Positions 1 through 64,000 of a stretch of 64,000 nt of DNA are shown piece by piece; position 1 is the stretch's first letter; the number at the start of each line of letters is the position of its first letter. Made by a program: the position numbers and the translations under genes. The DNA is from an uncultured Sphingobacteriales bacterium (GTDB lineage: Bacteria; Bacteroidota; Bacteroidia; CAILMK01; CAYYUA01). The DNA is taken from assembly GCA_964561545.1 (NCBI GenBank), contig CAZLQF010000003.1, positions 74,775-138,774 of the forward strand, read 5' to 3'. Under the pieces are notes generated by a model. That model made no database searches, had not been told where the DNA came from, and worked only from the letters and a program-made list of their open reading frames with translations.

Positions 1-18
1 TAAAAAAAGTTTAGTTTT

Positions 19-429
19 ATGAGTCAAAAAAATCAAAATGAATCAGAACAGGAGTTAAAGACAAGGTATTCGGATGAGGAATTGGAAGAATTCAGGCAGC
101 TTATCGAAAAGAAATTAAAAAAGGCAAGGGAAGAATATGAATTCTTGCATGAAGCCGTGAAAAATCCAAATGATCATGGGGTTGATGAAAACTACAACTC
201 TAACAAGCTTTTTGAGGAAACAAATGCTGCCACTGACAAAGAATCGCTAAGCCAATTGGCCGACCGTCAAAGGAAGTTCATTAAGAACTTAGAGGATGCT
301 CTCGTGCGTATTGAGAACAAAACCTACGGCATTTGCAAGGAAACAGGTGAACTAATCTCTAAGGAGCGCTTAAGGGCCGTACCTCACACTACCTCAAGCA
401 TAAAGGCTAAGCAGCAACAAAACAAATAA
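19..429 (+). CDS. DksA/TraR family RNA polymerase-binding regulator (single-Cys variant)
   Basis: 136 aa with a charged coiled-coil N-terminal half and a C-terminal motif YGICKETGELISKERLRAVPHTT typical of the DksA/TraR C-terminal region. It lies 4 bp upstream of lspA. Confidence 0.7.
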   Translation: MSQKNQNESEQELKTRYSDEELEEFRQLIEKKLKKAREEYEFLHEAVKNPNDHGVDENYNSNKLFEETNAATDKESLSQLADRQRKFIKNLEDALVRIENKTYGICKETGELISKERLRAVPHTTSSIKAKQQQNK

Positions 430-432
430 CGG

Positions 433-990
433 TTGAAGTACCTATACCCTTCCCTTTTCGTATTCTTCATTCTCTTATTAGATCAGGCATTTAAGGTATG
501 GGTGAAAACGACCATGCACCTTGGCCAAGAAATTGAAGTAATCGGGGAATGGTTTAAGCTGCACTTTACAGAAAATAAGGGTATCGCATTTGGGATTGAG
601 TTTGGTGGGCGTACCGGTAAGCTTTTCTTAAGCATTTTTAGAATTCTCGCTGCAGGTTTAATTGGTTATTATTTGTATTACTTGATCAACCGAAAGGTTA
701 AAAAAGGCTTGATTTTTAGTTTGTGCCTTATTTTAGCCGGGGCTGTTGGCAACATTATCGACAGTACTTTTTACGGGCTAGTATTCAGCTATGAGGGGTT
801 GTTTCAGGGTAGTGTTGTAGATATGCTTTACTTCCCTCTATGGAAAGGCTACCTTCCAGAATGGCTCCCTTTTCTTGGTGGTGACTATTTTATTTTCTTT
901 AGGCCTGTTTTTAACATTGCAGACAGTGCTATCACAATTGGAGTTCTCTCCATACTACTTTTTTACCGGGATGTTTTTAAGGATTGGTAG
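433..990 (+). CDS. lspA: lipoprotein signal peptidase II
   Basis: 185 aa, four predicted TM segments. Motifs NKGIAFGI and FNIADSAITIGV are typical of LspA. The start codon is probably TTG. Confidence 0.85.
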   Translation: MKYLYPSLFVFFILLLDQAFKVWVKTTMHLGQEIEVIGEWFKLHFTENKGIAFGIEFGGRTGKLFLSIFRILAAGLIGYYLYYLINRKVKKGLIFSLCLILAGAVGNIIDSTFYGLVFSYEGLFQGSVVDMLYFPLWKGYLPEWLPFLGGDYFIFFRPVFNIADSAITIGVLSILLFYRDVFKDW

Positions 991-1165
991 GGTCTTTGAT
1001 GGTTATGGACCATATGATTGCTTGAACAACCAATGATAGCACTTATTTTTGAAAGGTAGGCTGTTTTATTTTTTAAGGTATGGTTGATAGCTTTTGAAAA
1101 GGTTAGCAAGATGAATAAAGATTCTTTTAGCCCAAAGTATTATTGGTAATTTAGTTGGGGAAATT

Positions 1166-2449
1166 TTAGTCATTTCCTGAGCTTTTGGAAAGTTCAAGAA
1201 CGGTGATTTCAGGATAAACACCTATGCGGCCTGGAAAACCTGTAAAGCCCAAACCACGATTTACATACAACTTTTGCCTGCCTTTATGGTAAAGCCCGGC
1301 CCAGTGCTTATACAGGAGTTTGGCGGGGCTCCATCGAAAATTTCTTGTGTCGATACCAAATTGCATTCCATGCGTATGGCCTGAAAGTGTTAAATCTATT
1401 TGCTTATAACTTTTCGTTATTTCTTTATTCCAATGGGTTGGATCATGAGATAATAGAAGGTTGAAATGAGCGTTATTAGCACGCGGAAAGGCTTTTTCCA
1501 TATCCCCGTAATTCGGGAATTTCTTGATGGCGCTCCAATTCTCCAAGCCTATGACGTTAAGCTTGGCTTTACCTTTTTGAATCGTTTGATGGTTATTGCG
1601 GAGTAGTTGCCATCCCATCTGTTGATGATTTTGCTCCATTTGAACCATGTTGTAGGCTTTCTTTGCATGCGTATCCCAAGACAAATAATCCCCATAATCG
1701 TGATTGCCTAAAATGGAGTATACACCATGTTTAGCTTTAATTTGTTTCAAAATGTCGATAAATGGTTTAGCCTCTTCTGATTTAAAATTCACTAAATCGC
1801 CTGTAAAGCAAACCAAATCAGCATTTTGATCATTGACCAATTTGACCACTTCCTTAATGGGTTTGGTAGAAGTAAAACTGCCGGTGTGGAGGTCAGATAT
1901 CTGAACAACCTTAAATCTCTCCAATTCATTAGGGAGATCAGGAAAGGTGAGTTTTACGCGTTTTACTTTATAATTGAAAGCGCCTTTCATGACGCCATAA
2001 ACCATGGTAACAAATGGGATGACAGCTGAAAGATAACCAATATACCGGTATTTTTTGAACTTGAGTGTAGGGTTAGCAGCATCCTTTGTTAAATTTCTTT
2101 TGGCATAAGGTAGGTTAGTGTGGAGCTTATTGTAACTCCATTGGGTTATTTCCAGAAAATCTTCTTTGAATAAAAAGGGTAAAACGATAAGTTTTGTAAA
2201 ATACAATGAGACCAGATAAGGTGGGAAAAAAGCAGCGAAGAAACTGCCGTAATAGTATTGGGTAGCAAAGTAATAAGAAGCGATGACCATGTAGGTCAAA
2301 ATACTTGTAAGCCAATAAAAAAAAGCAAGGGTTTTTTTATTTCTGACCCTGAAACGGTTGGATATAGTTCTTAACCCTTCCAAACTGTAATAATCAATGG
2401 CATAAAGCAAGGTGGTAAGAAGTATGAAAAATACGATTTTTGAGGTCAT
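1166..2449 (-). CDS. membrane-anchored metallophosphoesterase (calcineurin-like)
   Basis: N-terminal polytopic hydrophobic region followed by metallophosphoesterase motifs (GDLV, GNHDYGDY, SGHTHGMQ). Confidence 0.75.
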   Translation of the reverse strand: MTSKIVFFILLTTLLYAIDYYSLEGLRTISNRFRVRNKKTLAFFYWLTSILTYMVIASYYFATQYYYGSFFAAFFPPYLVSLYFTKLIVLPFLFKEDFLEITQWSYNKLHTNLPYAKRNLTKDAANPTLKFKKYRYIGYLSAVIPFVTMVYGVMKGAFNYKVKRVKLTFPDLPNELERFKVVQISDLHTGSFTSTKPIKEVVKLVNDQNADLVCFTGDLVNFKSEEAKPFIDILKQIKAKHGVYSILGNHDYGDYLSWDTHAKKAYNMVQMEQNHQQMGWQLLRNNHQTIQKGKAKLNVIGLENWSAIKKFPNYGDMEKAFPRANNAHFNLLLSHDPTHWNKEITKSYKQIDLTLSGHTHGMQFGIDTRNFRWSPAKLLYKHWAGLYHKGRQKLYVNRGLGFTGFPGRIGVYPEITVLELSKSSGND

Positions 2450-2505
2450 TAAAATAAGCGTATATACCTTAAAATGTACAAAACCTAACTAAGCCTTATT
2501 TAAAT

Positions 2506-4179
2506 ATGTTCCCATTGACACAATTATCTAAACATATCAGCCAAGTTCTGACCGGATTATTTATTGTAATTCAGATTATTGAATATGCGCAGGCTCAGGA
2601 AATCAATTATTTTTCTGATATGACTTTTTCCAAATACGACACTTTAAGGGGGACACTCAACACGCGTAGAACTTGTTACGATGTTCATTTTTATGACCTT
2701 AACATCCGCGTCAACCCAGAAAATAAGACCATTAAAGGTTCTAATAGCATTCATTACCAAGTGGAGTCCAAATTTAGAATCTTCCAGGTTGACCTCTTTG
2801 CCAATATGAAAATTGACAGCATTACTGGAAATGGAACCAAACTGAATTACAGGCGGGACAGCAATGTTATTTTGCCTCGGTTCCCGGATGTTCAGGAAAA
2901 AGGGGAAAAAGGAAAATTTACGGTTTATTACCGAGGTAAACCAAAAGAGGCTGAAAACCCTCCCTGGGATGGGGGCTTTGTATGGGAAAATGATGAAAAA
3001 GGCAGACCATGGATAGGGGTAGCCTGTCAAGGCATCGGTGCAAGCTTGTGGTGGCCCAATAAGGATCATCTATCGGAAGAGCCCGATAGTATGAAGATTA
3101 GTTGCGAAGTACCAAAAGATTTAACTTGTGTATCTAATGGGCGACTCACCAACACTACAAAACGCTCGGATGGCTATCAACGCTATTCTTGGTTGGTTAG
3201 CTACCCGATTAACAATTACAATGTTACCCTTAACATTGGCCATTATACCCATTTTGAGGACCAGTATGTTAATGAAAACGATACCCTTGAGCTGGACTAC
3301 TACGTACTTGACTACAACAAAGGCAAAGCCAAGGATCATTTTCTGCAAGTGCCTGGGATGTTAGGATGCTTCGAAGAATATTTTGGCCCTTATCCATTTC
3401 CAAAGGATGGCTATGGTTTAGTAGAAACACCTTATTGGGGCATGGAACATCAGGGAGCCATCGCTTATGGTAATAACTATGAAAACAATGAATTAGGATT
3501 TGATTACATTATTATCCATGAAAGTGCCCATGAATGGTGGGGCAATAGCATCAGTACCCACGATCATGGAGCATTGTGGATTCATGAATCATTTACCACT
3601 TATGCTGAAGCGCTTTTTGTAGAATGTAAGTACGATTATTCCACAGCCATTAAGTACCTAAAATCACAAAAACCAAGAATTCAAAACAAGGAGCCGATAT
3701 TGGGGCCATTAGGAGTAAATTTCAATAGCTTTCAGTCATCAGACATGTACTACAAAGGTTCATGGATGTTACATACATTGAGAAGCACCATCAATGACGA
3801 TGAACAATGGTTTCATATGTTAAGGTCGCTTAACCAGAAATTTCGCAATGACATCGTAACAACCCAAACGATAACAACTTTTATCAATGACCGTACCTCC
3901 ATAGAGCTATCTAACTTTTTTAAGCAATATTTAAGGCATCCCGAACCGCCAAAATTTGAATATCGCCTCATAGAAAAGGGCAATCGGGTAATGATCAAAT
4001 ACAGGTGGGTTACCAATACCGTTGCTTACAAAATGCCAATTTCAATTAAGGTTGGAAAAAAAGGTAAAAAAAGACTTCGGCCATCTCAAGAGTGGCAAAC
4101 CCAAGATTTAGGTTCAATCAACAAGGATCATGTAAAAGTGGCTACGGATAAGTTTTATGTAATTCTTCAAGAAAAGTAA
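2506..4179 (+). CDS. M1 family zinc metallopeptidase (aminopeptidase N-like), secreted
   Basis: Signal peptide. Gluzincin motif HESAHEWWGN followed by a downstream glutamate in WIHESFTTY (HEXXH-X18-E). Confidence 0.8.
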   Translation: MFPLTQLSKHISQVLTGLFIVIQIIEYAQAQEINYFSDMTFSKYDTLRGTLNTRRTCYDVHFYDLNIRVNPENKTIKGSNSIHYQVESKFRIFQVDLFANMKIDSITGNGTKLNYRRDSNVILPRFPDVQEKGEKGKFTVYYRGKPKEAENPPWDGGFVWENDEKGRPWIGVACQGIGASLWWPNKDHLSEEPDSMKISCEVPKDLTCVSNGRLTNTTKRSDGYQRYSWLVSYPINNYNVTLNIGHYTHFEDQYVNENDTLELDYYVLDYNKGKAKDHFLQVPGMLGCFEEYFGPYPFPKDGYGLVETPYWGMEHQGAIAYGNNYENNELGFDYIIIHESAHEWWGNSISTHDHGALWIHESFTTYAEALFVECKYDYSTAIKYLKSQKPRIQNKEPILGPLGVNFNSFQSSDMYYKGSWMLHTLRSTINDDEQWFHMLRSLNQKFRNDIVTTQTITTFINDRTSIELSNFFKQYLRHPEPPKFEYRLIEKGNRVMIKYRWVTNTVAYKMPISIKVGKKGKKRLRPSQEWQTQDLGSINKDHVKVATDKFYVILQEK

Positions 4180-4458
4180 ATTTTACAACACAATTCTGCC
4201 TTTTTATCATTACCAATCAGCCAGAAAGGTATAGGAAAGGCGTTTTGGGAGGTTGAATTAAAAATGGGTACAAAAGCATCTTATTTCAAATACAAAAGTA
4301 CATTTGATATTTACGCCCTATCCTAATTTAAACAATTGCCAATCAATAACATGTATTTGAAGCAGCCAGCATTGCTAATTTAGATTCAGGTAGCATAGCC
4401 ACCAATGGGATTGGTTTAAATTCAGTCTGAATGGTCAGTTAGTTATTTAAGAAAGGGC

Positions 4459-5205
4459 TTACATTTCCATACCTCCACAAACGCTAAGCGTTTGCCCCGT
4501 AATGTAGGCACTCATGTCAGAAGCCAAGAAAACTGCTGTATTGGCCACATCTTCTGATTGACCCGGACGCTGTAGCGGAATGATCGCTTGCCATTTTTTG
4601 AGTGTTGCTTCATCCAATTCCTCGGTCATTTCGGTTTCAATGAATCCCGGTGCCACAACATTGCTACGAATGTTTCTGGAGCCCAATTCTTTTGCCAGAG
4701 ACTTGGAAAAACCTACAATGCCAGCTTTGGAAGCAGCATAATTAGATTGACCTGGATTGCCTTGCAAGCCTACAATGGAGCTTACGTGGATGAAAGAACC
4801 CTTGCGGTTTTTCATCATTGGCTTGACGGCAAACTTGGATATATTGAAAATGGACTTGAGATTGGTATTGATGACCTCATCCCATTGTTCTTCATTTAGG
4901 CGAAGCAGTAAATTGTCCTGCGTTATGCCTGCATTGTTAACCACCACTTCCAATCCTTCAAAGTCCTGAGTGATATTTTTAATCAATTCCTCAGCAGCTT
5001 GATAATCTGCGGCATCCGATTGGTACCCTTTGGCTTTTACACCATGCTCTTCAAGTTCCTGAGCCAAAGCTTGTGCTTTTTCCACAGAGGAGCGATAAGT
5101 AAAGGCGATGTTGGCACCTTGTTCGGAAAATTTTTGAGCAATGCCTTTACCAATGCCTCGGGTAGCACCGGTTATAAGGGCTGTTTTTCCTTCTAATAAT
5201 TGCAT
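4459..5205 (-). CDS. fabG: 3-oxoacyl-[acyl-carrier-protein] reductase
   Basis: 248 aa SDR with TALITGATRGIGKGIA glycine-rich motif, NNAG, and YAASKAG catalytic tetrad. Length and end motif (GQTLSVCGGM) are typical of FabG. Confidence 0.85.
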   Translation of the reverse strand: MQLLEGKTALITGATRGIGKGIAQKFSEQGANIAFTYRSSVEKAQALAQELEEHGVKAKGYQSDAADYQAAEELIKNITQDFEGLEVVVNNAGITQDNLLLRLNEEQWDEVINTNLKSIFNISKFAVKPMMKNRKGSFIHVSSIVGLQGNPGQSNYAASKAGIVGFSKSLAKELGSRNIRSNVVAPGFIETEMTEELDEATLKKWQAIIPLQRPGQSEDVANTAVFLASDMSAYITGQTLSVCGGMEM

Positions 5206-5258
5206 TTGAGGATTTTTATGTTAATAACTGCAAATCGTTAACTGCAACCTGTCAATGG

Positions 5259-6140
5259 TTAACTGCCCACTGTTTGAAGCGCACTGCTCATGGTTGATCC
5301 AATGTGAGCCGGATTGTCAACCACGTGAATGCCACAATCCCTCATTACCTTCATCTTCGCTTCGGCTGTGTCTTCAGAACCCCCTACAATGGCGCCGGCA
5401 TGGCCCATTCTTCGGCCTTTTGGTGCTGTTTGCCCGGCAATGAATCCTACAACAGGTTTCGTTCCGTGTTCATAAACCCAGCGAGCAGCTTCAGACTCCA
5501 TAGGACCGCCAATCTCACCGATCATGATAATGCCTTCTGTATCTTGATCGTTGGTCAACATCTCCACTGCTTCTTTAGTAGAGGTACCAATGATGGGATC
5601 ACCACCAATGCCAATACAAGTAGATTGTCCCAAATTTTGTTTGGTTACTTGATCAACTGCTTCATAGGTTAATGTACCTGAACGGGAAACAATACCAATT
5701 TTACCTGGTGTGTGGATGAAACCCGGCATGATGCCAACCTTGCATTCTCCAGGCGTAATTACACCAGGACAATTGGGACCTACCAACCGGCAATTCTTAT
5801 CAGATAAAAATTCCTGAACAGTGATCATGTCTTTCGTTGGAATGCCTTCTGTGATACAAACCACCAAATCAACCCCTGCATCGGCTGCTTCCATTATAGA
5901 ATCGGCAGCAAATGGGGGAGGTACAAAGATTACGGAAACATTGGCACCTGCCTCCCTTACGGCTCCTTCAACGGTATCAAAAACTGGCTTGTCAAGATGC
6001 TTAGTGCCTCCTTTTCCTGGCGTTACACCGCCAATAACATTCGTACCATATTCGATCATTTGCTCGGCATGAAATGAGCCTTCCTTGCCGGTAAATCCTT
6101 GTACAACGATTCGGGAATCTTTATTGACTAAAATGCTCAT
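5259..6140 (-). CDS. sucD: succinyl-CoA synthetase alpha subunit
   Basis: 293 aa with the canonical SucD N-terminus ([18 protein letters not shown]), CoA-binding motifs and the phosphohistidine loop (MGHAGAIV). Confidence 0.9.
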
Positions 6141-6617
6141 GATGTAGGTTTATTTACTTTTGAACGGGTTTTTCAAAAGTGCCAAAATACAACAATTGTT
6201 GAAGATTTAAAAAAGCATATCTTCAGGTTAGTAGCCATTGTTAAAATTAAAAGAATTTAGGTGAGGTAAATTGCCGGTCTGTTTAAATTTTTACTGATTT
6301 AAAATGTTGATAGGCCTTGAATAAGTTATTGCAAGCCCGAACCAGCTATGAAGGGGGCTAGAGATTATTACAGATTTTTTAGACCGGCCTTAGTAAAACC
6401 GCTCTGTTAGCCTCCAATCTGCTAAGGGGAATGTATCTCAGAGCTTTCGCATAAACCATCATCCCTTTCAAGGGATTGGAAATTAAAAGCCTTCTCCATA
6501 ACGGCATGGCTAAAGGGTTAATGACTTGAAGATTTATCAGTTAAGTTTGATAGGTGCAGAAATCTGTGATAATTAGTGATTAAATAACAGCAAAAAAATG
6601 ACTGAGGCATGAGTGTT

Positions 6618-6914
6618 TTAATCAAGTTTATCAATTGTTTCTAAAGACCAAGCCTCAGGCTTCGCAGCAAATAATTTTTTAGTATCAGCCCAGGTTTCCT
6701 TAAATAGGTTCGATTGACGGTATCGTTCGAGCGATGCCTGATCCTCCCAATAACTGTATGTAAACAGGATCCGAGGGGCACTTTGATCTTTTAATAATTC
6801 CAGGTAATTGCAGCCTTCAAAAGCCCTGATCCTGGCTTTGCTGTTGTTAAAGATCTCCATAAATTCTGGAATGGCTTCTTCCCTGAATGTCATTTTTACA
6901 ACCCTAATTATCAT
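6618..6914 (-). CDS. ABM-domain (antibiotic biosynthesis monooxygenase-like) protein
   Basis: 98 aa, ferredoxin-like ABM pattern. Overlaps the upstream gene by 4 bp. Confidence 0.55.
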   Translation of the reverse strand: MIIRVVKMTFREEAIPEFMEIFNNSKARIRAFEGCNYLELLKDQSAPRILFTYSYWEDQASLERYRQSNLFKETWADTKKLFAAKPEAWSLETIDKLD

Positions 6915-7684
6915 TCGAATTCTAATATTATGATTTGACCAATTTCCAACCCCAACAATTTTGCAGCATTTCCTTTGTTAATGGCTATTTCAAGCAACCC
7001 TGTTGTTCCAAATAAAGCCACCCGTTCACCTTCAGGCACATCCTCGTAATGCTCCGATATTTTGTTGATGTATTCATTTTTGCTGTAATTAAGCTTTTCT
7101 TGCTTTTTACCCTGGTAGCGCTCAAAGTTTTCATAAGCAATGTTGGTGATGACATTTCCAAAGTTATCAATATGGATAACTGTACCTCTTATGATGTCCT
7201 CCATTAATATGGCCCGCAGGCTCATGCGGGTTTGAACTTCAGTCGTCTCATTTGCAAAATCCTTTATTTCAGCACCTTCCTTGAGTTGGCAAGCTGTTGA
7301 GGCCATGATGTATTTTAGCGGAAATTTTAAATCCGCCTTGTTAGCAACCGGGAGTTGGTAGATTTTTTGAAAAGGTTCATCAGTAATGAGCGTAATGAGG
7401 CCATTGTCCTTGGCCAGAAAATATTGGTTGTTGATCACTGCTAAAATATAGGAACTTCCAATATCAATATCTGATTCTACGCTAATGAGATGAATGGTGT
7501 TTGCGGGAAAATCCTGGTACGTATAGCGTAAAACAAAGGCTGCTTCTCCAATGTTGAAGGGTTGAATTTGGTGAGCAATGTCCACTAAATTCACCGATGG
7601 CACGCGGTTAAGAATATACCCCTTGACTGCAGGTACGTAAAAATCTTTTAAACCTAAGTCGGTTGTAAGGGTTATAATTGACAT
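6911..7684 (-). CDS. SAM hydroxide adenosyltransferase / SAM hydrolase family protein (DUF62)
   Basis: 257 aa. N-terminal ITLTTDLG, DFYVPAVKG and central IHIDNFGNVITNI motifs are characteristic of the fluorinase/chlorinase-related DUF62 family. Confidence 0.7.
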   Translation of the reverse strand: MSIITLTTDLGLKDFYVPAVKGYILNRVPSVNLVDIAHQIQPFNIGEAAFVLRYTYQDFPANTIHLISVESDIDIGSSYILAVINNQYFLAKDNGLITLITDEPFQKIYQLPVANKADLKFPLKYIMASTACQLKEGAEIKDFANETTEVQTRMSLRAILMEDIIRGTVIHIDNFGNVITNIAYENFERYQGKKQEKLNYSKNEYINKISEHYEDVPEGERVALFGTTGLLEIAINKGNAAKLLGLEIGQIIILEFE

Positions 7685-7747
7685 GCTTTGGTTGATTGAG
7701 TCGCAAAATTATTTTAACTTTTCCAATATAAATTTAAAAGCAAACAT

Positions 7748-8710
7748 TTGAGCGAAATTAAGATTAAACTTGACGAAATACATCCGGTAGAAATCTTAGG
7801 CAGCAATAATGAAAAGCTAAAGATCATTCAAGAAGCATTTCCCAAATTACAAATCCACGCCAGGGGAAACGAGCTAAAAATCCAAGGAGACACATCAGAG
7901 ATTGAGCGGCTTGATGAAAAACTTAACCGCATGATAAACCATGTGCTTAGGCATGATCAGTTGCCAGAAAATCGCTTGGTTGAAATAATTAAATCTGAGC
8001 AGCCAGAACTAAAGAATGGCAGTAAAGAAGATAAGTCTGATGTATTGGTGCATGGCAACCATGGCTTGGTAATCCGCACCAAAACCATTAACCAGCAAAA
8101 GCTTTACCAAGCTACGCAGGACAATGATTTGGTATTTGCTACTGGCCCGGCTGGTACAGGCAAAACTTATACATCTGTAGCAATAGCTGTTCGGGCTTTG
8201 AAAAATAAGGAAGTAAAAAAGATCATCCTAACCCGTCCTGCCGTGGAGGCGGGAGAAAGTTTGGGTTTTTTACCAGGGGATATCAGTGAAAAAGTAGATC
8301 CCTATTTACAGCCTCTTTACGATGCCTTGTACGATATGATACCCGGGGATAAACTCAGGGAGTATTTGGAAAACAAAACCATAGAAATTGCACCCTTGGC
8401 CTTTATGCGGGGTAGAACTTTGAACAACGCTTACGTAATTCTGGACGAAGCTCAAAATGCTACTTCGATGCAGCTTAAGATGTTTTTAACGCGTATGGGT
8501 CCTGATGCAAAATTTATGGTCAATGGGGACCTAACCCAGATCGACCTGCCAATGCAACAAACCTCAGGTTTGGTTAAAGCCATTAACCTCTTAAAAGATA
8601 TTGAAGGAGTAGAAGTGGTGCAGTTGGATGTTAATGATGTAACTCGCCATAAACTTGTGAAAGATATCATTGGCGCTTATGAAGAAGATGCCCAGCAAAG
8701 TAATAAGTAG
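7748..8710 (+). CDS. phoH: PhoH family ATPase
   Basis: Walker A GPAGTGKTY, then ILTRPAVEAGESLGFLPGD and LDEAQN motifs diagnostic of PhoH/YbeZ. Confidence 0.85.
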   Translation: MSEIKIKLDEIHPVEILGSNNEKLKIIQEAFPKLQIHARGNELKIQGDTSEIERLDEKLNRMINHVLRHDQLPENRLVEIIKSEQPELKNGSKEDKSDVLVHGNHGLVIRTKTINQQKLYQATQDNDLVFATGPAGTGKTYTSVAIAVRALKNKEVKKIILTRPAVEAGESLGFLPGDISEKVDPYLQPLYDALYDMIPGDKLREYLENKTIEIAPLAFMRGRTLNNAYVILDEAQNATSMQLKMFLTRMGPDAKFMVNGDLTQIDLPMQQTSGLVKAINLLKDIEGVEVVQLDVNDVTRHKLVKDIIGAYEEDAQQSNK

Positions 8711-8951
8711 CTTATAGAAGAATTTCCAAGAATTTAGATTGGCGAACATTCAATACTTTTCTCTTCCATGTTATCCCTAAGGTGCCAATAGGCTATTGCC
8801 GAATTAAATGCGGATTTTTTCACGATGCCAATTATTTATTACAAAATGATTCATGGCTAATCGTTGAAAGTACTTGCCTTTTCTACTATCTACTAACCAA
8901 GAAATCCTGGGAACTTGGCCTTCGAGGTACTGTATTTTTTACTTTGTAAAA

Positions 8952-9761
8952 TTAATTGCTTGGTGCCGGTATACTTCCTTTTTTAGGAAAATGGACAGAG
9001 AATCCTATTAGTAGCTGAAATCCCGATTGGGCTATTTCAACATCAGCCGCACGGTTTATAAACTCTCTGTTAATATCGTTGAGGCTTTGATGGAATTTAG
9101 CTTCAATGTAAATGGAACTTGTGGGGCCTACCACAAAACGGGAACCTGCACCGATTAATAGGGGAAATTCATTGTCTGAAAAGCCATTCAGATCGTTAAC
9201 AATTACTGAATTGCTTACATCAGAGAATGCTACTTTTATGGAAGCGTCCAATAATATATTCAGGGCCGCACCCCCTTGGATGTAGAACTGCTGAAATATA
9301 CTCCCAAAAAGGTGATTAAAATTGGTTTGGTATTTCATGTAAAAAGGAAGGGTTAGGTAGTTCAGGCTTATGTTCCAGGTTTGAGTAGTGGTATCAAGTT
9401 TTTGGGCCATTTCACTTGATTTACTGATGTAGCCAGGTTCAAATTGATAGGCATTGCCCGTGTTGCTTCCATATTTCCCAAACAACTGGATTGAGAAGCC
9501 AGAACCTGGACTCAATGACAAACGGTCGGTCTGTGGTTGAGGAGTAAAAATGAGGGTATTCGTGTTGACTCCGTTTTTAATGCCCAATTCGAAAGTAGAA
9601 TTCTCTATAATACCCAATGGGCTTTTAACCAGGTTGCCTTCTTTATGATCATCTTGATAGTTAACATCCTGACCAAGACCAGTTAATGCTGGCATTAATG
9701 CTATAACAAAAGCAGCAACCTGTTTTAAGAATGAATGCCTCATTAAACTGATTTTAGCCAT
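8952..9761 (-). CDS. outer-membrane beta-barrel protein (hypothetical)
   Basis: Signal peptide, alternating hydrophobic beta-strand pattern, C-terminal aromatic-rich end. No specific family recognised. Confidence 0.45.
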   Translation of the reverse strand: MAKISLMRHSFLKQVAAFVIALMPALTGLGQDVNYQDDHKEGNLVKSPLGIIENSTFELGIKNGVNTNTLIFTPQPQTDRLSLSPGSGFSIQLFGKYGSNTGNAYQFEPGYISKSSEMAQKLDTTTQTWNISLNYLTLPFYMKYQTNFNHLFGSIFQQFYIQGGAALNILLDASIKVAFSDVSNSVIVNDLNGFSDNEFPLLIGAGSRFVVGPTSSIYIEAKFHQSLNDINREFINRAADVEIAQSGFQLLIGFSVHFPKKGSIPAPSN

Positions 9762-9892
9762 TGCTTCCTTTTCCTCATATTCAGCTATTTAGGCCAATTG
9801 GAAAATAGAAATGAGATGTACAATAAAGCATCTATTGGTAGACTTAAAGGTAAATTAAAATTGGCATCTTATTTTTGCCCTAAATCGAAACT

Positions 9893-11788
9893 ATGCAAAT
9901 ATACAAGTCACTTTCAAAGTTGTTTTTAATTGCCTGTTTTCCATTAGCCACCACGGCTCAGGATATTTCTATTCCAAAAGTTCATTCCAACATATTTCGT
10001 TCCAAAGAAGGCCAACTTTATTATGAAAAACCGGATGGAACCAAATGCCCTATGATTGAGTCTAAATCAGAATATACCCTCAAGCAAATGCGTGGAGGAA
10101 TTAAGGGAACATCCAAAGGCATCGAATTCAATTTTGACCAATATACCTTAGAAGGTAAGTTGTATTATGGTTTTATTGACCATGAGGATGCCCGTCATCC
10201 CTTACCGGTCTATTTCAAAGAATATGCAGCAATAAGAGAGGGAAGGGCATTTATACCCGTGAAGGAAGCTTTGAGTGGTGAGTATGATATGGTTAATTGG
10301 CAAGAAAGCGGACAAGGGACTTTGGGCTACCGCGTTACCACTAAGTCGGGCAAAATGCTTTACGATGGCAAGTTTACCTTTCAATACGATGATGGCTTTA
10401 AAGTTGATACCAGCGTGATCGAGGGGCCATTTGTAAATAAAATTCAACCTGATGGTGCTGTTATATCATTTCAAACCAATGAACCCATCAAAGCCAAAAT
10501 TGTCATTGAAGATCGCACATTTAGGGCTGCCCAAGCTTCTAAAAACCATGAAATCCAGGTTAAAAACTTAAAACCTAATACCAAATATGTATACCAGGTT
10601 ATCTGTGGCGACCTAACCAGATCTTATGAACTAAGAACGGCTCTCCGGGAAGGATCTGATGAAGCATTTACATTTGCTTATGCCAGTGACAGTAGACATG
10701 GCAAAGGAGGTGGAGAGCGGCATATTCACGGAGTCAATGCCTATATTATGAAACGGATATTTGCTGCTGCTTCTCATCACGATGCCCGATTCATGCAATT
10801 TACAGGGGATTTAATCGATGGTTACCTTAATCATCCGGATGAAATGAAACTTCAATATGCCAATTGGAAAAGGGCAGTGGAGCCTTATGCCCATTATTTA
10901 CCCTTTTACGCAAGCTTTGGTAATCATGAAGCCCTCACGACCGTATTTAATGATGGTAGCAAATATGGGGTTTCCGTAGACCGGTTTCCTTATGATTCGG
11001 GATCAGCTGAAAAAGTTTTTGCAGAGATGTTCGTCAATCCTGAAAATGGACCTTTAAGCGAAGATGGAGCTTCTTATGATCCGGAGCCAGGAGCAAGGAA
11101 TTTCCCTTCCTATAAAGAAAATGCGTTTTACTACACATATGCTAATGTAGCCATTGTTTCATTAAATTCGGATTACTGGTATTCGCCTTCCATACAATAC
11201 AATCCGGAGATCAGTGGCAATCTGCATGGTTACATTATGGATCAGCAACTGTCGTGGTTGAGGGAAACACTCAGCAACCTTGAACAAAACCAAAACATTG
11301 ATCATATACTTGTAACGCAACATACCCCTGCTTTTCCTAATGGTGGCCATGTTGATGATGATATGTGGTACGATGGCAATAATAAGCCAAGGCCTTACGT
11401 CAATGGGGAACAAGTGGAAAAAGGGATTATAGAACGCAGGGATGAATACTTGGATTTGGTCATCAACCAAAGCGATAAAGTTAGAGCCATACTAACTGGT
11501 GATGAGCACAATTACAACAAAATCAAGATTGCGCAGGACATGCCAAGGTACCCTGATGATTACGAGCACGAAAAATTAACCCTGGAAAGGGCTGTTTGGC
11601 AGATCAACAATGGCGCTGCCGGAGCTCCTTATTATGCAAAAGAAAAAACACCCTGGATGGACCACCTTCGCAACTTTAGTACGCAAAATGCGTTGGTGCT
11701 TTTTGATGTAAAAGGAGAAAAACTCTCAATGCGGGTCGTTAATCCAGTTACATTGGAAACTTTTGATCAATTAAAGCTAAAGGAGTAG
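9893..11788 (+). CDS. secreted metallophosphoesterase (purple acid phosphatase-like) with N-terminal beta-sandwich domain
   Basis: Signal peptide. Calcineurin-like motifs (GDLIDG, GNHE, GDEHNYN, VTQHTP). Confidence 0.65.
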   Translation: MQIYKSLSKLFLIACFPLATTAQDISIPKVHSNIFRSKEGQLYYEKPDGTKCPMIESKSEYTLKQMRGGIKGTSKGIEFNFDQYTLEGKLYYGFIDHEDARHPLPVYFKEYAAIREGRAFIPVKEALSGEYDMVNWQESGQGTLGYRVTTKSGKMLYDGKFTFQYDDGFKVDTSVIEGPFVNKIQPDGAVISFQTNEPIKAKIVIEDRTFRAAQASKNHEIQVKNLKPNTKYVYQVICGDLTRSYELRTALREGSDEAFTFAYASDSRHGKGGGERHIHGVNAYIMKRIFAAASHHDARFMQFTGDLIDGYLNHPDEMKLQYANWKRAVEPYAHYLPFYASFGNHEALTTVFNDGSKYGVSVDRFPYDSGSAEKVFAEMFVNPENGPLSEDGASYDPEPGARNFPSYKENAFYYTYANVAIVSLNSDYWYSPSIQYNPEISGNLHGYIMDQQLSWLRETLSNLEQNQNIDHILVTQHTPAFPNGGHVDDDMWYDGNNKPRPYVNGEQVEKGIIERRDEYLDLVINQSDKVRAILTGDEHNYNKIKIAQDMPRYPDDYEHEKLTLERAVWQINNGAAGAPYYAKEKTPWMDHLRNFSTQNALVLFDVKGEKLSMRVVNPVTLETFDQLKLKE

Positions 11789-11820
11789 GTCACGCTGCTA
11801 ACCTGTTTGAAATAAAGGCC

Positions 11821-12771
11821 ATGGATCCCGTAATCAAGCAAACAGATTTTCAATTTCCCGGGCAAACCCAATTTTACAGGGGTAAAGTGCGCGATGTTTA
11901 TGAGATCAATGATGATTATCTTGTGATGATTGCCACTGACCGCATCTCCGCTTTTGATGTTATCCTGCCTCGAGCAATTCCTTACAAGGGGGAGGTTTTG
12001 AATCAATTGGGTGCTCAATTTTTAAATGCTACCGCTGACATTGTCCCCAATTGGTTGATGGAAGTTCCGGATCCGGCTGTTTCTATTGGGTTGAAATGTG
12101 ATCCGATACCGGTCGAAATGGTGGTCCGCGGTTATTTGTGTGGGCATGCCTGGCGGGAATACAAAGCTGGCAAGGAGGCCATTTCAGGCGTGTCTTTACC
12201 AAAAGGAATGCACCAATTTGAACCTTTTCCTGAACCCATTATTACGCCTACTACAAAATCCCAACATGGCCATGATCTGGATATTTCTAAAGAAGGTATC
12301 ATCCATGAAGGATTGGTTGATGAAGTGACTTATGAAAAGCTTGAAACTTATAGCAAGGCATTGTTCCAAAAAGGACAAGAACATGCTCAGCAACAAGGAC
12401 TCATCCTTGCTGATACGAAATACGAATTTGGTATTCATCAAGGTCAAGTTTACCTTATCGATGAAATTCATACGCCTGATTCTTCAAGGTATTTTTACAG
12501 GGAGGGCTTTGATGTAAGCATCAAAAATGACGGAAAACCCCAGCAACTCTCCAAAGAATTTGTACGGGAATGGCTCATGGAACAAGGCTTTCAAGGGCAA
12601 GAAGGACAGCCGATTCCTGAAATGGGTGATGCAATAGTGCATAAAATTATGAATCGCTACCTTGAACTATTTGAAAAAGTTACAGGCTCAGCATTTGAGA
12701 TTTCTGACCGCTCAAGCCTGCAAAATAGACTTCATGAAAATATTTTAGCGTCCTTGAATGCATTGAAGTGA
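11821..12771 (+). CDS. purC: phosphoribosylaminoimidazole-succinocarboxamide synthase (SAICAR synthetase)
   Basis: 316 aa. YRGKVRDVYEI, ATDRISAFDVILP and LADTKYEFG motifs typical of the long-form PurC. Confidence 0.9.
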   Translation: MDPVIKQTDFQFPGQTQFYRGKVRDVYEINDDYLVMIATDRISAFDVILPRAIPYKGEVLNQLGAQFLNATADIVPNWLMEVPDPAVSIGLKCDPIPVEMVVRGYLCGHAWREYKAGKEAISGVSLPKGMHQFEPFPEPIITPTTKSQHGHDLDISKEGIIHEGLVDEVTYEKLETYSKALFQKGQEHAQQQGLILADTKYEFGIHQGQVYLIDEIHTPDSSRYFYREGFDVSIKNDGKPQQLSKEFVREWLMEQGFQGQEGQPIPEMGDAIVHKIMNRYLELFEKVTGSAFEISDRSSLQNRLHENILASLNALK

Positions 12772-12904
12772 ATGTATGATCAACAAAAAGCTAAAATTAG
12801 GGAGTTGGTCCATAATAAGTAGGAAATATTAAGCCCGTGTTTTAACTATTGGGAACTATCTAAAAAAGTGGGTTGAAGCTTTAGCATTAATAACGTGCTC
12901 CTAT

Positions 12905-13636
12905 TTAAAAATTAGGGGAGAGGAGGTAATTGGAGTAAAAGCTGTTAATTTCCTCTACTGCTTCATCTACGGTATCAACAAGCTTAAATAAGAACAGGTC
13001 TTCTTTTTCTATATTATTGGTTTTTTCCAGCATTTGGCCTCGCAACCAATCAATTAAGCCATTCCAAAAGTCCTTGTTCACCATGACAATAGGGAATTTG
13101 CCTATTTTTTTGGTTTGAATGAGGGTAAGGGCTTCAAACAACTCATCAAGGGTGCCAAGTCCTCCAGGCAATACAATAAAGCCTTGGGCATATTTTACAA
13201 ACATTACTTTCCTTACAAAGAAGTAATCGAAGTTGATAAGTTTGTCCGTATCGATGTATTCGTTGGGAACTTGCTCAAATGGTAAATCTATGTTCAATCC
13301 TACCGATTTGCCCCCGCTCATTTTGGCGCCTTTGTTAGCTGCTTCCATTATGCCGGGCCCACCACCTGTTATAATACCATATCCTTCTTTTGTAAGTTTT
13401 TGAGCCATTTTTACAGCCATTTGGTAATAGGTATTTTCTGGCTTGGTTCTGGCAGAACCGAAAATAGAAACACACGGTCCAATTTTATTAAGCTTTTCAA
13501 AACCTTCTACGAATTCACTGACGATTTTAAAAATCTGCCAAGAGGATTCAGCTTTTACTTCAGACCAGTGCTTGTCTTCAAAAGCTTTTCGGATTTTATG
13601 GTCATCTTGTTTTTGCCATGGTTTATTTTCAGCCAT
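12905..13636 (-). CDS. LOG family cytokinin riboside 5'-monophosphate phosphoribohydrolase-like protein (TIGR00730)
   Basis: GGGPGIMEAANKGA and PGGLGTLDELFE motifs. The annotated ORF extends to 13732, but the likely start is the internal Met (MAENKPW) at 13636. Confidence 0.8.
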   Translation of the reverse strand: MAENKPWQKQDDHKIRKAFEDKHWSEVKAESSWQIFKIVSEFVEGFEKLNKIGPCVSIFGSARTKPENTYYQMAVKMAQKLTKEGYGIITGGGPGIMEAANKGAKMSGGKSVGLNIDLPFEQVPNEYIDTDKLINFDYFFVRKVMFVKYAQGFIVLPGGLGTLDELFEALTLIQTKKIGKFPIVMVNKDFWNGLIDWLRGQMLEKTNNIEKEDLFLFKLVDTVDEAVEEINSFYSNYLLSPNF

Positions 13637-13661
13637 AGTTGTTGATCTTTGTTTTAATGAG

Positions 13662-13690
13662 ATAAAAAAAAGCTGCCCCGAAGGGCAGCT
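13662..13690 (-). terminator. intrinsic terminator downstream of the giant T9SS cargo gene
   Basis: GC-rich hairpin AGCTGCCC-CGAA-GGGCAGCT (13671..13690), followed on the minus strand by a run of 7-8 T. Lies 49 bp after the stop codon at 13739. Confidence 0.7.
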
Positions 13691-13738
13691 TTGCGAAAGT
13701 AAGTGCTTGTTATCAAATGAACAATCAATCAATCATAT

Positions 13739-16700
13739 CTATTCGATACTAATTAACATTTGTTGTTCAGATTGTTCGTCAATCCATAGTTTAAGAATGA
13801 ATACACCAGAGGAATAACCATGCTTGGCGGGGTCGAACTCAATCTGATGTTTACCTGCCGCTTGCTCTTCATCTATTAGGGTTGATACGGTTCTACCTGT
13901 TTGATCCACTACTTGCATTTTAACTGTTTTAGCATTGGGAAGCTCGTAATCAATGTTAATGGCCTGTTTAAAAGGATTGGGATAAGTTGCTAAATCAATT
14001 GAATTAGCAAGCTGTTGATCAATACTTGTTGCAATATCTACCGTGTCTGTTGATTGACTTGAACAACCTGCATCAGTTTCAACACTGAGGGTTATTGGGT
14101 ATTGCCCGCTGTTATCATAAGTATGAACGGGATTGACCTCAAATGAAGATGATCCATCACCAAAATTCCATTCGTAAGATGCATAGGTATTGTTGGCTGT
14201 ATTCATCACTACCTGGCTACCATTTTTATCAATGCTGAAATTGCTATTGGGGGTTTCATTCACCGTTACCATTTTGGTAGCAGTATCCGTGCAATTGTTA
14301 TTTGATTCGGTTGTTACTAATGAAATATCCAAATCACCGGTATTATTAAATGTAACGTCAGGGTTTTCATCTGTGGAAGTTTGACCGTTATCGAAATCCC
14401 AATCATAGCTTAAACTTCCAGCGCCTCCTTGCGATGAATTGGTAAAGGTTACAGCCTCATCCGTACAAATTAATTGAGGTGTTTGGAAATTAGCACTCGG
14501 AGATTCTGTAATATTTAGGTTTTGGCTAATGGTATCAGCACAGCTAAACGTTGGGGATTTTGCGATGTATTGCACATTGTAATTGCCTGAACTTGTGAAT
14601 TCATGCTTGGGGTTGGGTTGGTTGCTAAAAGCTCCATCCCCAAAATCCCAGGTGTGAGCAAGGCTGTCTCCACTGTAGTTGACCTGGGTATTGAAATTGA
14701 TTAATTGATTGCTGCAATCTCCATCATTAGAAAGATTAACAATTTCCGGATCGGCATGTATGGTTAAACTTTGGGATTTAGAATCTGTACAATTCGTAGA
14801 ATCAGTAGTTGTTGTTAATGTTACTGTGTAATCATTAGCTGTGCTGTAAGTAATCGAAGTATCTTTAGCGTCAGCAGTCGTATTGCCTAAATCCCAGTTG
14901 TAATTCAAAGATTCGTTGCCTTGATACTGGCTATTGTCATTGAACTGAATTGTACTTCCCTGACAGGCATCATTGGGTGCGGTAAAGTTAGCACTTGGCT
15001 TTTTACCGACAAGAATAGACTTGGTAAGAGAATTTTGACAAGCTGATTGTGACGGAATAGCATTCAATTGTACTTGATATTCACCTGCTACAGCGTATGT
15101 ATTTGATGCATTGGGTTGGTTGTCTGTAGTACCATCACCAAAGGACCAGTTATAATTTACGGATCCCGATCCTGTAAATGAGGTTGCATTGTTAAATTGT
15201 ACCGGGTTACTTTCACAAATAGAAGTATTGCCAACAATAAAATCTACTTGTGGCGTAGCATCCACTGAAATCTGTTTGGTTTGAGTGGCTATACAGCCAC
15301 TATCAGTAGCAACGGATAATGCCACATTGAAATTACCTGACGAGGAATAAGCATAATTGGGATCCTTTACTACTGAAGCATCCCCATTACCAAAGTTCCA
15401 CTCATAATTGGGTGATAATCCTTGATTGGTTGTTTGGTCGATGAAGTTCAGGGTATCACCTTGACAATATTGACTGCCAAGGATTGTAAAATCAGTGTTG
15501 GGGGTAGGATCAACGCCTACGGTTTTAGTAATGCTGTTAGAACATCCTTTGTTCGATGTTGCTGTAAGGGTAACATCGCGATTTGTAGCTGTATTGTAGG
15601 TCTGTGTGCCGTTAATATCCGTTGATGTTTGGCCATTGCCAAAATTCCATTGATAACTCAGTGAGCCGGTAGATATGGAAGAATTATTATTGAATGTAAT
15701 GGATTGATTTTGACAAGTTGTATCAAAGGCAAAATCAACCTGTGGTTTGGGAGCTATTTGAACGTTCTTGGTAGCCGTGTCTGCGCCGCAGCCTTGTTTA
15801 GAAGTGAGTACCAATTCCACATCGTAATTGCCACTTTGCCCGTAGGTATGAACCGGGCTTCGATTAGAAGCAGTATTTCCATCCCCGAAATCCCAGCTTG
15901 AAGTGGACATTTGGCTGGATAAATTACTGTTGTTATTGAATTGAAGGTTAACCGGGCAACTGTCGGCAAGGGCAAAATTAGCCTGAGGGCCGGGTTCTAT
16001 GTATAAGTAGTTGGTAAAACTGGTATCACAAGCACTCAATAAATTGACTTTGACGGAGATTTCAAAAAGGTTGTTGCCTTCGCTTGGAGAAGCAACATAC
16101 ATCAGTTGCGCATCGGCATTGGTGGTAGCGGGCGTAAAATTGGTGTCCTGGGCACCGCTTCCTGCCATTGTTTCGAATTGGATTTCTGAAATCTCCCATT
16201 TATTTCCATATTCACTGTTTGAAAAATTGCCAGGAGCAGGGAATTTGTAAGTCATGGTATCGCCAACACAAGCCGAATCGGGGTTGGCCATGGTTTGATT
16301 GCCGCTCACACCATTAAATGGGCTGCCTTCCATAAAGCTTGTAGTAGCATCTCTGGAAATGGCGTTAGCACTTACACGAGAACTTGTACAAACTTCCGGA
16401 TAATTGAACTGTGGATTGGGTGCCCCTACATTGGGGTTCCCACAAGTAAAATTCGAAGCATCATTGTCATCGAGGCTTCCCGTTCTTATCACATTAGATC
16501 CGATATTGCAAGCATTGGTGCCGCCACCGCTCCATTGATTATTGAGGGAAATATTGAAACCATTGATGGTTGGATTAAAGTTTTGAAGATTAGATTGAGA
16601 CCAGCCCCAAGCAACAAAATCCACCACTTCGCCTTGGTCATCTATGATGATGGCCCAACCTGGTACATTGGGGTCCCATACAATATTAGACCCCCATGGA

Positions 16701-19126
16701 TTGGGCCCACCTGCATCAGTTCTGTACAACAATTGATCTTTTGAAATATTGCCAAGGTTCCATAAAGTTGGGTTGACTTGATTAATGTCCGTAGCACTGT
16801 TACTTACAGCGACCACCCAACCACTGGCGTCTACTGCATCGTCTGAGACATTTTGAATTTCTATTGAGTCATCTAAGCCCAATGCGTTCTCGGTGATCAA
16901 TAAAGTCTTTTTGGGGCTTGAAGCGGCTTCTACATAAAAGGTGGTATCTTGGTTAAAAGCACTGGTTGTATAAGTATTGCCGGAGTTAGCGATAAAGTTT
17001 CCTCCTGTTGCACTGTCATACCAATGATAGAAGGATGTGTTGGATGAAGTTGTGAATTTGGGTGCTTTACCTTTACAGAAGGTATCATTATTAACCGTAG
17101 GTACTTGGGGTGTAAAAGGAACAAAGATCCCTGTGGAAAAGGTGTCATTGCTGAGGTTATTGTCTTCTTGAAGGCTGGTCCAGGTTTTAAAATTATAGTT
17201 GCTACCACCTTGAGAAAGGTCAATAGAATTATTAAACGTATAATTGATGGTGTCTCCGGGACTAAAAGGCGAATTAAGCATGTAGGATTCACTGACTGAA
17301 GTATTGCTACCCAATTGATAACCCACCGGCACCATTGTATTAGCAGGTATGGTTAGGTTACCCTTGTTTTCAAAAACAACTTTCACAGATTCATTGCTCG
17401 TTAAACCGCAAGTTGATTCAGGCTTAAGCAATTGGCTGATGCCTACATCACCAATTTCAGTAGTAAAGCTATCAACCGCGCAATTAGTGGCTTTACCCAC
17501 ACTGTTGAAAGGCACTACATTCCAATAATAGGTGGTATTCAGGGATAAATTTGAATTTGTAAGTGAATATTGAAAAGTAGTAAATGTATCTACCAAAGCT
17601 GCTTGACTTTGATTCTGTACATTGGTGAAGTTGCTATCCAAATACAACAAAAAGCCGTTTGCACTTCCTCCTGATATACCTGTATTAGTAGACCAATTCA
17701 ATGTAGAATCGACAAGGACGCCATTTGCATCAGCTGGAGGATATGATTTTATAGCACACAATGGGGGGCTGGTAGATTTGTATTGAATCTCAACGGCAAA
17801 ACGGAAGGGATTTGCCGGTGCAAAATCAAACCAATTTGGACTTCCTGATGGTGAGGTGAAGAAATAAGCTCCTTGCCTTGGCGGATTTTCATTCTGAAAT
17901 TTAAAAGTAACATTATTGGTGCCAACTTGCCTAACGCCAACAAAGAAATCACCACTTACCTGAACTGCGGAATCTAATTGAATCAGGGCTTGCCCGGCTA
18001 CTGTTTGTAAAGTATCCGTTTCGTAAAGCAAGGCACCGGGTGTTGCTTGAGCAGTCGCATCCCAAACACCAATTTGATAATCAAGGCCAGCATTATCAAA
18101 ATTGACATTAACCTGAATGATACTGTCGGCCGTTGGAGTATTGAAATTTGCTACAAAGTCGCCAGTAGCACCATTAAATCCTACTCCTCCCGGGCTCAAA
18201 GGTTGAGCAGGATACACATAAGATTCATTGTTATTGGTTACCTCCTGAACCACTGAAATAGCGTTATTGGTATTGTTAGAATCGTTTGGTACTGAAACCG
18301 TAACGGTATCTGTGCCTAAATTCGTTGGTGTAAAACTGGGATTGGTAAAGGTTACTGTGAAAATATCTCCAGAATTAAAAGTAGGAATATTTACGGTGCT
18401 TGTAAAATTATTTGCCCCAGTTATGTCAAGAGTTACAGGCACATTGGATTGGGATACACCATTGTTCACAACCCTTGCCTGTACTTCATGATCATTGTTG
18501 ACTCTGATTTTACCAAGGGTATAGTTATTGGTAACAGCTAAATCAGGTTTTAAAGTATCGTAAAGAAAATCATCAATGAATACCTCAAATGCACCAACTT
18601 GTAAATGGCGAAGGGCTATGTGTTCATTGTTACCAATCAAACTTGTATTGGTAAGGGGAACCGTGAACTCCTGAAAGCTCCCGTTTGGCGGATTGACTGT
18701 ATCTATAGGGATATAGCCTGCTATATTTGAAGTATCGGGCATAACCCCAACTTCTATTAGTTCATCACCGCTTGCATCTTCATCACTGGCTTTAAAAGTG
18801 ACAGATTTACCACCATTAGGTAGATCCGTAAATTTAGGCGAGATCAAAAAGGTTTGGTTGGCATCATTCAACTCTATAAGGTTAGGTGTTGTTGGGGGTG
18901 CTATTCCGGCATCATTGGTATTTACGGTCCTCGTACCAGAAGTTTCTACACCTCCATTCTGAACTATGTTCCAGCATGGACTAAGCGAAGGAGCTGTTAC
19001 ACTGTCGAATCCATGGCTATAGGGATAAGTATTACCGGAACAAGTGGTTTGCGCTTCAAGATTGAAAGCTAATAAACTTGAAACCACAAAAATCACTAAC
19101 GCTTGGGTAAAATTTTTAAATTCCAT
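13739..19126 (-). CDS. giant secreted cell-surface protein with about 8 PKD repeats, a lamin-tail-like domain, and a T9SS type A C-terminal sorting domain
   Basis: 1795 aa with an N-terminal signal peptide. Repeated W[DN]FG[DN]G ... YxxSGxYxVxL units (PKD). An LLITEN...IEIQNVSD...VDASGW segment (lamin-tail-like). C-terminal ~80 aa (YPNPFKQAINIDYELP...GVFILKL) match the Por secretion sorting domain (type A CTD). Confidence 0.85.
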   Translation of the reverse strand: MEFKNFTQALVIFVVSSLLAFNLEAQTTCSGNTYPYSHGFDSVTAPSLSPCWNIVQNGGVETSGTRTVNTNDAGIAPPTTPNLIELNDANQTFLISPKFTDLPNGGKSVTFKASDEDASGDELIEVGVMPDTSNIAGYIPIDTVNPPNGSFQEFTVPLTNTSLIGNNEHIALRHLQVGAFEVFIDDFLYDTLKPDLAVTNNYTLGKIRVNNDHEVQARVVNNGVSQSNVPVTLDITGANNFTSTVNIPTFNSGDIFTVTFTNPSFTPTNLGTDTVTVSVPNDSNNTNNAISVVQEVTNNNESYVYPAQPLSPGGVGFNGATGDFVANFNTPTADSIIQVNVNFDNAGLDYQIGVWDATAQATPGALLYETDTLQTVAGQALIQLDSAVQVSGDFFVGVRQVGTNNVTFKFQNENPPRQGAYFFTSPSGSPNWFDFAPANPFRFAVEIQYKSTSPPLCAIKSYPPADANGVLVDSTLNWSTNTGISGGSANGFLLYLDSNFTNVQNQSQAALVDTFTTFQYSLTNSNLSLNTTYYWNVVPFNSVGKATNCAVDSFTTEIGDVGISQLLKPESTCGLTSNESVKVVFENKGNLTIPANTMVPVGYQLGSNTSVSESYMLNSPFSPGDTINYTFNNSIDLSQGGSNYNFKTWTSLQEDNNLSNDTFSTGIFVPFTPQVPTVNNDTFCKGKAPKFTTSSNTSFYHWYDSATGGNFIANSGNTYTTSAFNQDTTFYVEAASSPKKTLLITENALGLDDSIEIQNVSDDAVDASGWVVAVSNSATDINQVNPTLWNLGNISKDQLLYRTDAGGPNPWGSNIVWDPNVPGWAIIIDDQGEVVDFVAWGWSQSNLQNFNPTINGFNISLNNQWSGGGTNACNIGSNVIRTGSLDDNDASNFTCGNPNVGAPNPQFNYPEVCTSSRVSANAISRDATTSFMEGSPFNGVSGNQTMANPDSACVGDTMTYKFPAPGNFSNSEYGNKWEISEIQFETMAGSGAQDTNFTPATTNADAQLMYVASPSEGNNLFEISVKVNLLSACDTSFTNYLYIEPGPQANFALADSCPVNLQFNNNSNLSSQMSTSSWDFGDGNTASNRSPVHTYGQSGNYDVELVLTSKQGCGADTATKNVQIAPKPQVDFAFDTTCQNQSITFNNNSSISTGSLSYQWNFGNGQTSTDINGTQTYNTATNRDVTLTATSNKGCSNSITKTVGVDPTPNTDFTILGSQYCQGDTLNFIDQTTNQGLSPNYEWNFGNGDASVVKDPNYAYSSSGNFNVALSVATDSGCIATQTKQISVDATPQVDFIVGNTSICESNPVQFNNATSFTGSGSVNYNWSFGDGTTDNQPNASNTYAVAGEYQVQLNAIPSQSACQNSLTKSILVGKKPSANFTAPNDACQGSTIQFNDNSQYQGNESLNYNWDLGNTTADAKDTSITYSTANDYTVTLTTTTDSTNCTDSKSQSLTIHADPEIVNLSNDGDCSNQLINFNTQVNYSGDSLAHTWDFGDGAFSNQPNPKHEFTSSGNYNVQYIAKSPTFSCADTISQNLNITESPSANFQTPQLICTDEAVTFTNSSQGGAGSLSYDWDFDNGQTSTDENPDVTFNNTGDLDISLVTTESNNNCTDTATKMVTVNETPNSNFSIDKNGSQVVMNTANNTYASYEWNFGDGSSSFEVNPVHTYDNSGQYPITLSVETDAGCSSQSTDTVDIATSIDQQLANSIDLATYPNPFKQAINIDYELPNAKTVKMQVVDQTGRTVSTLIDEEQAAGKHQIEFDPAKHGYSSGVFILKLWIDEQSEQQMLISIE

Positions 19127-19279
19127 AAATATTTTTTTTAAGTATTAAGTTGATTGCTATAATAGGTGTTTTATTTAACTTAAATGGACGAAATTATCTT
19201 TTTATTAGTTGTATTGACGGAGCTAAATTAATAAAAAAACAGCATTTGTAATTAAGATTGTTTTTATTGGTAATGAACT

Positions 19280-19669
19280 TTACTGAATAAAGCGAATGGT
19301 TAACGGATACCGGTAAGGGATGCCATCGTTGGCTTTGATGCAAGCTACGATCATGAATGCAAAATAAAGGATGGTTATAATACCTGTTAAAGGAAGGGTA
19401 AAAATCATAGCAAATGGGTGGGCCGGGAAAGCAACTGTTAATCCTAAGGCAACTATAACAATGACGTAAATAAATACACTGATCTGAAAATTAAGGGATT
19501 CTTTACCCTGATCATCTACCAAGGGATGTTCATCTTTTTTTACCATCCAGATGATGAGCGGGCCAATGAAGTTACCAAAAGGAACAATAAAGCCGGCAAA
19601 GCCCAATAGATGACATAACATGGCCAATGTATTAGCTTGTCGGTTGTTGTTGGTAATGTTTTGATCCAT
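19280..19669 (-). CDS. small 3-4 TM membrane protein (DUF4870-like)
   Basis: 129 aa, hydrophobic helices. The LCHLLGF...GPLIIWMVKKD pattern resembles DUF4870. Lies 195 bp downstream of dprE2-like on the same strand. Confidence 0.5.
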   Translation of the reverse strand: MDQNITNNNRQANTLAMLCHLLGFAGFIVPFGNFIGPLIIWMVKKDEHPLVDDQGKESLNFQISVFIYVIVIVALGLTVAFPAHPFAMIFTLPLTGIITILYFAFMIVACIKANDGIPYRYPLTIRFIQ

Positions 19670-19864
19670 AATTAATTTTAATGACGTAAAGGTACAAGTT
19701 TTTAAGCTTAATTAAGTGAAGATGATGAAATAATTAAAGAGAATTGAAATACTAAAACGATCATCATGGTCTTGTAATCAATTAAGGAAAAGGCTTTTAC
19801 AGGGGGATTTAAAAATTAAGTCAGGATTGAAGGCATCACTTAACTTAAAGGCACCTAAAGCGTT

Positions 19865-20605
19865 TTATAATTTCATTTTTTTAAAGATGTTTTCCGGAAT
19901 CAATTTGATGATCAGCATGATGTAGCGCCAATACCATTTAGTATAAAGATGGTTTCGCTTTTTTTGTTGCGCTTTGTAAGTATCTTTGGCTACTTGTTCA
20001 GGGGTAGCTGTTATAACAGGTGGTAAATCTTTGCCCTCGGTCATTTTGGTTCTCACAAATCCTGGCTTAACCGTTAATACATGGACGCCTTTTTTAGCCA
20101 TTCGGTTTCTTAGGCCTGAAAGGTAGGCGGAAAAGCCTGCCTTAGAACTGCCGTAAAAATAATTACTCTGGCGTCCGCGATCACCTGCTACGGAGCTAAT
20201 ACCAATAATGAATCCGTCACCTTGCCTTTCGAGTTCTTTGGCAGCAAGGTTGAGGATGTTTACGCAAGCATTGTAGTTGGTTTCGATGATTTTACGAGCC
20301 TCCTTAGCATTTTTTTCTGCCTCTTCCTGATTTCCGAGATAGCCGATGGCACTTACAACTCCATAAGGTTTAGGATCAAGGTTGAGGTAAAAGTCAATAT
20401 GACTTTCATAATTAAGGCCATCAAATTCAACGGCCTGGGCCCTTATTTCATAACGGATTTCGAGGTCCTTCACTTCATGCTCCAATCTTGAAGCATTCCT
20501 TGCTGCTAAATACAGGTTGTAACCCTTTGATGCATAGAGCCGATAAATGGCTTGGGCAATGTCCGAGGTAGCGCCTAAAATCAAAATGTATTGTTCGTCA
20601 TTCAT
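19865..20605 (-). CDS. DprE2-like SDR (putative polyprenyl-phospho-2-keto-pentose 2'-reductase)
   Basis: 246 aa. N-terminal ILILGATSDIAQAI glycine motif. The SSVAGDRGRQSNYFYGSSKAG...VLTVKPGFVRTKM core and the C-terminal RYIMLIIKLIPENIFKK tail closely parallel M. tuberculosis DprE2 ([23 protein letters not shown]...VIRPGQVRTRM...RYVMMVLRHIPRSIFRK). Start overlaps the upstream gene stop by 4 bp. Confidence 0.8.
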   Translation of the reverse strand: MNDEQYILILGATSDIAQAIYRLYASKGYNLYLAARNASRLEHEVKDLEIRYEIRAQAVEFDGLNYESHIDFYLNLDPKPYGVVSAIGYLGNQEEAEKNAKEARKIIETNYNACVNILNLAAKELERQGDGFIIGISSVAGDRGRQSNYFYGSSKAGFSAYLSGLRNRMAKKGVHVLTVKPGFVRTKMTEGKDLPPVITATPEQVAKDTYKAQQKKRNHLYTKWYWRYIMLIIKLIPENIFKKMKL

Positions 20606-21915
20606 AAGCCGAGTCTTTCCGAGAGGGTTGAAGTAAATTTTCCATGGGGATCATATTGGCTTTTAATCTCCTTGAACCTGTTTAATTCAGGATAAGAGGC
20701 TGAAAACACGGATTCAGGCATTCGGGCATCTTTGGCGAGGTAGATCCTACCATCGTATTTAAGCACCAACTTGTCCAATTCCTTTAAAAAAGCAAGCACT
20801 TCATCATTGACCGGGAAATCCAAGGCCAAGGTATAACCTTCTGTTGGAAATGAAAGCAATCCGTCCTGCGGGCCGAACAATTTTAAAACCGTCAAAAAGG
20901 ACGCCAGCCCCTTCTTGACAATTTTTTCCAGAATCACCGGAATGCCTTCATAGCTTTCTTTAAGGGGCAGTACGAATTGATACTGGACAAAACCTCGCTT
21001 GCCATACATCCGGTTCCAGTGTTTGATCTTGTCCAGAGGATAAAAAAAGGGGTTTAGCGAGGTAAGAGTTGATTGATTATGAGCAGCTCGATGGTAATAA
21101 AGGAAATTAAAAGACCGGATGCTTAGGTCATTTAACACAAATGCCGGCAAGTAAAAAGGCATGTTGATGGACTTACCTTCAATGGGGGATTGAGTGCTGG
21201 AAAGAGGGCTAACCTCATCTTTTGTAGCATGTTCCCCAACTGAAAGGACGCTTCTCCCAAATTGCTTGCCTTTGGCAAGGCAATCCAGCCAGGCTACCGA
21301 ATAGGTGTAATCCTTGGTTTCATCAAATAGCTTGAAGATTTGGTCCAGGTTGTTGGCCTTGTAGGTGGTTGCTTTAATAAAAGGCGTTTCTACTGGTTTA
21401 AGTTGAAAAGTAGCTTCCAGGATTAATCCTGTTAGGCCCATTCCTCCACATGTGGCCTGGAATAATTGCTGATTATGCTCAGGACCACAGTTGACCAATG
21501 ATCCATCAGCCAAAAGAAGCTTAATATTCTGCACATGATCGCCAAAAGTTCCTTCTTTGTGATGGTTTTTTCCGTGAACATCCGAAGCAATGGCTCCGCC
21601 TATCGTAACGTATTTAGTACCTGGTGAAACCGGCAAAAACCAGCCTTTGGGTACCAATTGCTCAATAATTTCAAGAAGACTTAAACCTGCTTCACAGGTA
21701 AGGATGCCATTTTGTTGGTCAAATGCAATAAAACGTTGGTAATGAAGGGATGATAAAACATTGGCTTGAAGCGAGGCATCGCCATAGGAACGGCCAAGCC
21801 CCCTGGGAATTAAACAATCCAGTTGATTGATTTGATGCCTGGCTTCATCCTCAAACGAAAAATCATTTACCTCAGCCTCAATGGTTGGAAAGTTGCCCCA
21901 ATTGGCGATTTGCAT
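20602..21915 (-). CDS. DprE1-like FAD-dependent oxidase (putative polyprenyl-phospho-ribose 2'-oxidase)
   Basis: 437 aa. PRGLGRSYGDASLQ, GTKYVTIGGAIASDVHGKNHHKEGTFGDHV, GGMGLTGLILEATFQL, GFVQYQFVLP, FLTVLKLFGPQDGLLSFP and RIYLAKDARM match the M. tuberculosis DprE1 blocks (GLGRSYGD, GGAIACDIHGKNHH, GGNGLTGII, LQYQFVIP, FLNVFKLFGP...LSFP, RLYTAKDSR) almost position for position. Confidence 0.85.
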   Translation of the reverse strand: MQIANWGNFPTIEAEVNDFSFEDEARHQINQLDCLIPRGLGRSYGDASLQANVLSSLHYQRFIAFDQQNGILTCEAGLSLLEIIEQLVPKGWFLPVSPGTKYVTIGGAIASDVHGKNHHKEGTFGDHVQNIKLLLADGSLVNCGPEHNQQLFQATCGGMGLTGLILEATFQLKPVETPFIKATTYKANNLDQIFKLFDETKDYTYSVAWLDCLAKGKQFGRSVLSVGEHATKDEVSPLSSTQSPIEGKSINMPFYLPAFVLNDLSIRSFNFLYYHRAAHNQSTLTSLNPFFYPLDKIKHWNRMYGKRGFVQYQFVLPLKESYEGIPVILEKIVKKGLASFLTVLKLFGPQDGLLSFPTEGYTLALDFPVNDEVLAFLKELDKLVLKYDGRIYLAKDARMPESVFSASYPELNRFKEIKSQYDPHGKFTSTLSERLGL

Positions 21916-22123
21916 TTAAAAATGGTTTGATTATGAAAGAAGAACCCATGCTCCCCAGCATTTATTCATCCAAGTCACTATTGGTTTTCATATTCTTTCA
22001 TCACAGCAAAATTGTTTTAGGACTTATATGTTCTTGGTAGTAATAAAATAAGTTGCTAAGAGGCTTGGCTGGCATCTCAATGTTTGCCTTTTCCATCATT
22101 TTCTCAATACTAAGAACTAACTA

Positions 22124-23068
22124 CTATTCCCTTAAGTCAGCCGTTTTCTTATTTTCCAGGTACCAATCGATGGTTTCCTTAAGGCCTTCTTCAAAGGTAT
22201 ATTCAGGTTGCCAATTGAACACTTCGTTCATGCGGCCAACATCCAAAACCTTTCGATGAACGCCATTGGGCATGGACGTATCCCATTCCACTTCGCCTTG
22301 GAAGCGGGTAAATTGCTGGATGGTATCTGCCAATTGTTTGATGCTGATGCCTTCACCGGTTCCGATGTTGATAGGCTTGAGGCCATGCTCAAGTTCAATA
22401 GCCCTTACAATAACTTCAGCGGCATCTTTTACGTACAGGAATTCCCGAATTGGGGAGCCATCGCCCCATAAGGTCACTTTTTCTTTTGCATCGGTAAATT
22501 TCTTGATGAGGGCAGAAAGTACATGAGAGCGATATTCGGTAAACACATCATGAGGCCCGAACAGGTTGGTAAGGATCAAATGATTGGATTCAATGCCGTA
22601 TTGCTTGTAGTATGCATTTTGCGCTACTTGTTGGATTTTTTTACTAATGCCGTATGATTCTACTGTATCATGCAAAGGGCCATCCCAAAAATTATCTTCA
22701 TTGAGATCGCCGGTCAAGTGGCCAGGATAAGCACAGGCGGAGCCAATTGGTAAAATTTTCTTAACCCCCCAGTTACCGGCTGCTTCAAAAGCATTCACCG
22801 CCATTTTGGTATTTTTCTGAAATATGGTGGCTGGTTCTGCTTTATTGATACCAATTCCTCCGTAATAAGCAGCAGAATGGATCAATACGTCAAGGGCTCC
22901 GTGGTTTTGGACCAGTTCCCGCATGTAATCATCAACCCCTTCATTGGTTTCCAGGTTGAAATCCTTGCTTCGGGGTGCAAATACTTGATACCCTTTCGTT
23001 TCTGCTTTTTCTACGATATGGCGGCCTAAAAATCCATTGCCGCCTGTTACTAATATTTTTTTAGGCAT
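22124..23068 (-). CDS. GDP-L-fucose synthase family NAD(P)-dependent epimerase/reductase (Fcl-like)
   Basis: 314 aa. ILVTGGNGFLG, NLFGPHDVF, LWGDGSPIREFLYVKD and MPNGVHRKVLDVGRM parallel E. coli Fcl (NLYGPHDNF, VWGSGTPMREFLHVDD, KPDGTPRKLLDVTRL). Confidence 0.7.
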   Translation of the reverse strand: MPKKILVTGGNGFLGRHIVEKAETKGYQVFAPRSKDFNLETNEGVDDYMRELVQNHGALDVLIHSAAYYGGIGINKAEPATIFQKNTKMAVNAFEAAGNWGVKKILPIGSACAYPGHLTGDLNEDNFWDGPLHDTVESYGISKKIQQVAQNAYYKQYGIESNHLILTNLFGPHDVFTEYRSHVLSALIKKFTDAKEKVTLWGDGSPIREFLYVKDAAEVIVRAIELEHGLKPINIGTGEGISIKQLADTIQQFTRFQGEVEWDTSMPNGVHRKVLDVGRMNEVFNWQPEYTFEEGLKETIDWYLENKKTADLRE

Positions 23069-23981
23069 TTTTCCACTCGCTTTTGATGTAAATATGTCTT
23101 AAAATCTTGATCAATTCCTGGATGCCTTCATCCATGTCTATTTTCGTTTGATAGCCCAGTTTTTTGATCTTTTCATAGCTGACCTCGTAATCCCGTTTGT
23201 CCTTGTCTTCTCCAATATCGGCTTCATGGAGGTAATAATCGATGTAGTCATTGATCTTTTGAGCCACCTCTCGCTTGGTATAGTTCATGGCTTCGTTGCC
23301 TACGTTGTAGGCGCCTCCTTTCATTTTTTCCAGGTTGTCAATGGTAAAGGGATAAACATTGGCTGCATCCCATACATGTAAAAATGTTCTCCGGAAGTGG
23401 CCTTCATAGAGAATGATCTGCCGATTGTGCAATGCCTGGTAAACGAAATCATTCACCATCAAATCTAAGCGAAGTCTTGGAGAGATGCCAAATACAGTGG
23501 CAAAACGAAGCCCAACACCTCCATAATCGGTTATCATATTTTCTGCTTCCCATTTGGTAGAGCCGTATAAGGTCAATGGATCAATGGGTGTTTCTTCCGT
23601 ACAAATACCCTCTACTTTACCATAGGTAGAACCGGTAGAGGCAAAAATAATGTCGCGGCCATCCAATAAATCGATCAAGTTTTTGGTGCCATCCACGTTG
23701 ATGGTTCTTGCCCGGTCAGGGTCGGAAGCACAAGCTGGGTAGCCAACAATGGCGGATAAGTGGATCACCATATCGCAACCCTTAATGGCCTCTTTTAATT
23801 GATTTTTATCCCGGACATCTCCGGTTATAATGGATAGGTTGGGATCAGTGGCAAAGTGAAGGATGGGTTTAACCCCCCACATGAAAGTATCAAATAAAAC
23901 TACTTCATATTTTCGTTCAAGGAGCATGGGGATCAGGGTGGATCCAATGTAGCCCGCCCCTCCGGTTACCAATATTTTCAT
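23061..23981 (-). CDS. NAD-dependent epimerase/dehydratase family protein
   Basis: 306 aa. ILVTGGAGYIGS Rossmann motif and YGSTK (YxxxK) catalytic motif. Overlaps the downstream Fcl-like gene by 8 bp, suggesting an operon. Not a canonical Gmd. Confidence 0.7.
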   Translation of the reverse strand: MKILVTGGAGYIGSTLIPMLLERKYEVVLFDTFMWGVKPILHFATDPNLSIITGDVRDKNQLKEAIKGCDMVIHLSAIVGYPACASDPDRARTINVDGTKNLIDLLDGRDIIFASTGSTYGKVEGICTEETPIDPLTLYGSTKWEAENMITDYGGVGLRFATVFGISPRLRLDLMVNDFVYQALHNRQIILYEGHFRRTFLHVWDAANVYPFTIDNLEKMKGGAYNVGNEAMNYTKREVAQKINDYIDYYLHEADIGEDKDKRDYEVSYEKIKKLGYQTKIDMDEGIQELIKILRHIYIKSEWKNA

Positions 23982-24541
23982 TGTTGATTCAAGGTTTTGT
24001 TATTGATTGATTTGGTTGTACAAATAGGCCTCGAAATTACAATTGGTTGGGGTAATTTCAAAAATTTTGCATTGAGGCGATGATTTTCTAAAGGGTTAAC
24101 CCTGCTAATTTAAAAAAGTTGTATCCTGGCCTAATTTAAAGTTGTTATTGAGCGCTTTTTTAACTGATTGATTAACATTTGATAATGGTATTCATAATTG
24201 ATAAAGCGGAAAGTGGGGGTATTTTGTTGTTGCTTAGGCTTGCTTTTTTTCGGATAGCTCATTGATATAATCCGGTTTAGGGCATTGTATGGGAGGTCCT
24301 AAATGAGTATTGAGTTATCCATTGAATCCGGTCAAACAATTGTTGGCAGTATTGTGGTTAGAATTTTGGATCTTGTTACTGTAGCTGGCATTGTTCACTA
24401 TAATTGATAGGGCAATTGGTTTACTTTGGGGCATTTTTAAAAAGCGCCTATTCGGAGAAGGACCAATAGAATTATTTCGGCTGCTTACCTGAAATAACCA
24501 CGTCCACTAAATAAAACTCGGTAAAGTAGTACCTATTGGGG

Positions 24542-25210
24542 TTATTGTAAATTATTTAAACGGTATTTCAGGTTTTCAACGATTTTGGATTGCTCCTTAA
24601 GGCTTTTACTTTCATCTTTTCGCTGTTGCTCAATTTGCTTAAGCTTTTTTTCCGAGTTTTGAATGGTAGTAGTACATTCCTCAATGGTTTCCTTATGTGC
24701 TTGGGCATTGTTCTTGAGTTCATTCATTGTTTTCTCATGTTCTTCTAAATTACTTTGGGCATCTTCAAGTATTGCTTTGGTCGCCTCCTTTGCTTTGGCT
24801 AATGCAAAATCATGAATGAGCTTTTTGGCTGCTTTGTAATTAGGATGGTCAAATGCTACATATGCATTTTCAAAAGTTTGAAAGAAAACGGTCATAGAAA
24901 CGCCTTGGTCTTGAGACGCTAACTTGGTATAGATCCATAAAGGTTCCTTGCTTATCGAGGGAATTTGTACTTCCTTCCCTGTTACTTGCTTTCTGGACTT
25001 ATTAACGTCATCGTTGTCAAAGTCTTTTAAACGCCTTTTCCATTGCCGTTTAATAGGCCTACGGTCTGCCTCAGGGATTGCTACTTTAATGCCCGGCTGG
25101 GTTCCTTTTTCCATTAATTCCCTAACGAGGGTTACTTCTATTGCTTGGCTGCTAACCAAAGATGGAAAAATAATCAACAAGGGAAGGATTGATAAAATTA
25201 TATATCGCAT
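24542..25210 (-). CDS. secreted hypothetical protein with C-terminal coiled coil
   Basis: Signal peptide. Lys/Glu-rich heptad-like C-terminal half. Confidence 0.45.
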   Translation of the reverse strand: MRYIILSILPLLIIFPSLVSSQAIEVTLVRELMEKGTQPGIKVAIPEADRRPIKRQWKRRLKDFDNDDVNKSRKQVTGKEVQIPSISKEPLWIYTKLASQDQGVSMTVFFQTFENAYVAFDHPNYKAAKKLIHDFALAKAKEATKAILEDAQSNLEEHEKTMNELKNNAQAHKETIEECTTTIQNSEKKLKQIEQQRKDESKSLKEQSKIVENLKYRLNNLQ

Positions 25211-25570
25211 GATTTTAAGATTGAAAACATAAAATTAAAATAAAAAAGTACATTGAAAACCTTTGTTGAGGTGCTTTGGGTGAATTTGAAAAGAAGCGGG
25301 ATGTCTTTATGAAGTCTATTTCTTTATGGAACTATGTTCTTTTTTAATGATTTTACTTTCCCCTTCATCCCTTTAAAAAAGGGAGTTTTTTACAGGATTG
25401 AATGGGTTGGTAACAATTTCTCTACTTGCATTTAAGGATGCAGGAACTGAATGCCGTAACCATTCTCCGCAAAAAGCGGGTCCGGTTCAGTTAGGAAAGG
25501 GCCGTAATCCTGAATTGGTGATTTTAGGATTAAAAAACGTGTTTATCCATTCTTCAATAGCCTAAAAATA

Positions 25571-26977
25571 TCAGTTAGCTAACTTGGATGAATGTTTATC
25601 AAAAGCCATAATTTCTGGGTTAGCTTTTCGCTGAATGGTTAGAAGTTGATCGGCTTTATTCCATCGGTTAGCCCGTCCCAATTGACGTGTGATTTTTCCA
25701 ATTTTTTCAAAATCAATATCAAGGGTGTTGAACTCCTTTTTTGAATTGATTTTATTCAATGCATGATCTGCACCTTTGCTAAGGGCTAAATTCACAACCT
25801 CAGGAGTGAGGGTATCTTTAAGAGGTTGATCCAGAACCTTTCGAATCTTTTTAACAAGGCGATCTTTATGGCGGCTGTTCGTGTGATTTAATGCAATGAC
25901 GGTATTGGTGTCATGAATGTCACGGACAATGCTGGTTCTGAATCCATTCCATTTACCGTGGTGGTAAACGAGCTTTTGGTCATTTTCATATTTAATGCGG
26001 AATCCAAAACCATAAGATACCGGATAGCCAGAACTTACAGTCCCACGGCTGAATGCTTCTTTCTTGAGATCAGCACTCAGAAGTTTGTTATTGTAAAGCG
26101 CTTGGTCCCATTTATAAAGGTCTTTAATGGTTGAATAAACCCCTTTATCCCCGACTATGCCATCGTTAACATTTTTTTCTATCTTCCTATACCCCCACCG
26201 GCTCCAACGGTAACCTACCAACTTGTTGGAATGGTCTTTTTTAATAGCTGTACTGTGAACAAAAGTATTTTCCATATCCAATGGTGTGAAGATGACCTGA
26301 TCCAGATACTGGTCAAACCTCTGCCCGGATACTTCTTCCACAATTGATGCCAATAATACATAGCCTGTATTTGAATAGTGAAACCTTCTTCCAGATGCAA
26401 AATAAAGGGGTAATTTGTGTTCGATTAATAAATCAATCACATCATCATTGTAGGGTGCTTGTTCTTTTTTCCACTTGTGCTCGAGTAGCCACATGTAATT
26501 GGGAAGACCGGAGGTATGGTTCAAAAGATCCCGGATGGTCATTTGAGAATAGGGGATTTTTGGGAAATAATCTATAACCTTGTCTTCAAATTCAATTTTT
26601 CCTTGCTCTTTCAGCATCATAATGGCCATGGCTGTAAATTGCTTACTTAAGGAAGCAATCTGGAATACGTGATCTTTCTTTAGCGGTTCTCCTTTTTTAA
26701 AGTTTTTGCTCCCCACTGCTTTTGAATAAATAGGGGACCCTTTGTAACTGACCAAGATGCTCCCATTAAAATCGTAATGTTGTTGAAAGTGTTTTACAAT
26801 GGAATCGATCTTTTGCGTTTTTGAATCGTAAAGGATTTTGGCAATACCATTTTCATGAGCTTGTGATAATTTTTCAGGTTTGGTGGATTTCAGCGTATCC
26901 TTGGAGTCTATGCGGCCAGTAAACGATATGCTTAACAAGAGGATAAGCAAAGGAAAATATCTATAGTGAAAATGCAT
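25571..26977 (-). CDS. serine hydrolase, beta-lactamase/PBP (class C-like) family
   Basis: Signal peptide. SxxK active-site motif (QIASLSKQF), YSN-like motif (HYSNTGY) and the HHGKWNGF region typical of AmpC-like esterases. Confidence 0.75.
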   Translation of the reverse strand: MHFHYRYFPLLILLLSISFTGRIDSKDTLKSTKPEKLSQAHENGIAKILYDSKTQKIDSIVKHFQQHYDFNGSILVSYKGSPIYSKAVGSKNFKKGEPLKKDHVFQIASLSKQFTAMAIMMLKEQGKIEFEDKVIDYFPKIPYSQMTIRDLLNHTSGLPNYMWLLEHKWKKEQAPYNDDVIDLLIEHKLPLYFASGRRFHYSNTGYVLLASIVEEVSGQRFDQYLDQVIFTPLDMENTFVHSTAIKKDHSNKLVGYRWSRWGYRKIEKNVNDGIVGDKGVYSTIKDLYKWDQALYNNKLLSADLKKEAFSRGTVSSGYPVSYGFGFRIKYENDQKLVYHHGKWNGFRTSIVRDIHDTNTVIALNHTNSRHKDRLVKKIRKVLDQPLKDTLTPEVVNLALSKGADHALNKINSKKEFNTLDIDFEKIGKITRQLGRANRWNKADQLLTIQRKANPEIMAFDKHSSKLAN

Positions 26978-27054
26978 TGTCTAATTTTAGCTTAGAAAAA
27001 GTGTATTACGTAAGCCTTGATAAAAAAGTTTTATTGTACAAAGCTATTCTTTTT

Positions 27055-29199
27055 TCAAGTGTTTTGAAAACTTGCTTTTAATTGTTGGCCTAAATTCCAG
27101 TTATAATCTATTAACACCAGGAAAACGAAAATCATAAATGGAATAGTATTGAGGGTATAAATAACACCGTAAAAATCAAAATATTGATTGACCAAATGCG
27201 TAATAATAGAAATTAGGCACAAGGCAATCCCGATCCAGTATTTTTTATGAAATAAGAAGGCGTAAACAAGGAAAAAACTGTAATAGTAACAAGTGAGCTC
27301 AAATGCTATTGGAATTAAGCCCGTGCCTAAAACAGCGGCTTCCCATGGTTTTATACGGGGTAACACCCTAATTAGTAAAGCAAGATACAATAAAATAGCT
27401 GCCCAATAAATGGATTTGAGGTCTTTGAAATTTTCCAGCCGTTGCTCTTTCCATTTTGCAAAAGGATCTGGCTTTGCTGGTTCCCTTGTTTTTTCTGCTC
27501 TATCTTGATGGCGGTATCCAAGTATGGTTTTTAAGCCCATGTGGTTGCTTAAGGGAGTTTCCAGGTGTTTTTGGCTGTTTGCGATAAAACCCTTCCAATT
27601 TTTAAACCCTTCGTTGACCCACAATGACAGAGGAATTAAAACTATGAAAGCTGCTAACAATCCTTTAAACACTTGCTGATATTGATTTTGCAGGGACCAT
27701 TGCTTTTGGTAAAAGGTGTCTGAAATGCCTTTAAGTGCTACTCCCACAAGGGTGGCTCCCGGAAAAATTCTTAAAAAAGCAGCATAAAGCAACATAAACC
27801 CACCTCCAGCATTTTTTTGCTTTTTAAGCAAACATATTCCTATTACAAGAAATACCAGCCAATTTTGTCTTAAAAATGAGCCACCGGTCCAATAAAAGTT
27901 AGCTACTAAATTGGTGCCCCAGAAAATTAAAGCCAAGCTAAATACTTCCCAGCCAAATGCCCAAGCTACAAGGATCCACATGATAATGATCAGTACGGGA
28001 TCGATTAAGGAGAGCCAGAAAATTTGGGTTTTATTGATGGATGCAGTATTAGTCAAAGTTTTGCCAGCTATGGTCCAAATAGGTGTAGCATTAAACCCAT
28101 GATCCTGATGCATTTTTTTCCACCGGTCTTCACTCATTTGATCCCTGAACCATAAAGCATCGGATTTGAATGCTTCCCACCTCTTGCCCAATTGCTCTTT
28201 AATGGCTGTCGAATCATCCAATACTTGGGTGGCAGGAATCATGCTATTATCAGATAAATCTCTGATGTGCCTCGATCTAACGCTTTTTTTATAGCCATGT
28301 TCCCAATCTGCTATAACCGAAGCATCGTAAAGGGATACATAGCCAAGATCGGGTTGGTATTTGGATCCCATGTAGTAATGAAAAAATTCCCAATAGTGGT
28401 AAAAATTGCCGTTATGAAATGTAGTCAAATTAAACCAGGCAAAACATGAGACAGTACCCAGGATGATAAACTCTGTTCCTAAATTACGGGATGCTTTGAT
28501 AGATTGCTTTTTTGATGTGAACCAATTCCAAACAAGCCAAATTAATCCGATTGTTGCCAATCCAGTCTTGACAAACCACAATCTTAAATCTTCACCTGCC
28601 TCTACCTCTTGGTTGGTGTCATTTGGAGTAGGCTCTGAACGGTCTGCGGTGTCAGGTTTCTGGCAGTAAGCTTTTAGTTCGGAGATGGAATAATTGCCGT
28701 CTCCCTTTATAGGGGTAATTAGTAAATAGCGAATGGGGGTTGTTTGATTGAGGTTGATATTTCGGGTATGAAGTCCGTATTGATTCTCTTGCTTAGGAAT
28801 TTTGGCATGTCCTTTCCAGTTATTGGTATCGGTGGCAAACTGAAATTGGTACACATCATCCGCATCGGCCTGGAGCTTAAAAGCACTAATTGGATATACT
28901 TGATGAAAGTCTATGAAAATAGCAGATTTCTTGTTTTTTAATTGGACTGCTGCGGGTAATATCCATCTTGATCCTTCGAAAGTTTGATGACCATCAACAA
29001 TTTTGGTCAATTGGCCATCGGTATTAGTCCCTTTCACGGTAGCATTTTGCGCAAGGTTTTGATGGGAACACTCAAACGTGTCTTCAATTATATCATTTGT
29101 TGTACCTTGATCAGCCACAACAGGTTTACCCACTAAAAAGCAACAAGAGAAAAGAAGAAGGTAGGTTATAATATTGGCATCCAATTGCTTCAAAACCAA
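27055..29199 (-). CDS. large polytopic membrane protein with N-terminal discoidin (F5/8 type C)-like domain
   Basis: 714 aa. Signal/anchor, a ~190 aa beta-sandwich-like N-terminal domain (GSRWI...VYPISAFKLQ...YSISELKAY), then at least 10 predicted TM helices with a large first extracytoplasmic loop containing YHYWEFFHYY. No catalytic family assigned. Confidence 0.6.
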   Translation of the reverse strand: MVLKQLDANIITYLLLFSCCFLVGKPVVADQGTTNDIIEDTFECSHQNLAQNATVKGTNTDGQLTKIVDGHQTFEGSRWILPAAVQLKNKKSAIFIDFHQVYPISAFKLQADADDVYQFQFATDTNNWKGHAKIPKQENQYGLHTRNINLNQTTPIRYLLITPIKGDGNYSISELKAYCQKPDTADRSEPTPNDTNQEVEAGEDLRLWFVKTGLATIGLIWLVWNWFTSKKQSIKASRNLGTEFIILGTVSCFAWFNLTTFHNGNFYHYWEFFHYYMGSKYQPDLGYVSLYDASVIADWEHGYKKSVRSRHIRDLSDNSMIPATQVLDDSTAIKEQLGKRWEAFKSDALWFRDQMSEDRWKKMHQDHGFNATPIWTIAGKTLTNTASINKTQIFWLSLIDPVLIIIMWILVAWAFGWEVFSLALIFWGTNLVANFYWTGGSFLRQNWLVFLVIGICLLKKQKNAGGGFMLLYAAFLRIFPGATLVGVALKGISDTFYQKQWSLQNQYQQVFKGLLAAFIVLIPLSLWVNEGFKNWKGFIANSQKHLETPLSNHMGLKTILGYRHQDRAEKTREPAKPDPFAKWKEQRLENFKDLKSIYWAAILLYLALLIRVLPRIKPWEAAVLGTGLIPIAFELTCYYYSFFLVYAFLFHKKYWIGIALCLISIITHLVNQYFDFYGVIYTLNTIPFMIFVFLVLIDYNWNLGQQLKASFQNT

Positions 29200-29304
29200 A
29201 TATTTGTTTCAAAGGTCTTAAAATTTGATTTTTGTCAAACGCAATTTTGCTTTCAAAGCCGATTCAAACGATTAAGATTGTTTAATTTTAATGAAAATTC
29301 TAAC

Positions 29305-30747
29305 ATGATTTACTGGGCATTCATTATAGTTTTGATTGGGGGGGTGGTCTTTATATTGGCAAGAACCTTCCTTTTCAAATCCAGGCAGATCAAAGGTGGA
29401 CAACTCCCCCAAGTTCTAAAGTTGGAAGACCAGGCAATTCAGCGTTTTTCCCAACTGCTGCAATTTAAAACGGTATCTTATGAAGAAGATCAAAAAATGG
29501 ACTATGAACCCTTCAACCAACTAAGCAAATGGTTGAAGCAAGCCTATCCTGAAATTCATAACAACTTGGATCTATGGGTTATCAATGAGTACGGTTTGGT
29601 TTATGGTTGGCAAGGGAGCGATCCTGGTTTAGATCCAATTATACTTTTGGCTCATATGGATGTAGTACCAGCAGATAATCCTACTGAATGGACTCATCCA
29701 CCATTCAGTGGAGCCATTGCAAAAGGGTATATTTGGGGAAGGGGGGCTTTGGACGATAAGGTTGGTGTTTGTTCATTGTTTGAAAGCTTAACCTGTTTGT
29801 TACAGCAATCTTTTCAGCCTTCAAGGTCTATCTATTTAGCGTTTGGATATGATGAGGAAATTGGAGGCAGGGATGGCGCTGCAAAAATAGCTGAATGGTT
29901 TAAAAGCCAAAGCATCAATCCCTGGATGGTCCTTGATGAGGGATTGGCGGTTACAACAGGTATCGTTCCTGGCATTGAACAATCAGTTGCTTTGATTGGC
30001 TTGGCAGAAAAAGGTTCGGTATCATTGGATTTAGAAGTTAATCATCCCGGAGGCCATCCATCAATGCCAGAAAAAACCAATGCCGTTTCTATTTTAACCA
30101 ACGCCATTGAACAATTAAAGAACAAGCCTCTACCAGTTCAAATCTGTCAACCAGTTAAGGGGCTTTTTAAGCATATTGGTCCGGAGATGGGTTTTGCTAA
30201 TAAAATGGTGTTTGCCAACTTGTGGCTTACTAAAAAGTTGGTAGTTCAAAAGTTTACCCAAAGTGGTTCTGGCAATGCTACTATGCGTACCACCGTTACG
30301 CCTACCATAGTCAAGGCGGGTTCCAAATCCAATGTTGTGCCGGAACATGCTAAAGCCACCCTAAATGCAAGGATCATACCTGGAGAAACGGTCGGATCTG
30401 TTGTTAACCATATCCGTAAAAAGGTAAATGACCATATTAAAATCTCACAACATCCGAATGCCAATGATCCAACTCCAAAAGCCAATTATGAGAGCGATTG
30501 TTTTTATTCGGTACAGTCAGCCATCCATGATACCTTCCCGGATGCCATTACGGCACCTTCCTTGGTATTAGGAGCTACGGATGCCCGCAATTACAATATC
30601 TTAACGGATGAAGTTTACCGGTTTTCACCCATCAGGTTACAACAGGGGGATCTTCAAAGAATTCATGGAACAGATGAGCGCATAAGCATTGATAATTTCA
30701 GAGAAGCCATATCCTTTTATGTCAATTTCATCCGAAGCAATTGTTAG
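29305..30747 (+). CDS. M20 family metallopeptidase (membrane-anchored)
   Basis: LAHMDVVPA and GRGALDDKVG motifs of M20/M28 dimetallopeptidases. The ORF begins at 29185, but the likely start is Met at 29305, which gives an N-terminal signal anchor (MIYWAFIIVLIGGVVFIL). Confidence 0.75.
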   Translation: MIYWAFIIVLIGGVVFILARTFLFKSRQIKGGQLPQVLKLEDQAIQRFSQLLQFKTVSYEEDQKMDYEPFNQLSKWLKQAYPEIHNNLDLWVINEYGLVYGWQGSDPGLDPIILLAHMDVVPADNPTEWTHPPFSGAIAKGYIWGRGALDDKVGVCSLFESLTCLLQQSFQPSRSIYLAFGYDEEIGGRDGAAKIAEWFKSQSINPWMVLDEGLAVTTGIVPGIEQSVALIGLAEKGSVSLDLEVNHPGGHPSMPEKTNAVSILTNAIEQLKNKPLPVQICQPVKGLFKHIGPEMGFANKMVFANLWLTKKLVVQKFTQSGSGNATMRTTVTPTIVKAGSKSNVVPEHAKATLNARIIPGETVGSVVNHIRKKVNDHIKISQHPNANDPTPKANYESDCFYSVQSAIHDTFPDAITAPSLVLGATDARNYNILTDEVYRFSPIRLQQGDLQRIHGTDERISIDNFREAISFYVNFIRSNC

Positions 30748-30993
30748 CCAAAGCGTTACAAAACAATAGACTATGGTACTTGGTGTTACTATAACATACG
30801 CCAACCTCTAAATGAGAATGATCAGTTTTTGGACTTTTAAAAAATTGTTTTGTTGATTCATACATGAGGAAGGAATAAAACACTTGCGTTATTGAAGACT
30901 TAATTAAAAAAAACAGCTTATTCAGCTCTGGTTGTTATCTTCTATTGTCGAACATCGTAAGATGTAAATATCTGAATTTTTAAATTTAAGATT

Positions 30994-31443
30994 ATGGAAA
31001 AGCAGATCGTAACTGAATATTACAATTTCAATAATTATGTGATTCAAGTTAACCTGGAAGGCCTAAGCCTGGAAGAAAGCCTTCAAAAACCATTGGCAAA
31101 AGGGAATTGTATTAATTGGATCTTTGGGCACCTGTTGTTTACCCGAAATCATCTTCATGAGCTTTTGAACCTTGATCCGGCCATGGATAGGCGCTATGCA
31201 AATTTATATGATAGTGGAACTACCAAGAACCTTTCTAAGGAGGAAGTATTAGGTATTGAAACGATGATGAGCTTTTTTCAACAATCTCATGCCAACGTAA
31301 TGAATGTCATCAACAAGATCAATGATGAAAAAGAACAGGATTTTTGGAAAACCCTCGCTGGCCTTGCTTTTCATGAGGCTTACCATGCTGGGCAATTGGG
31401 CTTATTAAGGAAAGGGTTGGGTAAAGAAGGAAAAATTGGTTAA
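30994..31443 (+). CDS. DinB/YfiT-like family protein
   Basis: 149 aa. Conserved His residues including C-terminal HEAYHAGQLG, typical of the DinB_2 four-helix bundle family. Confidence 0.65.
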   Translation: MEKQIVTEYYNFNNYVIQVNLEGLSLEESLQKPLAKGNCINWIFGHLLFTRNHLHELLNLDPAMDRRYANLYDSGTTKNLSKEEVLGIETMMSFFQQSHANVMNVINKINDEKEQDFWKTLAGLAFHEAYHAGQLGLLRKGLGKEGKIG

Positions 31444-31511
31444 TTTGTTCTTAAATTTAATGATTAAAAAGCCAACGTATCCGAATAATTTCGGCTCCAA
31501 CCCTTTTATAT

Positions 31512-31961
31512 ATGAAGGAGCAAAATCTTAAAATTAGGAAAGTCAAACTACCTAAAGACCAACTAATCGTTGTCAGGGCTTTCAAGGGTGCTCTCTATAA
31601 GATACCAGCATCCATTGAAAAATTGAAAGCCGATCTTCGACATCAAGGTCTTTCATTTAGAGAATATGAAGCCATCTTAACGCTTGAGGGTTTTCCCACT
31701 ATGGATGAAATCAATTCCTTAAAAGGCTGGTATGGGGTTATCGCCAATGAAGCCAACCAAGTAAATGATCCATTCGAAATACAAAAATTTCCTGCAGTCA
31801 GGTATTATTATGCCCGCTATAAAGGAACCATACCTGATGGTTTTGAAGCCGTTAGTAAAGCTATGAATTCAAAACGTGGGCAGAAGATCATCAAAACCTA
31901 TATAGTCTTTTCTTATGAAAAAGGTGCATTAGTTAATGAATTCTTTTGTCAATTAGGTTGA
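31512..31961 (+). CDS. GyrI-like small-molecule-binding domain protein (tentative)
   Basis: 149 aa. Size and predicted secondary-structure pattern fit the AraC effector-binding/GyrI-like fold. No strong motifs. Confidence 0.4.
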   Translation: MKEQNLKIRKVKLPKDQLIVVRAFKGALYKIPASIEKLKADLRHQGLSFREYEAILTLEGFPTMDEINSLKGWYGVIANEANQVNDPFEIQKFPAVRYYYARYKGTIPDGFEAVSKAMNSKRGQKIIKTYIVFSYEKGALVNEFFCQLG

Positions 31962-32370
31962 AATTTTTGCTACTTGGTTTTTAAGCGGTTTTTATTAACT
32001 ATCTACATTAGAGGGTCGATTCCCTTGCTTAAATTTTTAATAAATGAAATGTGCTATTAGGGGCTAACATCGCAATGGCAGGGTTTATCTATTGGTATAT
32101 GGCATGTGCAACAACCAAAAGCAAAAAGTTCAAGGTTGTTATAAAACAACCAGAAATATTCCATTTCCTTCGTCTTTCTGGCCTATTATCATCAATCCTA
32201 AAGCCTGGATGCCTCATTCTTAGTTATTAAGTGTTTAATTTGTTGAGCATTAAAGCCAAAATATAAGGCTTTAACGTTTGTTCTAAGTTAATTGAATGGT
32301 TATTTAAGATCAATCTACCAAACTACTTATCTTTGTTCGAATTTATTAGTTACGGGTACGTTTAAAGCTT

Positions 32371-32736
32371 ATGGATCAATTGATTTATCATATTAACAAA
32401 CCAAATAGATGGGAAGAAGCCAAGAAAAAGGGTTACTTAACAACCGATAACTTTGAAAAACGTGGTTTTATTCATTGCTCTACTAGAGCGCAAGTACTAT
32501 TTGTTGCTAATGTGCTTTACAAAGGGCAAAAAGACCTGCTCTTATTAGGTTTGGATGAAGCGCTATTGGATGGTCAAGTAAGGTATGAGGAGCCGGGAGA
32601 TGGCTATCCCCGTTTGTTTCCGCATCTCTATGGTAAAATTAATTTGAATTCGGTTAAAAAGATCGCAGGATTTGAACCTGGAAAAGCTGGCTATTTTGTT
32701 TTCCCAGAGCAATTTGATGAAGTTACAACCAATTAA
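32371..32736 (+). CDS. DUF952 family protein
   Basis: 121 aa. RGFIHCST...FPHLYG pattern characteristic of DUF952. Confidence 0.6.
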   Translation: MDQLIYHINKPNRWEEAKKKGYLTTDNFEKRGFIHCSTRAQVLFVANVLYKGQKDLLLLGLDEALLDGQVRYEEPGDGYPRLFPHLYGKINLNSVKKIAGFEPGKAGYFVFPEQFDEVTTN

Positions 32737-32744
32737 ATTGAAAG

Positions 32745-33035
32745 ATGACCAGAAAGATGGTGTTGCTGTTTAATAGGATAAAAGGCTTGTTTAGAAGGGC
32801 TTTAAGCACCGGGGTTATCATGGTTGTCATCTTAGGGGGTTATGGCTGTAGAAAATGTATAGATTGCAGTTACACCTACCAAGACTCAAAATCCGGTAAA
32901 GAATTGGAATACAACTATGCCGAATTTTGTGGCTCCAATGAAGAGGTCGATAACTTTGAAAAAAAAGTTGAAAATGAAGCAGCAGAGGTGGATGGTGAAG
33001 TCAAGTGCCAAGAAGAAAATACTTTAATTAATTAG
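32745..33035 (+). CDS. small Cys-rich secreted/anchored hypothetical protein
   Basis: 96 aa. Hydrophobic N-terminal segment, then CRKCIDC...FCGS...KCQ (5 Cys) and an acidic C-terminus. Start uncertain. Confidence 0.35.
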   Translation: MTRKMVLLFNRIKGLFRRALSTGVIMVVILGGYGCRKCIDCSYTYQDSKSGKELEYNYAEFCGSNEEVDNFEKKVENEAAEVDGEVKCQEENTLIN

Positions 33036-33071
33036 CAATGATATTTGAATGCTTTCTTTAACAGATAACCT

Positions 33072-34538
33072 ATGAAAAAGTACTTATTTGAGATAATTGT
33101 GTTTTTTAGCGGTGCTATTGTTATGATTTTAGAAGTGGTGGGGTCAAGGGTTTTAGCACCTTATTTAGGTACTTCAATATTCATTTGGACCAGTTTAATT
33201 GGTATTATCCTGGCAAGTTTAAGCCTGGGTTACTATTTAGGCGGTAGGCTTTCAGACCGATCTCCATCATTGGATGTACTTGCTACGATCCTGTTTTTTG
33301 CTGCCATTCTTGTTGGGATCACTACATACGTTAAAGCACCTTTTCTTAATTTTCTATTGTCCCAAACCTCTGATCTCAAATTAGGATCGGTTATAGCCAC
33401 GATCGTATTATTTGCATTACCCAGTACGCTGTTGGGGATGGTTTCGCCTTATTGCATTAAGTTAAGGCTCAAAAGCCTTAATACAAGCGGAAGCACTGTG
33501 GGTAATTTGTATGCCATATCAACTATTGGAAGTATTGCGGGAACCTTTTCTGCCGGCTTTTATTTGATCCCATGGCTTGGGACTACTACCATTTTGTTTC
33601 TTTTAGCCATCACGTTAATGATCTTGTCTATCCTTGCCTATGCCAAAAATCAATTTGTTTTGAGAACAGCCATTCTTTTTGGCCTAATCGTATTGGCCTA
33701 TACCTATGAGAGCCATTCAAGTATTATAGAGGTTGATACGAAATACAACAAGGTTTGGATTTATTCTCAAAAGCCCCATGATACAAGCCGCGAAAAGAAA
33801 ATAATGCAAGTAAATAGACAAAAAGCCTCAACTGTTTATACAGATACCAAAAGTACGGCCAGTGCATATGTCAAATATTTTGATCTGGCTAAATTTTTTA
33901 AACAAGATGTAAATAAAGCGCTAATAATAGGAGGGGCCGGTTACGAATACCCCCGCCATTTTTTAACCACTTTTCCTGATGCAACTATAGATGTTGTAGA
34001 AATCGATCCTAAGCTAACAGACCTGGCCAGGAGGCATTTTTATTTAAAAGACAATCCACGCTTGTCTATTCACCACATGGACGGACGTATCTTTTTAAAC
34101 CAAATGCAGCAGCAATATGATGTGATCTATGGCAACGCATTTAATTCAGCTGCTTCAGTTCCTTACCATTTAACAACCCTTGAAGCGGCCCGCCAGATGA
34201 AAGGGGGCTTAAAGGAAGATGGGGCAGCCTTTATCAATGTTGTTTCTTCATTAAAAGGAGTAAAAAGTAAGTTTTTAAGGGCTGAATATAAAACCTTTAA
34301 AGCTGTTTTCAACCATATTTTTTTATTTCCGGTCCAATACCCAGATGATCCTAAAAAAATTCAAAATATTATTATGGTTGCATTAAAAGGTAAAGCACCT
34401 GAATCCCTAAGCAGTAAAAATCCAAAATTTCAAAAATACCTTGATCATTATTGGAATGAACCCATTGAAACTGATTTGCCTGTTTTAACCGATAACCATG
34501 CCCCTGTTGATTATTACCTTGATGATATAACTGAGTAA
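33072..34538 (+). CDS. fused membrane domain / spermidine synthase-like (polyamine aminopropyltransferase family) protein
   Basis: About 6 N-terminal TM helices, then IIGGAGYEYPRHF...DVVEIDPKLTDLARRHF...DVIYGNAF class I MTase/spermidine synthase fold motifs. Confidence 0.7.
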   Translation: MKKYLFEIIVFFSGAIVMILEVVGSRVLAPYLGTSIFIWTSLIGIILASLSLGYYLGGRLSDRSPSLDVLATILFFAAILVGITTYVKAPFLNFLLSQTSDLKLGSVIATIVLFALPSTLLGMVSPYCIKLRLKSLNTSGSTVGNLYAISTIGSIAGTFSAGFYLIPWLGTTTILFLLAITLMILSILAYAKNQFVLRTAILFGLIVLAYTYESHSSIIEVDTKYNKVWIYSQKPHDTSREKKIMQVNRQKASTVYTDTKSTASAYVKYFDLAKFFKQDVNKALIIGGAGYEYPRHFLTTFPDATIDVVEIDPKLTDLARRHFYLKDNPRLSIHHMDGRIFLNQMQQQYDVIYGNAFNSAASVPYHLTTLEAARQMKGGLKEDGAAFINVVSSLKGVKSKFLRAEYKTFKAVFNHIFLFPVQYPDDPKKIQNIIMVALKGKAPESLSSKNPKFQKYLDHYWNEPIETDLPVLTDNHAPVDYYLDDITE

Positions 34539-34730
34539 CCTAAGTTAATTATGGTATTTTTAGTAATAAGAATGTAGTTATTATAAAAATAGTAATAACC
34601 AATATTATATTTAGCTTATAATAAAAAATTAAAAAATTAAAAAACATAAAATATATAAATTATATAAAGATAATGTCTTTGTTTAATTTTCTAAGGTTTG
34701 GTTTGTAAAATAAGTTTTTCCTAATTTTGA

Positions 34731-34738
34731 ATTGCAAT
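34731..34738 (+). promoter_or_regulatory. candidate Bacteroidota sigma-A -7 box (TAATTTTG) in AT-rich leader of the giant type B CTD gene
   Basis: TAnnTTTG consensus 36 bp upstream of the ATG at 34774. The surrounding 230 bp is over 80% AT with AAAAATT repeats. Confidence 0.3.
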
Positions 34739-34773
34739 TGGTTAAGCTATTGAGTAATTAAAAACCTGAAGGA

Positions 34774-37700
34774 ATGAATCTTTTAAAGAGAGTAGTTATT
34801 GGTTTAACGATGTTAATCGTTGCGGGGTTATTGAATGTATCAACAACCCAAGGCCAATGCACTAATATAGATTTCCAGGCTAATAAAACTAAGTCTTGTG
34901 TAAGTCAAATAACATTTAGTGCCACGGGCATTCCTGATAACAGCACCCTTTATTGGGATTTTGGAGAAGGAGAAATACAACGAAATGATACCTTCATTAA
35001 AGAATTTTTCTCAGAAAAAGGCTTTTATGATGTTGATCTTCGAGTGGTTTTGCCCAGTGGAAATGAGTGCAACATTCAAAAATCTGATTTTATTCAAATA
35101 GGGGTTAATCCCAATGCGGATTTTCAATTAAGTGATACATTGCTGTGCAATGGTTCGGGGAGTGTTACTTTTACGGATACTAATAAAGCCATCAACGAAA
35201 GAGATTGGGTAATCGGGGGACAGGATTACACCGATGCTGATTCTCAAATAACTCACAACTTTTCAAGTACAGGCTATAAAGACGCTTTTTTAATTACCAA
35301 AGATTCCTTGGGATGTAACTACTACTTACAAAAAGATTCTGTAGTTTATATACCACCTCAAGTCGGTGTTGATTTTAGTACCAGTGACGCCACTTCTGGT
35401 TGCACTCCGCTGAACAATATTCAAATCACCCCCAGCTTGAATCAAGGCGGACAAACTTTAACCCAATACAAATGGTACTTTCCTGGTTCAGATGTTGATT
35501 CTGACTCTAGCTCCAGTGATCCTGTACCTCCGGCAATATCTTATGGATCCCGAGGTACTTATGATGTTACATTCGAGGTCGAAACTGCCCTGAATTGTAC
35601 TTATTCAACCACAAAAAGCGGTTTCATACAAGCCGGAGATTCAATCGGGGTGGATTTTTCAACCAATACCGACAGTATTTGTTCTGGAGGCTCAGTAACA
35701 TTAGTCAATGAGTCGGATAGTTCAGAAGCAAATGCCCCTGGCGGTTTTAATTGGGGCCTTGATGGGGGTACTGTTGTTTCCTCATCAACCGATACGCAAG
35801 AGGTCAAATTCAATGCAACCGGTAGCAAAAATATAAGTTTGAATTATAGCGACAATGGCTGTTCTAATAACAAGACAGCAAATAATTTTATTTTTATAAA
35901 AGGTGTAACAGCCGATTTTAATGCCGATAGTATCCGAAATTGTCAACCTCCATTGACTACTTATTTCACCGATCAATCAACTTCCAACTCGGCTGGTTCC
36001 ATTACCAGTTATGAATGGACCTTTTTTGACAAAACGGGCGATAATGTGCTGGGAACCTCAACCAGTCAAAATGACAGTTTTACTTATGATTCTACAAACG
36101 GATTTGGCTCCTATGATGTAAAACTTAAAGTTACCCATTCCAACGGCTGTTCTGATTCAATAACTAAAACTGAGGTGGCAACCATTGAGGAACCGAGGGT
36201 GCAGTTTAATGCTGAACATTCAGCCGTTTGTCCTCAGGATACCGTTAAATTTTCAAATAACACGGAAGCCTATTCTAAAATTGAAGAAAATGAAAAATTT
36301 GATTGGTATGTTTACGATGGAGGGCTCAACTTAATTGATTCAGCTAAGAATCCAGAAGAGTTTGGTTACCGGGTGCATGATTCATTGGGTAATTATAGTT
36401 TCAAACTCATTACCCATGATGGTGTAGGTTGTAACGACACGCTATTTGATACCAATACAGTTCAAGTAAAAGAACCAGCCATCAATTATACAATTGGTCA
36501 AAAACAAGTTTGCAGTGGGGTAAGTGTTAATTTTACAGCTTCTGATTCCAGCAATCTTCCACTCGACTATACTTTTGATTTCAGCAATAAAGATACCTTA
36601 TTTTCGAGGAATGGGAGCGATGTTAATACTGCCTTCCCAGCCCCTGGAACTTATGACGTAAAATTGACAGGAAAAGCTGATACTTTTTGTACCGATTCCC
36701 TTTCAAAAACGGATAGTGTTAAGATTAATAGTTTAGCAGGTGATTTTTTAATAGATAGTACCAAGGGCTGCAGCCCGTTGACAACCAAAGTGAAGCCATC
36801 CAATTTTCAAATCAGCAATACCAACAACAATGATTCAATTCAATACACCTGGAGCGGATCTTCCGGAGTCAGTTTTTCAAATAAAACCGGAAAGGTAGAT
36901 ACCTCAAATATAGATTCCATTACTTCGGATGTTACCGTAACCGGTAACGGTAATTTTACCATCACGCTTGATGCTAATAATTTAGAAGGCTGTTCTCAAA
37001 CCATCAGTAAAACTAATGCCATTAGTTTGGGGACCAATGCAAGTTTTAATATGCCTTCCAATGCTTGTTTGAATGATACCGTACAACTGTCCAACCAATC
37101 GCCTATAGATGACAACTCTAAATGGCTTAATGACAACCCTAACCTAGAATTCCTCCCTTTTGATATCGCAACGGATCCTGAAATTTCTTTTTCCGACACT
37201 GGCACTTATGAAGTAACCCTTGCTTCTACTTCTCAATTAGGATGTAAGGACACGATAACAGATAGCATTACGGTCGAAAAAGTTACTGTAGATTTTTCAT
37301 CTCAGGATACGTTTTATACGTGTGCTCCTCAAATTGTTAAGTTTCAAGGTACAGCCAATAACGCAACGCAGTTCAGTTGGCATTTTGGGGATAATACTGG
37401 AACAGAAAATACGTCATCCCCCTCCAATAACCATCTGTATGAACAAAATACTGGCGGTACAGGGCAAGGTGGATTTGATGTTACGCTTATAGGAACTAAT
37501 AGCAATGGATGTAGTGATACCCTTGTTAGGGACAATTACATACAGATCATTGGTCCTGCTCCTGAATTTACCATGAATAACAATAAAGGTTGCGAGCCAC
37601 AAACCGTAACTTTTAATGATAGCAGCAAGAATGTTGAAACTTTTTATTTCGATTATGGAAGAGGGTTGCCAACTGATTCCAATGAAATCAACCCACGTAC

Positions 37701-39744
37701 TTATCAAACAAAACCTGATGTAGCTTATACTTCTTATAAACCTTCTATGTTCGCTTTTGGCCCATCCGGCTGCCCACCTCGTACGTTTGAACCTGAAGAT
37801 AGTATCGTTGCTTACAAAAGACCACGGGCACAATTTAATGCTGACCCCCACAAAGCATGTAATCCTGTAGAGGTCCAGTTTTCCGATTCCACAACTTTCG
37901 GTGCTGATTATGAATGGGATTTACAACATGATGGCACCTTTGATGATACTGTCAAAAACCCCACCCACACCTATAGTCAACCAGGAGATTATTCTGTATT
38001 TATGCGAGTAACCACGCAATTTGGTTGTCAGGATTCCATGCTACAAACAGATACAATTACTTCCTATCCAGTACCAGAAGCTGATTTTGAAACCGCTGAT
38101 ACTTTCCTTTGCTATGGCGAGGAACTTAATTTGTCCAACTTAACCACGTCAAATACTTCCATTACTGACTATCAATGGAATTTTGGAGATAATGGAGCTA
38201 CGGATGACACGTCTGATCAAGAAAACCCCGCTCCCTATTCCTATCAAGCCAAAGGTCCGGCTACAGTTTCCCTGGCAATTGAAGATGTTAATGCTTGTAA
38301 AGATACCATGGTCAAAACGGATTATGTATTAGTGGACCGGGAAATTTTACCACCAACTACTGAGTTAAATTATGTGAGTGTGGAAGATAGCAACCGAATT
38401 AACTTAAATTGGCAACAAAACCCAATTGATGATTTTGTTAAATATTTCATTAACCGTAAAGAGCCTTCAACTACTTTCAGTAGGTATGATTCGGTTCAAA
38501 ATCAAATAGATACAAGCTATTTAGACGTGCTTAGTAATCAATCTGCCAATTCTGGGCCTTTATGTTATACAATGGAAACATCTGATGTATGTCGAAATAT
38601 ATCCAATCCAGGTCAAGAACATTGTTCAATTCATTTAACGATTTCAAATCCAGCTTCGGCTCAAAACCTACTTGATTGGACGCCCTACGTTGGCTGGACC
38701 GATGTAGATCGCTATTCAATATACAGGAAAACAGAAGACAGTACTTTTTCCTTGTTGACAGAAGTATCGGGCGACTCTACGCAATACCTTGACGAACCGG
38801 TTTGTAATGAACGCTATTGTTATTACATCATCGCTCATCATCCCAGCGAGGATTTTACCTCTAAGAGTAACCAAGCTTGCAAAGAACCGCCCTATGAACT
38901 ACAAGAAGAACCGCTTGACCTGAACTATACCACAGTTTTAAATGATTCTTTTACCCAAACCTCTTGGGAGCCTGGTATCCAATCTAATATTGATGAATAT
39001 ATTATAGATCGGTATCAAAAGGAAAATGGTTGGCAACAAGAATATGCCACTACTGAATCAACTCAGTTTAGGGATCTACCAGCAATGGTTAATCGCTCAT
39101 CTTATCAATACCGGGTTACAGTAAAAGACCAATGTGGCAATGTAAGCGATCCGAGTAATGTTGGATCCTCTATCTATCTTCAAAGCATTAACAAAGAGGA
39201 TGCGGTCCAGCTCAAATGGACGCCCTATGAAAATTGGAAATCCGGTATCCAGAATTACACCATTAAAGCCTTAAAACAAAATGGCCAATTCGAGAAAATT
39301 GCTACTGTTTCAAGTGAGGATTCTGCCTACGTAGATGATGAATTGAAATTTGAAACCGCAGACGGCTATTGTTATAAGGTAGTAGCCAAACAGAAAGGCT
39401 TACAAAATGACTCTTCCGTATCTAATAGTTCTTGCACCATTATTCCAGCCAGGGTATTTATTCCTACAGGCTTTTCACCCAATGGCAATGGGCTTAACGA
39501 AACTTTTGGAGTCGTTGCAAAATCAGTCCGTAATCAAGCCGATGAAGATGGATTAGAATTTACCTTTAAAATCTTTAATCGCTGGGGACAAATGGTATTT
39601 CAAACCAACGATCTGGACGAAGAATGGGATGGAACGATTGATGGTGAACCCGCCCCAACGGGCACTTATCATTATTTCCTGGAGGCTTATGGAAAAGATG
39701 AACAGCAATTTTTTATTGATGGTAAAGTGAAACTGATTAGGTAG
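34774..39744 (+). CDS. giant secreted PKD-repeat protein with T9SS type B (gliding-motility-associated) C-terminal domain
   Basis: 1656 aa. Signal peptide. At least 10 PKD-like repeats (W.F.....YxxxGxYxVxL). Fn3-like modules near the C-terminus. Final ~90 aa (VFIPTGFSPNGNGLNETF...FKIFNRWGQMVFQTND...WDGT...GTYHYFLEAYGKD) match the CHU_C / type B T9SS sorting domain. Confidence 0.85.
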   Translation: MNLLKRVVIGLTMLIVAGLLNVSTTQGQCTNIDFQANKTKSCVSQITFSATGIPDNSTLYWDFGEGEIQRNDTFIKEFFSEKGFYDVDLRVVLPSGNECNIQKSDFIQIGVNPNADFQLSDTLLCNGSGSVTFTDTNKAINERDWVIGGQDYTDADSQITHNFSSTGYKDAFLITKDSLGCNYYLQKDSVVYIPPQVGVDFSTSDATSGCTPLNNIQITPSLNQGGQTLTQYKWYFPGSDVDSDSSSSDPVPPAISYGSRGTYDVTFEVETALNCTYSTTKSGFIQAGDSIGVDFSTNTDSICSGGSVTLVNESDSSEANAPGGFNWGLDGGTVVSSSTDTQEVKFNATGSKNISLNYSDNGCSNNKTANNFIFIKGVTADFNADSIRNCQPPLTTYFTDQSTSNSAGSITSYEWTFFDKTGDNVLGTSTSQNDSFTYDSTNGFGSYDVKLKVTHSNGCSDSITKTEVATIEEPRVQFNAEHSAVCPQDTVKFSNNTEAYSKIEENEKFDWYVYDGGLNLIDSAKNPEEFGYRVHDSLGNYSFKLITHDGVGCNDTLFDTNTVQVKEPAINYTIGQKQVCSGVSVNFTASDSSNLPLDYTFDFSNKDTLFSRNGSDVNTAFPAPGTYDVKLTGKADTFCTDSLSKTDSVKINSLAGDFLIDSTKGCSPLTTKVKPSNFQISNTNNNDSIQYTWSGSSGVSFSNKTGKVDTSNIDSITSDVTVTGNGNFTITLDANNLEGCSQTISKTNAISLGTNASFNMPSNACLNDTVQLSNQSPIDDNSKWLNDNPNLEFLPFDIATDPEISFSDTGTYEVTLASTSQLGCKDTITDSITVEKVTVDFSSQDTFYTCAPQIVKFQGTANNATQFSWHFGDNTGTENTSSPSNNHLYEQNTGGTGQGGFDVTLIGTNSNGCSDTLVRDNYIQIIGPAPEFTMNNNKGCEPQTVTFNDSSKNVETFYFDYGRGLPTDSNEINPRTYQTKPDVAYTSYKPSMFAFGPSGCPPRTFEPEDSIVAYKRPRAQFNADPHKACNPVEVQFSDSTTFGADYEWDLQHDGTFDDTVKNPTHTYSQPGDYSVFMRVTTQFGCQDSMLQTDTITSYPVPEADFETADTFLCYGEELNLSNLTTSNTSITDYQWNFGDNGATDDTSDQENPAPYSYQAKGPATVSLAIEDVNACKDTMVKTDYVLVDREILPPTTELNYVSVEDSNRINLNWQQNPIDDFVKYFINRKEPSTTFSRYDSVQNQIDTSYLDVLSNQSANSGPLCYTMETSDVCRNISNPGQEHCSIHLTISNPASAQNLLDWTPYVGWTDVDRYSIYRKTEDSTFSLLTEVSGDSTQYLDEPVCNERYCYYIIAHHPSEDFTSKSNQACKEPPYELQEEPLDLNYTTVLNDSFTQTSWEPGIQSNIDEYIIDRYQKENGWQQEYATTESTQFRDLPAMVNRSSYQYRVTVKDQCGNVSDPSNVGSSIYLQSINKEDAVQLKWTPYENWKSGIQNYTIKALKQNGQFEKIATVSSEDSAYVDDELKFETADGYCYKVVAKQKGLQNDSSVSNSSCTIIPARVFIPTGFSPNGNGLNETFGVVAKSVRNQADEDGLEFTFKIFNRWGQMVFQTNDLDEEWDGTIDGEPAPTGTYHYFLEAYGKDEQQFFIDGKVKLIR

Positions 39745-39859
39745 GCTTCAAATCTAAAGAACTTGATCATTTGAAGCTGTTTAACACTTGATTGTCTGGT
39801 AAATTGGCTTAAATGTTAGCTTCAGTTTGAGTTCTTAGCCAAAATTGGTCAGGGATGTA

Positions 39860-40996
39860 TTATTGGCTATTAATTATAGTTTGCCCAATATTGAAGGTTC
39901 CGAACTTTAATTGATCGTATGTATTAACTAAGGCAATTTGGAGGTTCATGGGTTCACTAAGGATGGGAAAAGCAGCCTTTAATCCCAATTCTCTAATTAG
40001 TTTTGGATCAACCTCAATGATGCCTCCCAAAGCAATTACCGGCTTATCATATTTTTGGGCTAATTGACTAACGCCATTAATTACTTTGCCATATAGGCTC
40101 TGCCGGTCAATCTTGCCTTCCCCGGTAATGACGTAGTCGGATTCCATAACTTGAGTTTCAAACTTGGTTTGTTCCATGACCAGGTCAATGCCTTTTTCCA
40201 GTGTTCCATTTAAAAAAGCGGCAGCTCCGGCTCCCAGTCCACCGGCAGCGCCAGCCCCTTGTAAATCTTTTACATCTTTTCCTAAAGCACTTTTGATTTG
40301 TTGGGCAAGGTTTCCCATACCTTTTTCCAGCGCTTCAACGTGCTGCGGGGTAGCTCCTTTTTGCGGGGCAAATATATGGGCAGCGCCTTTTGGCCCGGTT
40401 AACGGATTGACTACATCGCAAGCTACGCGAATTGTTACTCCGGAAAGATCTACTTTTAGATGCCGGTCATCAATGGTGGCAATTTTGCTCAAGTTTGCTC
40501 CTTTTCCTTCCTGTTCATTTCCTTGCTCGTCCATAAACTGATAACCCAGTGCTTGCGCCATTCCCATCCCACCATCACAAGTAGCACTGCCGCCTAAGCC
40601 CAAAATGATCTCATTCACTTGTTGATTTTGGATGGCATTAAGGATCAATTCGCCAGTTCCATAAGTAGAAGTATAATAACAATTTCGGTCCTCCGGTTTT
40701 AGCAATTGCAAGCCTGAGGCTTGTGCCATTTCAATGAAAGCTGTTTTGCCGTCTGCGGAAATGCCATATTCTGCCTCGATCAATCTGTTAAGGGGATCAT
40801 GTGCTTGAATTTTGATGGAATGGCCTTTGGCATGAAAGGTTAGGATAGAAGCCAGGCCTTCGCCACCATCCGACAACGGGAAAAGGACTGTGTCTGTATT
40901 AGGGTTGGCTTCCAAAATGCCTTCCTGAATGGCTTGGCAAACGGTGATGGCATCTAAAGCATCTTTGAATTTATCTGGTGCTATTAGGATCTTCAT
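39860..40996 (-). CDS. glxK: glycerate kinase
   Basis: 378 aa. N-terminal KILIAPDKFKDAL, PLSDGGEGL and TGEGKID motifs are diagnostic of the GlxK/GarK family. Confidence 0.85.
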   Translation of the reverse strand: MKILIAPDKFKDALDAITVCQAIQEGILEANPNTDTVLFPLSDGGEGLASILTFHAKGHSIKIQAHDPLNRLIEAEYGISADGKTAFIEMAQASGLQLLKPEDRNCYYTSTYGTGELILNAIQNQQVNEIILGLGGSATCDGGMGMAQALGYQFMDEQGNEQEGKGANLSKIATIDDRHLKVDLSGVTIRVACDVVNPLTGPKGAAHIFAPQKGATPQHVEALEKGMGNLAQQIKSALGKDVKDLQGAGAAGGLGAGAAAFLNGTLEKGIDLVMEQTKFETQVMESDYVITGEGKIDRQSLYGKVINGVSQLAQKYDKPVIALGGIIEVDPKLIRELGLKAAFPILSEPMNLQIALVNTYDQLKFGTFNIGQTIINSQ

Positions 40997-41504
40997 GGGT
41001 GAAATGTTGAAATTAAAGTTTTAAAAATTTTAATTCATACAATTTTTGCGAAATAAGGTATATGTTACCCTTGGCTTAAGCCAGGGGGTTTGAGTTAGTA
41101 AACATGGGGCTTTAGCCTTTAATACGGATTGCCTTAAGTGCTAAAGCCCAATACATTTGCTCTTTTAAACCAAACCTGAACTTAGGGCAAGCAATAATTC
41201 TTTTATAAAACTGTTAATTTTAAGTAGCCATTTTAGCGGAAGCAAATTTTAAATGGTTTAAAAGATGAACCTTAGTTTTAAAATTCACTTATGATCCCCC
41301 TCTCCCGGCTGGAAAGAGGAGCGTATTCTTCTTTTACTGGAAGAAGGTTTAGGTTCAGGGCCATGAACTCAATAATTGCTCAAGTTTCTTAAGAACTTTC
41401 CTTTATCGTATTTGCTTTAAGTCGGCTTTGCATGAAGCTTAACTTCCTGTCAAAAAAAAAAATAGAAGATTTTGTATTTACGGGATTTCTAAAATTGCAA
41501 GGTC

Positions 41505-42455
41505 TCAAAGATTCACAACATTTTTGGAACTACCCTCCATAAACCCATGAATGTTATCTACCACAATATCCATCAAGCGCTGTCGGGATTCTATAGTGGC
41601 CCAGGCATTGTGAGGGGTAATAATGCAGTTTTTGGCTTCAAACATGGGATTGGCTTCTTGTGGAGGTTCTTTTGACAACACATCCAATCCAGCTCCAGCA
41701 ATCCACTCATGGTTCAGGGCCTGCTTAAGGGCTTCTTCATTGATCAAGCCTCCTCTTGCCGTATTGAGCAAAAAAGCTGATGACTTCATGGTTTGCAACA
41801 ATTCACGGTTGACAAATTGCTCGTTATCATTGGTCAAAGGGCAATGGAGCGATACTACATCACTGCTCTCAAAAAGCTCCGGAATTTGAACAAATTCCAC
41901 GCCTTCTTTGGCATCCCTTTCCGGATGTTTATGGTGGGCCTTGACTTTCATACCCAATCCCATGGCGAGGTCTGCTACAGCCTGTCCAATCCTGCCGAGG
42001 CCAACGATTCCCATTGTTTTATCAGCCAACTCGGTTAAAGGAAATTTAGCAAGGCTAAAGTCTTGACGCCAAGCCCCCTTGCGAACAACTTCATCGTGAT
42101 CAGCAATACGGTTGGTTAATTCGAGTAATAAACCCAATGTATGCTGCGCTACGGAATGCGTAGCATAACCGGAAGAATTGGTTACAGGAATATTCCGGGC
42201 TTTGGCAGCATCTACATCTACAATATCAAAACCAGTAGCCAAAACGCCAATGTATTGTAAATCAGGTAACCCATGGATGGTTGAAGCATCCAAAGGGGTT
42301 TTGTTCGTTAAAAGGATTGAAGCACCCTGACCTCTATCCATGACCTTTGAGCTGGGCGTGCGGTCATAAATTTCTACTTCACCCAGCTTTTTTAGGGGTT
42401 TCCAGCTTAAGTCGCCTGGATTTAGCGTATAACCGTCTAAAACCACGATTTTCAT
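41505..42455 (-). CDS. D-isomer-specific 2-hydroxyacid dehydrogenase (glycerate dehydrogenase/hydroxypyruvate reductase-like)
   Basis: 316 aa. NAD-binding GIVGLGRIGQAVA. Catalytic R/E/H arrangement (NTARG...ITPH). Lies next to glycerate kinase. Confidence 0.8.
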   Translation of the reverse strand: MKIVVLDGYTLNPGDLSWKPLKKLGEVEIYDRTPSSKVMDRGQGASILLTNKTPLDASTIHGLPDLQYIGVLATGFDIVDVDAAKARNIPVTNSSGYATHSVAQHTLGLLLELTNRIADHDEVVRKGAWRQDFSLAKFPLTELADKTMGIVGLGRIGQAVADLAMGLGMKVKAHHKHPERDAKEGVEFVQIPELFESSDVVSLHCPLTNDNEQFVNRELLQTMKSSAFLLNTARGGLINEEALKQALNHEWIAGAGLDVLSKEPPQEANPMFEAKNCIITPHNAWATIESRQRLMDIVVDNIHGFMEGSSKNVVNL

Positions 42456-42615
42456 ATTGCATCTTTTAATGCAAGCAAATTTAACTAAGAATTCGAGGAA
42501 GTATTGTCATGAGGGGGGCTCTTTCTTCTAAGTAATTGCTAATTTTTAACTTCAAGTTTACTTTTATGGTTGAATTTTTTAGTAAAATTGTCTTTTATTC
42601 AATGGACTCAGTGTT

Positions 42616-43308
42616 ATGAATATCAAGTTTATAGGTACAGGTGGTGCGTTTGATTATGAATATGGCAATTCATCAGCCATTCTTGATTTTAAAGGCCATA
42701 CCTATTTGATAGATTGTGGCCAGGATATCTACCCAAGGTTACGGTCCAAAGATTTCATAGATCCGATTGATCATGTTTTGATCACGCATTTTCATGCAGA
42801 TCATGTAGGCAGCTTGTCAACCTTTATACTTCATCATCACTTCTTTAGTAAGGGCAAACAACTTAAGTTGCTATATCCAGACGCAGACTTTAAGGATCAG
42901 CTTTATGAATACTTGAAATTTTCACTTCAAACCCCAGAGAAATTCATCGTTTTCATTCCTGTTAAAAATCACCAGGGCGTTAATTTTGTCGATACTTTCG
43001 GGCTTCATGTGCCAGGAATGCAAACTTATGCGTATTACTTCCAAGATGATGAGGAAGCACTTGTTTACTCTGGTGATTTAGGAGATTGTGATTACTTGTT
43101 CGACAATTTACCAGAGTTTGATAAACCTAAGAAGCGCGTATTTCACGACATCAATTTTGATCCCCCGGTCGGCCCCCACACTTTTTATGAGGACCTCATC
43201 CCTTACCAAGAGGATTTCGAGATTTATGGATATCATTGTGATCCTTCTGAAAATGTAAAAGAAAATCCAGTTCCCCTGGTGTATGACCACCCTGAGCTGC
43301 AATTATAA
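42616..43308 (+). CDS. MBL-fold metallo-hydrolase
   Basis: HFHADHVG (HxHxDH) motif, with downstream His/Asp ligands. Confidence 0.7.
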   Translation: MNIKFIGTGGAFDYEYGNSSAILDFKGHTYLIDCGQDIYPRLRSKDFIDPIDHVLITHFHADHVGSLSTFILHHHFFSKGKQLKLLYPDADFKDQLYEYLKFSLQTPEKFIVFIPVKNHQGVNFVDTFGLHVPGMQTYAYYFQDDEEALVYSGDLGDCDYLFDNLPEFDKPKKRVFHDINFDPPVGPHTFYEDLIPYQEDFEIYGYHCDPSENVKENPVPLVYDHPELQL

Positions 43309-43465
43309 CGCGTTTTTTTCTGATGTTATTTAAGCACAACCAATGAAATTTCAATCCTTTCAAGGTAATAACTCGGAGTTGAACATTTCCCTAATTTTGG
43401 GCGCATAAATGTGACCTTAATTTGATTTCTTCTGTAAAGGAATTAAGGGCTTAAAAATTATTTCA

Positions 43466-44629
43466 ATGACATCATCGAAATACGATAAACGCGGTGTTTC
43501 TGCATCAAAAACCGAGGTGCATGGTGCCATTAAAAATCTTGACAAAGGGTTATTTCCCAATGCATTTTGTAAAATACTGCCCGATGTTTTGAGCAATGAT
43601 CCAAAATATTGCAGCATCATGCATGCTGATACAGCAGGCACTAAGACCTCCCTGGCTTATTTATATTGGCAGGAAACAGGAGATGATGCTATATGGAAAG
43701 GCATTATGCAGGACGCCATTGTTATGAATCTGGATGATCTCGCTTGCGTTGGGGCTATGGATGATGTTATTTTATCCAACACGATCGGACGCAACAAATC
43801 ACTAATACCCGGAGCGGTTTTAGAAGCACTAATTGAAGGGGGGCTTCAATTCATTGATAAAATGCGGGATCAAGGGGTTCATATTTACCATTCAGGAGGA
43901 GAAACTGCTGATGTAGGTGATGTGGTTCGCACCATAGATGTCGGTTTTACTGCATATACCCGCTTAGCTCGAAATCAAGTAATTGAAAACAATATTAAGG
44001 CCGGAGACGTGATTGTAGGTTTGGCATCGGATGGACAAGCCGTTTATGAAGATGCTTATAACAGTGGCATTGGTAGCAATGGGCTTACTTTTGCACGCCA
44101 TGAAGTATTAGCGCATAGCTACGCAGCGAATTACCCAGAAAGCTATGATCCTCATCTGGATCAGGAGGTCGTTTACAACGGGAAATATAAATTAACCGAT
44201 AAAACAACCTCAGGCTCATCGGTAGGTGCGTTGTTGCTGGCACCAACCCGAACTTATTTACCCGTTTTAAAGCAGATTTTTGAAACCTTACATGAGCAAA
44301 TACATGGCATTATTCATTGCACAGGTGGCGGACAAACCAAAATATTGAATTTTGTTAAGGATCTTCATGTAATCAAAAACAACCTTTTTAAGCCTCCTGA
44401 GGTATTTAACCTAATCCAGAGCGTATCAAATACTGACTTGAAGGAAATGTACCAGGTATTCAACATGGGCCACCGAATTGAGCTTTATGTACCTGAAAGT
44501 AAAGCTACAGAAGTGATCAATATTGCAAGGGAACAAGGGGTAGATGCCAAAATTATTGGTCATTGTGAAGCTTTTAGGGATGGCAAAAAACTAACCTTAG
44601 ATACAGAAGTTGGGAAATTTACTTTTTAA
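43466..44629 (+). CDS. purM: phosphoribosylformylglycinamidine cyclo-ligase (AIR synthetase), Bacteroidota long form
   Basis: 387 aa. GGETA, LLAPTRTY, HCTGGGQTK and FNMGHRIE motifs conserved in the PurM family. Confidence 0.75.
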   Translation: MTSSKYDKRGVSASKTEVHGAIKNLDKGLFPNAFCKILPDVLSNDPKYCSIMHADTAGTKTSLAYLYWQETGDDAIWKGIMQDAIVMNLDDLACVGAMDDVILSNTIGRNKSLIPGAVLEALIEGGLQFIDKMRDQGVHIYHSGGETADVGDVVRTIDVGFTAYTRLARNQVIENNIKAGDVIVGLASDGQAVYEDAYNSGIGSNGLTFARHEVLAHSYAANYPESYDPHLDQEVVYNGKYKLTDKTTSGSSVGALLLAPTRTYLPVLKQIFETLHEQIHGIIHCTGGGQTKILNFVKDLHVIKNNLFKPPEVFNLIQSVSNTDLKEMYQVFNMGHRIELYVPESKATEVINIAREQGVDAKIIGHCEAFRDGKKLTLDTEVGKFTF

Positions 44630-44799
44630 CTTTCCCAACAATTTTGGGTTATTACTACTGCAGGTGCCTAAAATTTGATTTAGGGCGAAGTTGCCTCAGG
44701 CTCAAGAATACCCAGCTATATATTCTAAATAAGGAAAGGATTTTATCTGACTGGACATTCAAGGATATATAACCAGGTTTTGATAATTATTTAAATTAC

Positions 44800-44807
44800 T
44801 TACCTTT
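44800..44807 (+). promoter_or_regulatory. candidate Bacteroidota -7 promoter box (TACCTTTG) upstream of the glycine betaine methyltransferase pair
   Basis: TAnnTTTG match 63 bp upstream of the ATG at 44871. The -33 TTG spacing is not ideal. Confidence 0.25.
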
Positions 44808-44870
44808 GCATTTAGTTTTAATTACGGCTTAAAGCCAGACAAAAAATTTTTATTCATAAAAAACGCTACT

Positions 44871-45695
44871 ATGGCAGATTCTGAAAACAAAACCCACGGT
44901 AATAATCCAGTTAGTGATATACCAGGTACGGACCATTACAAATTGGAATACGTTCATGATTTTGTAGAAAAATGGGACGATTTAATTGACTGGGATGCCC
45001 GCGGTAAAGGGGAAGGTGATTTCTTTATTAAAGAGTTGAAAAAACGGGGAAAAGTTAAAGTCCTTGACTCAGCAACGGGTACGGGGTATCATTCCTTAAA
45101 GCTCATGGATGAAAACTTTGAAGTGGACAGCGCAGATGGCAGTCCCAACATGTTAGCAAAGGCTTTTAATAATGCCAGAGAGAATGGATTAATTCTTAGA
45201 ACCATTCATGCTGACTGGCGTTGGCTTAACCGCGATGTTCACAATAAATACGATGCCATTATTTGCTTAGGCAATTCTTTTACCCACCTTTTTTCAGAAA
45301 ACGACAGGCGTAAAACGTTGGCAGAATTTTATTCAGCCTTAAAACACGATGGCATTCTAATCCTTGATCAAAGAAACTATGGTGCTATATTGGACCATGG
45401 CTTCTCCACCAAGCATACCTATTACTACGCCGGGGAAAACATTAAAGCAGAGCCGGAGTACATAGACGAAGGATTGATGCGCTTCCGCTATGAATTTCCG
45501 GATGATAGTGTTTATCATCTCAATTTCTTCCCATTAAGGGAGGAATATACCAAGCGACTAATGAAAGAAGTAGGCTTCCAGACCGTAACTACTTATGGTG
45601 ATTTTAAAGAGACCTACAGTGCTGAGGAACCCGATTACCTGATCCACATTGCGGAAAAATCCTACATTGAAGAATTAGTAGATACTGATAAATAA
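44871..45695 (+). CDS. glycine/sarcosine N-methyltransferase-like class I SAM methyltransferase
   Basis: 274 aa. KVLDSATGTGYHS SAM motif I. The length and an N-terminal region (YVHDFVEKWDDLIDWDARGKGEG) resemble halophile GSMT. Sits directly upstream of an SDMT-like gene. Confidence 0.7.
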   Translation: MADSENKTHGNNPVSDIPGTDHYKLEYVHDFVEKWDDLIDWDARGKGEGDFFIKELKKRGKVKVLDSATGTGYHSLKLMDENFEVDSADGSPNMLAKAFNNARENGLILRTIHADWRWLNRDVHNKYDAIICLGNSFTHLFSENDRRKTLAEFYSALKHDGILILDQRNYGAILDHGFSTKHTYYYAGENIKAEPEYIDEGLMRFRYEFPDDSVYHLNFFPLREEYTKRLMKEVGFQTVTTYGDFKETYSAEEPDYLIHIAEKSYIEELVDTDK

Positions 45696-45708
45696 AAAAG
45701 GATCCCTT

Positions 45709-46539
45709 ATGAAATCTGAAGAAATAGCACAAACAGCGAAGAATTATTACGATAGTGAAGATGCTGACAATTTTTATTTCAACATTTGGGGTGGGGAAGA
45801 CATCCACGTGGGTTGGTACCAAAGTGACAGTGAGCCCATCCTGGATGCAAGTCACCGGACTGTGCGGAAAATGGCAGAAAGGCTGCCTAAAATTGATGAA
45901 AGCACTAGAATCCTTGATATTGGGGCTGGCTATGGTGGGTCCGCCAGATATTTAGCATCCAACTATGGTAGCCCGGTTGATTGCCTTAACATCAGTGAGA
46001 AGGAGAACGAAAAGAATGAAAAGAAAAATAAGGAACAAGGCCTTGACCATTTAATTGATGTTCAACAAGGCAATTTTGAAGACCTTCCCTATGAAGACAA
46101 TTCATACGATATCGTATGGTGCCAGGATTCTATTCTGCATAGTGGTAACAAGGAGCTCGTTTTTAAGGAAGTAGCACGGGTGTTAAAACCGGGCGGTCAC
46201 TTTATATTTACTGATCCAATGCAGGCTGACGATTGTCCTGAAGGTGTCTTAGGGCCAGTCCTCAAGCGAATCCACCTGGATTCAATGGGATCGGTAGAGA
46301 AATACCGTAAAATGGCTAATGATCTTGGAATGGATGAAATTGAAACGATTGAACAGTCAGAATTGCTTCCCAAACATTATGGAAGAGTTTTGGAAGAATT
46401 GAAGAAAAATGAGGACATGCTCCAAGGCAAAGTAAGCCAGGAATATATTGATCACATGAAAGAAGGCTTAGGCCATTGGGTAGAAAAAGGCAACAATGGG
46501 TACCTTAACTGGGGCATTCTTCATTTCAAACTGCAATAA
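45709..46539 (+). CDS. sarcosine/dimethylglycine N-methyltransferase-like SAM methyltransferase
   Basis: 276 aa. N-terminal YYDSEDADNFYFNIWGGEDIHVGWY closely resembles the SDMT/DMT signature. ILDIGAGYGGSARYLA SAM motif. Confidence 0.75.
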   Translation: MKSEEIAQTAKNYYDSEDADNFYFNIWGGEDIHVGWYQSDSEPILDASHRTVRKMAERLPKIDESTRILDIGAGYGGSARYLASNYGSPVDCLNISEKENEKNEKKNKEQGLDHLIDVQQGNFEDLPYEDNSYDIVWCQDSILHSGNKELVFKEVARVLKPGGHFIFTDPMQADDCPEGVLGPVLKRIHLDSMGSVEKYRKMANDLGMDEIETIEQSELLPKHYGRVLEELKKNEDMLQGKVSQEYIDHMKEGLGHWVEKGNNGYLNWGILHFKLQ

Positions 46540-46587
46540 AATCCATTAGGTCGTCTTTGTTCTATATTATTTAAATCTATTGGATAC

Positions 46588-46626
46588 AAAAAAAAGCTCA
46601 TGTAATTGACATGAGCTTTTTTTATT
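46588..46626. terminator. bidirectional intrinsic terminator between convergent SDMT and korB genes
   Basis: A8 tract, then an 8-bp perfect stem AGCTCATG/CATGAGCT with a 7-nt loop, then T7. Functional in either orientation. Confidence 0.7.
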
Positions 46627-46682
46627 TGATTGCCGCTTTGTTAATACTTGTATTAATGCGGCAATAATGATTGTTTATTTAG

Positions 46683-47747
46683 CTAAACTTTCCAGGAATG
46701 ATCACCCCTTAAAATGTCATTAAGGCTTCCTTTTCCTTTTTTCTCGAAAGCATCATGAATTTGCTGCTTGAGCATGTCTTCATAGGTAGGTTTAGATTCG
46801 GCATAGATAACTCCAAAAGGTCTTGGCATACTTCCTTCTTGGGGGTCACCCAGAAAGTTGCTAAGCATATTTGCCTTGTCTATATTTTGCTCGTCATGGA
46901 TCCAAAGGTCATCTTCCGAGTAGTGGCCCTCTTCAAGATTTACGATCTCCGGAGATCCGCAATTGAACTTGATACCTTTTTCATGATTTTTACCAAATAT
47001 TAGCGGCTTGCCATGATCAAGGAATACCGTTGACTCAGGTTTAGTAGCCTTATCAGTGAAGGTAAAGAAGGCTCCATCATTAAATACATTGCAGTTTTGG
47101 TAAATTTCTATCATGGACGTCCCTTTGTGTTTGGCACCTCGATCAAGAATGTATTGAAGATGTTTGGGATCACGATCCATGGTACGGGCTACAAAAGTGC
47201 CATCCGAGCCCAATGATACAGAAATGGGGTTAACGGGATGATCCAGTGAGCCATAAGGTGTAGACTTGGTTACCTTACCACTTTCAGAAGTTGGGGAATA
47301 TTGGCCCTTGGTGAGGCCGTAAATCTCATTGTTAAACAGCAGCACATTCAAGTCAAGGTTACGCCTTAACATGTGCATGAAGTGATTCCCGCCAATGGAA
47401 AGCCCATCTCCGTCACCAGTGATCACCCAAACGCTTAATTCGGGCCGGGTGGCTTTTAGGCCGGTTGCAATGGCTGGCCCTCTTCCGTGGATGGAGTGCA
47501 TCCCATAGGTATTCATGTAGTAAGGGAAGCGGGCAGCACAGCCAATTCCTGAAATGAAAACGATGTCCTCTTTTTTAATGCCCAGCTCGGGAATCACTTT
47601 TTGTGCTTGCTTTAATATGGAGTAATCCCCGCATCCCGGACACCATCTTATTTCCTGATCTGTCACCAGATCTTTGGAAGTAAATTCATCCGTTGCGCTA
47701 TTAGTATCTATATTTTGGTTCTCTAAGGTCTCAGTATTGTTAGTCAT
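46683..47747 (-). CDS. korB: 2-oxoglutarate:ferredoxin oxidoreductase beta subunit (TPP-binding)
   Basis: CPGCGDYSILK cysteine motif and the TPP-binding GDGDG region of 2-oxoacid:ferredoxin oxidoreductase beta subunits. Confidence 0.85.
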   Translation of the reverse strand: MTNNTETLENQNIDTNSATDEFTSKDLVTDQEIRWCPGCGDYSILKQAQKVIPELGIKKEDIVFISGIGCAARFPYYMNTYGMHSIHGRGPAIATGLKATRPELSVWVITGDGDGLSIGGNHFMHMLRRNLDLNVLLFNNEIYGLTKGQYSPTSESGKVTKSTPYGSLDHPVNPISVSLGSDGTFVARTMDRDPKHLQYILDRGAKHKGTSMIEIYQNCNVFNDGAFFTFTDKATKPESTVFLDHGKPLIFGKNHEKGIKFNCGSPEIVNLEEGHYSEDDLWIHDEQNIDKANMLSNFLGDPQEGSMPRPFGVIYAESKPTYEDMLKQQIHDAFEKKGKGSLNDILRGDHSWKV

Positions 47748-47787
47748 ATAAATAATGCAATTTATGCTTTACAAAGTTGAATACAAT

Positions 47788-49638
47788 TCATGCTCCGTCT
47801 AATGTTTCAATTACCTTGTTTTTAATTTCATTAACGGAAAAGGGCTGACCCTGTATTTTATTCAATGGTATGGCTGGTATTAAAAATTGTTCTCTAACAA
47901 TTTTAACGAACTGACCATTGTTGTTTTCTGGCACAATTACATGATCAAAATTATTGATAACCCGCTCAAGATTTTGGGGAAGCGGATGTAAATATTTAAC
48001 ATGCGCATGTGCTACTTCATAACCTTCATCCAACATTTCTTCTGCGGTGGATTTAAGCACACCGTAAGTGGAGCCCCACCCAAGTAATAGGATTTTACCG
48101 GCTTCAGGCCCTGTTTCTACAACTTGCTGAGGTATAAAATGGGTAATGGTGTCTATTCTTTCGGCCCGTGTTTTAACCATTGTTTCATGGTTATCAGCGT
48201 CATACGAGACGTTGCCGGTTATGGCTTCTTTTTCAAGGCCGCCAATTCTATTTTCAAAACCCTTCATACCAGGAATTGCCCATTTCCTTACCAACCGTTC
48301 ATCTCGTGCATAGGGTTGAAATTTATTTTCTTGTAGATCTTCTTCAGTGGCAAAATTGTTAGAGATCTCCGGCAAATCCTCTTCAGCTGGAAAGCGCCAA
48401 GGTTCAGAACCATTGGCCAAAAAGCCATCTCCTAAAAATATAACAGGTGTCATGAATTCAATGGCTATCCTTGCTGCTTCAAAAGCCATTTGGAAGCAAT
48501 CAGAGGGCGTAGCGGGTGCTACTACTGGTAAGGGCGCTTCTCCATGTCTTCCATACAGGGCTTGCATTAAATCCGCTTGTTCCGGCTTAGTGGGCATGCC
48601 GGTGGAAGGTCCTGCTCGCTGAATGTCACAAACAATCAACGGCAACTCCAAAGACACTGCCAAACCTAATGCTTCCCCTTTAAGCGAGAAGCCTGGCCCT
48701 GATGTACCTGTTACTGCAATAGATCCTCCATAAGCTGCACCGATCACAGATGATATGGCAGCCATCTCATCTTCTGCCTGAAAAGTAGTGACGTCAAAAT
48801 TCCTGTGCTTGGACAATTCATGAAGGATATCAGAAGCCGGGGTGATGGGATATGAGCCATAGAATAAGGGCAAATCAGACTTAACCGAGGCCGAAACGAG
48901 GCCCAAAGCAGCCGCTGAATTTCCCGTTACACTTCGATATTCTCCTTGGTCTAATTGGGCTTCCTTGACCTCGAAACGATTGGTAAATATCTCAGCTGTT
49001 TCTCCGTAATTATAGCCGGCTTTTAATACGCTAATATTGGCATCCTGAATTTCAGGCTTATTGGCAAATTTGTGTTCAACAAATTCAATGGTAGGCTGGA
49101 GCTCGCGATTGTACATCCAATAAAGCAGCCCTAATACAAACATGTTTTTAGAGCGATCCCGCTCTTTGTTTTTAAGGCCCGATTCTTTTAGGGCTTCACG
49201 GGTCAATTTAGTGATCGGAACCTTGAAAAGGTTGTATTGTTCTTGAAGCGTTTCGTCTTCCAATGGATTTTGATCATCATAGCCTGCAAGCTTCAAGTTC
49301 TTACTTTCAAAACCATCTTCATTCACAATGATGGTACCCCCTTTTTTTAAGAATTTGATGTTGCTCTTAAAAGCTGCGGCATTCATTACTACCAAGACAT
49401 CACATTCATCGCCAGGAGTATAAATGGCATTGCCGCCAAAGTTGATTTGAAAACCTGATACACCTGCAATAGTACCTGCTGGTGCACGGATTTCTGCTGG
49501 AAAATCCGGCAATGTACCTAAATCGTGCCCGGATAGGGCCGTAGATTTGGTAAATTGATCGCCCGTTAGTTGAATACCATCTCCAGAATCCCCGGCAAAT
49601 CTTATAACTACCTCGTTTTTGATGGTTGTTGTTGTCAT
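47788..49638 (-). CDS. korA: 2-oxoglutarate:ferredoxin oxidoreductase alpha subunit
   Basis: 616 aa. N-terminal VIRFAGDSGDGIQ typical of KorA. Lies immediately upstream of korB. Confidence 0.85.
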   Translation of the reverse strand: MTTTTIKNEVVIRFAGDSGDGIQLTGDQFTKSTALSGHDLGTLPDFPAEIRAPAGTIAGVSGFQINFGGNAIYTPGDECDVLVVMNAAAFKSNIKFLKKGGTIIVNEDGFESKNLKLAGYDDQNPLEDETLQEQYNLFKVPITKLTREALKESGLKNKERDRSKNMFVLGLLYWMYNRELQPTIEFVEHKFANKPEIQDANISVLKAGYNYGETAEIFTNRFEVKEAQLDQGEYRSVTGNSAAALGLVSASVKSDLPLFYGSYPITPASDILHELSKHRNFDVTTFQAEDEMAAISSVIGAAYGGSIAVTGTSGPGFSLKGEALGLAVSLELPLIVCDIQRAGPSTGMPTKPEQADLMQALYGRHGEAPLPVVAPATPSDCFQMAFEAARIAIEFMTPVIFLGDGFLANGSEPWRFPAEEDLPEISNNFATEEDLQENKFQPYARDERLVRKWAIPGMKGFENRIGGLEKEAITGNVSYDADNHETMVKTRAERIDTITHFIPQQVVETGPEAGKILLLGWGSTYGVLKSTAEEMLDEGYEVAHAHVKYLHPLPQNLERVINNFDHVIVPENNNGQFVKIVREQFLIPAIPLNKIQGQPFSVNEIKNKVIETLDGA

Positions 49639-49998
49639 ATATTAATTTAAAATTATTCTAAATTAGCTCACAAAATTATTAAAATAATCTCTTTGACTCA
49701 AACGTAAAATTAGCTAATTGGTTCGTTTAGCTGGTATTTAACTTTTAAGTATTAGGCTTCGCAATGAAAAACTATATTGTTAATTAATAAATGATAAAAA
49801 TGGTTGGCTCAATAATTTTAAAATCAAATAAAATAAAATTTTAAATAAATATTTTGTTGTTGTTTTAGTAGATTTTATAATATAAATATAAAATTTGTAA
49901 AAATTGCGGAAGATTATGTGTTTACCGGTCTTTATTTAGAAAAAAGACGGTTTATCAAAAAGGGGAAGCAATAATTGTCCCTTTGTTTTGCATCGTTA

Positions 49999-50697
49999 TT
50001 AGTAAACCTCACAAACTTCTTCAAAAGTTTTTCGGTCGAGCTTGGGAACCTTCGCATTCCTGGCCGGGTAACCTACGGGTATCAATAAAAAAGGCCGCTC
50101 ATGTTCCGGCCTACCTAAAACCTTCTTTAAAAAATCCATTGGGCTGGGTGTGTGGGTGACTGCTGCTAAACCTGCGTTATGAATAGCTGTTAAAAGAAAT
50201 CCGCAAGCCAATCCCACGCTTTCATTAACATAATAATTTTGTTGCTTGCTCCCATTGACAACTTCATAAGGTTTTTTGAAAACCACTATCAACCAGGGGG
50301 CAATCTCTAAGTAAGGCTTTTCTGGCTTTGTTCCCAACTTTTCAAGGTCATTTTTCCACGTTTCTGACATTCGCTTTTCATAGTTAATCTGCTCTTCTTC
50401 TTCGGCTGCATTCCGTATTTGCTTTTTTTTGCTTGGAGCTTTAACCAGGCAGAAGGTCCACGGTTGTTTATGCGCTCCCGATGGTGCAGAAGAAGCGGTC
50501 ATGATGAGGTTTTGCATGACTTCAAAAGGAACAGGCTCATCCGAAAATTCCCGGACCGTTCGCCTTTGATCCATCAACTCATAAAATTTTTGGCTGTAGT
50601 CAACCATGGTTTTGCTATTGATATACAATTGTTGGTAAGCTTCAAATTCGGCCATCGCTTTTTTGGTTACCAATGTAAAGGATTTTGATAAAATCAT
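49999..50697 (-). CDS. nitroreductase family protein
   Basis: RRTVREF...SSAPSGAHKQPWTF motif of the FMN-dependent nitroreductase fold. Confidence 0.7.
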   Translation of the reverse strand: MILSKSFTLVTKKAMAEFEAYQQLYINSKTMVDYSQKFYELMDQRRTVREFSDEPVPFEVMQNLIMTASSAPSGAHKQPWTFCLVKAPSKKKQIRNAAEEEEQINYEKRMSETWKNDLEKLGTKPEKPYLEIAPWLIVVFKKPYEVVNGSKQQNYYVNESVGLACGFLLTAIHNAGLAAVTHTPSPMDFLKKVLGRPEHERPFLLIPVGYPARNAKVPKLDRKTFEEVCEVY

Positions 50698-50738
50698 TTC
50701 AATTTTGTTCCAGCTAAATTGTACTAAAAATTACCCAC

Positions 50739-51710
50739 ATGATTGTAGTTACAGGAGCGGCAGGATTTATTGGAAGTTGTCTTGTTGGCAAGCTTAACCA
50801 GCAGGGATTTTACGATATAGTCCTGGTTGATGAGTTCAGCAATTCGAAAAAAAACAAGAACCTCGAAAACAAGACGTATACCCAAAAGGTAGCCAGGACC
50901 GATTTTTTTGATTGGCTCAAGGAGCATGAAAAACTTGTCCAGTTCATCTTTCATTTAGGGGCAAGAACGGATACAGCAGAGTTTAGGGAGGAAATTTTCC
51001 GGGAGCTGAATCTGGATTTCTCCAAAAAAGTATGGGAAGCCTGTATTCAGTATGGGTTGCCGCTGGTTTATGCTTCATCCGGAGCCACTTATGGATTGGG
51101 CGAACAAGGTTATTCTGATGATCATCAGCAAATTCCCCTTTTGGAGCCCCTCAATCAATATGGCGTTTCTAAAAATGAGTTTGATAAATGGGCCTTGAAC
51201 CAAAGCCGACAGCCTTATTACTGGATAGGACTTAAGTTTTTCAATGTCTACGGCCCTAACGAATACCATAAAGATCGCATGGCTTCAGTGGTTTACCATG
51301 CCTATCACCAAGTTAAAGAGCAGGGGATGATCAAGCTTTTTCGCTCCCACCATCCCGATTATAAAGATGGCGAGCAAAAAAGGGACTTCATCTATGTAAA
51401 AGATGTCGTAGAAGTCATGCATTACTTAATGCACCACCGGATGCGTAAAAATTCCGGGATTTACAACCTTGGTACCGGAGAAGCCAAGACGTTCCTTCAT
51501 TTGGCAAGAAGCATCTTTGAGGTATTGGGGCTCGAGGAGAACATTACGTTTATTGATACGCCTGAGGACATTCGCGACAAGTACCAATACTTTACCCAGG
51601 CAAAGATGGAAAAACTGCACTCAATAGGGTACGATCAGCAGTTTTACTCATTGAAAGAAGGAATTAGAGATTACGTGCAAAATTATCTTGAACAAGGGGA
51701 ACATTATTGA
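50739..51710 (+). CDS. hldD: ADP-L-glycero-D-manno-heptose 6-epimerase
   Basis: MIVVTGAAGFIGS N-terminus and YGVSK catalytic motif. Length and C-terminal pattern are typical of HldD/RfaD. Confidence 0.8.
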   Translation: MIVVTGAAGFIGSCLVGKLNQQGFYDIVLVDEFSNSKKNKNLENKTYTQKVARTDFFDWLKEHEKLVQFIFHLGARTDTAEFREEIFRELNLDFSKKVWEACIQYGLPLVYASSGATYGLGEQGYSDDHQQIPLLEPLNQYGVSKNEFDKWALNQSRQPYYWIGLKFFNVYGPNEYHKDRMASVVYHAYHQVKEQGMIKLFRSHHPDYKDGEQKRDFIYVKDVVEVMHYLMHHRMRKNSGIYNLGTGEAKTFLHLARSIFEVLGLEENITFIDTPEDIRDKYQYFTQAKMEKLHSIGYDQQFYSLKEGIRDYVQNYLEQGEHY

Positions 51711-51913
51711 TGGTCTTAATTTGCTAACGCCTGACCTCTATTGCATTTGTTAAGGAGTAAGTTTTATACAGTAGCGTCATTTATGAACAAAGAACATTGA
51801 ACATTTCAACCATAGCAGGCCTATGCAATCAATAGGACAACCACTAAATGAAGTTTGAGGTTGATGCTCATTGCTTTTTGAAAATTTTTAATTGGACATG
51901 GTAGGCATAAAAT

Positions 51914-52972
51914 TTGTTAACCCTTTCGAACAAAAATTCAAACACCATGGAAACACCACAGGGTACAACAGAAGTAGCCCAAGAACAAGTAGACATCAAG
52001 CAGATCAACGAAAGGATCCACCAGGAAAGCGCATTTGTTGAGCTGCTTTACAATGAGATCGGTAAGGAAATTGTAGGCCAGAAATACATGCTCGAACGAT
52101 TATTGATCGGGCTTTTGTCCAGCGGCCATATACTGCTTGAAGGCGTTCCGGGGCTTGCCAAAACATTGGCCATTAAATCACTGGCTTCCGCCATTAATGC
52201 AAACTTTAGTCGGATCCAGTTTACGCCTGATCTTCTTCCGGCCGATTTGCTGGGGACGATGATCTACAATCAATCTAAAAACGAGTTTGTTATCCGTAAA
52301 GGACCCATTTTTGCCAATTTCATTCTGGCCGATGAGATCAACCGTGCACCAGCTAAAGTACAAAGTGCCTTGCTGCAGGCCATGCAAGAACGGGAAGTTT
52401 CCATTGGGGATGAAACCTTTAAACTTGAGGAGCCCTTTCTTGTGTTGGCTACCCAAAATCCCATCGAACAGGAAGGTACCTATCCATTACCCGAGGCGCA
52501 GGTGGACCGTTTCATGCTGAAAGTGGTTATTGATTACCCGGAGAAAGAAGAAGAAAGGCTCATCATGCGTCAGAATATCAATCAAACCGTCCAGACGATT
52601 AATGCCGCCATTGATACGGCTCAAATTACAAGGGCTCGAGATGCGGTCCGGGAAGTTTATATGGATGAAAAGATTGAGCAATACATCCTGGACATTGTTT
52701 TTGCTACACGCCAACCTGAGCAATACAAGCTTGACAATTTGGCCCCGCTTGTAAGCTTTGGTGCTTCGCCAAGGGCGTCCATCAACATTGGATTGGCATC
52801 AAGGGCTTATGCATTTATTAAACGAAGGGGCTATGTGATTCCTGAGGATGTAAGGGCAGTATGCCATGATGTGATGCGTCACCGTATTGGCGTATCCTAC
52901 GAAGCAGAAGCCGAGAATTATACAACCGAAAACCTGATCTCGGAAATCCTGAACAATATTGAAGTACCCTAA
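51914..52972 (+). CDS. MoxR family AAA+ ATPase
   Basis: LLEGVPGLAKT Walker A and ILADEINRA Walker B/AAA_3 motifs. Confidence 0.85.
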   Translation: MLTLSNKNSNTMETPQGTTEVAQEQVDIKQINERIHQESAFVELLYNEIGKEIVGQKYMLERLLIGLLSSGHILLEGVPGLAKTLAIKSLASAINANFSRIQFTPDLLPADLLGTMIYNQSKNEFVIRKGPIFANFILADEINRAPAKVQSALLQAMQEREVSIGDETFKLEEPFLVLATQNPIEQEGTYPLPEAQVDRFMLKVVIDYPEKEEERLIMRQNINQTVQTINAAIDTAQITRARDAVREVYMDEKIEQYILDIVFATRQPEQYKLDNLAPLVSFGASPRASINIGLASRAYAFIKRRGYVIPEDVRAVCHDVMRHRIGVSYEAEAENYTTENLISEILNNIEVP

Positions 52973-53031
52973 ACTTGATTGCTGTTTAAAACAAGGAGCA
53001 ACAAGGAACTTTCACCGAACCAACAATTCCA

Positions 53032-53907
53032 ATGGAAACCGCAGAATTACTGAAGAAGGTTAGGAAAATCGAGATCAAAACAAGGGGCCTTAGCAACAAC
53101 CTTTTTTCCGGTGAATACCATAGTGCTTTTAAAGGTCGAGGTATGTCCTTTGCCGAAGTCAGGGAATACCAATATGGCGATGATGTGCGCAACATTGACT
53201 GGAATGTGACCGCTCGTTTTAGTAGCCCTTATGTCAAAGTGTTTGAGGAAGAGCGGGAGCTTACCATGATGCTTTTAATTGATGTTAGCAAATCAGATTT
53301 CTTCGGCACCGGCAAACAAACCAAAAATGAGACCATGGCAGAGATTGCCGCTATTCTCTCTTTTTCTGCCATCACCAATAATGATAAAGTAGGCGTTATC
53401 TTTTTCAGTGACCAAGTGGAGCAATTCATCCCACCCAAAAAAGGCAAAAGGCATATTCTCCGTATAATCAGGGAATTGATCGATTTTAAACCACAGCGCC
53501 AACAAACCAACATTGGTGAAGCCCTTCGCTACCTGAACAACATGATGAAAAAGCGCACCATTGCTTTTTTAATGTCAGATTTCATTGATCATAATTACCA
53601 GAATCCTGTAACCATTGCCTCCAAAAGGCATGATCTCGCAGGCATCCATCTGCACGATCCCCGGGAAACTGAATTACCTAATATTGGCTTGGTTCGGTTA
53701 ACCGATGCCGAAACAGGCCAAACCCGGTGGATTGATACGAGCAGAAAAAAGGTTCGGCAGCAATACAAGGAATGGTACCAGGTCAAAAAGCAATTTGCCA
53801 AAAATACCTTCCGTAAGAGCGGAGCCGATTGGGTCGACATCGACACGACCCAGCCTTACGTTAATACACTGTTGAACTTCTTCAAACGAAGGGAAAAAAG
53901 GCATTGA
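53032..53907 (+). CDS. DUF58 domain protein (MoxR partner, vWA-like)
   Basis: FKGRGMSFAEVREYQYGDDVRNIDWNVTAR signature of DUF58. Follows the MoxR gene. Confidence 0.8.
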   Translation: METAELLKKVRKIEIKTRGLSNNLFSGEYHSAFKGRGMSFAEVREYQYGDDVRNIDWNVTARFSSPYVKVFEEERELTMMLLIDVSKSDFFGTGKQTKNETMAEIAAILSFSAITNNDKVGVIFFSDQVEQFIPPKKGKRHILRIIRELIDFKPQRQQTNIGEALRYLNNMMKKRTIAFLMSDFIDHNYQNPVTIASKRHDLAGIHLHDPRETELPNIGLVRLTDAETGQTRWIDTSRKKVRQQYKEWYQVKKQFAKNTFRKSGADWVDIDTTQPYVNTLLNFFKRREKRH

Positions 53908-53910
53908 TTA

Positions 53911-54870
53911 ATGTTCCTATTGTTATCCAGGCTTCTTGGTCTATTGATGGCCATCGTTGTTGTAGGTGCTTTTCCTATAAATGGCAATGCCCAAGCCTTT
54001 CAAATCAAAACCGATATTGACCAACGGAAGATTTTATTGGGCGACCCCATTGAATACCAACTCGAGGTTACCCATGATAAGCAGCTGGATGTTTCCTGGC
54101 CCCAACTGAACGACAGCCTTGGATCGATGGAAGTGCTGGAATACAATCCAGCAGATACCATTGATGAAGATGGCCAGCAAGTAACCATAGCGCAAAAACT
54201 CAAAATCACCGCTTTTGAACCAGGCCAATACATGCTCCCAAGCCAACAATTCCGATTCTATGAAAAACGGGATACAACCCTGCAGCGTATCAATACCGAT
54301 ACCTTTATGGTTACGGTTAATGCCATGAAGGTAGATACGGCTTCCAGCCCTAAGCCCATTAAAGAGGTGGTTGATATTCCGTATACTTTTAAGGAGCTAG
54401 CGCCTTACTTATTAGGAGGACTTGGCGTCATCCTGGTAGCCATTTTAATTTGGTGGCTGATCAAAAAGCGCAAGCAAAAGCCATCAACACCCAAGCCGGC
54501 CAAACCCAACAAACCACCTTACCAATTAGCCATGGAGCAACTAAGGGCCTTGAAGCAAGAAAACCTATGGCAAAAAGGTGAAGTTAAAGAATACCACGAC
54601 CGCTTAACCGATATTGTCCGGGAATTCCTTGAAAATCAATACAGCATCAGTGCCCTTGAATATACTACGGACCAGATCATGGATAACCTGCAATACACCA
54701 ACATATCCACTGACCAAAAGGGGCAATTAAAGGAAATTTTTGAACTTGCCGATCTTGCTAAATTTGCTAAACTTCAGCCCAATGCTGAACAAAACGAACG
54801 ATCTATGGAAGTGGCCATGGAATTCTTAATGGACGTGCAAAGACAAGTTTTGGAACAGGATTCAAGCTAA
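53911..54870 (+). CDS. Bat-operon-like single-TM membrane protein (hypothetical)
   Basis: Signal peptide, central TM (LGGLGVILVAILIWWLIKKRKQK) and a proline-rich linker. Position in the operon is analogous to the DUF4381/BatD-like proteins of aerotolerance operons. Confidence 0.4.
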   Translation: MFLLLSRLLGLLMAIVVVGAFPINGNAQAFQIKTDIDQRKILLGDPIEYQLEVTHDKQLDVSWPQLNDSLGSMEVLEYNPADTIDEDGQQVTIAQKLKITAFEPGQYMLPSQQFRFYEKRDTTLQRINTDTFMVTVNAMKVDTASSPKPIKEVVDIPYTFKELAPYLLGGLGVILVAILIWWLIKKRKQKPSTPKPAKPNKPPYQLAMEQLRALKQENLWQKGEVKEYHDRLTDIVREFLENQYSISALEYTTDQIMDNLQYTNISTDQKGQLKEIFELADLAKFAKLQPNAEQNERSMEVAMEFLMDVQRQVLEQDSS

Positions 54871-55818
54871 GCAAATAGCTACCGACCCATATACAACTAC
54901 TGGTTAATTTAAAGCAAGAACCCAGCATTCTTAAAGTGCCTTCGAGGATTCATGCAAAGATGCTTGCCTTACCTATCAAATAGGCTTCTCTGAAATTGGT
55001 ATTTGTGATGCCCTTAGCCATTTTAAATTAAAGGTAAGCGATGTTATGGCTTCTTGAACAGGGAATTCGATCAACCTCTGATTCGGAGGATTGGTTTGAT
55101 GGCAATTGTGAAAATTTAATGGATTGGCATTTATTACATTTCAATGACATAAGTAAGACGATTTACTAAAGTAAAAGTGAGCTTACCCATAGGAAAAGCA
55201 ATTAAGTTGGGGCTCGCGGATTGAGAAGTATTGGATTTTGTTACCTTACCCAATCCATTTTCCAACCATCCTGGGGTAAATTAAGGATTTAAGATTAGAA
55301 CCGATGCTTTTCAGAGAAAAAACGTAGGAGATTTCGTTTAATTGGAGGTAAAACAAAAAATTGAGGTGTTGGGAAAACAAAGCTTGGATTTACCTGGTAA
55401 AAATTAAGATATTGTATCGGCTTATAAAAGCCAAGTAGACAGTGATTATGGAAACATTAATGGGGTGGCATTATTTCCATCCTGAATTTGGTTTTGTCAG
55501 ATTTGAATTGGCCTTCCTAATGAAAGTTATGTTGAGGTGGCTTTGCGGAAAGTAAATTTTAGATCCGTCAAGTTTTATTGCAAGTTTACATACAATCCCT
55601 TTAAATCGATAGCCGAATTGTATGCGCTGTTAAATGCCAATTTCGCTAACATCATTTTTATTAATGGCAAATTGGTTTATTTAAATTTGATTTTGTGACC
55701 CTTAAAACTTGAAAAAATCCATTTTTGATCATTAAATAGAAGCTTTTTTGGTTGAATTGATAAGAATGGTATTCGTTCTCGTGTCTTTTACCTAATTAGC
55801 TGAAATAACCCAAAATCT

Positions 55819-57120
55819 TTGAGTAACCGAATTAATGATAAAAACCGCTACCACCACTGGCTTTTTATGGCTGGCCTCATGCTGGCAGGGGAGAGCATTT
55901 ACATGCTGCCCTATATGCGCAAAACCTTCCAAACCAGCATGGAGGAAGTTTTTGAGGTTTCAAGTACCGAAATAGGCTTGCTGAACACCATGTTCGGGAT
56001 CCTGGCTGTCATCTCCTATTTCTCGAGCGGTTGGCTGGCCGATCGTTTTTCAGCTCGCAAACTTTTGACCTTTTCTTTGGTAGCTACCAGCATCGGTGGC
56101 TTCTTCATGCTCACATTACCATCCTATCTTCTACTCTTGACCATCCATGCATTTTGGGGCATTACTTCCATTCTTACTTTTTGGGCAGCATTGATCAAGG
56201 CTACCCGAGGATGGGGACGTCCTGATAATCAAGGTACCAGCTTTGGATTGCTGGATGCTGGAAGGGGAGCAGTGGCTGCAGTTTTAGCTTCTTTAGCAAC
56301 CACTTTATTTGCTTACACCGATTCTACCCAGGAAGGACTTCAGGGTGTGCTTTTAGTTTATTCTACGGCACCCTTACTGTCGGGTTTGATCATTTGGTGG
56401 GTGGTGCCGGAAAATTTGTACAAAGAATATCAAGGATCGATCAACAAAGATGATCAATACAAACCGGTCAAGGGAGCGCACTGGTACCGGTTTAAGCGGG
56501 CATTTGAAAAACCAGAGGTCTGGCTGCTGGCGCTGATTATTTTCTGTTCCTACATATTGTATTTGGGAACTTTTGACCTACCGGCATTTGCAGAAAAAAG
56601 TCATGATCAAACCAAAACTTTTGGAGCTGTGCTGGGGTCCATTCGCGATTGGATGCGCCCCATTGCAGCTTTGGGAGCTGGCCTTTTAGCAGATAAAATA
56701 AGGCCATCTAAGACGGTTGGTGGTGTTTTTGCTGTGTTGATCTTAACCTTTGGCTCCCTTTTCTTGGTTAATCCTTCCTTTGGAGGCCTTGGAATCCTAT
56801 GGACTCAGGTCATCCTGGCCGGCCTGGCTGTATTTGCTTTGCGAGGCGTTTATTTTGCTATGCTTGAGGAAATTGGTATTCCCTATACGCTAACGGGAAC
56901 CACCGTTGGTATTGTCTCGTTTGTTGGATTTACGCCCGATATATTCGGCCACTTGCTTTCAGGTTGGTTTGTAGATACTTATGATGGAACCATGGGTTAC
57001 CACTATTATTTTGCTTTTCTGGCATGCATAGCAGCGCTTGGCCTATTCGCTACTTGGGCCATTCGTTTAAGGTCTGCTTCAAAATCGGTAATAAAAGAAC
57101 GGTCCAATAATGGATCGTGA
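55819..57120 (+). CDS. MFS transporter
   Basis: 433 aa, about 12 TM helices, MFS-like loop motifs. Start codon uncertain (TTG at 55819; first ATG is 16 codons in). Confidence 0.7.
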   Translation: MSNRINDKNRYHHWLFMAGLMLAGESIYMLPYMRKTFQTSMEEVFEVSSTEIGLLNTMFGILAVISYFSSGWLADRFSARKLLTFSLVATSIGGFFMLTLPSYLLLLTIHAFWGITSILTFWAALIKATRGWGRPDNQGTSFGLLDAGRGAVAAVLASLATTLFAYTDSTQEGLQGVLLVYSTAPLLSGLIIWWVVPENLYKEYQGSINKDDQYKPVKGAHWYRFKRAFEKPEVWLLALIIFCSYILYLGTFDLPAFAEKSHDQTKTFGAVLGSIRDWMRPIAALGAGLLADKIRPSKTVGGVFAVLILTFGSLFLVNPSFGGLGILWTQVILAGLAVFALRGVYFAMLEEIGIPYTLTGTTVGIVSFVGFTPDIFGHLLSGWFVDTYDGTMGYHYYFAFLACIAALGLFATWAIRLRSASKSVIKERSNNGS

Positions 57121-57158
57121 CATAAAATCTTTCATTAAGAATTATGCTGATTGGTTGT

Positions 57159-57650
57159 TCAAGCATTGGCATTGTCGGATGGCCGAGGGTACAATAGCAA
57201 TCCTATAACTGCTGATAGGCATGAAATGAGGTTCCCATACCAAGGAGGGTCTCCTGGTGTTTTCATGGCAACTGAAAGGGTAGCCCATAAATTAGGGATG
57301 TAAAATAGCAAAATAATCAGTGGCAGGGTGATTAAAGCCCATTGCTGGTCTTTCCAAAAAGGCTTGATGATAAGCGCAGTTATAATAAAGGCCATGGCAA
57401 TCCAGCCACCGCCTGCTACTCGCATCAGGGCAAGAATGAGTACCTGAATGTTGGATCCTAATTCCGACCAGCTTTGCGCAAGCGCAGCATCATGGTAAGG
57501 CATAAAAGAAGACTTGACAAGGTACGTAATGCCAAGCACTAAACTTGCTAAGGCCGTAATCCCATAAGCCAAAGCTGCCAAATTTTTTCTGAGTTTAGCT
57601 GTTGGTCTCATCAGTAATTGGTTTAGCACCGGCTTCTTGATAGCCGGCAT
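57159..57650 (-). CDS. hypothetical 4-TM membrane protein
   Basis: 163 aa, four hydrophobic helices, no family recognised. Confidence 0.4.
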   Translation of the reverse strand: MPAIKKPVLNQLLMRPTAKLRKNLAALAYGITALASLVLGITYLVKSSFMPYHDAALAQSWSELGSNIQVLILALMRVAGGGWIAMAFIITALIIKPFWKDQQWALITLPLIILLFYIPNLWATLSVAMKTPGDPPWYGNLISCLSAVIGLLLYPRPSDNANA

Positions 57651-58059
57651 TGCCTAATCGGTTCAAGGTTTTTTCCAATAATTGAGTGTCCAAGCGGGCA
57701 TATAAGGCTTCTAGCTTTCCCCATCTTAATTTCAGGTAATGGATTCCGTGATTTTCATAAGGCACCCCATCTACCGCATAGCCTTCATCCTTCCAAATAA
57801 TGGCCACGCGGGTATTCCAGGGCATTCCGGAAACAATAACATCATAAAGCCGGAATTGTAGGTCAGGAAAAAGCCGGAAGAGCCGATTAAGCCAAGTTTC
57901 AAAAGCGGCTTTCGTGTGTCTTTCTCCACCTAAGGCATGGTCCCCGGCAAAATGATGGTATAGGTGATCGCTGGATAATTTCAATAGCGGATTGATATTT
58001 TGACGGGAAAGCTGTTGAAAGGCCCAGCGGCTCAGCTTTTTTACGAAAAAATGATACAT
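57595..58059 (-). CDS. NTF2/SnoaL-like fold protein (tentative)
   Basis: 154 aa. Size and pattern are consistent with the ketosteroid isomerase-like fold. Weak. Confidence 0.35.
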   Translation of the reverse strand: MYHFFVKKLSRWAFQQLSRQNINPLLKLSSDHLYHHFAGDHALGGERHTKAAFETWLNRLFRLFPDLQFRLYDVIVSGMPWNTRVAIIWKDEGYAVDGVPYENHGIHYLKLRWGKLEALYARLDTQLLEKTLNRLGNAGYQEAGAKPITDETNS

Positions 58060-58197
58060 GGGAACCGGAATTTAGCGGTTATGCCAAGTGTTTAAATACC
58101 TTGTACCAATATGTGACTCGAATATAAAAAATGTCCTTTAAGTCCGGTTTGATTCTTAGCAAATCCTTTAATTTGACCTTAAAATACTAAGCTTAGG

Positions 58198-58944
58198 ATG
58201 GCTAAGGGAAAAGTTCGTTACCAAAAACACATGAAGTTAGGATGGGCTCGGTGGCTGCTCTTTCTTATTGGTAAGCCGATCAAAGTAAAAGAAAGTGTTC
58301 TTCATACCACCCCCTGGTTGACACGGGGCATGATTGCCGTCATTAGTTTGCTCTCCATCTTTGCCTGGTTTGGGGGTGAAGGGGAAATAATGTTCAATGC
58401 CCTGGCCTTTTACCCTGATGCTTCGGGTCCGCAGTGGTACGTTGGTATGGTGGGTTGTGCTTTTCTTCATGCAGGATGGGCCCATTTAGTGGGGAATATG
58501 TATTTCCTTTGGTTATTTGGCCGGAATGTGGAATGCCGCTTTGGGCGGAGAAGAATGGTCGGTCTGTTTCTAATTGCTACGGCTTTGGGGGCTTATTTCC
58601 ATGGATTGCTGGCTGATGCGCCTTTGGTTGGCGCCAGTGGTGGTATATTTGGCATTTTGGTTATTTATGCCATGCTATTCCCCAAATCCCGTATTCTCTG
58701 GGTCCCCTTCTTTGGTTTTATTTTCCGGCTCATTGCCCTTCGCTCGGAAAAGATGCTGGGTAAGCGGTTTCTCCGTGAAGGGCTGCCGGTCAGGTTCTTC
58801 CTGCTTATTTACGTAGGGCTTCAGTTTTTCTTGCTCTACGAGCAGATTTATGCAGACGGCTCGGTTTCCGCCCTCGGACATTTAGGTGGAGGATTAGCTG
58901 GTTTAGTGCTCTTTGCCGGTTGGAAATTCAAGTGGTTGCCTTAA
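58198..58944 (+). CDS. rhomboid family intramembrane serine protease
   Basis: TM2 HLVGNM (H/N), TM4 GASGGIFG (GxSG catalytic Ser) and TM6 ALGHLGGGLAG (catalytic His), in canonical order. Confidence 0.7.
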   Translation: MAKGKVRYQKHMKLGWARWLLFLIGKPIKVKESVLHTTPWLTRGMIAVISLLSIFAWFGGEGEIMFNALAFYPDASGPQWYVGMVGCAFLHAGWAHLVGNMYFLWLFGRNVECRFGRRRMVGLFLIATALGAYFHGLLADAPLVGASGGIFGILVIYAMLFPKSRILWVPFFGFIFRLIALRSEKMLGKRFLREGLPVRFFLLIYVGLQFFLLYEQIYADGSVSALGHLGGGLAGLVLFAGWKFKWLP

Positions 58945-59154
58945 TTGATTTTCCCGTCCAGGATATAAGATACCAATTCAATAGACTATTACCTTTTATT
59001 TTTGAAATGACCCCTCGGAAAGGAGCTTTTAAACCGCAGCGGTTTAACTTGATCCCGTAATCAATATTTTTTAATGGGAGCAAAAAAACGCTTTATGAAA
59101 ATTCCACCCTCTTAAGCTGAGGGTGGAAAGGGGTTTGGCAATCAATAAAGCCCC

Positions 59155-60300
59155 TTAACTCCCTGGACTTTCAAGAATCATTACCGGAAAAGTTTTAGGG
59201 TAACTATCATTATCATTGTAATCGCGGAATTCTAAAAAGTAGGTTTCACCGCCCTCGAGTGTAGTTTTGTGCGGGAGTTTTTTCCGGTTGGTTATCCGTT
59301 TGGTTTCCATGCCTGCTTTCTTAAAAATCCGAACACCACCGTCTATGTCACCGGCAGTATTGGCTTTAATAAAAACCTCTTTTTGTTGGTTTGGTGTAAG
59401 CTTCACATAATCATGATCCCCTTGAGGGAAGATGGCAATAGCGATGGTATCTCCAGTAGAGGCTGGGTGTGCCTTACTGGTTTCATTATTGGGTTCTGTT
59501 GTATCCATCTCCTTTAGGTAATCCACCTTCCATTTGATCGGATCGGTTGAGGCTGATTGGCTATTTCTATCCTGGATGCGTAGATGATAGGTCCCTTTTT
59601 CGGATATCCTAATGGCACAGGGAACCATGCAATTATTACTAAGGTCTTTAATTTTTTCGGCCAGGTCGTCTCTTCTGGCAAATTTTACCTCTAAATTAAT
59701 ATCGTCCGGGGATGATTTTTCCTTTAACCAAAGGTATCCTTCACCTTTCGCTTTGAATTGAAACCAATCCTGGTCGCCAACTGGGTAAACGTAACTTGTA
59801 ATGGTTTTGCCTAAACTTTTCTTCTTAGCATTCTTGGCTTCATTGTTCAACTCATGGTCATCGAATTCTTTAATAAATTGGGCTTTGATAGCAAATTGTT
59901 TAGGCGATCGGGCATTTTGGTTATTATCCTGAACTGCAAAATAAACCGTATCCTTATCGTGAAACTGGGTTGCTTCTGGTAAACGGTTCCAACCAGTATA
60001 CCAATTATGCTTTTGGCTCTTCCAGGGTTGCTTATCAGCAAATTTTACTTCCAGTTTGATATTCTCCGGTACGCCTTTGGAACCCAGTTTCAGGTAACCT
60101 TTTCCTGGAATAGTCGTTCGGTACCAATCCCGGTCATGGGTAGAATCAATTTTCATTTTGACGGGCTTATCCAATTTGATCGGGTCAGCTTCAAGAATGG
60201 TGTCATTGGGTTCTTTACCGGGCTTATCCGGGCTGCCACATGCCATGCAGGCAAAAATCAGGAAAGCGGGGGGTAATAAGTTAGTGTTAAGGTACCTCAT
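59155..60300 (-). CDS. lipoprotein with three PPC-like (pre-peptidase C-terminal-type) beta-sandwich repeats
   Basis: Lipoprotein signal (LIFACMACGS). Three repeats of the DxDWY/F...GxGYLxL...NLEVKF pattern. Confidence 0.5.
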   Translation of the reverse strand: MRYLNTNLLPPAFLIFACMACGSPDKPGKEPNDTILEADPIKLDKPVKMKIDSTHDRDWYRTTIPGKGYLKLGSKGVPENIKLEVKFADKQPWKSQKHNWYTGWNRLPEATQFHDKDTVYFAVQDNNQNARSPKQFAIKAQFIKEFDDHELNNEAKNAKKKSLGKTITSYVYPVGDQDWFQFKAKGEGYLWLKEKSSPDDINLEVKFARRDDLAEKIKDLSNNCMVPCAIRISEKGTYHLRIQDRNSQSASTDPIKWKVDYLKEMDTTEPNNETSKAHPASTGDTIAIAIFPQGDHDYVKLTPNQQKEVFIKANTAGDIDGGVRIFKKAGMETKRITNRKKLPHKTTLEGGETYFLEFRDYNDNDSYPKTFPVMILESPGS

Positions 60301-60518
60301 AGTTCAACTGTTTTATTGTACTAAATTATGAATGAATGATCAATTGACGCAATAATCCGCTTCGGTATTGTGTAAATACCATAAAATCAACCTCTCTATG
60401 ATTTTTGATGAAATACCTTTTAACGCTTAAAAAATGATACAATCCTAAGATTCTTAAAATTGAATGGGGATCAATTATTTTTGCTTTTTTTGACTTTGCT
60501 AATCAAATCTGTTTCAGA

Positions 60519-62942
60519 ATGAAAGCTACTAAACCTTTATGGGTGATTTTTGGGTTAATATTTTGCTCTGGGCTTCCCTTAATTGCGCAAACCGATAAAC
60601 AATGTTACCGGAAAGTCCCTGGCTCAGAGGCAAGGGGGCATCAACTGGATTTTCAAAAGATGGTATTGGATGTGGCTTTTGAACCCGGTAAAGGCTTGGT
60701 CAAAGGGAAGGTTACGCACTTCTTTTCTCCGCTTAGGAAGTCGGTAGATTCCTTTTTCCTGGATGCGCCGGGCATTACTTTTCAGGAAGTCACACTGAAT
60801 GGAAAATCCATTGACTACCAAACAACAGAGAAGGGTATTGCCCTTTTCCCTGATGAGCCTTTAAACTGGGAAACGGATCATAAGCTATTCATGGATTACC
60901 AGGCTACTCCGCGTAAAGGGATTTATTTTATTGGTTGGAATGACCCAAAGGGCCAAAGCCGCAAGCAGATATGGACACAGGGGCAAGGTACGGATAACCG
61001 GCATTGGATTCCTTGCTATGATGCCCCTAACGATAAGCTGATTACGGAAGTCAAAGTAACGTTTGATGAAGATTACCAGGTGCTATCCAATGGTGAAAGG
61101 CTTAATGTAGAACCTGCTGCCAATGCCAAGAAAACCTGGCACTATAAAATCACCCACCCGCATACCACTTACCTGGTGATGCTGGCCATTGGCAAGTACG
61201 GGATTGAGGATAGGATGTCTAACAACGGCACCCCAATGAAAATGTATTATTACCCTGATGAACCCGAAAAACTTGAGCCTACCTACCGGCACAGCAAAGC
61301 CATTATGAACATCCTGGAAAAGGAGACCGGAGTACAATACCCCTGGAGCAAATATGCCCAGGTGCCTGTTCAGGATTTCCTATACGGAGCGATGGAGAAT
61401 ACCACTGCTACCATATTCGGGGATTTCTACCATGTGAATGAACAAGGAGCCCTGGATAACAGCTACGAGTATGTTAATGCCCATGAACTGGCCCATCATT
61501 GGTTTGGGGATTATATTACGCTAAACAGCGATAAGCACATTTGGCTCCATGAAAGCTTTGCCACGCATTATGGCCGCTTATGCCAGTACCACCTGGATGG
61601 GGAAAAAGCCTACCAGGTAATCCGCGAGCGGCAATTGCAGCGGGCCCTTTCTGCTTCCGACAAAAACACCCGGCCCATTATGGCCTCCAATGCGGGGACC
61701 AATCGTATTTATCCCAAGGGCGCCCTTGTTTTGGGCATGTTAAAGGATGTAGTAGGTAAAGCCCAGTTCGACCGGGTCGTCAAACATTACCTGAATAAGC
61801 ATGCTTTTGGCCATGTTACCACCCATGACTTCATTATGGCTTTCCAGGAGGTACTGGGCATGAACCTGAACTGGTTCTTCGAACAGTGGATAAAGCATGG
61901 GGGAGAGCCCCACTACAAGGTCAATTACCAAGTCATGGAAATTAACGGTAATGCCCAAACGCAAGTCCGGGTTCAACAAATTCATAAAGTGACTGATTTA
62001 ATAGGCTATTTTCGTATGCCCATTGACTTGGTGGTACACTATGAAGATGGTACCCAAACCCGTAAAACGGCTTGGATAGATGGTCCGGAAACTGTCGTCA
62101 ACCTTGAAAAGCCTAAGGGTAAATCCGTTGATTTTGTCCTGTTTGACCCTAACAATCAAGTAGTTAAACGGTTGACCTTTCCCAAACCCCTTGAAGAGCT
62201 AAAAAGCCAGGCCCTCAATGCACCGGCCATGATAGACCGTTACGATGCGCTGAAGGCCATGCGCCATCTTTCCCTTACCCAAAAACGGGATGCTCTAATT
62301 ACCATCTATGAGCAGTCGGATTACTATTTCCTGAAAAAGGAAATTCTCAGGCAACTGGCCGGAGATAGGCATGAGGAGAGCCTGGCAGTACTCAAAAAAG
62401 GCTTAAACGATTCCCATCATGAAGTACGAGGGGCTGTCCTGAGCCATGTGGATTCAGTGCCGGAAGCTCTTATACCGGGCTATGAACAGGCCTTGACCGA
62501 TTCTTCCTATGATAATGTGGAAATGGCTCTGCAAAAACTGGTCAAATACCACCCTGCCAACCGGGACCAATATTTCGAGAAAACCCGTGACGAACAAGGG
62601 ATTGGCCACGCCATACAAGTGAAATGGCTGGAATTGGCCACCCGCCATAAAGACCGGAATTACCGCGGGGATTTAGTTGAAATGACCAGCCGCTCCTACG
62701 AATTCCGCACCCGTGTGAATGCGATGCAGGCGCTGAAAAGGTTGAATTATTGTGACCAGGCATTGGTGAAAAACCTGTTCCACGCCTACCTTAACCCCAA
62801 TAACCGGCTTAGCAATCCTGCAAAGGAAGTTTTAACCTACTTCATGACCCAACATCAATATGAAGAAGTCATTCAAGCCTATTACCAAAGTCAAGAATGG
62901 GAAACCTGGGAAGAAAAGCAGCTAAAGAAGGTTTTAGGTTGA
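60519..62942 (+). CDS. M1 family aminopeptidase N-like zinc peptidase with C-terminal HEAT-like repeats
   Basis: Signal peptide. GAMEN exopeptidase motif. HELAHHWFGD...WLHESFATHY (HEXXH-X18-E). Helical C-terminal repeats. Confidence 0.8.
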   Translation: MKATKPLWVIFGLIFCSGLPLIAQTDKQCYRKVPGSEARGHQLDFQKMVLDVAFEPGKGLVKGKVTHFFSPLRKSVDSFFLDAPGITFQEVTLNGKSIDYQTTEKGIALFPDEPLNWETDHKLFMDYQATPRKGIYFIGWNDPKGQSRKQIWTQGQGTDNRHWIPCYDAPNDKLITEVKVTFDEDYQVLSNGERLNVEPAANAKKTWHYKITHPHTTYLVMLAIGKYGIEDRMSNNGTPMKMYYYPDEPEKLEPTYRHSKAIMNILEKETGVQYPWSKYAQVPVQDFLYGAMENTTATIFGDFYHVNEQGALDNSYEYVNAHELAHHWFGDYITLNSDKHIWLHESFATHYGRLCQYHLDGEKAYQVIRERQLQRALSASDKNTRPIMASNAGTNRIYPKGALVLGMLKDVVGKAQFDRVVKHYLNKHAFGHVTTHDFIMAFQEVLGMNLNWFFEQWIKHGGEPHYKVNYQVMEINGNAQTQVRVQQIHKVTDLIGYFRMPIDLVVHYEDGTQTRKTAWIDGPETVVNLEKPKGKSVDFVLFDPNNQVVKRLTFPKPLEELKSQALNAPAMIDRYDALKAMRHLSLTQKRDALITIYEQSDYYFLKKEILRQLAGDRHEESLAVLKKGLNDSHHEVRGAVLSHVDSVPEALIPGYEQALTDSSYDNVEMALQKLVKYHPANRDQYFEKTRDEQGIGHAIQVKWLELATRHKDRNYRGDLVEMTSRSYEFRTRVNAMQALKRLNYCDQALVKNLFHAYLNPNNRLSNPAKEVLTYFMTQHQYEEVIQAYYQSQEWETWEEKQLKKVLG

Positions 62943-63134
62943 AGGGGCTATGATGCCGTTGATAATCTACGGTTTTGAACCCCATTAGCCTTTAAAACTG
63001 AATGGCATTGCTATTACTTTCACCAATGACTTATCGCCTAAGGATGCTCAAATACTAGCAAACAAACCATTGAATCCGGTGAGATGGTATAAACCCAGTT
63101 TCCATGGATTGGATTAACATCGGGGATTACCATT

Positions 63135-63250
63135 CCATGTTTTCAGGAAAATTCGTGGAGTATTGTTCCATGAATTTGGCAAAATTTATGGATTGATATT
63201 CCATGATTTTTGGTAAATTCGTGCAGCAAAAGTCCATGAATTTTAATTTA
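63135..63250. repeat. about 3.5 copies of a 33-bp direct tandem repeat
   Basis: Units begin at 63135, 63168, 63201 and 63234 (CCATG...). Consensus roughly CCATGAWTTTKGSAAAATTCGTGSAGNAWWGTT. The last unit runs into the ATG of the downstream ATPase gene. Confidence 0.7.
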
Positions 63251-63252
63251 GT

Positions 63253-64000
63253 TATGGCTGAAGGCAACAAAAAAGGATTTCCGCGTTTCTTTACTACGGA
63301 TGAAATTGACGCCATGCTTCATCCGGAAAGGGTATTGACCATTTATGGCCCAAGAAGAACCGGGAAAACGACTTTCTTAAAAGCTTATTTGGATGAGTGT
63401 GGCCTCAAATACAAATATGATAATGGAGATAACATCCAAACCCGGGAAATTCTCAATTCCAGCGATTTTGACTTGATCAAAGAATATGCAGAGGGCTATG
63501 AATTGATAGCCATTGACGAAGCACAGGAAATCCCCAATGTAGGAAAGGGTTTGAAAATCTTGGTAGATCAGGTTCCCGGCTTACGGGTTATTGCCACTGG
63601 TTCATCCTCCTTCAACCTTTCTTACCGGATTGGGGAACCGCTGACCGGCCGCAAAACCACCATCAAGCTGTATCCCTTTAGCCAGGAGGAATTGTTGAAA
63701 GTTTACAACCGGTTTGAATTAAAACAACAGCTCCCCCAAACATTGGTTTACGGAACCTATCCGGAAGTATACCTTGCCGGCACCAAGCATGAAAAGCAGG
63801 TTTTATTGGATGAGCTCGTTAATGCTTATCTACTAAAAGACATCCTGATGCTGGAGGACATCAAACGCCCGAAATTATTGCTGGATGTTTTAAAACTTTT
63901 GTCCTTCCAGGTCGGCTCTCTTGTATCTTTTAGTGAATTAGGCCGGCAGCTCGGTATTGATACCAAAACCGTGATCCGCTACATTGAGTTACTGGAATGG
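63253..64000 (+). CDS. AAA+ ATPase (AAA_14/DUF4143 family), 3' partial at window edge
   Basis: Walker A GPRRTGKTT and Walker B IAIDEAQ. The architecture is typical of the widespread ATP-binding protein family with a C-terminal DUF4143. The ORF continues past the window end. Confidence 0.7.

Follow-up and report, generated by a model that had tools for sequence, protein, structure and literature searches.

The question raised by this locus is whether five co-directional genes, lying in a window of 64,000 nucleotides (the whole stretch of DNA analysed) from an uncultured Sphingobacteriales bacterium, form one glycan-precursor module or are simply neighbours. The initial annotation had described a compact five-gene module or extended operon. 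The genes are not co-conserved, the DprE pair occurs alone in relatives, and that description was therefore abandoned. The region is an ordinary one, consisting of two separately conserved enzyme pairs and an unrelated membrane protein which are found together only in this lineage. The features discussed are as follows.

23981..23061, minus strand: SDR306, an extended SDR of 306 aa, first gene of pair A
23068..22124, minus strand: Fcl-like, a GDP-L-fucose-synthase-like SDR of 314 aa, second gene of pair A
22123..21916, no strand: spacer separating pairs A and B, 208 bp, AT-rich (GC 0.33)
21915..20602, minus strand: DprE1-like, 437 aa, first gene of pair B
20605..19865, minus strand: DprE2-like, 246 aa, second gene of pair B
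19864..19670, no strand: spacer between pair B and the DUF4870 gene, 195 bp, AT-rich (GC 0.29)
19669..19280, minus strand: DUF4870, a small membrane protein of the HOTT family, 129 aa

The five-gene minus-strand layout was recovered in all its coordinates from the ORF list and the sequence, and both overlaps (8 bp between SDR306 and Fcl-like, 23061-23068, and 4 bp between DprE1-like and DprE2-like) and both gaps were reproduced exactly. The family assignments proposed for all five genes were upheld by Pfam and NCBIfam matches, and chance ORFs were rejected because the reading frames are long and show strong full-length family matches. Gene structure, family homology, conserved residues, co-conservation within each pair and its lack between the pairs could be read directly from the data. 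The reading that we regard as likely is that the locus holds three independent units, two enzyme cassettes and a bystander, which adjoin one another in this Bacteroidota lineage alone and have the functions proposed below.

To survey the neighbourhood of DprE1, we took 80 genomes in which DprE1 has a homologue at 45-55% identity, and covered 10 kb around the gene. Orthologues of SDR306, Fcl-like and DUF4870 were found within 10 kb of DprE1 in none of the 80 genomes, where only generic-SDR matches of 20-36% identity were noticed, so the five-gene module fails the co-conservation test that the initial annotation had set for it. The next-closest DprE1 relative (59% identity) displays fusA-DprE1-DprE2 and no other gene of the five. 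Likewise, neither DprE1/E2 nor UbiA nor DUF4870 was found near the surveyed SDR306 homologues (45-86% identity), with the exception of the 94-100% relatives, and the five-gene arrangement is common only to these near-identical genomes. A single operon of five genes supplying the precursors of one glycan, with DUF4870 as an Rv3789/GtrA-like flippase or anchor, would agree with the shared strand and short gaps, with the arrangement retained in the 94-100% identical contigs, and with the position of the small membrane protein Rv3789, which adjoins dprE1 in mycobacteria (PMC11127046). We nevertheless judge it unlikely, since the DprE pair stands alone in related genomes, the SDR pair lacks DprE neighbours in all loci but those of the near-identical relatives, and the DUF4870 protein is a member of the Tic20/HOTT superfamily with no GtrA match; moreover, the 94% relative is uninformative on selection for gene order because it is too close. 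Co-directional neighbours with related-sounding annotations make a module only if they are co-conserved, which is not so here, and the main value of this result is the correction of an over-reading.

With reference to transcription, neither gap yielded an identifiable promoter or terminator: the 208-bp spacer had none by consensus scan, and the sole promoter-like match in the 195-bp spacer was a relaxed Bacteroidota -7-like TAnnTTT, 18 nt upstream of the ATG. Pairs A and B are found apart in other genomes, so each must be expressible alone, and the 208-bp spacer is a probable boundary separating two transcription units. Such units we infer for the whole region, and the shared strand, the gaps of about 200 bp and the order kept in the 94% relative mean that co-transcription may occur here.

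The fifth gene encodes a 129-aa protein whose only Pfam match is PF09685 DUF4870 (E 1.3e-38), with no GtrA match in Pfam; by eye, the first of its hydrophobic segments is long and is followed by a charged loop and another two helices. DUF4870 corresponds to HOTT, an uncharacterised group of Tic20/MamF relatives (PMC11628618), and our protein shares the PF09685 match with the HOTT (DUF4870)/MamF/Tic20 superfamily, whereas the magnetosome context is absent here. It is unrelated to the flippases of GtrA or SMR type that have been suggested for Rv3789. None of the 80 DprE1 loci has a DUF4870 homologue, and among the SDR306-homologue loci only those of the 94% relatives have one. The candidate role of a GtrA/Rv3789-type counterpart, which had been offered earlier as one option, was rejected on this membership in the HOTT/Tic20 superfamily and the lack of a GtrA match or dprE1 linkage. 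The accompanying hedge that the gene might be merely a neighbour proved correct, and in the DprE1 survey it never accompanies DprE genes. The gene is a bystander with no demonstrable link to the pathway of pair A or pair B, and unit C (19669..19280) would thus be a HOTT/DUF4870 membrane protein apart from both.

In pair A, SDR306 matches PF01370 Epimerase in Pfam (E 6e-37), and its closest solved relative is PDB 6VO6/6VO8 (E 3.4e-78); the full-length alignment to 6VO6 has 300 columns, 131 of them identical (~44%). We take 6VO6 to be the GDP-heptose C4-dehydrogenase Cj1427 of C. jejuni; PDB itself labels the entry no more specifically than 'putative sugar-nucleotide epimerase/dehydratase'. Homologues of SDR306 at 64-69% identity were named by their sources in seven phylum-level groups. 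Judged by its sequence, SDR306 is a homologue of the Cj1427-type NDP-sugar C4-dehydrogenases and not a degenerate Gmd. The substrate of the pair had been considered open for want of a canonical Gmd: the absence stands, as no Gmd was found in the 64-kb window, but the puzzle largely disappears because a Cj1427-type homologue explains it. With no genes for GDP-heptose or GDP-mannose synthesis in the window, pair A is not tied to one substrate.

The partner, Fcl-like, also matches PF01370 Epimerase (E 1e-44), and its best PDB matches are the GFS entries 7LL6 (E 1e-52) and 1E6U (E 1e-47). The Ser107/Tyr136/Lys140 triad and the Cys109/His179 epimerisation dyad of GFS were defined in PMC7949155. On alignment with 1E6U, residues S110/Y139/K143 of Fcl-like fall on the E. 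coli GFS triad S107/Y136/K140, and C112/H173 on the dyad C109/H179; the dyad His is variable in more distant Fcl-like partners. We regard Fcl-like as a putative C3/C5-epimerase and C4-reductase. It shares the fold, the SYK triad and the C109/H179-equivalent dyad with GDP-L-fucose synthase (Fcl/GMER/GFS), but its partner is a 4-dehydrogenase homologue in place of Gmd, and the expected product would therefore retain the C6 hydroxyl.

In nearly all loci whose downstream sequence is readable, the SDR306 homologue is followed directly by the Fcl-like gene, and the 8-bp overlap was also observed in homologues at 83-86% identity. In one distant locus (L103) the homologue of the SDR pair follows HddC-like, HddA-like, GmhA, GmhB and FSA/transaldolase genes, and in three others (L098, L100 and L104) GmhB-like or FSA-like ORFs were recognized near the pair when translations were inspected by eye. 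These data bear on the alternative that pair A is a divergent Gmd/Fcl pair making GDP-L-fucose, to which both proteins lend some colour by matching PF16363 GDP_Man_Dehyd in Pfam, as does the name 'GDP-L-fucose synthase' given by JGI to one cluster member. We hold it to be very improbable: the gmd model TIGR01472 was absent from the best 25 of the 33 NCBIfam matches of SDR306, whereas the genuine Gmd of L103 gives a score of 498 bits; that same locus harbors the SDR pair together with a separate Gmd and Fcl; and Fcl-like reaches only 233.1 bits against the GDP-L-fucose synthase model NF047922, under its equivalog cutoff of 500.

A closer parallel is provided by C. jejuni, where GDP-heptose is processed from Cj1427 through an epimerase to Cj1428 (PMC10680097), and where the tightly bound NADH of Cj1427 is recycled by alpha-ketoglutarate in a ping-pong mechanism (PMC10680097). 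As with Cj1427/Cj1430/Cj1428 (PMC10680097, PMC7949155), a Cj1427-like homologue here adjoins a homologue of a GFS-family C4-reductase, and distant members of the pair adjoin GDP-heptose synthesis genes. In contrast, no gene for a cupin C3/C5-epimerase accompanies the pair, no heptose genes occur in the window, and the substrate could be GDP-mannose; in addition, Fcl-like keeps the GFS Cys/His dyad, which is lacking in Cj1428/MlghC (Tyr/Arg) and DdahC (Thr/His) (PMC7949155). It is conceivable, and we put it forward tentatively, that the conserved pair A represents an uncharacterised Gmd-independent route to a GDP-L-sugar, starting from GDP-mannose or GDP-heptose and powered by alpha-ketoglutarate and NADPH, with the GFS-type enzyme replacing the cupin epimerase. 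To our knowledge, the biochemistry of a Cj1427-like and GFS-like pair has been studied in Campylobacter only, where a separate epimerase is used. The pair is strongly conserved and could give a useful enzymatic route to L-configured GDP-sugars.

Under the three-unit reading, unit A (23981..22124) would be a translationally coupled two-enzyme nucleotide-sugar cassette. SDR306 would act first as a Cj1427-type NAD-dependent C4-dehydrogenase, with no need of Gmd. Epimerisation at C3 and C5 and NADPH-dependent reduction at C4 by its GFS-like partner would follow, and the GDP-beta-L-configured product, a non-deoxy sugar, would serve a Leloir glycosyltransferase. For both pairs, the substrates, products and cofactor behaviour are what we infer.

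In pair B, DprE1-like consists of FAD_binding_4 and an ALO tail in Pfam, and its best NCBIfam match by far is DprE1 NF053785 (438.8 bits, E 3e-131), under the equivalog cutoff of 500. Against the solved mycobacterial DprE1 4AUT it aligns over residues 35-436 to 58-466 (E 5e-86), with the HGKNHH and AKD motifs kept (DVHGKNHH/DIHGKNHH and YLAKDAR/YTAKDSR); the His of HGKNHH and the Lys of AKD are the active-site residues by the numbering of M. tuberculosis DprE1. At the position of the BTZ-target cysteine there is an Ala (LALDFP against VCVDFP). DprE2-like is a classical SDR that scores 335.7 bits with PRK07102, over the cutoff of 267, and 194 bits with DprE2 NF053786, under the cutoff of 250; in the PDB it has a single match with E under 1e-15, the M. 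tuberculosis DprE2 chain 21gq_C (E 3e-33). DprE1-like is accordingly predicted, from these similarities, to be an FAD-dependent polyprenyl-phospho-ribofuranose 2'-oxidase, and DprE2-like the 2'-keto reductase.

In the 80-genome survey, the conserved partners of DprE1 were DprE2, a UbiA-type decaprenyl-phosphate phosphoribosyltransferase and a HAD phosphatase. Of 72 loci, 47 have a DprE2 homologue no more than 300 bp downstream of DprE1; a UbiA protein is found at most 300 bp upstream in 36 of 69, and a HAD-IB phosphatase downstream in 17 of 67. The neighbouring UbiA scores 209.6 bits with the decaprenyl-phosphate phosphoribosyltransferase model NF008978, over its cutoff of 207. In 16 of 65 loci the 10 kb around the DprE pair contain no UbiA gene. 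Nor did any of 47 UbiA neighbours give a tblastn match in the 64-kb window, and no UbiA Pfam match occurred among the window ORFs scanned. Homologues of the HAD or large membrane-protein neighbours of DprE loci were absent from the window, as were a phosphatase and a flippase near the pair, and no GT-C was recognised there. With 64 kb lacking a UbiA gene, the lipid substrate of pair B is an assumption.

Compared with the mycobacterial DprE1/DprE2 (Rv3790/Rv3791) and their Gram-negative counterparts (Kelly et al. 2024, PMC11127046), pair B shows the same FAD oxidase followed by an SDR reductase, with overlapping genes and full-length similarity to the solved enzymes, and many relatives form a UbiA-DprE1-DprE2-phosphatase cassette; here, however, both proteins score below the NCBI equivalog cutoffs, and Ala replaces the BTZ-reactive Cys. 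Set against the three-component pentofuranose glycosylation system (PPPRS + flippase + GT-C, PMC11127046), the window is missing the UbiA-type phosphoribosyltransferase. Pair B appears to belong to a DPA-type pathway and fits the scheme of PMC11127046. Unit B (21915..19865) would then be a DprE1/DprE2-type two-step 2'-epimerase converting polyprenyl-phospho-beta-D-ribofuranose to polyprenyl-phospho-D-arabinofuranose, a lipid-linked donor for extracytoplasmic arabinosylation, with the UbiA-type phosphoribosyltransferase, the phosphatase and the membrane glycosyltransferase probably encoded beyond the window.

Two further readings would join the pairs through this lipid pool. In the first, both extended SDRs act on a lipid-linked pentofuranose, and their action combined with that of DprE1/E2 would make a pentofuranose donor that is doubly epimerised or new in some other way. 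A GalE-like SDR, ORF13 of Citrobacter youngae O2, does convert undecaprenyl-phospho-Ribf to Xylf (PMC11127046), epimerase genes are gained and lost beside such systems (PMC11127046), and an extended SDR of 347 aa adjoins UbiA-DprE1, with DprE2 absent, in two loci of Flavobacteriales, L023 and L027. We find this reading highly unlikely all the same, for SDR306 is related over its full length to an enzyme crystallised as a GDP-sugar enzyme, Fcl-like is nearest to bona fide GDP-fucose synthases, the SDR pair stands with GDP-heptose genes in L103, and outside the near-identical relatives it never occurs with UbiA or DprE genes. In the second, the juxtaposition itself is functional, the SDR pair and DprE1/E2 working on one polyprenyl-phospho-pentofuranose pool, as ORF13 does for Xylf, towards a doubly epimerised product such as a Lyxf donor. 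This is the least probable of all the readings weighed, and the GDP-L-sugar route is more likely than it; we know of no solved glycan in which Lyxf has been found.

DprE1/DprE2-type epimerases, mostly with a UbiA phosphoribosyltransferase, are common in Bacteroidota, Ignavibacteria/Chlorobiota, Nitrospirota and other phyla, and this spread points to unexplored D-arabinofuranose-type surface glycans beyond Actinobacteria.

In this study, five minus-strand genes, which the initial annotation had read as one extended operon and compact glycan-precursor module, were observed to be two gene pairs, each translationally coupled and conserved independently of the other, with a bystander gene, and these are neighbours solely in this species-level lineage. 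The ORF table and the minus-strand sequence match exactly the layout, overlaps and gaps first described, and the Pfam and NCBIfam matches of all five proteins bear out the families assigned to them; the observation is confirmed and the module interpretation is not supported.

23981..23061, minus strand, SDR306, an extended SDR of 306 aa, 8-bp overlap with the next gene
23068..22124, minus strand, Fcl-like, a GDP-L-fucose synthase-like SDR of 314 aa, then a gap of 208 bp
21915..20602, minus strand, DprE1-like, 437 aa, 4-bp overlap with the next gene
20605..19865, minus strand, DprE2-like, 246 aa, then a gap of 195 bp
19669..19280, minus strand, DUF4870, a small membrane protein of 129 aa

Each of the five belongs to an already known family or kind. 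SDR306 and the Fcl-like protein (pair A) are both extended SDRs (PF01370). In pair B, DprE1 was the top NCBIfam match of the 437-aa protein at 438.8 bits, below the cutoff of 500, while the 246-aa protein scored 194 bits with the DprE2 model, under its cutoff of 250, and exceeded the cutoff of the PRK07102 SDR equivalog (335.7 versus 267 bits). PF09685 is matched by the 129-aa protein at E 1e-38. Within each pair the genes overlap, by 8 bp and 4 bp, and between the units lie AT-rich gaps of about 200 bp each (GC 0.33 in the 208-bp gap and 0.29 in the 195-bp gap), a contrast that fits three transcription units. All five genes could still be co-transcribed in the source organism; the sigma-70 and terminator scan returned fewer sites than in shuffled sequence and zero within either gap, the strict Bacteroidota TAnnTTTG motif was not found in the gaps, and Rfam gave no match on 19000-25700.

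Co-conservation, on which the initial annotation had itself made the module depend, was examined both from DprE1 and from SDR306. The DprE1 scan took one genome per GTDB species and gave 80 loci with homologues of 45-55% identity and flanks of up to 10 kb, which were searched by tblastn with all window proteins, and all ORFs of the loci were then clustered. DprE2 adjoins the DprE1 homologue in most of the 80 loci by tblastn, and in 47 of 72 loci ORF clustering places it downstream at a distance of 300 bp or less. Zero tblastn matches to DUF4870 were recorded in the 80 loci, and no orthologues of SDR306 or the Fcl-like gene, only generic SDRs at 20-36% identity. Two JGI contigs at 94% DprE1 identity retain the whole five-gene arrangement, and are uninformative on gene order because they are too close; the next DprE1 relative, at 59% identity, displays fusA-DprE1-DprE2 with no other member of the set.

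Seen from the other side, SDR306 is far more conserved than DprE1, as homologues 64-69% identical were found in sources named as Vampirovibrionales, Oligoflexia, Planctomycetes, Dadabacteria, Marinimicrobia, Cloacimonetes and Bacteroidales. We inspected its contexts at 86%, 83%, 70%, 69% and 64% identity, plus ten metagenome loci at 45-52%, the only ones from the metagenome scan, which show the conservation of the pair and are too few for statistics. An Fcl-like gene lies immediately downstream of the SDR306 homologue in nearly all loci with readable downstream sequence, the best Fcl-like match being elsewhere in the locus in two of them (L099 and L106), and the 8-bp overlap is identical in relatives at 83-86% identity. 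The neighbours of the pair vary by locus, and DprE1, DprE2 and DUF4870 were absent near the inspected SDR306 homologues except in near-identical (94-100%) relatives, so that the five-gene module shows no cross-conservation from either side. In the closest relatives of pair A (83-86% identity), the flanks harbor GT2 enzymes and a divergent YfhO-like membrane protein of 860-880 aa (L087:3214-5853 and L091:3561-6146), which hints that the sugar product of pair A there feeds an extracytoplasmic glycosylation route; in a Bacteroidales MAG, the neighbours are two GT2s and a methyltransferase. In a Vampirovibrionales genome, a 146-aa ORF with no Pfam match (L095:9953-10393) separates the homologues of SDR306 and the Fcl-like gene.

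With regard to the chemistry of pair A, the best solved relative of SDR306 is 6VO6/6VO8 (E 3.4e-78, 131 identities in 300 aligned columns), the second-best PDB match reaching only E 5e-25. We take these entries to be the structures of Cj1427 published by Huddleston et al. in 2020; a literature text search for the code 6VO6 returned nothing relevant. Independent context supports a Cj1427-type chemistry, as the homologous pair in one locus (L103) comes straight after HddC-like, HddA-like, GmhA, GmhB and FSA/transaldolase genes and before a true GDP-mannose 4,6-dehydratase (Gmd, scoring 498 bits) and another Fcl, and GmhB-like or FSA-like ORFs were recognized near the pair in three others (L098, L100 and L104) when translations were inspected by eye. 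The PDB matches of the Fcl-like protein are nearer to genuine GDP-L-fucose synthase (GFS), with 182 bits for 7LL6 and 166 bits for the E. coli enzyme 1E6U, than to the Campylobacter heptose C4-reductases of the DdahC/MlghC pair, with 106 bits for 7ANH and 89 bits for 7ANC (PMC7949155). Its S110, Y139 and K143 align with the GFS catalytic triad, and C112 and H173 with the Cys109/His179 epimerisation dyad, which is thus retained, unlike in MlghC (Tyr/Arg) and DdahC (Thr/His), where the dyad is missing and epimerase activity is absent (PMC7949155).

In the Campylobacter pathway, Cj1430 epimerises C3 and C5, and the GFS homologue Cj1428 then reduces C4 (PMC10680097). Pair A had been described as lacking a canonical Gmd, and this holds, as neither heptose nor Gmd homologues from related loci were found in the window. 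SDR306 would most likely act as a dehydrogenase rather than a dehydratase to give a 4-keto intermediate, and the GFS-like partner would probably supply both epimerisation and reduction, a route that would explain the absence of Gmd. We infer the product to be a non-deoxy GDP-beta-L-sugar, with L-galacto or L-gluco as the predicted configuration; the substrate may be either GDP-heptose or GDP-mannose, as the window holds no heptose genes. What remains of interest here is a Cj1427-like and GFS-like pair that is uncharacterised yet strongly conserved.

Comparatively, the DprE1-like protein of pair B aligns almost end to end with DprE1 of M. smegmatis and M. tuberculosis (E 5e-86), keeps the HGKNHH and AKD motifs, and carries Ala in place of the benzothiazinone-reactive cysteine. 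Below 1e-15 the DprE2-like protein has a single PDB match, DprE2 of M. tuberculosis as a chain of its complex with DprE1 (E 3e-33). Among the DprE1 loci, a 294-aa UbiA protein lies no more than 300 bp upstream of DprE1 in 36 of 69 and scores above the cutoff of the decaprenyl-phosphate phosphoribosyltransferase model NF008978 (209.6 versus 207 bits), a HAD-IB phosphatase follows downstream in 17 of 67, and two families of multi-pass membrane proteins of about 550 aa occur in 13 and 8 loci. Such a set of partners is what one would expect of a pathway to a lipid-linked D-arabinofuranose donor, for which the scheme of Kelly et al. 2024 runs from phosphoribosyltransferase through phosphatase and DprE1/E2 to a GT-C (PMC11127046).

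Homologues of the UbiA, HAD and large membrane proteins of related loci were not found in the 64-kb window, and Pfam disclosed no UbiA, glycosyltransferase, heptose or mannose activation gene among the scanned window ORFs, the others having housekeeping-type matches or none. The missing UbiA is no exception, as in 16 of 65 loci the DprE pair likewise stands without UbiA within 10 kb. Given the DprE homology and the conserved UbiA/HAD neighbourhood in relatives, pair B most likely carries out the 2'-epimerisation of polyprenyl-phospho-ribofuranose to an arabinofuranose donor, and the enzymes making its substrate and using its product would be encoded outside the window. DprE-type cassettes are widely distributed outside Actinobacteria, which remains a point of interest.

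Some DprE1 loci depart from this arrangement. Eight (L022, L042, L043, L045, L047, L053, L061 and L064) carry a solo DprE1-like oxidase, DprE2 and UbiA both being absent within 10 kb. In two Flavobacteriales MAGs, a 347-aa extended SDR (L023:94-1137 and L027:8006-9049), GalE/dTDP-glucose-dehydratase-like, lies divergent beside UbiA-DprE1 without DprE2, and might stand in as reductase or epimerase of the lipid-linked pentose. Two Chloroherpetonaceae/Thermochlorobacteriaceae-type loci, where DprE2 is absent, have a 135-aa ORF without NCBIfam match (L068:1005-1412 and L070:9591-9998) between UbiA and DprE1, which could be a candidate for the phosphatase step.

DUF4870 belongs to the HOTT family, an uncharacterised distant relative of MamF and plastid Tic20 (PMC11628618). 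Its suggested role as a non-orthologous counterpart of the GtrA-like Rv3789 finds no support, as Pfam revealed no GtrA similarity and the gene is linked to DprE in none of the 80 DprE1 loci.

Three further genes and one indel segment of the window were also considered.

13739-19126, minus strand, very large PKD-repeat protein
34774-39744, plus strand, second very large PKD-repeat protein
24180-25344, indel segment of about 1.16 kb, carrying a 222-aa ORF (24542-25210, minus strand)
29199..27055, minus strand, upstream of the five genes, protein of 714 aa whose N-terminal part is CBM32/discoidin-like and whose membrane domain has about 12 helices and no Pfam family

Por_Secre_tail and CHU_C, C-terminal sorting domains of type IX secretion, are carried by the two PKD-repeat proteins (1795 and 1656 aa) and show that the window is from a Bacteroidota genome. 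The indel segment is present in the window and in a 100%-identical contig (L086) and missing from the otherwise colinear 94% relatives (L081 and L082); a look for repeats around it gave no sign of a mobile element, and the 222-aa protein has weak coiled-coil-type Pfam/NCBIfam matches only. The 714-aa protein was considered as the missing GT-C of the DprE pair and set aside with no link shown; profile-profile comparison (hhalign) gave no relation to the membrane proteins beside DprE pairs elsewhere, and in L107 and L108 its homologues lie away from DprE genes. Its AF2 model, a confident one (pLDDT 88.9), matches only the CBM32/discoidin (lectin) domain in a Foldseek search of the PDB. About 590 homologues, for example in Deltaproteobacteria, Polyangia and Gammaproteobacteria, are all named 'hypothetical' or 'discoidin domain-containing'. 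The invariant residues, which include H262, H268, H274, D347, D366-H367-G368 and D400, suggest that this protein is an enzyme.

Follow-up and report, generated by a model that had tools for sequence, protein, structure and literature searches.

In mycobacteria, DprE1 and DprE2 are the enzymes that make the lipid-linked donor of D-arabinofuranose (D-Araf). DprE1/DprE2-dependent D-Araf pathways have also been described outside the Corynebacterineae, where they serve the pilins of Pseudomonas aeruginosa, rhizobial Nod factors and glycans of Stenotrophomonas maltophilia and Rathayibacter. The P. aeruginosa Pa5196/PA7 pathway is encoded by PsPA7_6245-6249, with DprE1 as 6248 and DprE2 as 6249, and acts on the type IV pilin; its DprE1, which is 33% identical to the Mycobacterium tuberculosis enzyme, was shown experimentally to be required for D-Araf pilin glycosylation. 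Among rhizobia, the noeC(N)HOP operon of Azorhizobium caulinodans and Rhizobium sp. IRBG74 is responsible for D-arabinosylation of Nod factors. Three-component extracytoplasmic pentofuranose systems consist of a PPPRS, a flippase and a GT-C glycosyltransferase, to which epimerases may be added (Kelly et al. 2024, PMC11127046). Here undP-Ribf is formed from PRPP and epimerized in the cytoplasm, with DprE1/DprE2 homologues acting for Araf glycans, and a GT-C then follows; the documented examples come from Citrobacter, Stenotrophomonas, Rathayibacter and Devosia, none of which belongs to Bacteroidota (PMC11127046). Our literature searches for DprE1 in Bacteroidota or Bacteroidetes returned no relevant paper, and no report of a D-Araf glycoconjugate in Bacteroidota was found in the literature searched; since no paper on DprE1/DprE2 genes in Bacteroidota was found, the phylum is taken to be experimentally undocumented in this respect.

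Here we analysed a gene pair of this type in a 64-kb stretch of DNA (hereafter the window) whose predicted Bacteroidota origin is backed by two encoded T9SS cargo proteins (Por_Secre_tail, CHU_C) and by its KorA, the named homologues of which are from Bacteroidota without exception. The pair resembles M. tuberculosis Rv3790/Rv3791 in its oxidase-reductase order, fold, active-site residues, SDR tetrad and C-terminal RYxM..IPxxIFKK segment, but it has no neighbouring Rv3789-type GtrA, DPPRS, phosphatase or Emb/Aft transferases, and its lipid is probably undecaprenyl rather than the decaprenyl of M. tuberculosis. As in P. aeruginosa, the DprE1/DprE2 pair is cytoplasmic, belongs to a Gram-negative bacterium and is about as distant from the M. 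tuberculosis proteins, whereas the P. aeruginosa genes lie in a cluster that also encodes a GtrA-like protein, a phosphatase and a DPPRS, and no counterpart of their acceptor (pilin, via TfpW) was identified for the unclustered window pair. The window oxidase shares 49-50% identity with homologues from other Pseudomonas species. By description, the noeC(N)HOP genes also encode orthologues of the mycobacterial DPA-synthesis enzymes and provide a lipid-linked D-Araf donor in a Gram-negative cell, but these genes constitute an operon devoted to this purpose, which includes a transferase of its own (NoeP), and the acceptor is a lipo-chitooligosaccharide. In relatives of the window pair, PPPRS, DprE1 and DprE2 genes occur together as a cassette, often with a GT-C nearby, whereas the window carries the epimerase pair only and none of the three core components.

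The oxidase and reductase genes

The two ORFs and their 4-bp overlap are present as predicted (Table 1). At 20602-20605 the plus strand reads TCAT, corresponding to a coding-strand ATGA in which the oxidase stop overlaps the SDR start; this arrangement indicates translational coupling of the two genes. Upstream of the pair, a sigma-70 consensus scan returned sites no more numerous than in shuffled sequence, and the spacer contains no exact copy of the Bacteroidota-type TAnnTTTG.

Table 1. Features at the gene pair and in its immediate surroundings (window coordinates)
Feature	Position	Strand	Remarks
DprE1-like FAD-dependent oxidase	20602..21915	minus	437 aa, ATG start; without signal peptide or TM helix
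DprE2-like classical SDR	19865..20605	minus	246 aa, ATG start; Pfam adh_short
ATGA stop/start overlap	20602..20605	minus	Direct sequence reading
Intergenic spacer, 208 bp	21916..22123	minus	Upstream of DprE1/DprE2-like pair; possible own promoter
GDP-L-fucose-synthase-like extended SDR, 314 aa	22124..23068	minus	Neighbour, not conserved partner
NAD-dependent sugar-nucleotide dehydrogenase/epimerase, 306 aa	23061..23981	minus	Overlaps 314-aa gene by 8 bp
DUF4870/MamF-MmsF-type small membrane protein, 129 aa	19280..19669	minus	Pfam DUF4870 1e-38

All of the motif blocks originally quoted for DprE1 and DprE2 were found in the two translations, namely GLGRSYGD, GGAIASDVHGKNHH, GGMGLTG, QYQFVLP, LKLFGPQDGLLSFP and RIYLAKD in the oxidase, and GATSDIA, YGSSKAG, PGFVRTKM and RYIMLIIKLIPENIFKK in the SDR. 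The accompanying description of a high-identity pair matching almost residue for residue was too strong, as BLASTP against the M. tuberculosis proteins gave 36.4% identity over 409 aa for the oxidase and 32.8% over 247 aa for the SDR. Pfam alone assigns generic domains (FAD_binding_4 and ALO to the oxidase, adh_short to the SDR), and relatives carry the equally generic NCBI-style label 'FAD-binding oxidoreductase'; both facts would suit an unrelated VAO-family oxidase of the alditol or gulonolactone type that lies beside a generic SDR by chance. The more specific comparisons, however, effectively refute such a chance adjacency. Against the NCBIfam DprE1 equivalog NF053785 the oxidase scored 438.8 bits across profile positions 5-449 of 449, under the curated cut-off of 500 bits, while the second-best family, sugar lactone oxidase, reached 67.8 bits (a margin of 370 bits). 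Its best PDB match by phmmer was DprE1 (E 5e-86), compared with 3e-11 for the next non-DprE match and 5e-07 for xylitol oxidase. In a fold search with an AF2 model of the oxidase (pLDDT 80.5), the top 49 PDB matches were DprE1 (TM 0.81-0.86), with E-values of ~1e-38 versus 7e-23 for alditol oxidase, and DprE1 is the nearest structure to its two-domain VAO/PCMH FAD-binding fold. The alditol and sugar-1,4-lactone oxidases of the VAO family, such as the S. coelicolor alditol oxidase 2vfs, have the same FAD_binding_4 plus ALO-type architecture but differ in their low identity (16%), far weaker scores and lack of an obligatory SDR partner.

For the SDR, the best PDB match was DprE2 chain 21gq_C (E 3e-33; next SDR, 2e-14). 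The protein scored 194 bits against the NCBIfam DprE2 equivalog NF053786, under the cut-off of 250, and passed the generic NCBIfam PRK07102 NF005489 'SDR family oxidoreductase' (335.7 > 267). It carries the glycine-rich cofactor motif G11-A-T-S-D-I-A17 and the tetrad N110/S138/Y151/K155; this N-S-Y-K tetrad and the C-terminal RYIM..IPENIFKK are common to the SDR, M. tuberculosis DprE2 and 75 family members. The C-terminus, RYIMLIIKLIPENIFKK, aligns with RYVMMVLRHIPRSIFRK of M. tuberculosis DprE2, and the underlying segment R-Y-x-M ... I-P-x-x-I-F-K/R-K is specific to DprE2 and not found in generic SDRs, its M, P and F being at least 96% conserved among 75 relatives. Furthermore, the gene after the oxidase encodes a DprE2-like SDR in 66 of 70 genome loci and in 53 of 58 loci from metagenomes; a partner present in more than 90% of loci, with the DprE2-specific C-terminus, again argues against chance adjacency.

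Residues Y44, H114, K116, W209, Q311, Q313, K345, D366, Y392 and K395 of the oxidase correspond to Y60, H132, K134, W230, Q334, Q336, K367, D389, Y415 and K418 of M. tuberculosis DprE1, respectively, and K395, H114, K116, Y44, Q311, Q313, K345 and W209 are invariant or nearly so across 85 relatives. The probed active-site residues are identical in the two enzymes except at Cys387, Asn385, Ser228 and Tyr314, which are replaced by Ala, Thr, Val and Phe. The profile searches, PDB matches and catalytic residues show homology to DprE1 and DprE2 in the oxidase-then-reductase order, and the nearest matches of the two proteins are DprE1 and DprE2 rather than members of unrelated oxidase or SDR clades. 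On sequence grounds, we predict that the oxidase is a polyprenyl-phospho-beta-D-ribofuranose 2'-oxidase and the SDR a polyprenyl-phospho-2-keto-erythro-pentofuranose 2-reductase.

In M. tuberculosis DprE1, Cys387 is the covalent benzothiazinone site, which sets drug sensitivity and not catalysis. Its equivalent in the window oxidase is Ala364, and Ala occupies this position in 82 of 85 family members; the connection to a benzothiazinone target made in the original prediction is therefore not transferable to this oxidase.

Relatives and pathway partners

A homologue search recovered at least 8000 proteins of the oxidase family, and in GTDB species genomes the family occupies at least 594 loci, spread over more than ten phyla, with many relatives carrying the IMG label 'decaprenylphospho-beta-D-ribofuranose 2-oxidase'. 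At the sequence level, these numbers and labels contradict the supposed rarity of such genes outside the Corynebacterineae, for which D-Araf pathways have moreover been published; because the family is very widespread in environmental bacteria, the pair is an ordinary family member and no surprise. In 55 of 74 genome loci, and in 30 of 51 loci from metagenomes, a UbiA gene lies within 2.5 kb of the pair. The UbiA of these relatives scores above the cut-off of the NCBIfam decaprenyl-phosphate phosphoribosyltransferase equivalog (243 > 234) and has DPPRS 8j8j as its best PDB match (4e-41). Many of the cassettes are flanked by GT-C/PMT_2-type membrane proteins, one of which has an AftB-type arabinofuranosyltransferase N-terminus (8e-13). 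The UbiA(DPPRS)-DprE1-DprE2 arrangement is common in Chitinophagaceae, in Cytophagales and in many other non-actinobacterial phyla, and the UbiA linkage, often with a GT-C, supports a function in converting polyprenyl-P-ribose to polyprenyl-P-arabinose.

No PPPRS-type UbiA, 5'-phosphatase, flippase of known type or GT-C was detected in the 64-kb window by Pfam/NCBIfam searches of ~47 ORFs. With custom profile HMMs, the best E-value in the window was 0.37 for the UbiA model (101 relatives) and 0.15 for the GT-C model (36 relatives), Pfam/NCBIfam scans returned no match to PAP2, HAD, GtrA or MATE near the pair, and a hydropathy scan of the window yielded no candidate PPPRS, phosphatase, flippase or GT-C. 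Two proteins considered as possible GT-Cs, a 714-aa F5/8-C plus 7-TM protein and a 488-aa spermidine-synthase-like membrane protein, were rejected for want of a GT-C signal.

The closest oxidase homologue was 54% identical in the GTDB scan and 54-56% identical in the metagenome scan, and exact-match look-up retrieved closer relatives at 94% and 59% identity, both without a linked UbiA; the exact protein itself is recorded solely on a Logan contig of 3.7 kb. In an NJ tree, constructed without support values, the pair falls in a UbiA-unlinked clade that also contains homologues from Ignavibacteria and Chlorobiota. The pairs of these two groups lie next to genes for polysaccharide synthesis (DegT/Wzz/Wzy/Wzx) and for a PRPP synthetase. 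The isolation from pathway partners, the position nearest to Ignavibacteria/Chlorobiota although the genome is from Bacteroidota, and the fact that no GTDB species homologue exceeds 54% identity would fit an evolutionary leftover, acquired horizontally or deprived of its partners, that feeds no glycan pathway. We regard such a leftover as very improbable, however, since both ORFs are intact and their catalytic residues conserved. Comparison with the 94%-identical relative gave dN/dS values of 0.19 for the oxidase and 0.09 for the SDR at a dS of ~0.15-0.19, from which the gene pair is judged to be under purifying selection. Its base composition (0.43 versus 0.40 for the window) is likewise not anomalous, and no signal of horizontal transfer was seen in it.

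Adjacent genes and the substrate of the pair

Immediately upstream, the 314-aa SDR scored 233 bits against NCBIfam GDP-L-fucose synthase, under the cut-off of 500, and had GDP-L-fucose synthase as its best PDB match (E 1e-52). The best PDB match of the 306-aa protein was 6vo6, a 'putative sugar-nucleotide epimerase/dehydratase' (E 3e-78), which we take to be C. jejuni Cj1427. A role as a GDP-heptose C4 dehydrogenase has been described for Cj1427 (PMC10680097). The Cj1427-like and fucose-synthase-like genes are kept beside the pair in the 94% relative, in which the 314-aa SDR gene again adjoins it; no such adjacency of the latter occurs among 80 genome loci, and of 80 metagenome loci one has a similar ORF ~3 kb upstream. 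The DUF4870 gene, located 195 bp downstream of the pair, encodes a protein with ~4 TM helices (TM scan) that lacks homology to known flippases; the gene is retained in the 94% relative (dN/dS 0.47) and neighbours the pair in none of the 160 other loci. The position of the pair directly downstream of a GDP-sugar 4-dehydrogenase/fucose-synthase-like module fits a small locus for cell-surface-glycan precursors. The two upstream SDRs were also considered as ORF13-like undP-Ribf C3 epimerases, which we rejected as the main reading because their best matches are GDP-sugar enzymes and because, among 80 genome and 80 metagenome loci, at most one, a metagenome locus, links them to the pair.

Several of these observations would be accounted for if, within the UbiA-unlinked clade, the pair performed the same redox chemistry on something other than polyprenyl-P-ribose, namely another ribofuranosyl or related 2'-hydroxyl compound, for instance one with another lipid carrier, a nucleotide-sugar or a phospho-sugar; it might then cooperate with the adjacent GDP-sugar module. 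PPPRS and GT-C genes are missing both from the window and from beside the two closest relatives, both proteins fall under their NCBIfam equivalog cut-offs, the tree (without support values) clusters the pair with other unlinked loci, and the neighbouring sugar-nucleotide genes are retained in the 94% relative. We nevertheless consider a different substrate unlikely. Of 137 columns conserved in the UbiA-linked homologues, 126 are unchanged in the clade of the window pair, including all probed active-site residues, and the remainder are conservative changes, which counts for the same function as that of the UbiA-linked homologues. The C-terminal segment of DprE2, with its presumed role in membrane association, is kept as in M. 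tuberculosis, and the scarcity of linkage to the two SDR neighbours in other loci also speaks against this alternative. Furthermore, in other unlinked clades (Roseivirgaceae, Cyclobacteriaceae) a cassette-type GT-C lies within 10 kb of the pair, indicating that UbiA can be encoded elsewhere in the genome. Less probable still is that the pair has become uncoupled from the PRPP/UbiA route and works with its Cj1427-like and fucose-synthase-like neighbours on another substrate, or adds a further epimerization to that at C2', to give an undescribed lipid- or nucleotide-linked sugar such as a lyxofuranose-type donor; according to Kelly et al., lyxofuranose is not known from solved glycans (PMC11127046).

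A proposed pathway and its implications

The pair is thus likely to be a DprE1/DprE2-type two-enzyme epimerase for a lipid-linked D-Araf donor. Such a donor is its best functional reading because most related genomes join the pair to a DPPRS-type UbiA, often with a GT-C nearby, and the precedents of P. aeruginosa DprE1 and rhizobial noeCHOP count in its favour. Weighing against it are the absence of UbiA, phosphatase, flippase and GT-C from the 64-kb window, the below-cut-off NCBIfam scores of both proteins and the two closest relatives without a linked UbiA. The original interpretation is upheld in part: the homologues, their shared gene order and the UbiA cassettes of relatives speak for it, but the identity is moderate and the scores fall short of the equivalog cut-offs.

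For the substrate, product and acceptor of the pair, we infer the following route. By homology, the cytoplasmic 437-aa flavoenzyme would oxidize the 2'-OH of polyprenyl-phospho-beta-D-ribofuranose to a 2'-keto intermediate, which the NAD(P)H-dependent 246-aa SDR would reduce from the opposite face to yield polyprenyl-phospho-D-arabinofuranose as a lipid-linked donor; the lipid carrier in Bacteroidota is presumably undecaprenyl, not decaprenyl. GT-C glycosyltransferases at the outer face of the inner membrane would then add D-Araf from this donor to a surface glycan or glycoprotein. The PPPRS for ribosyl-lipid synthesis and the transferase would have to be encoded beyond the 64-kb window.

On its own, the pair adds an unremarkable, divergent representative to a large enzyme family already annotated in databases. 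Of greater value are the UbiA(DPPRS)-DprE1-DprE2 cassettes, often flanked by GT-C genes, that occur across non-actinobacterial phyla. Given the near-universal Ala at the position of Cys387, covalent DprE1 inhibitors of the benzothiazinone type should spare these enzymes. Should the cassettes prove functional, glycans with D-arabinofuranose would be much commoner among bacteria of soil and water than the few cases now known suggest, and this wider occurrence could explain the presence of D-arabinan-degrading enzymes outside actinobacteria and their predators (PMC10115798).

A coupled gene pair homologous to DprE1 and DprE2

Both open reading frames of the original prediction were recovered on the minus strand. 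TCAT at 20602-20605 of the plus strand reads ATGA on the coding strand, so that the oxidase stop overlaps the SDR start, and all DprE1 and DprE2 motifs quoted in that prediction were found in the two translations. The oxidase matched the NCBIfam DprE1 equivalog end-to-end (438.8 bits; runner-up sugar-1,4-lactone oxidase, 67.8 bits), and the SDR scored 194 bits against the DprE2 equivalog, its top NCBIfam model being the generic PRK07102 'SDR family oxidoreductase' (335.7 bits, above its cut-off of 267). Searches of all PDB sequences placed M. smegmatis and M. tuberculosis DprE1 at the top for the oxidase (E-values 5e-86 to 6e-82); for the SDR, the leading match was the DprE2 chain of 21gq, the DprE1-DprE2 complex (3e-33). 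The first unrelated proteins appeared at 3e-11 and 2e-14, respectively. When an AlphaFold2 oxidase model (pLDDT 80.5, pTM 0.85) was compared with PDB folds, the first 49 matches were all DprE1 (TM 0.81-0.86), followed by alditol oxidase at 16% identity. The pair proteins are homologues of DprE1 and DprE2, in the gene order originally predicted; the 'high identity', lining up 'almost residue for residue', was an overstatement, since BLASTP identity to the M. tuberculosis proteins (transcribed from the PDB-search alignments) is 36.4% for the oxidase and 32.8% for the SDR and both score below the curated equivalog cut-offs (500 bits for DprE1, 250 bits for DprE2). The experimentally validated P. 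aeruginosa DprE1 shares merely 33% identity with the M. tuberculosis enzyme. Neither pair protein has a signal peptide or transmembrane (TM) helix, in line with P. aeruginosa DprE1, which has been shown to be cytoplasmic.

Alignment of the oxidase with M. tuberculosis DprE1 and 84 relatives (M. tuberculosis numbering) revealed that Tyr60, His132, Lys134, Trp230, Gln334, Gln336, Lys367, Asp389, Tyr415 and Lys418, near-invariant in the family, are all kept. Cys387, the covalent benzothiazinone site, corresponds to Ala364 in the oxidase and to Ala in 82 of the 85 sequences; the proposed link to benzothiazinone drugs therefore does not transfer to the pair. Other changes are Asn385 to Thr, Ser228 to Val and Tyr314 to Phe. 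The SDR has the N-S-Y-K tetrad (N110, S138, Y151, K155) and the C-terminal R-Y-x-M...I-P-x-x-I-F-K-K segment common to M. tuberculosis DprE2 and 75 relatives, which is taken to be the feature setting DprE2 apart from generic SDRs. Compared with a 94-95% identical metagenomic relative, the oxidase had a dN/dS of 0.19 and the SDR one of 0.09, indicating purifying selection on both genes.

Surroundings of the pair and host lineage

The pair sits within a long run of minus-strand genes in a region of unremarkable base composition, and scans assigned no promoter or terminator to its surroundings, including the 208-bp spacer separating it from the 306-aa and 314-aa genes. The 306-aa protein had as its top PDB match 6vo6 (E 3e-78), presumably the GDP-heptose C4 dehydrogenase Cj1427 of C. 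jejuni, and the 314-aa protein matched GDP-L-fucose synthases best (E 1e-52). The two genes resemble a separate module for GDP-sugar oxidation and reduction, suggesting that an unusual hexose or heptose is made by oxidising and reducing a GDP-sugar at C4; the role of Cj1427 has been described (PMC10680097).

Further along the run, the 714-aa protein, which has no family match in Pfam or NCBIfam, is also found in the 94% relative, again upstream of the locus. An otherwise collinear metagenomic contig (L087, 92-94% identical) lacks 24181-25340 (1.16 kb), which carries the 222-aa ORF; this difference is an indel between close relatives. The two PKD-repeat proteins, one with a type A (Por_Secre_tail) and one with a type B (CHU_C) T9SS domain, are probably secreted or displayed on the cell surface. 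For the alpha subunit of the window's 2-oxoglutarate:ferredoxin oxidoreductase, every named homologue came from Bacteroidota (Bacteroidia, Chitinophagales, Flavobacteriales, Longitalea), with best named matches at 61-65% identity and MAG contigs at 72-74%; together with the T9SS domains, this places the genome in a poorly sampled lineage of Bacteroidota. Elsewhere in the window, the MoxR, DUF58/vWA and membrane-protein genes are laid out like a Bat/aerotolerance operon.

Features of the window: the minus-strand run in gene order, followed by plus-strand genes
Feature	Position	Strand	Remarks
714-aa membrane protein	27055-29199	-	Weak F5/8-type-C (carbohydrate-binding-like) match in N-terminal extracytoplasmic region; seven C-terminal TM helices
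Beta-lactamase-fold protein		-	
222-aa secreted ORF	24542-25210	-	Signal peptide, coiled coil
306-aa NAD-dependent sugar-nucleotide enzyme and 314-aa GDP-L-fucose-synthase-like SDR	22124-23981	-	Genes overlap by 8 bp
DprE1-like oxidase, 437 aa	20602-21915	-	ORF; Pfam FAD_binding_4 and ALO C-terminal domain
DprE2-like SDR, 246 aa	19865-20605	-	ORF; Pfam adh_short
DUF4870 small membrane protein	beside pair	-	Pfam
1795-aa PKD-repeat protein	13739-19126	-	T9SS cargo
488-aa protein	33072-34538	+	Five N-terminal TM helices fused to spermidine-synthase-like domain
1656-aa PKD-repeat protein	34774-39744	+	T9SS C-terminal sorting domain
Metallo-beta-lactamase-fold protein	42616-43308	+	Anti-Pycsar Apyc1 family, 48.2 bits (Pfam cut-off 50)
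MoxR AAA ATPase, DUF58/vWA protein, membrane protein of no assigned family	51914-54870	+	Consecutive

The family in other genomes and the place of the pair within it

Searching 5.8 billion proteins with the oxidase returned at least 8000 candidates, all of those scored reaching E ≤ 1e-10. The best matches (53-59% identity, plus one at 94%) came from Chitinophagaceae, Fulvivirga, Flexithrix, Chondrinema, Parafilimonas and Ignavibacteria, and many relatives carry the JGI name 'decaprenylphospho-beta-D-ribofuranose 2-oxidase'. A GTDB scan with one genome per species yielded at least 594 loci, from Bacteroidota, Chlorobiota/Ignavibacteria, Kiritimatiellia, Verrucomicrobiota, Anaerolineae, Campylobacterales, Nitrospirae, Planctomycetota, Cyanobacteria, Desulfobacterales, Pseudomonas, Vibrio and others; the best identity among the GTDB matches listed was 54%, so the window genome lies outside that genome set. 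The supposed rarity thus fails at the level of sequence and holds for the Bacteroidota literature, in which we found nothing linking DprE1 with Bacteroidota or Bacteroidetes.

Gene context was counted in six-frame ORFs of 80 retrieved genome loci, searched with seed proteins, and in 80 metagenome loci. Among informative genome loci, 66 of 70 have a DprE2-like SDR directly after the oxidase, as do 53 of 58 metagenome loci; that the pair consists of unrelated enzymes adjacent by chance is extremely improbable. A UbiA gene lay within 2.5 kb of the pair in 55/74 genome and 30/51 metagenome loci. The cassette UbiA passes the NCBIfam decaprenyl-phosphate phosphoribosyltransferase (DPPRS) equivalog (243.2 > 234), with DPPRS structure 8j8j as top PDB match (E 4e-41), and many cassettes are flanked by a divergently transcribed membrane protein of ~570 aa or by PMT_2-type GT-C proteins, one flanking membrane protein having an AftB-type beta-(1->2)-arabinofuranosyltransferase N-terminus (E 8e-13). 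This linkage across the family strongly supports, as far as gene context can indicate, synthesis and use of a polyprenyl-phospho-D-arabinofuranose donor.

The cassette, a ~570-aa GT-C-like membrane gene divergent from a 295-aa DPPRS-type UbiA gene followed by the DprE1-like and DprE2-like genes, is conserved in Chitinophagaceae, Cytophagales and other groups (loci L002, 7397-12073; L006, 5772-14982; most of L007-L057), and we found no literature on this arrangement. Cultured bacteria with the full cassette include Chitinophaga agrisoli, Paraflavitalea pollutisoli, Chondrinema litorale, Flexithrix dorotheae and Phnomibacter. In Chondrinema litorale it lies on a 74.7-kb Rep3 replicon (CP111066.1), which also carries two acyltransferase_3 genes and several genes for large membrane proteins, either PMT_2-type or unassigned.

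In the window, Pfam and NCBIfam scans of the 64 kb detected no UbiA-family, PAP2/HAD phosphatase, GtrA/MATE or GT-C protein, and profile HMMs made from the proteins of related loci (101 UbiA, 36 GT-C) likewise found neither UbiA nor GT-C. By neighbour joining without support values, the oxidase clustered with its 94% and 59% relatives and Ignavibacteria/Chlorobiota loci, a group in which adjacent UbiA is absent throughout. Unlinked clades of Roseivirgaceae and Cyclobacteriaceae still have a cassette-type GT-C within 10 kb of the pair, so the pathway need not be lost where UbiA is no longer adjacent. A relic pair lacking its pathway is highly improbable. Two Ignavibacteria/Chlorobiota MAG loci (L004, 10001-21335; L010, 9989-14487) have the unlinked pair directly ahead of DegT aminotransferase and Wzz genes, and in L004 these are accompanied by genes for Wzy, Wzx and GT2, while a PRPP synthetase is encoded ~9.6 kb downstream of the oxidase. 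Across 137 columns at least 90% conserved in 59 UbiA-linked homologues, the window clade is unchanged at 126 and has conservative substitutions at the remaining 11, with nothing to suggest that function has changed. That the pair performs the same chemistry on another substrate is unlikely, and we give still less weight to the unlinked pair acting on a non-canonical substrate or helping to make an undescribed pentofuranose.

No genome locus out of 80 has the 306-aa and 314-aa neighbours beside the pair, and a 314-aa-like ORF lay ~3 kb upstream of the pair in a single one of the 80 metagenome loci (L110). A DUF4870 gene was not found with the pair at any of these 160 loci. Neither SDR neighbour is a conserved partner of the pair, which is unusual only in lacking linked pathway genes and in having the GDP-sugar module next door.

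Proposed function

We consider that the pair probably forms an epimerase making a polyprenyl-phospho-D-Araf donor. The FAD oxidase would oxidise C2' of a ribosyl lipid and the SDR would reduce the keto intermediate to the arabino configuration, after which the lipid-linked D-Araf would be flipped and a GT-C transferase would use it. This reading is backed by homology and fold, by the catalytic residues, by the coupling of the two genes and the selection acting on them, and by the context of the family; we infer the mechanism, with its substrate, product, acceptor and partner genes in this genome, by homology to the mycobacterial pathway, P. aeruginosa and the three-component systems.

Such chemistry outside the Corynebacterineae, originally held to be at best sparsely documented, is on record: DprE1/E2 homologues make the D-Araf donor for pilin glycosylation in P. 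aeruginosa Pa5196/PA7 and serve Nod-factor arabinosylation through the rhizobial noeCHOP operon, and Araf glycans of Stenotrophomonas, Rathayibacter and Devosia, with DprE1/E2 homologues, were surveyed by Kelly et al. 2024 (PMC11127046). What stands of the original interpretation is a homologous DprE1/DprE2-type pair with a family D-Araf context, shorn of high identity, rarity and the benzothiazinone angle. Bacteroidota is an experimental blank, although databases annotate thousands of these genes, and the pair itself adds a new member to the already known DprE1/DprE2-type family.

Follow-up and report, generated by a model that had tools for sequence, protein, structure and literature searches.

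Organization of the locus

The window, as we call the whole 64,000-nucleotide stretch of DNA analysed here, carries two methyltransferase genes in tandem on the + strand, gsmt (ORF1; 44871-45695, 274 aa) and sdmt (ORF2; 45709-46539, 276 aa), with exactly the coordinates and sizes given in an earlier note on this DNA. That note had also taken both products for class I SAM-dependent methyltransferases, and their matches to Pfam Methyltransf_25, Methyltransf_11 and Methyltransf_31 bear this out. By direct reading the two genes are separated by 13 nt on the same strand (45696-45708), and neither direct reading nor a + strand terminator scan finds a promoter or terminator signal within this spacer. 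A junction so short and free of signals implies that gsmt and sdmt form a predicted co-transcribed unit.

Upstream of gsmt lies a candidate Bacteroidota-type promoter (44779-44808, + strand), composed of a -33 element TTTG (44779-44782), an 18-nt spacer and a -7 element TACCTTTG (44801-44808), the end of which is 62 nt from the gsmt ATG. This -7 element is the TAnnTTTG motif that the earlier note had placed here. Taken by itself, the full pattern shows no significant excess over chance in the window (7 matches against 3.7 expected, with 13 of 100 shuffles reaching 7). Support for the candidate comes instead from its retention in related loci and from the distribution of the -7 motif. The full motif stands in the equivalent place upstream of gsmt in loci L081, L001 and L002, and the remainder of the promoter spacer has diverged in L001 and L002; TAnnTTTG is about 2.5 times as dense in the ORF-free DNA of the window as in its ORFs; and 12 of the 41 genes have it upstream in the sense orientation, compared with 6 in the antisense control. 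A sigma-70 promoter was also considered and set aside, with 6 sites in place of the 6.6 expected from shuffles and a consensus that does not apply to Bacteroidota. An Rfam scan of the whole window at the gathering threshold returned no match, and hence no sign of a riboswitch or leader RNA ahead of gsmt.

Downstream of sdmt, the terminator scan and direct reading identify a bidirectional intrinsic terminator at 46589-46623 (AAAAAAAGCTCATGT-AATTG-ACATGAGCTTTTTTT), a hairpin of 15 pairs with an A-run on one flank and a T-run on the other, which confirms the terminator that the earlier note had described. The hairpin sits between convergent genes, sdmt on one side and korB, which ends at 46683 on the - strand, on the other. 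Promoter and terminator bracket exactly gsmt and sdmt. Transcription would most likely start just downstream of the TTTG-N18-TACCTTTG element, proceed through gsmt and then sdmt, and stop at the hairpin.

The first gene encodes a predicted glycine/sarcosine N-methyltransferase

The assignment of ORF1 as a glycine/sarcosine N-methyltransferase (GSMT), proposed earlier from its size and organisation, is now carried by a curated family model, by identity to a characterised enzyme, by active-site residues and by gene pairing. ORF1 scores 454.2 bits against the GSMT equivalog model NF051855 of NCBIfam (cut-off 350), with its residues 8-265 aligned to positions 2-258 of the 259 in the model, and the next-best NCBIfam family reaches only 35 bits. 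In the PDB it matches the Methanohalophilus portucalensis enzyme MpGSMT (5gwx) with an E-value of 2e-112 and 61% identity.

The correspondence extends to the active site. SAM-binding motif I reads VLDSATGTG, and ten of the eleven mapped positions are identical to MpGSMT and invariant across 122 homologs, so that every mapped residue related to cofactor, substrate or catalysis is kept, with the exception of Met218. In alignment with MpGSMT, Y27, W35, R44, N135, H139, R168, Y186 and Y207 of ORF1 are all conserved. The cofactor contacts Arg43 and Leu132 of MpGSMT are conserved as R44 and L133; the binders of the substrate carboxylate and amine, Arg167, Tyr206 and Asn134, correspond to R168, Y207 and N135, invariant in the 122 sequences; and the channel tyrosines Tyr26 and Tyr185 and the H1-helix Trp34 correspond to Y27, Y186 and W35. 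Equally well preserved is the betaine feedback pocket, which was defined in the structural work on MpGSMT and which, being absent from mammalian glycine N-methyltransferase (GNMT), separates the two enzymes (PMC5146677). Its Asp35, Trp40 and Asn100 are the invariant D36, W41 and N101 of ORF1, I39 and D40 are likewise conserved, and the one substitution, His104 to N105, falls in a naturally variable alignment column.

The exceptional position lies in the side pocket that accommodates the sarcosine N-methyl group, formed in MpGSMT by His138 and Met218. ORF1 retains the histidine as H139 and replaces the methionine with F219. Of 122 aligned sequences, 21 have this variant (ORF1 itself and 20 of the 120 homologs listed), as do 3 of 71 loci (L001, L002 and L007), all close relatives within the Bacteroidota. 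Among the sequences listed, the variant is thus confined to the clade to which the window belongs, namely these three loci and the closest metagenome homologs. One might therefore suppose that ORF1 methylates glycine only, in the manner of the GMT of Thioalkalivibrio versutus (TvGMT), and that ORF2 alone carries out the second and third steps, a division of labour that does exist in nature in the TvGMT-TvSDMT pair (PMC9062515). The position of the substitution, its confinement to a single clade, and the profile alignment of Phe219 with an aromatic residue, Tyr242, in rat GNMT, itself a glycine-only enzyme, all point in this direction, the last less certainly because the aligned segment adjoins an insertion. 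At the same time, His139 and all other substrate residues are unchanged, the choice of Met or Phe is not known to control specificity, and the Ectothiorhodospiraceae-type loci, which are related to the family of TvGMT, all have Met at the pocket position, so that some other feature probably accounts for the glycine-only activity of TvGMT. On balance we consider it unlikely that this Bacteroidota subclade has independently become glycine-only, with a GMT for step 1 and an SDMT for steps 2 and 3. Were it so, a single residue would be a candidate specificity switch in the GSMT family. We favor a GSMT that would carry out step 1 and, probably, step 2 as well.

The second gene encodes a predicted sarcosine/dimethylglycine N-methyltransferase

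ORF2 had been assigned as a sarcosine/dimethylglycine N-methyltransferase (SDMT) on the strength of its N-terminal block, and that assignment gains from its identity to the characterised M. portucalensis enzyme MpSDMT (61.9% over 265 residues), from its substrate residues and from its pairing with gsmt. The block itself, YYDSEDADNFYFNIWGGEDIHVGWY, occupies residues 13-37 and follows the pattern YYD(x)5FY(x)2WGGEDIHVG. Its standing as an SDMT hallmark, which the earlier note had proposed, appears reasonably well founded: searched against 177,635 PDB sequences, the 55-residue N-terminus of ORF2 finds only the SDMT of Galdieria (2o57; E 5e-11), and the next-best match has an E-value of 0.6. The full-length match of ORF2 to the same structure covers residues 4-274 (E 8e-71). 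SAM-binding motif I reads ILDIGAGYGG, and D140, H144, P170 and M171, invariant in 121 homologs, account for all four of the residues proposed to bind the methyl acceptor (Asp142/His146, equivalent to Asp158/His162 of GsSDMT, and Pro172/Met173, equivalent to Pro171/Met172 of ApDMT).

The SDMT model of NCBIfam, NF041675, is the best family for ORF2, at 407.9 bits with the next family at 70 bits, and its cut-off is 550. We do not read the shortfall as evidence against an SDMT, since the M. portucalensis SDMT sequence (P0075), at 493 bits, fails the cut-off too; all nine other homologs tested score 348-493 bits.

Less straightforward is the choice between an SDMT and an enzyme of the DMT type, confined to dimethylglycine, which would leave the first two steps to ORF1. 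The characterised cyanobacterial homologs, from Aphanothece halophytica and Synechococcus WH8102, accept only dimethylglycine (PMC3176816, Table 1), the Pro/Met pair is common to DMT and SDMT enzymes and so does not discriminate between them, and the literature searched offers no sequence marker that does. Nonetheless, the closest characterised relative of ORF2 is MpSDMT, which accepts sarcosine as well as dimethylglycine (PMC3176816, Table 1), and neither the best 80 genome loci nor the 120 listed protein matches include a cyanobacterial sequence. We therefore regard a DMT-type ORF2 as quite unlikely, and prefer an SDMT that would be responsible for step 3 and, probably, for step 2.

Both enzymes might also N-methylate some other small amine or amino acid, such as beta-alanine or proline, given that class I SAM methyltransferases have many generic Pfam matches and that function is predicted here from sequence. 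This we find barely credible in view of the 61-62% identity to enzymes of the glycine pathway, the conservation of residues that contact glycine and sarcosine in crystal structures, the passage of ORF1 at equivalog level and the far lower scores of the next-best families for both proteins. At the level of sequence, then, the comparisons establish membership of ORF1 in the GSMT family and of ORF2 in the SDMT family, with conservation of their residues and of their pairing.

Distribution and origin of the pair

In 70 of the best 80 genome loci, drawn from many phyla, gsmt directly precedes sdmt in the same orientation. The pathway had been called uncommon in Bacteroidota, and the description holds insofar as its occurrence there is patchy; it is not rare, as these 80 loci include at least 10 Bacteroidota genomes with the pair, among them Sphingobacteriales MAGs, Saprospiraceae, Phaeodactylibacter, Weeksellaceae and Catalinimonas. 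In an eleventh Bacteroidota locus (L055) an SDMT homolog occurs without a GSMT, and the named protein matches add Schleiferiaceae, Flavobacteriales, Cyclobacteriaceae and Roseihalotalea. In rough neighbour-joining trees, which carry no bootstrap support, the window sequences group with others derived from Bacteroidota.

Recent horizontal acquisition was considered and rejected: the GC content of the cassette (0.40-0.42) agrees with that of its flanks, and the near-identical loci L081 and L083 share its context. None of the genes that flank the cassette in the window accompany it in the more distant loci L001 and L002, and the location of the cassette is thus not fixed across the wider group.

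A predicted operon for de novo glycine betaine synthesis

Taken together, these observations make it very probable that gsmt and sdmt constitute an operon for de novo synthesis of glycine betaine by three successive SAM-dependent N-methylations, from glycine to sarcosine, to dimethylglycine and finally to betaine. By analogy with the characterised enzymes, Arg168 and Tyr207 of ORF1 would hold the glycine carboxylate and Asn135 the amine, while the SAM methyl group would pass through a channel formed by Tyr27, Tyr186 and Asn135; in ORF2, Asp140, His144, Pro170 and Met171 would bind sarcosine and dimethylglycine. The betaine so produced probably feeds back on the GSMT through the N-terminal pocket of Asp36, Trp41 and Asn101, an inhibition that we infer from conservation of the pocket. 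Which enzyme performs which step is likewise an assignment by homology, as sequence cannot tell them apart in this respect. The literature searched holds no enzyme-assay or metabolite data for Bacteroidota homologs of the pair.

The betaine would most likely act as a compatible solute. With a median pI of 6.0 over 41 ORFs, the proteins encoded in the window show no strong acidity, which fits a strategy based on compatible solutes and not one of the salt-in type. A saline or marine lifestyle, as suggested in the earlier note, is plausible to the extent that many homolog-bearing MAGs carry sample names that we take to denote salt lakes or soda lakes; for the habitat of the organism itself, a search by accession (JGI 3300010232, SRP185896, ERZ27230162) returned no mention in the literature searched. 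Betaine transport and SAM-recycling genes, which the earlier note had suggested looking for, have no linked representative: the window's 41 ORFs of at least 150 aa include neither a SAM synthetase nor an SAH hydrolase, nor any transporter recognisable as one for betaine. One MFS transporter is encoded at 55819-57120, and its substrate is not assigned from sequence.

Betaine could also be made chiefly for a non-osmotic purpose, as a thermo- or cryoprotectant, or as a methyl or nitrogen currency exchanged with the surrounding community. Transcription of Mpgsmt-sdmt rises under heat and cold stress, betaine is traded in marine communities (PMC12324868), and the window contains no linked salt-related gene. 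The pathway is, however, tied to salt tolerance in every characterised system, and the presumed salt- and soda-lake origin of many homolog-bearing MAGs, judged from their sample names, also speaks for an osmotic function; we thus hold a mainly non-osmotic role to be very unlikely, and retain osmoprotection as our reading.

An uncultured Bacteroidia lineage now joins the predicted de novo makers of glycine betaine, which rely on neither choline nor imported betaine, and this helps in judging from metagenomes the potential of Bacteroidota for osmoadaptation and for the exchange of metabolites. The analysis also exposes an annotation gap: NF041675 has its cut-off set so high that the M. portucalensis SDMT itself falls short. 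NCBI records consequently give such genes no name beyond 'methyltransferase domain-containing protein', and the pathway can easily be overlooked.

Comparison with known systems

The window pair is an uncharacterised member of a well-known system, the biology of which is textbook material. Its folds can be taken as fixed, since ORF1 is 61% identical to a GSMT of known crystal structure and ORF2 is 62% identical to a characterised SDMT and matches the crystallised SDMT 2o57 over the full length. The closest parallel is M. portucalensis, in which MpGSMT (PDB 5gwx, 5hii and others) and MpSDMT, 61% and 62% identical to their counterparts, are encoded in the same order and share with them the catalytic and substrate residues, except for Met218, as well as the key residues of the betaine pocket. 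Met218 and His104 are replaced in the window GSMT by Phe219 and Asn105, the candidate promoter is of the Bacteroidota type, unlike that of M. portucalensis, and the archaeal pair is immediately preceded by genes for SAH hydrolase and SAM synthetase, which have no equivalent in the window. Co-transcription of gsmt and sdmt, proven experimentally in Methanohalophilus (PMC3176816), is for the window pair a prediction.

The cyanobacterial GSMT and DMT share the pathway and the gene pairing, and the equivalents of Arg169 (GSMT) and Pro171/Met172 (DMT) are conserved in the window pair; they differ in the restriction of their second enzyme to dimethylglycine and in an adjoining proVWX betaine transporter, whereas the window pair has no adjacent transporter. 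T. versutus likewise shares pathway and pairing, with a first enzyme that accepts glycine alone, a property for which Phe219 is the sole hint in ORF1. The SDMT of Galdieria sulphuraria, a eukaryotic enzyme with short insertions relative to ORF2, has in common with it the YYD..D.FY..WGGEDIHVG block, and its Asp158/His162 correspond to Asp140/His144. Mammalian GNMT (PDB 1bhj and 1xva) belongs to the fold family of ORF1 (E 2e-18 with a single sequence, 1e-30 with a profile), but in the PDB search it scores 70 bits against 379 bits for GSMT, and it stops at sarcosine, in a role that is regulatory rather than osmolytic.

The model that we adopt for the window pair is the canonical bacterial division of Halorhodospira halochloris, in which the GSMT acts on glycine and sarcosine and the SDMT on sarcosine and dimethylglycine, two enzymes reportedly described by Nyyssola and co-workers in 2000 and 2001. 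Halorhodospira MAG loci (L068 and L079), though from a different phylum and with Met at the pocket position, have the same gene order as the window, and their products are about 65% (GSMT) and 57% (SDMT) identical to those of the window pair.

The proposed gsmt–sdmt operon

The best-supported model for this region is a promoter-gsmt-sdmt-terminator operon whose products would convert glycine to betaine at the expense of three SAM. The earlier note had proposed a glycine/sarcosine N-methyltransferase (GSMT) and a sarcosine/dimethylglycine N-methyltransferase (SDMT) acting together on this route, and that proposal is strengthened by an equivalog score, 61-62% identity to the Methanohalophilus portucalensis enzymes (MpGSMT and MpSDMT), conserved residues and the pairing of the genes. 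Pfam assigns both products to the class I SAM methyltransferases, and their genes lie in tandem on the forward strand, separated by 13 nt, exactly where that note had placed them: gsmt (ORF1, 274 aa) at 44871-45695 and sdmt (ORF2, 276 aa) at 45709-46539.

The TAnnTTTG motif suggested upstream as a candidate promoter is indeed present, as a pattern match on the forward strand to the Bacteroidota-type motif TTTG-N18-TACCTTTG at 44779-44808, which ends 62 nt from the gsmt ATG. The full pattern is not by itself significantly enriched in the window (7 matches against 3.7 expected). This candidate is supported by its retention, with conserved placement upstream of gsmt, in the related loci L081, L001 and L002, by a TAnnTTTG density in ORF-free DNA of the window about 2.5 times that of ORFs, and by sense-oriented occurrences upstream of 12 of 41 genes versus 6 in the antisense control. 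The spacer around the motif is divergent in L001 and L002. The predicted bidirectional terminator proved to be a 15-pair hairpin at 46589-46623, with an A-run and a T-run at its flanks, in the gap where sdmt and korB converge. No Rfam family matched anywhere in the window.

Enzyme identity and the division of steps

ORF1 scores 454 bits against the NCBIfam glycine/sarcosine N-methyltransferase equivalog (cut-off 350) and matches crystallised MpGSMT (PDB 5gwx) with an E-value of 2e-112 and 61% identity. In MpGSMT, Arg167, Tyr206, Asn134, His138 and Met218 contact substrate; Tyr26, Tyr185 and Trp34 form the methyl-transfer channel and its associated H1-helix residue; and Asp35, Ile38, Asp39, Trp40, Asn100 and His104 form a betaine feedback pocket, of which Asp35, Trp40 and Asn100 are conserved among GSMTs and not in glycine N-methyltransferases (GNMTs) (PMC5146677). 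Our alignment shows ORF1 retaining all of these except His104, replaced by Asn105 in a naturally variable column, and Met218, a residue of the sarcosine-methyl pocket, replaced by Phe219. The Phe219 variant is clade-specific, being found in the window, its closest metagenome homologs (20 of the 120 listed) and the related loci L001, L002 and L007, while Met is kept at this position in all other loci compared, Saprospiraceae included. In a profile alignment, Tyr242 of the glycine-only rat GNMT falls opposite Phe219.

ORF2 finds its top family in NCBIfam NF041675, the sarcosine/dimethylglycine N-methyltransferases, at 408 bits (runner-up family, 70 bits), a score below the curated cut-off of 550. 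We considered this shortfall as an argument against SDMT and rejected it, since MpSDMT (P0075) itself reaches only 493. Indeed, all ten homologs tested fall under the threshold, the nine others scoring 348-493, and the excluded set includes Methanohalophilus and Methanohalobium SDMT homologs (P0075, P0046 and P0044); a threshold this strict therefore says little against membership. Because it excludes these proteins, their NCBI records read only 'methyltransferase domain-containing protein', an annotation gap that conceals the betaine pathway. ORF2 is 62% identical to MpSDMT, the recombinant form of which methylates sarcosine as well as dimethylglycine (PMC3176816 Table 1), and it carries the four proposed acceptor-binding residues (MpSDMT Asp142, His146, Pro172 and Met173; equivalent to Asp158 and His162 of Galdieria sulphuraria SDMT and Pro171 and Met172 of Aphanothece halophytica DMT), which are invariant in 121 sequences. 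The Galdieria structure 2o57 matches ORF2 over its full length (E 8e-71). The N-terminal block YYDSEDADNFYFNIWGGEDIHVGWY (residues 13-37), which had been put forward as an SDMT hallmark, is reasonably diagnostic, as the 55-residue N-terminus of ORF2 matches 2o57 alone in the whole PDB.

Homology does not settle exactly which enzyme takes which step, because characterised systems show three different splits: GSMT with SDMT in Halorhodospira and Methanohalophilus (PMC3176816), GSMT with a dimethylglycine-only enzyme in Aphanothece and Synechococcus (PMC3176816), and a glycine-only enzyme with SDMT in Thioalkalivibrio (PMC9062515). Phe219 is a small hint that ORF1 prefers glycine, a reading we consider unlikely. 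In the model we favor, GSMT would catalyze glycine to sarcosine and probably sarcosine to dimethylglycine, SDMT would catalyze dimethylglycine to betaine and probably also the middle step, and betaine would probably feed back to inhibit GSMT via the conserved N-terminal pocket. By analogy with all characterised systems we infer an osmoprotective role for the betaine, with which the not strongly acidic proteome of the window (median pI 6.0) is consistent.

Distribution of the pair

Scanning one genome per GTDB species, we found 388 stretches encoding an ORF2 relative; 70 of the 80 best loci have a GSMT gene as the immediate upstream neighbor, in the same orientation. Among these 80, two uncultured 'Sphingobacteriales' MAGs come nearest (77-81% identity), and the pair also occurs in Saprospiraceae, Phaeodactylibacter, Weeksellaceae and Catalinimonas; further named protein matches come from Schleiferiaceae, Flavobacteriales, Cyclobacteriaceae, Roseihalotalea and 'Bacteroidetes bacterium SW_11_45_7'. 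The earlier description of the route as uncommon in Bacteroidota thus holds in that its distribution is patchy, but overstates the case, as several groups carry the pair. The cassette matches its flanks in GC content, the gene order of the window recurs in two near-identical metagenome contigs (L081 and L083), none of its flanking genes is shared by L001 or L002, and rough neighbour-joining trees lacking bootstrap support put the window beside the Sphingobacteriales MAGs, with other Bacteroidota forming separate clades. Together, these sequence comparisons make the pair look like a long-standing yet patchy resident of the phylum.

SDMT homologs lacking a nearby GSMT were also seen. One, in a Great Salt Lake Bacteroidetes bin (L055:5458-6285), has unrelated flanking ORFs and no GSMT within its 8.9-kb contig. 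Others, 57-59% identical to ORF2, occur in Thermodesulfobacteriota and Dehalococcoidia MAGs (L016:9983-14753, L012, L015, L034 and L044), with GSMT absent from the flanking sequence retrieved and a 2-hydroxyacid dehydrogenase homolog following. In L016 the downstream neighbors are a 528-aa SerA-like phosphoglycerate dehydrogenase, a corrinoid-binding protein and an MttB-family methyltransferase, an arrangement that may tie betaine or quaternary-amine synthesis to corrinoid-dependent demethylation.

Genomic context and comparison with known systems

The nearest matches to KorA share 72-74% identity with it, and named proteins from Bacteroidia and Chitinophagaceae share 61-65%; judged by its sequences, the organism belongs to a Bacteroidia lineage that has no close relatives in culture. 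Bacteroidota origin is supported by type IX secretion C-terminal sorting domains (Por_Secre_tail, CHU_C) on two giant multi-PKD-domain proteins, of 1795 aa (13739-19126, reverse strand) and 1656 aa (34774-39744, forward), which are likely T9SS cargo or adhesins. A 488-aa forward-strand protein at 33072-34538 has a weak C-terminal match to a spermidine-synthase-like domain (PF01564) and a long unannotated N-terminal part. Apart from the two methyltransferases, the domain matches in the window reveal a single enzyme that clearly cleaves SAM, a SAM hydroxide adenosyltransferase (PF01887/PF20257; 6911-7684, reverse), 37 kb from the operon.

The operon's neighbors (glycerate kinase, 2-hydroxyacid dehydrogenase, MBL-fold protein, PurM-like protein, KorAB, nitroreductase and heptose epimerase) are unrelated to the pathway. 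Directly upstream of gsmt, a 387-aa PurM-like (AIR-synthase-related) protein (43466-44629, forward), in the same position in L081 and L083, scores 104 bits against the purM equivalog cut-off of 236 and is probably not a bona fide PurM. Two genes upstream of gsmt, the 230-aa MBL-fold protein (42616-43308, forward) has only weak RNase Z-like NCBIfam matches; its L081 counterpart matches PF23023 (Anti-Pycsar Apyc1-like cyclic-nucleotide phosphodiesterase) and Lactamase_B. The glycerate kinase and D-2-hydroxyacid (glycerate/hydroxypyruvate-type) dehydrogenase, a few kb upstream (39860-42455, reverse), could be part of serine/glycine-related carbon flow.

Our search of the literature found no biochemical characterisation of the pathway in Bacteroidota, and JGI annotation already labels close homologs as members of it. 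Only two points are mildly new: that the Phe219 variant is specific to one clade, and that the NCBIfam SDMT cut-off is too strict. The 41 window ORFs of at least 150 aa include no SAM synthetase, SAH hydrolase or recognisable betaine transporter, unlike the Methanohalophilus cluster, where SAM synthetase and SAH hydrolase genes are linked, and unlike picocyanobacterial clusters, where a betaine transporter is adjacent. Nothing in the sequence gives reason to expect different chemistry, and the gsmt-sdmt pair is a clean, uncharacterised example of a well-known two-enzyme pathway.
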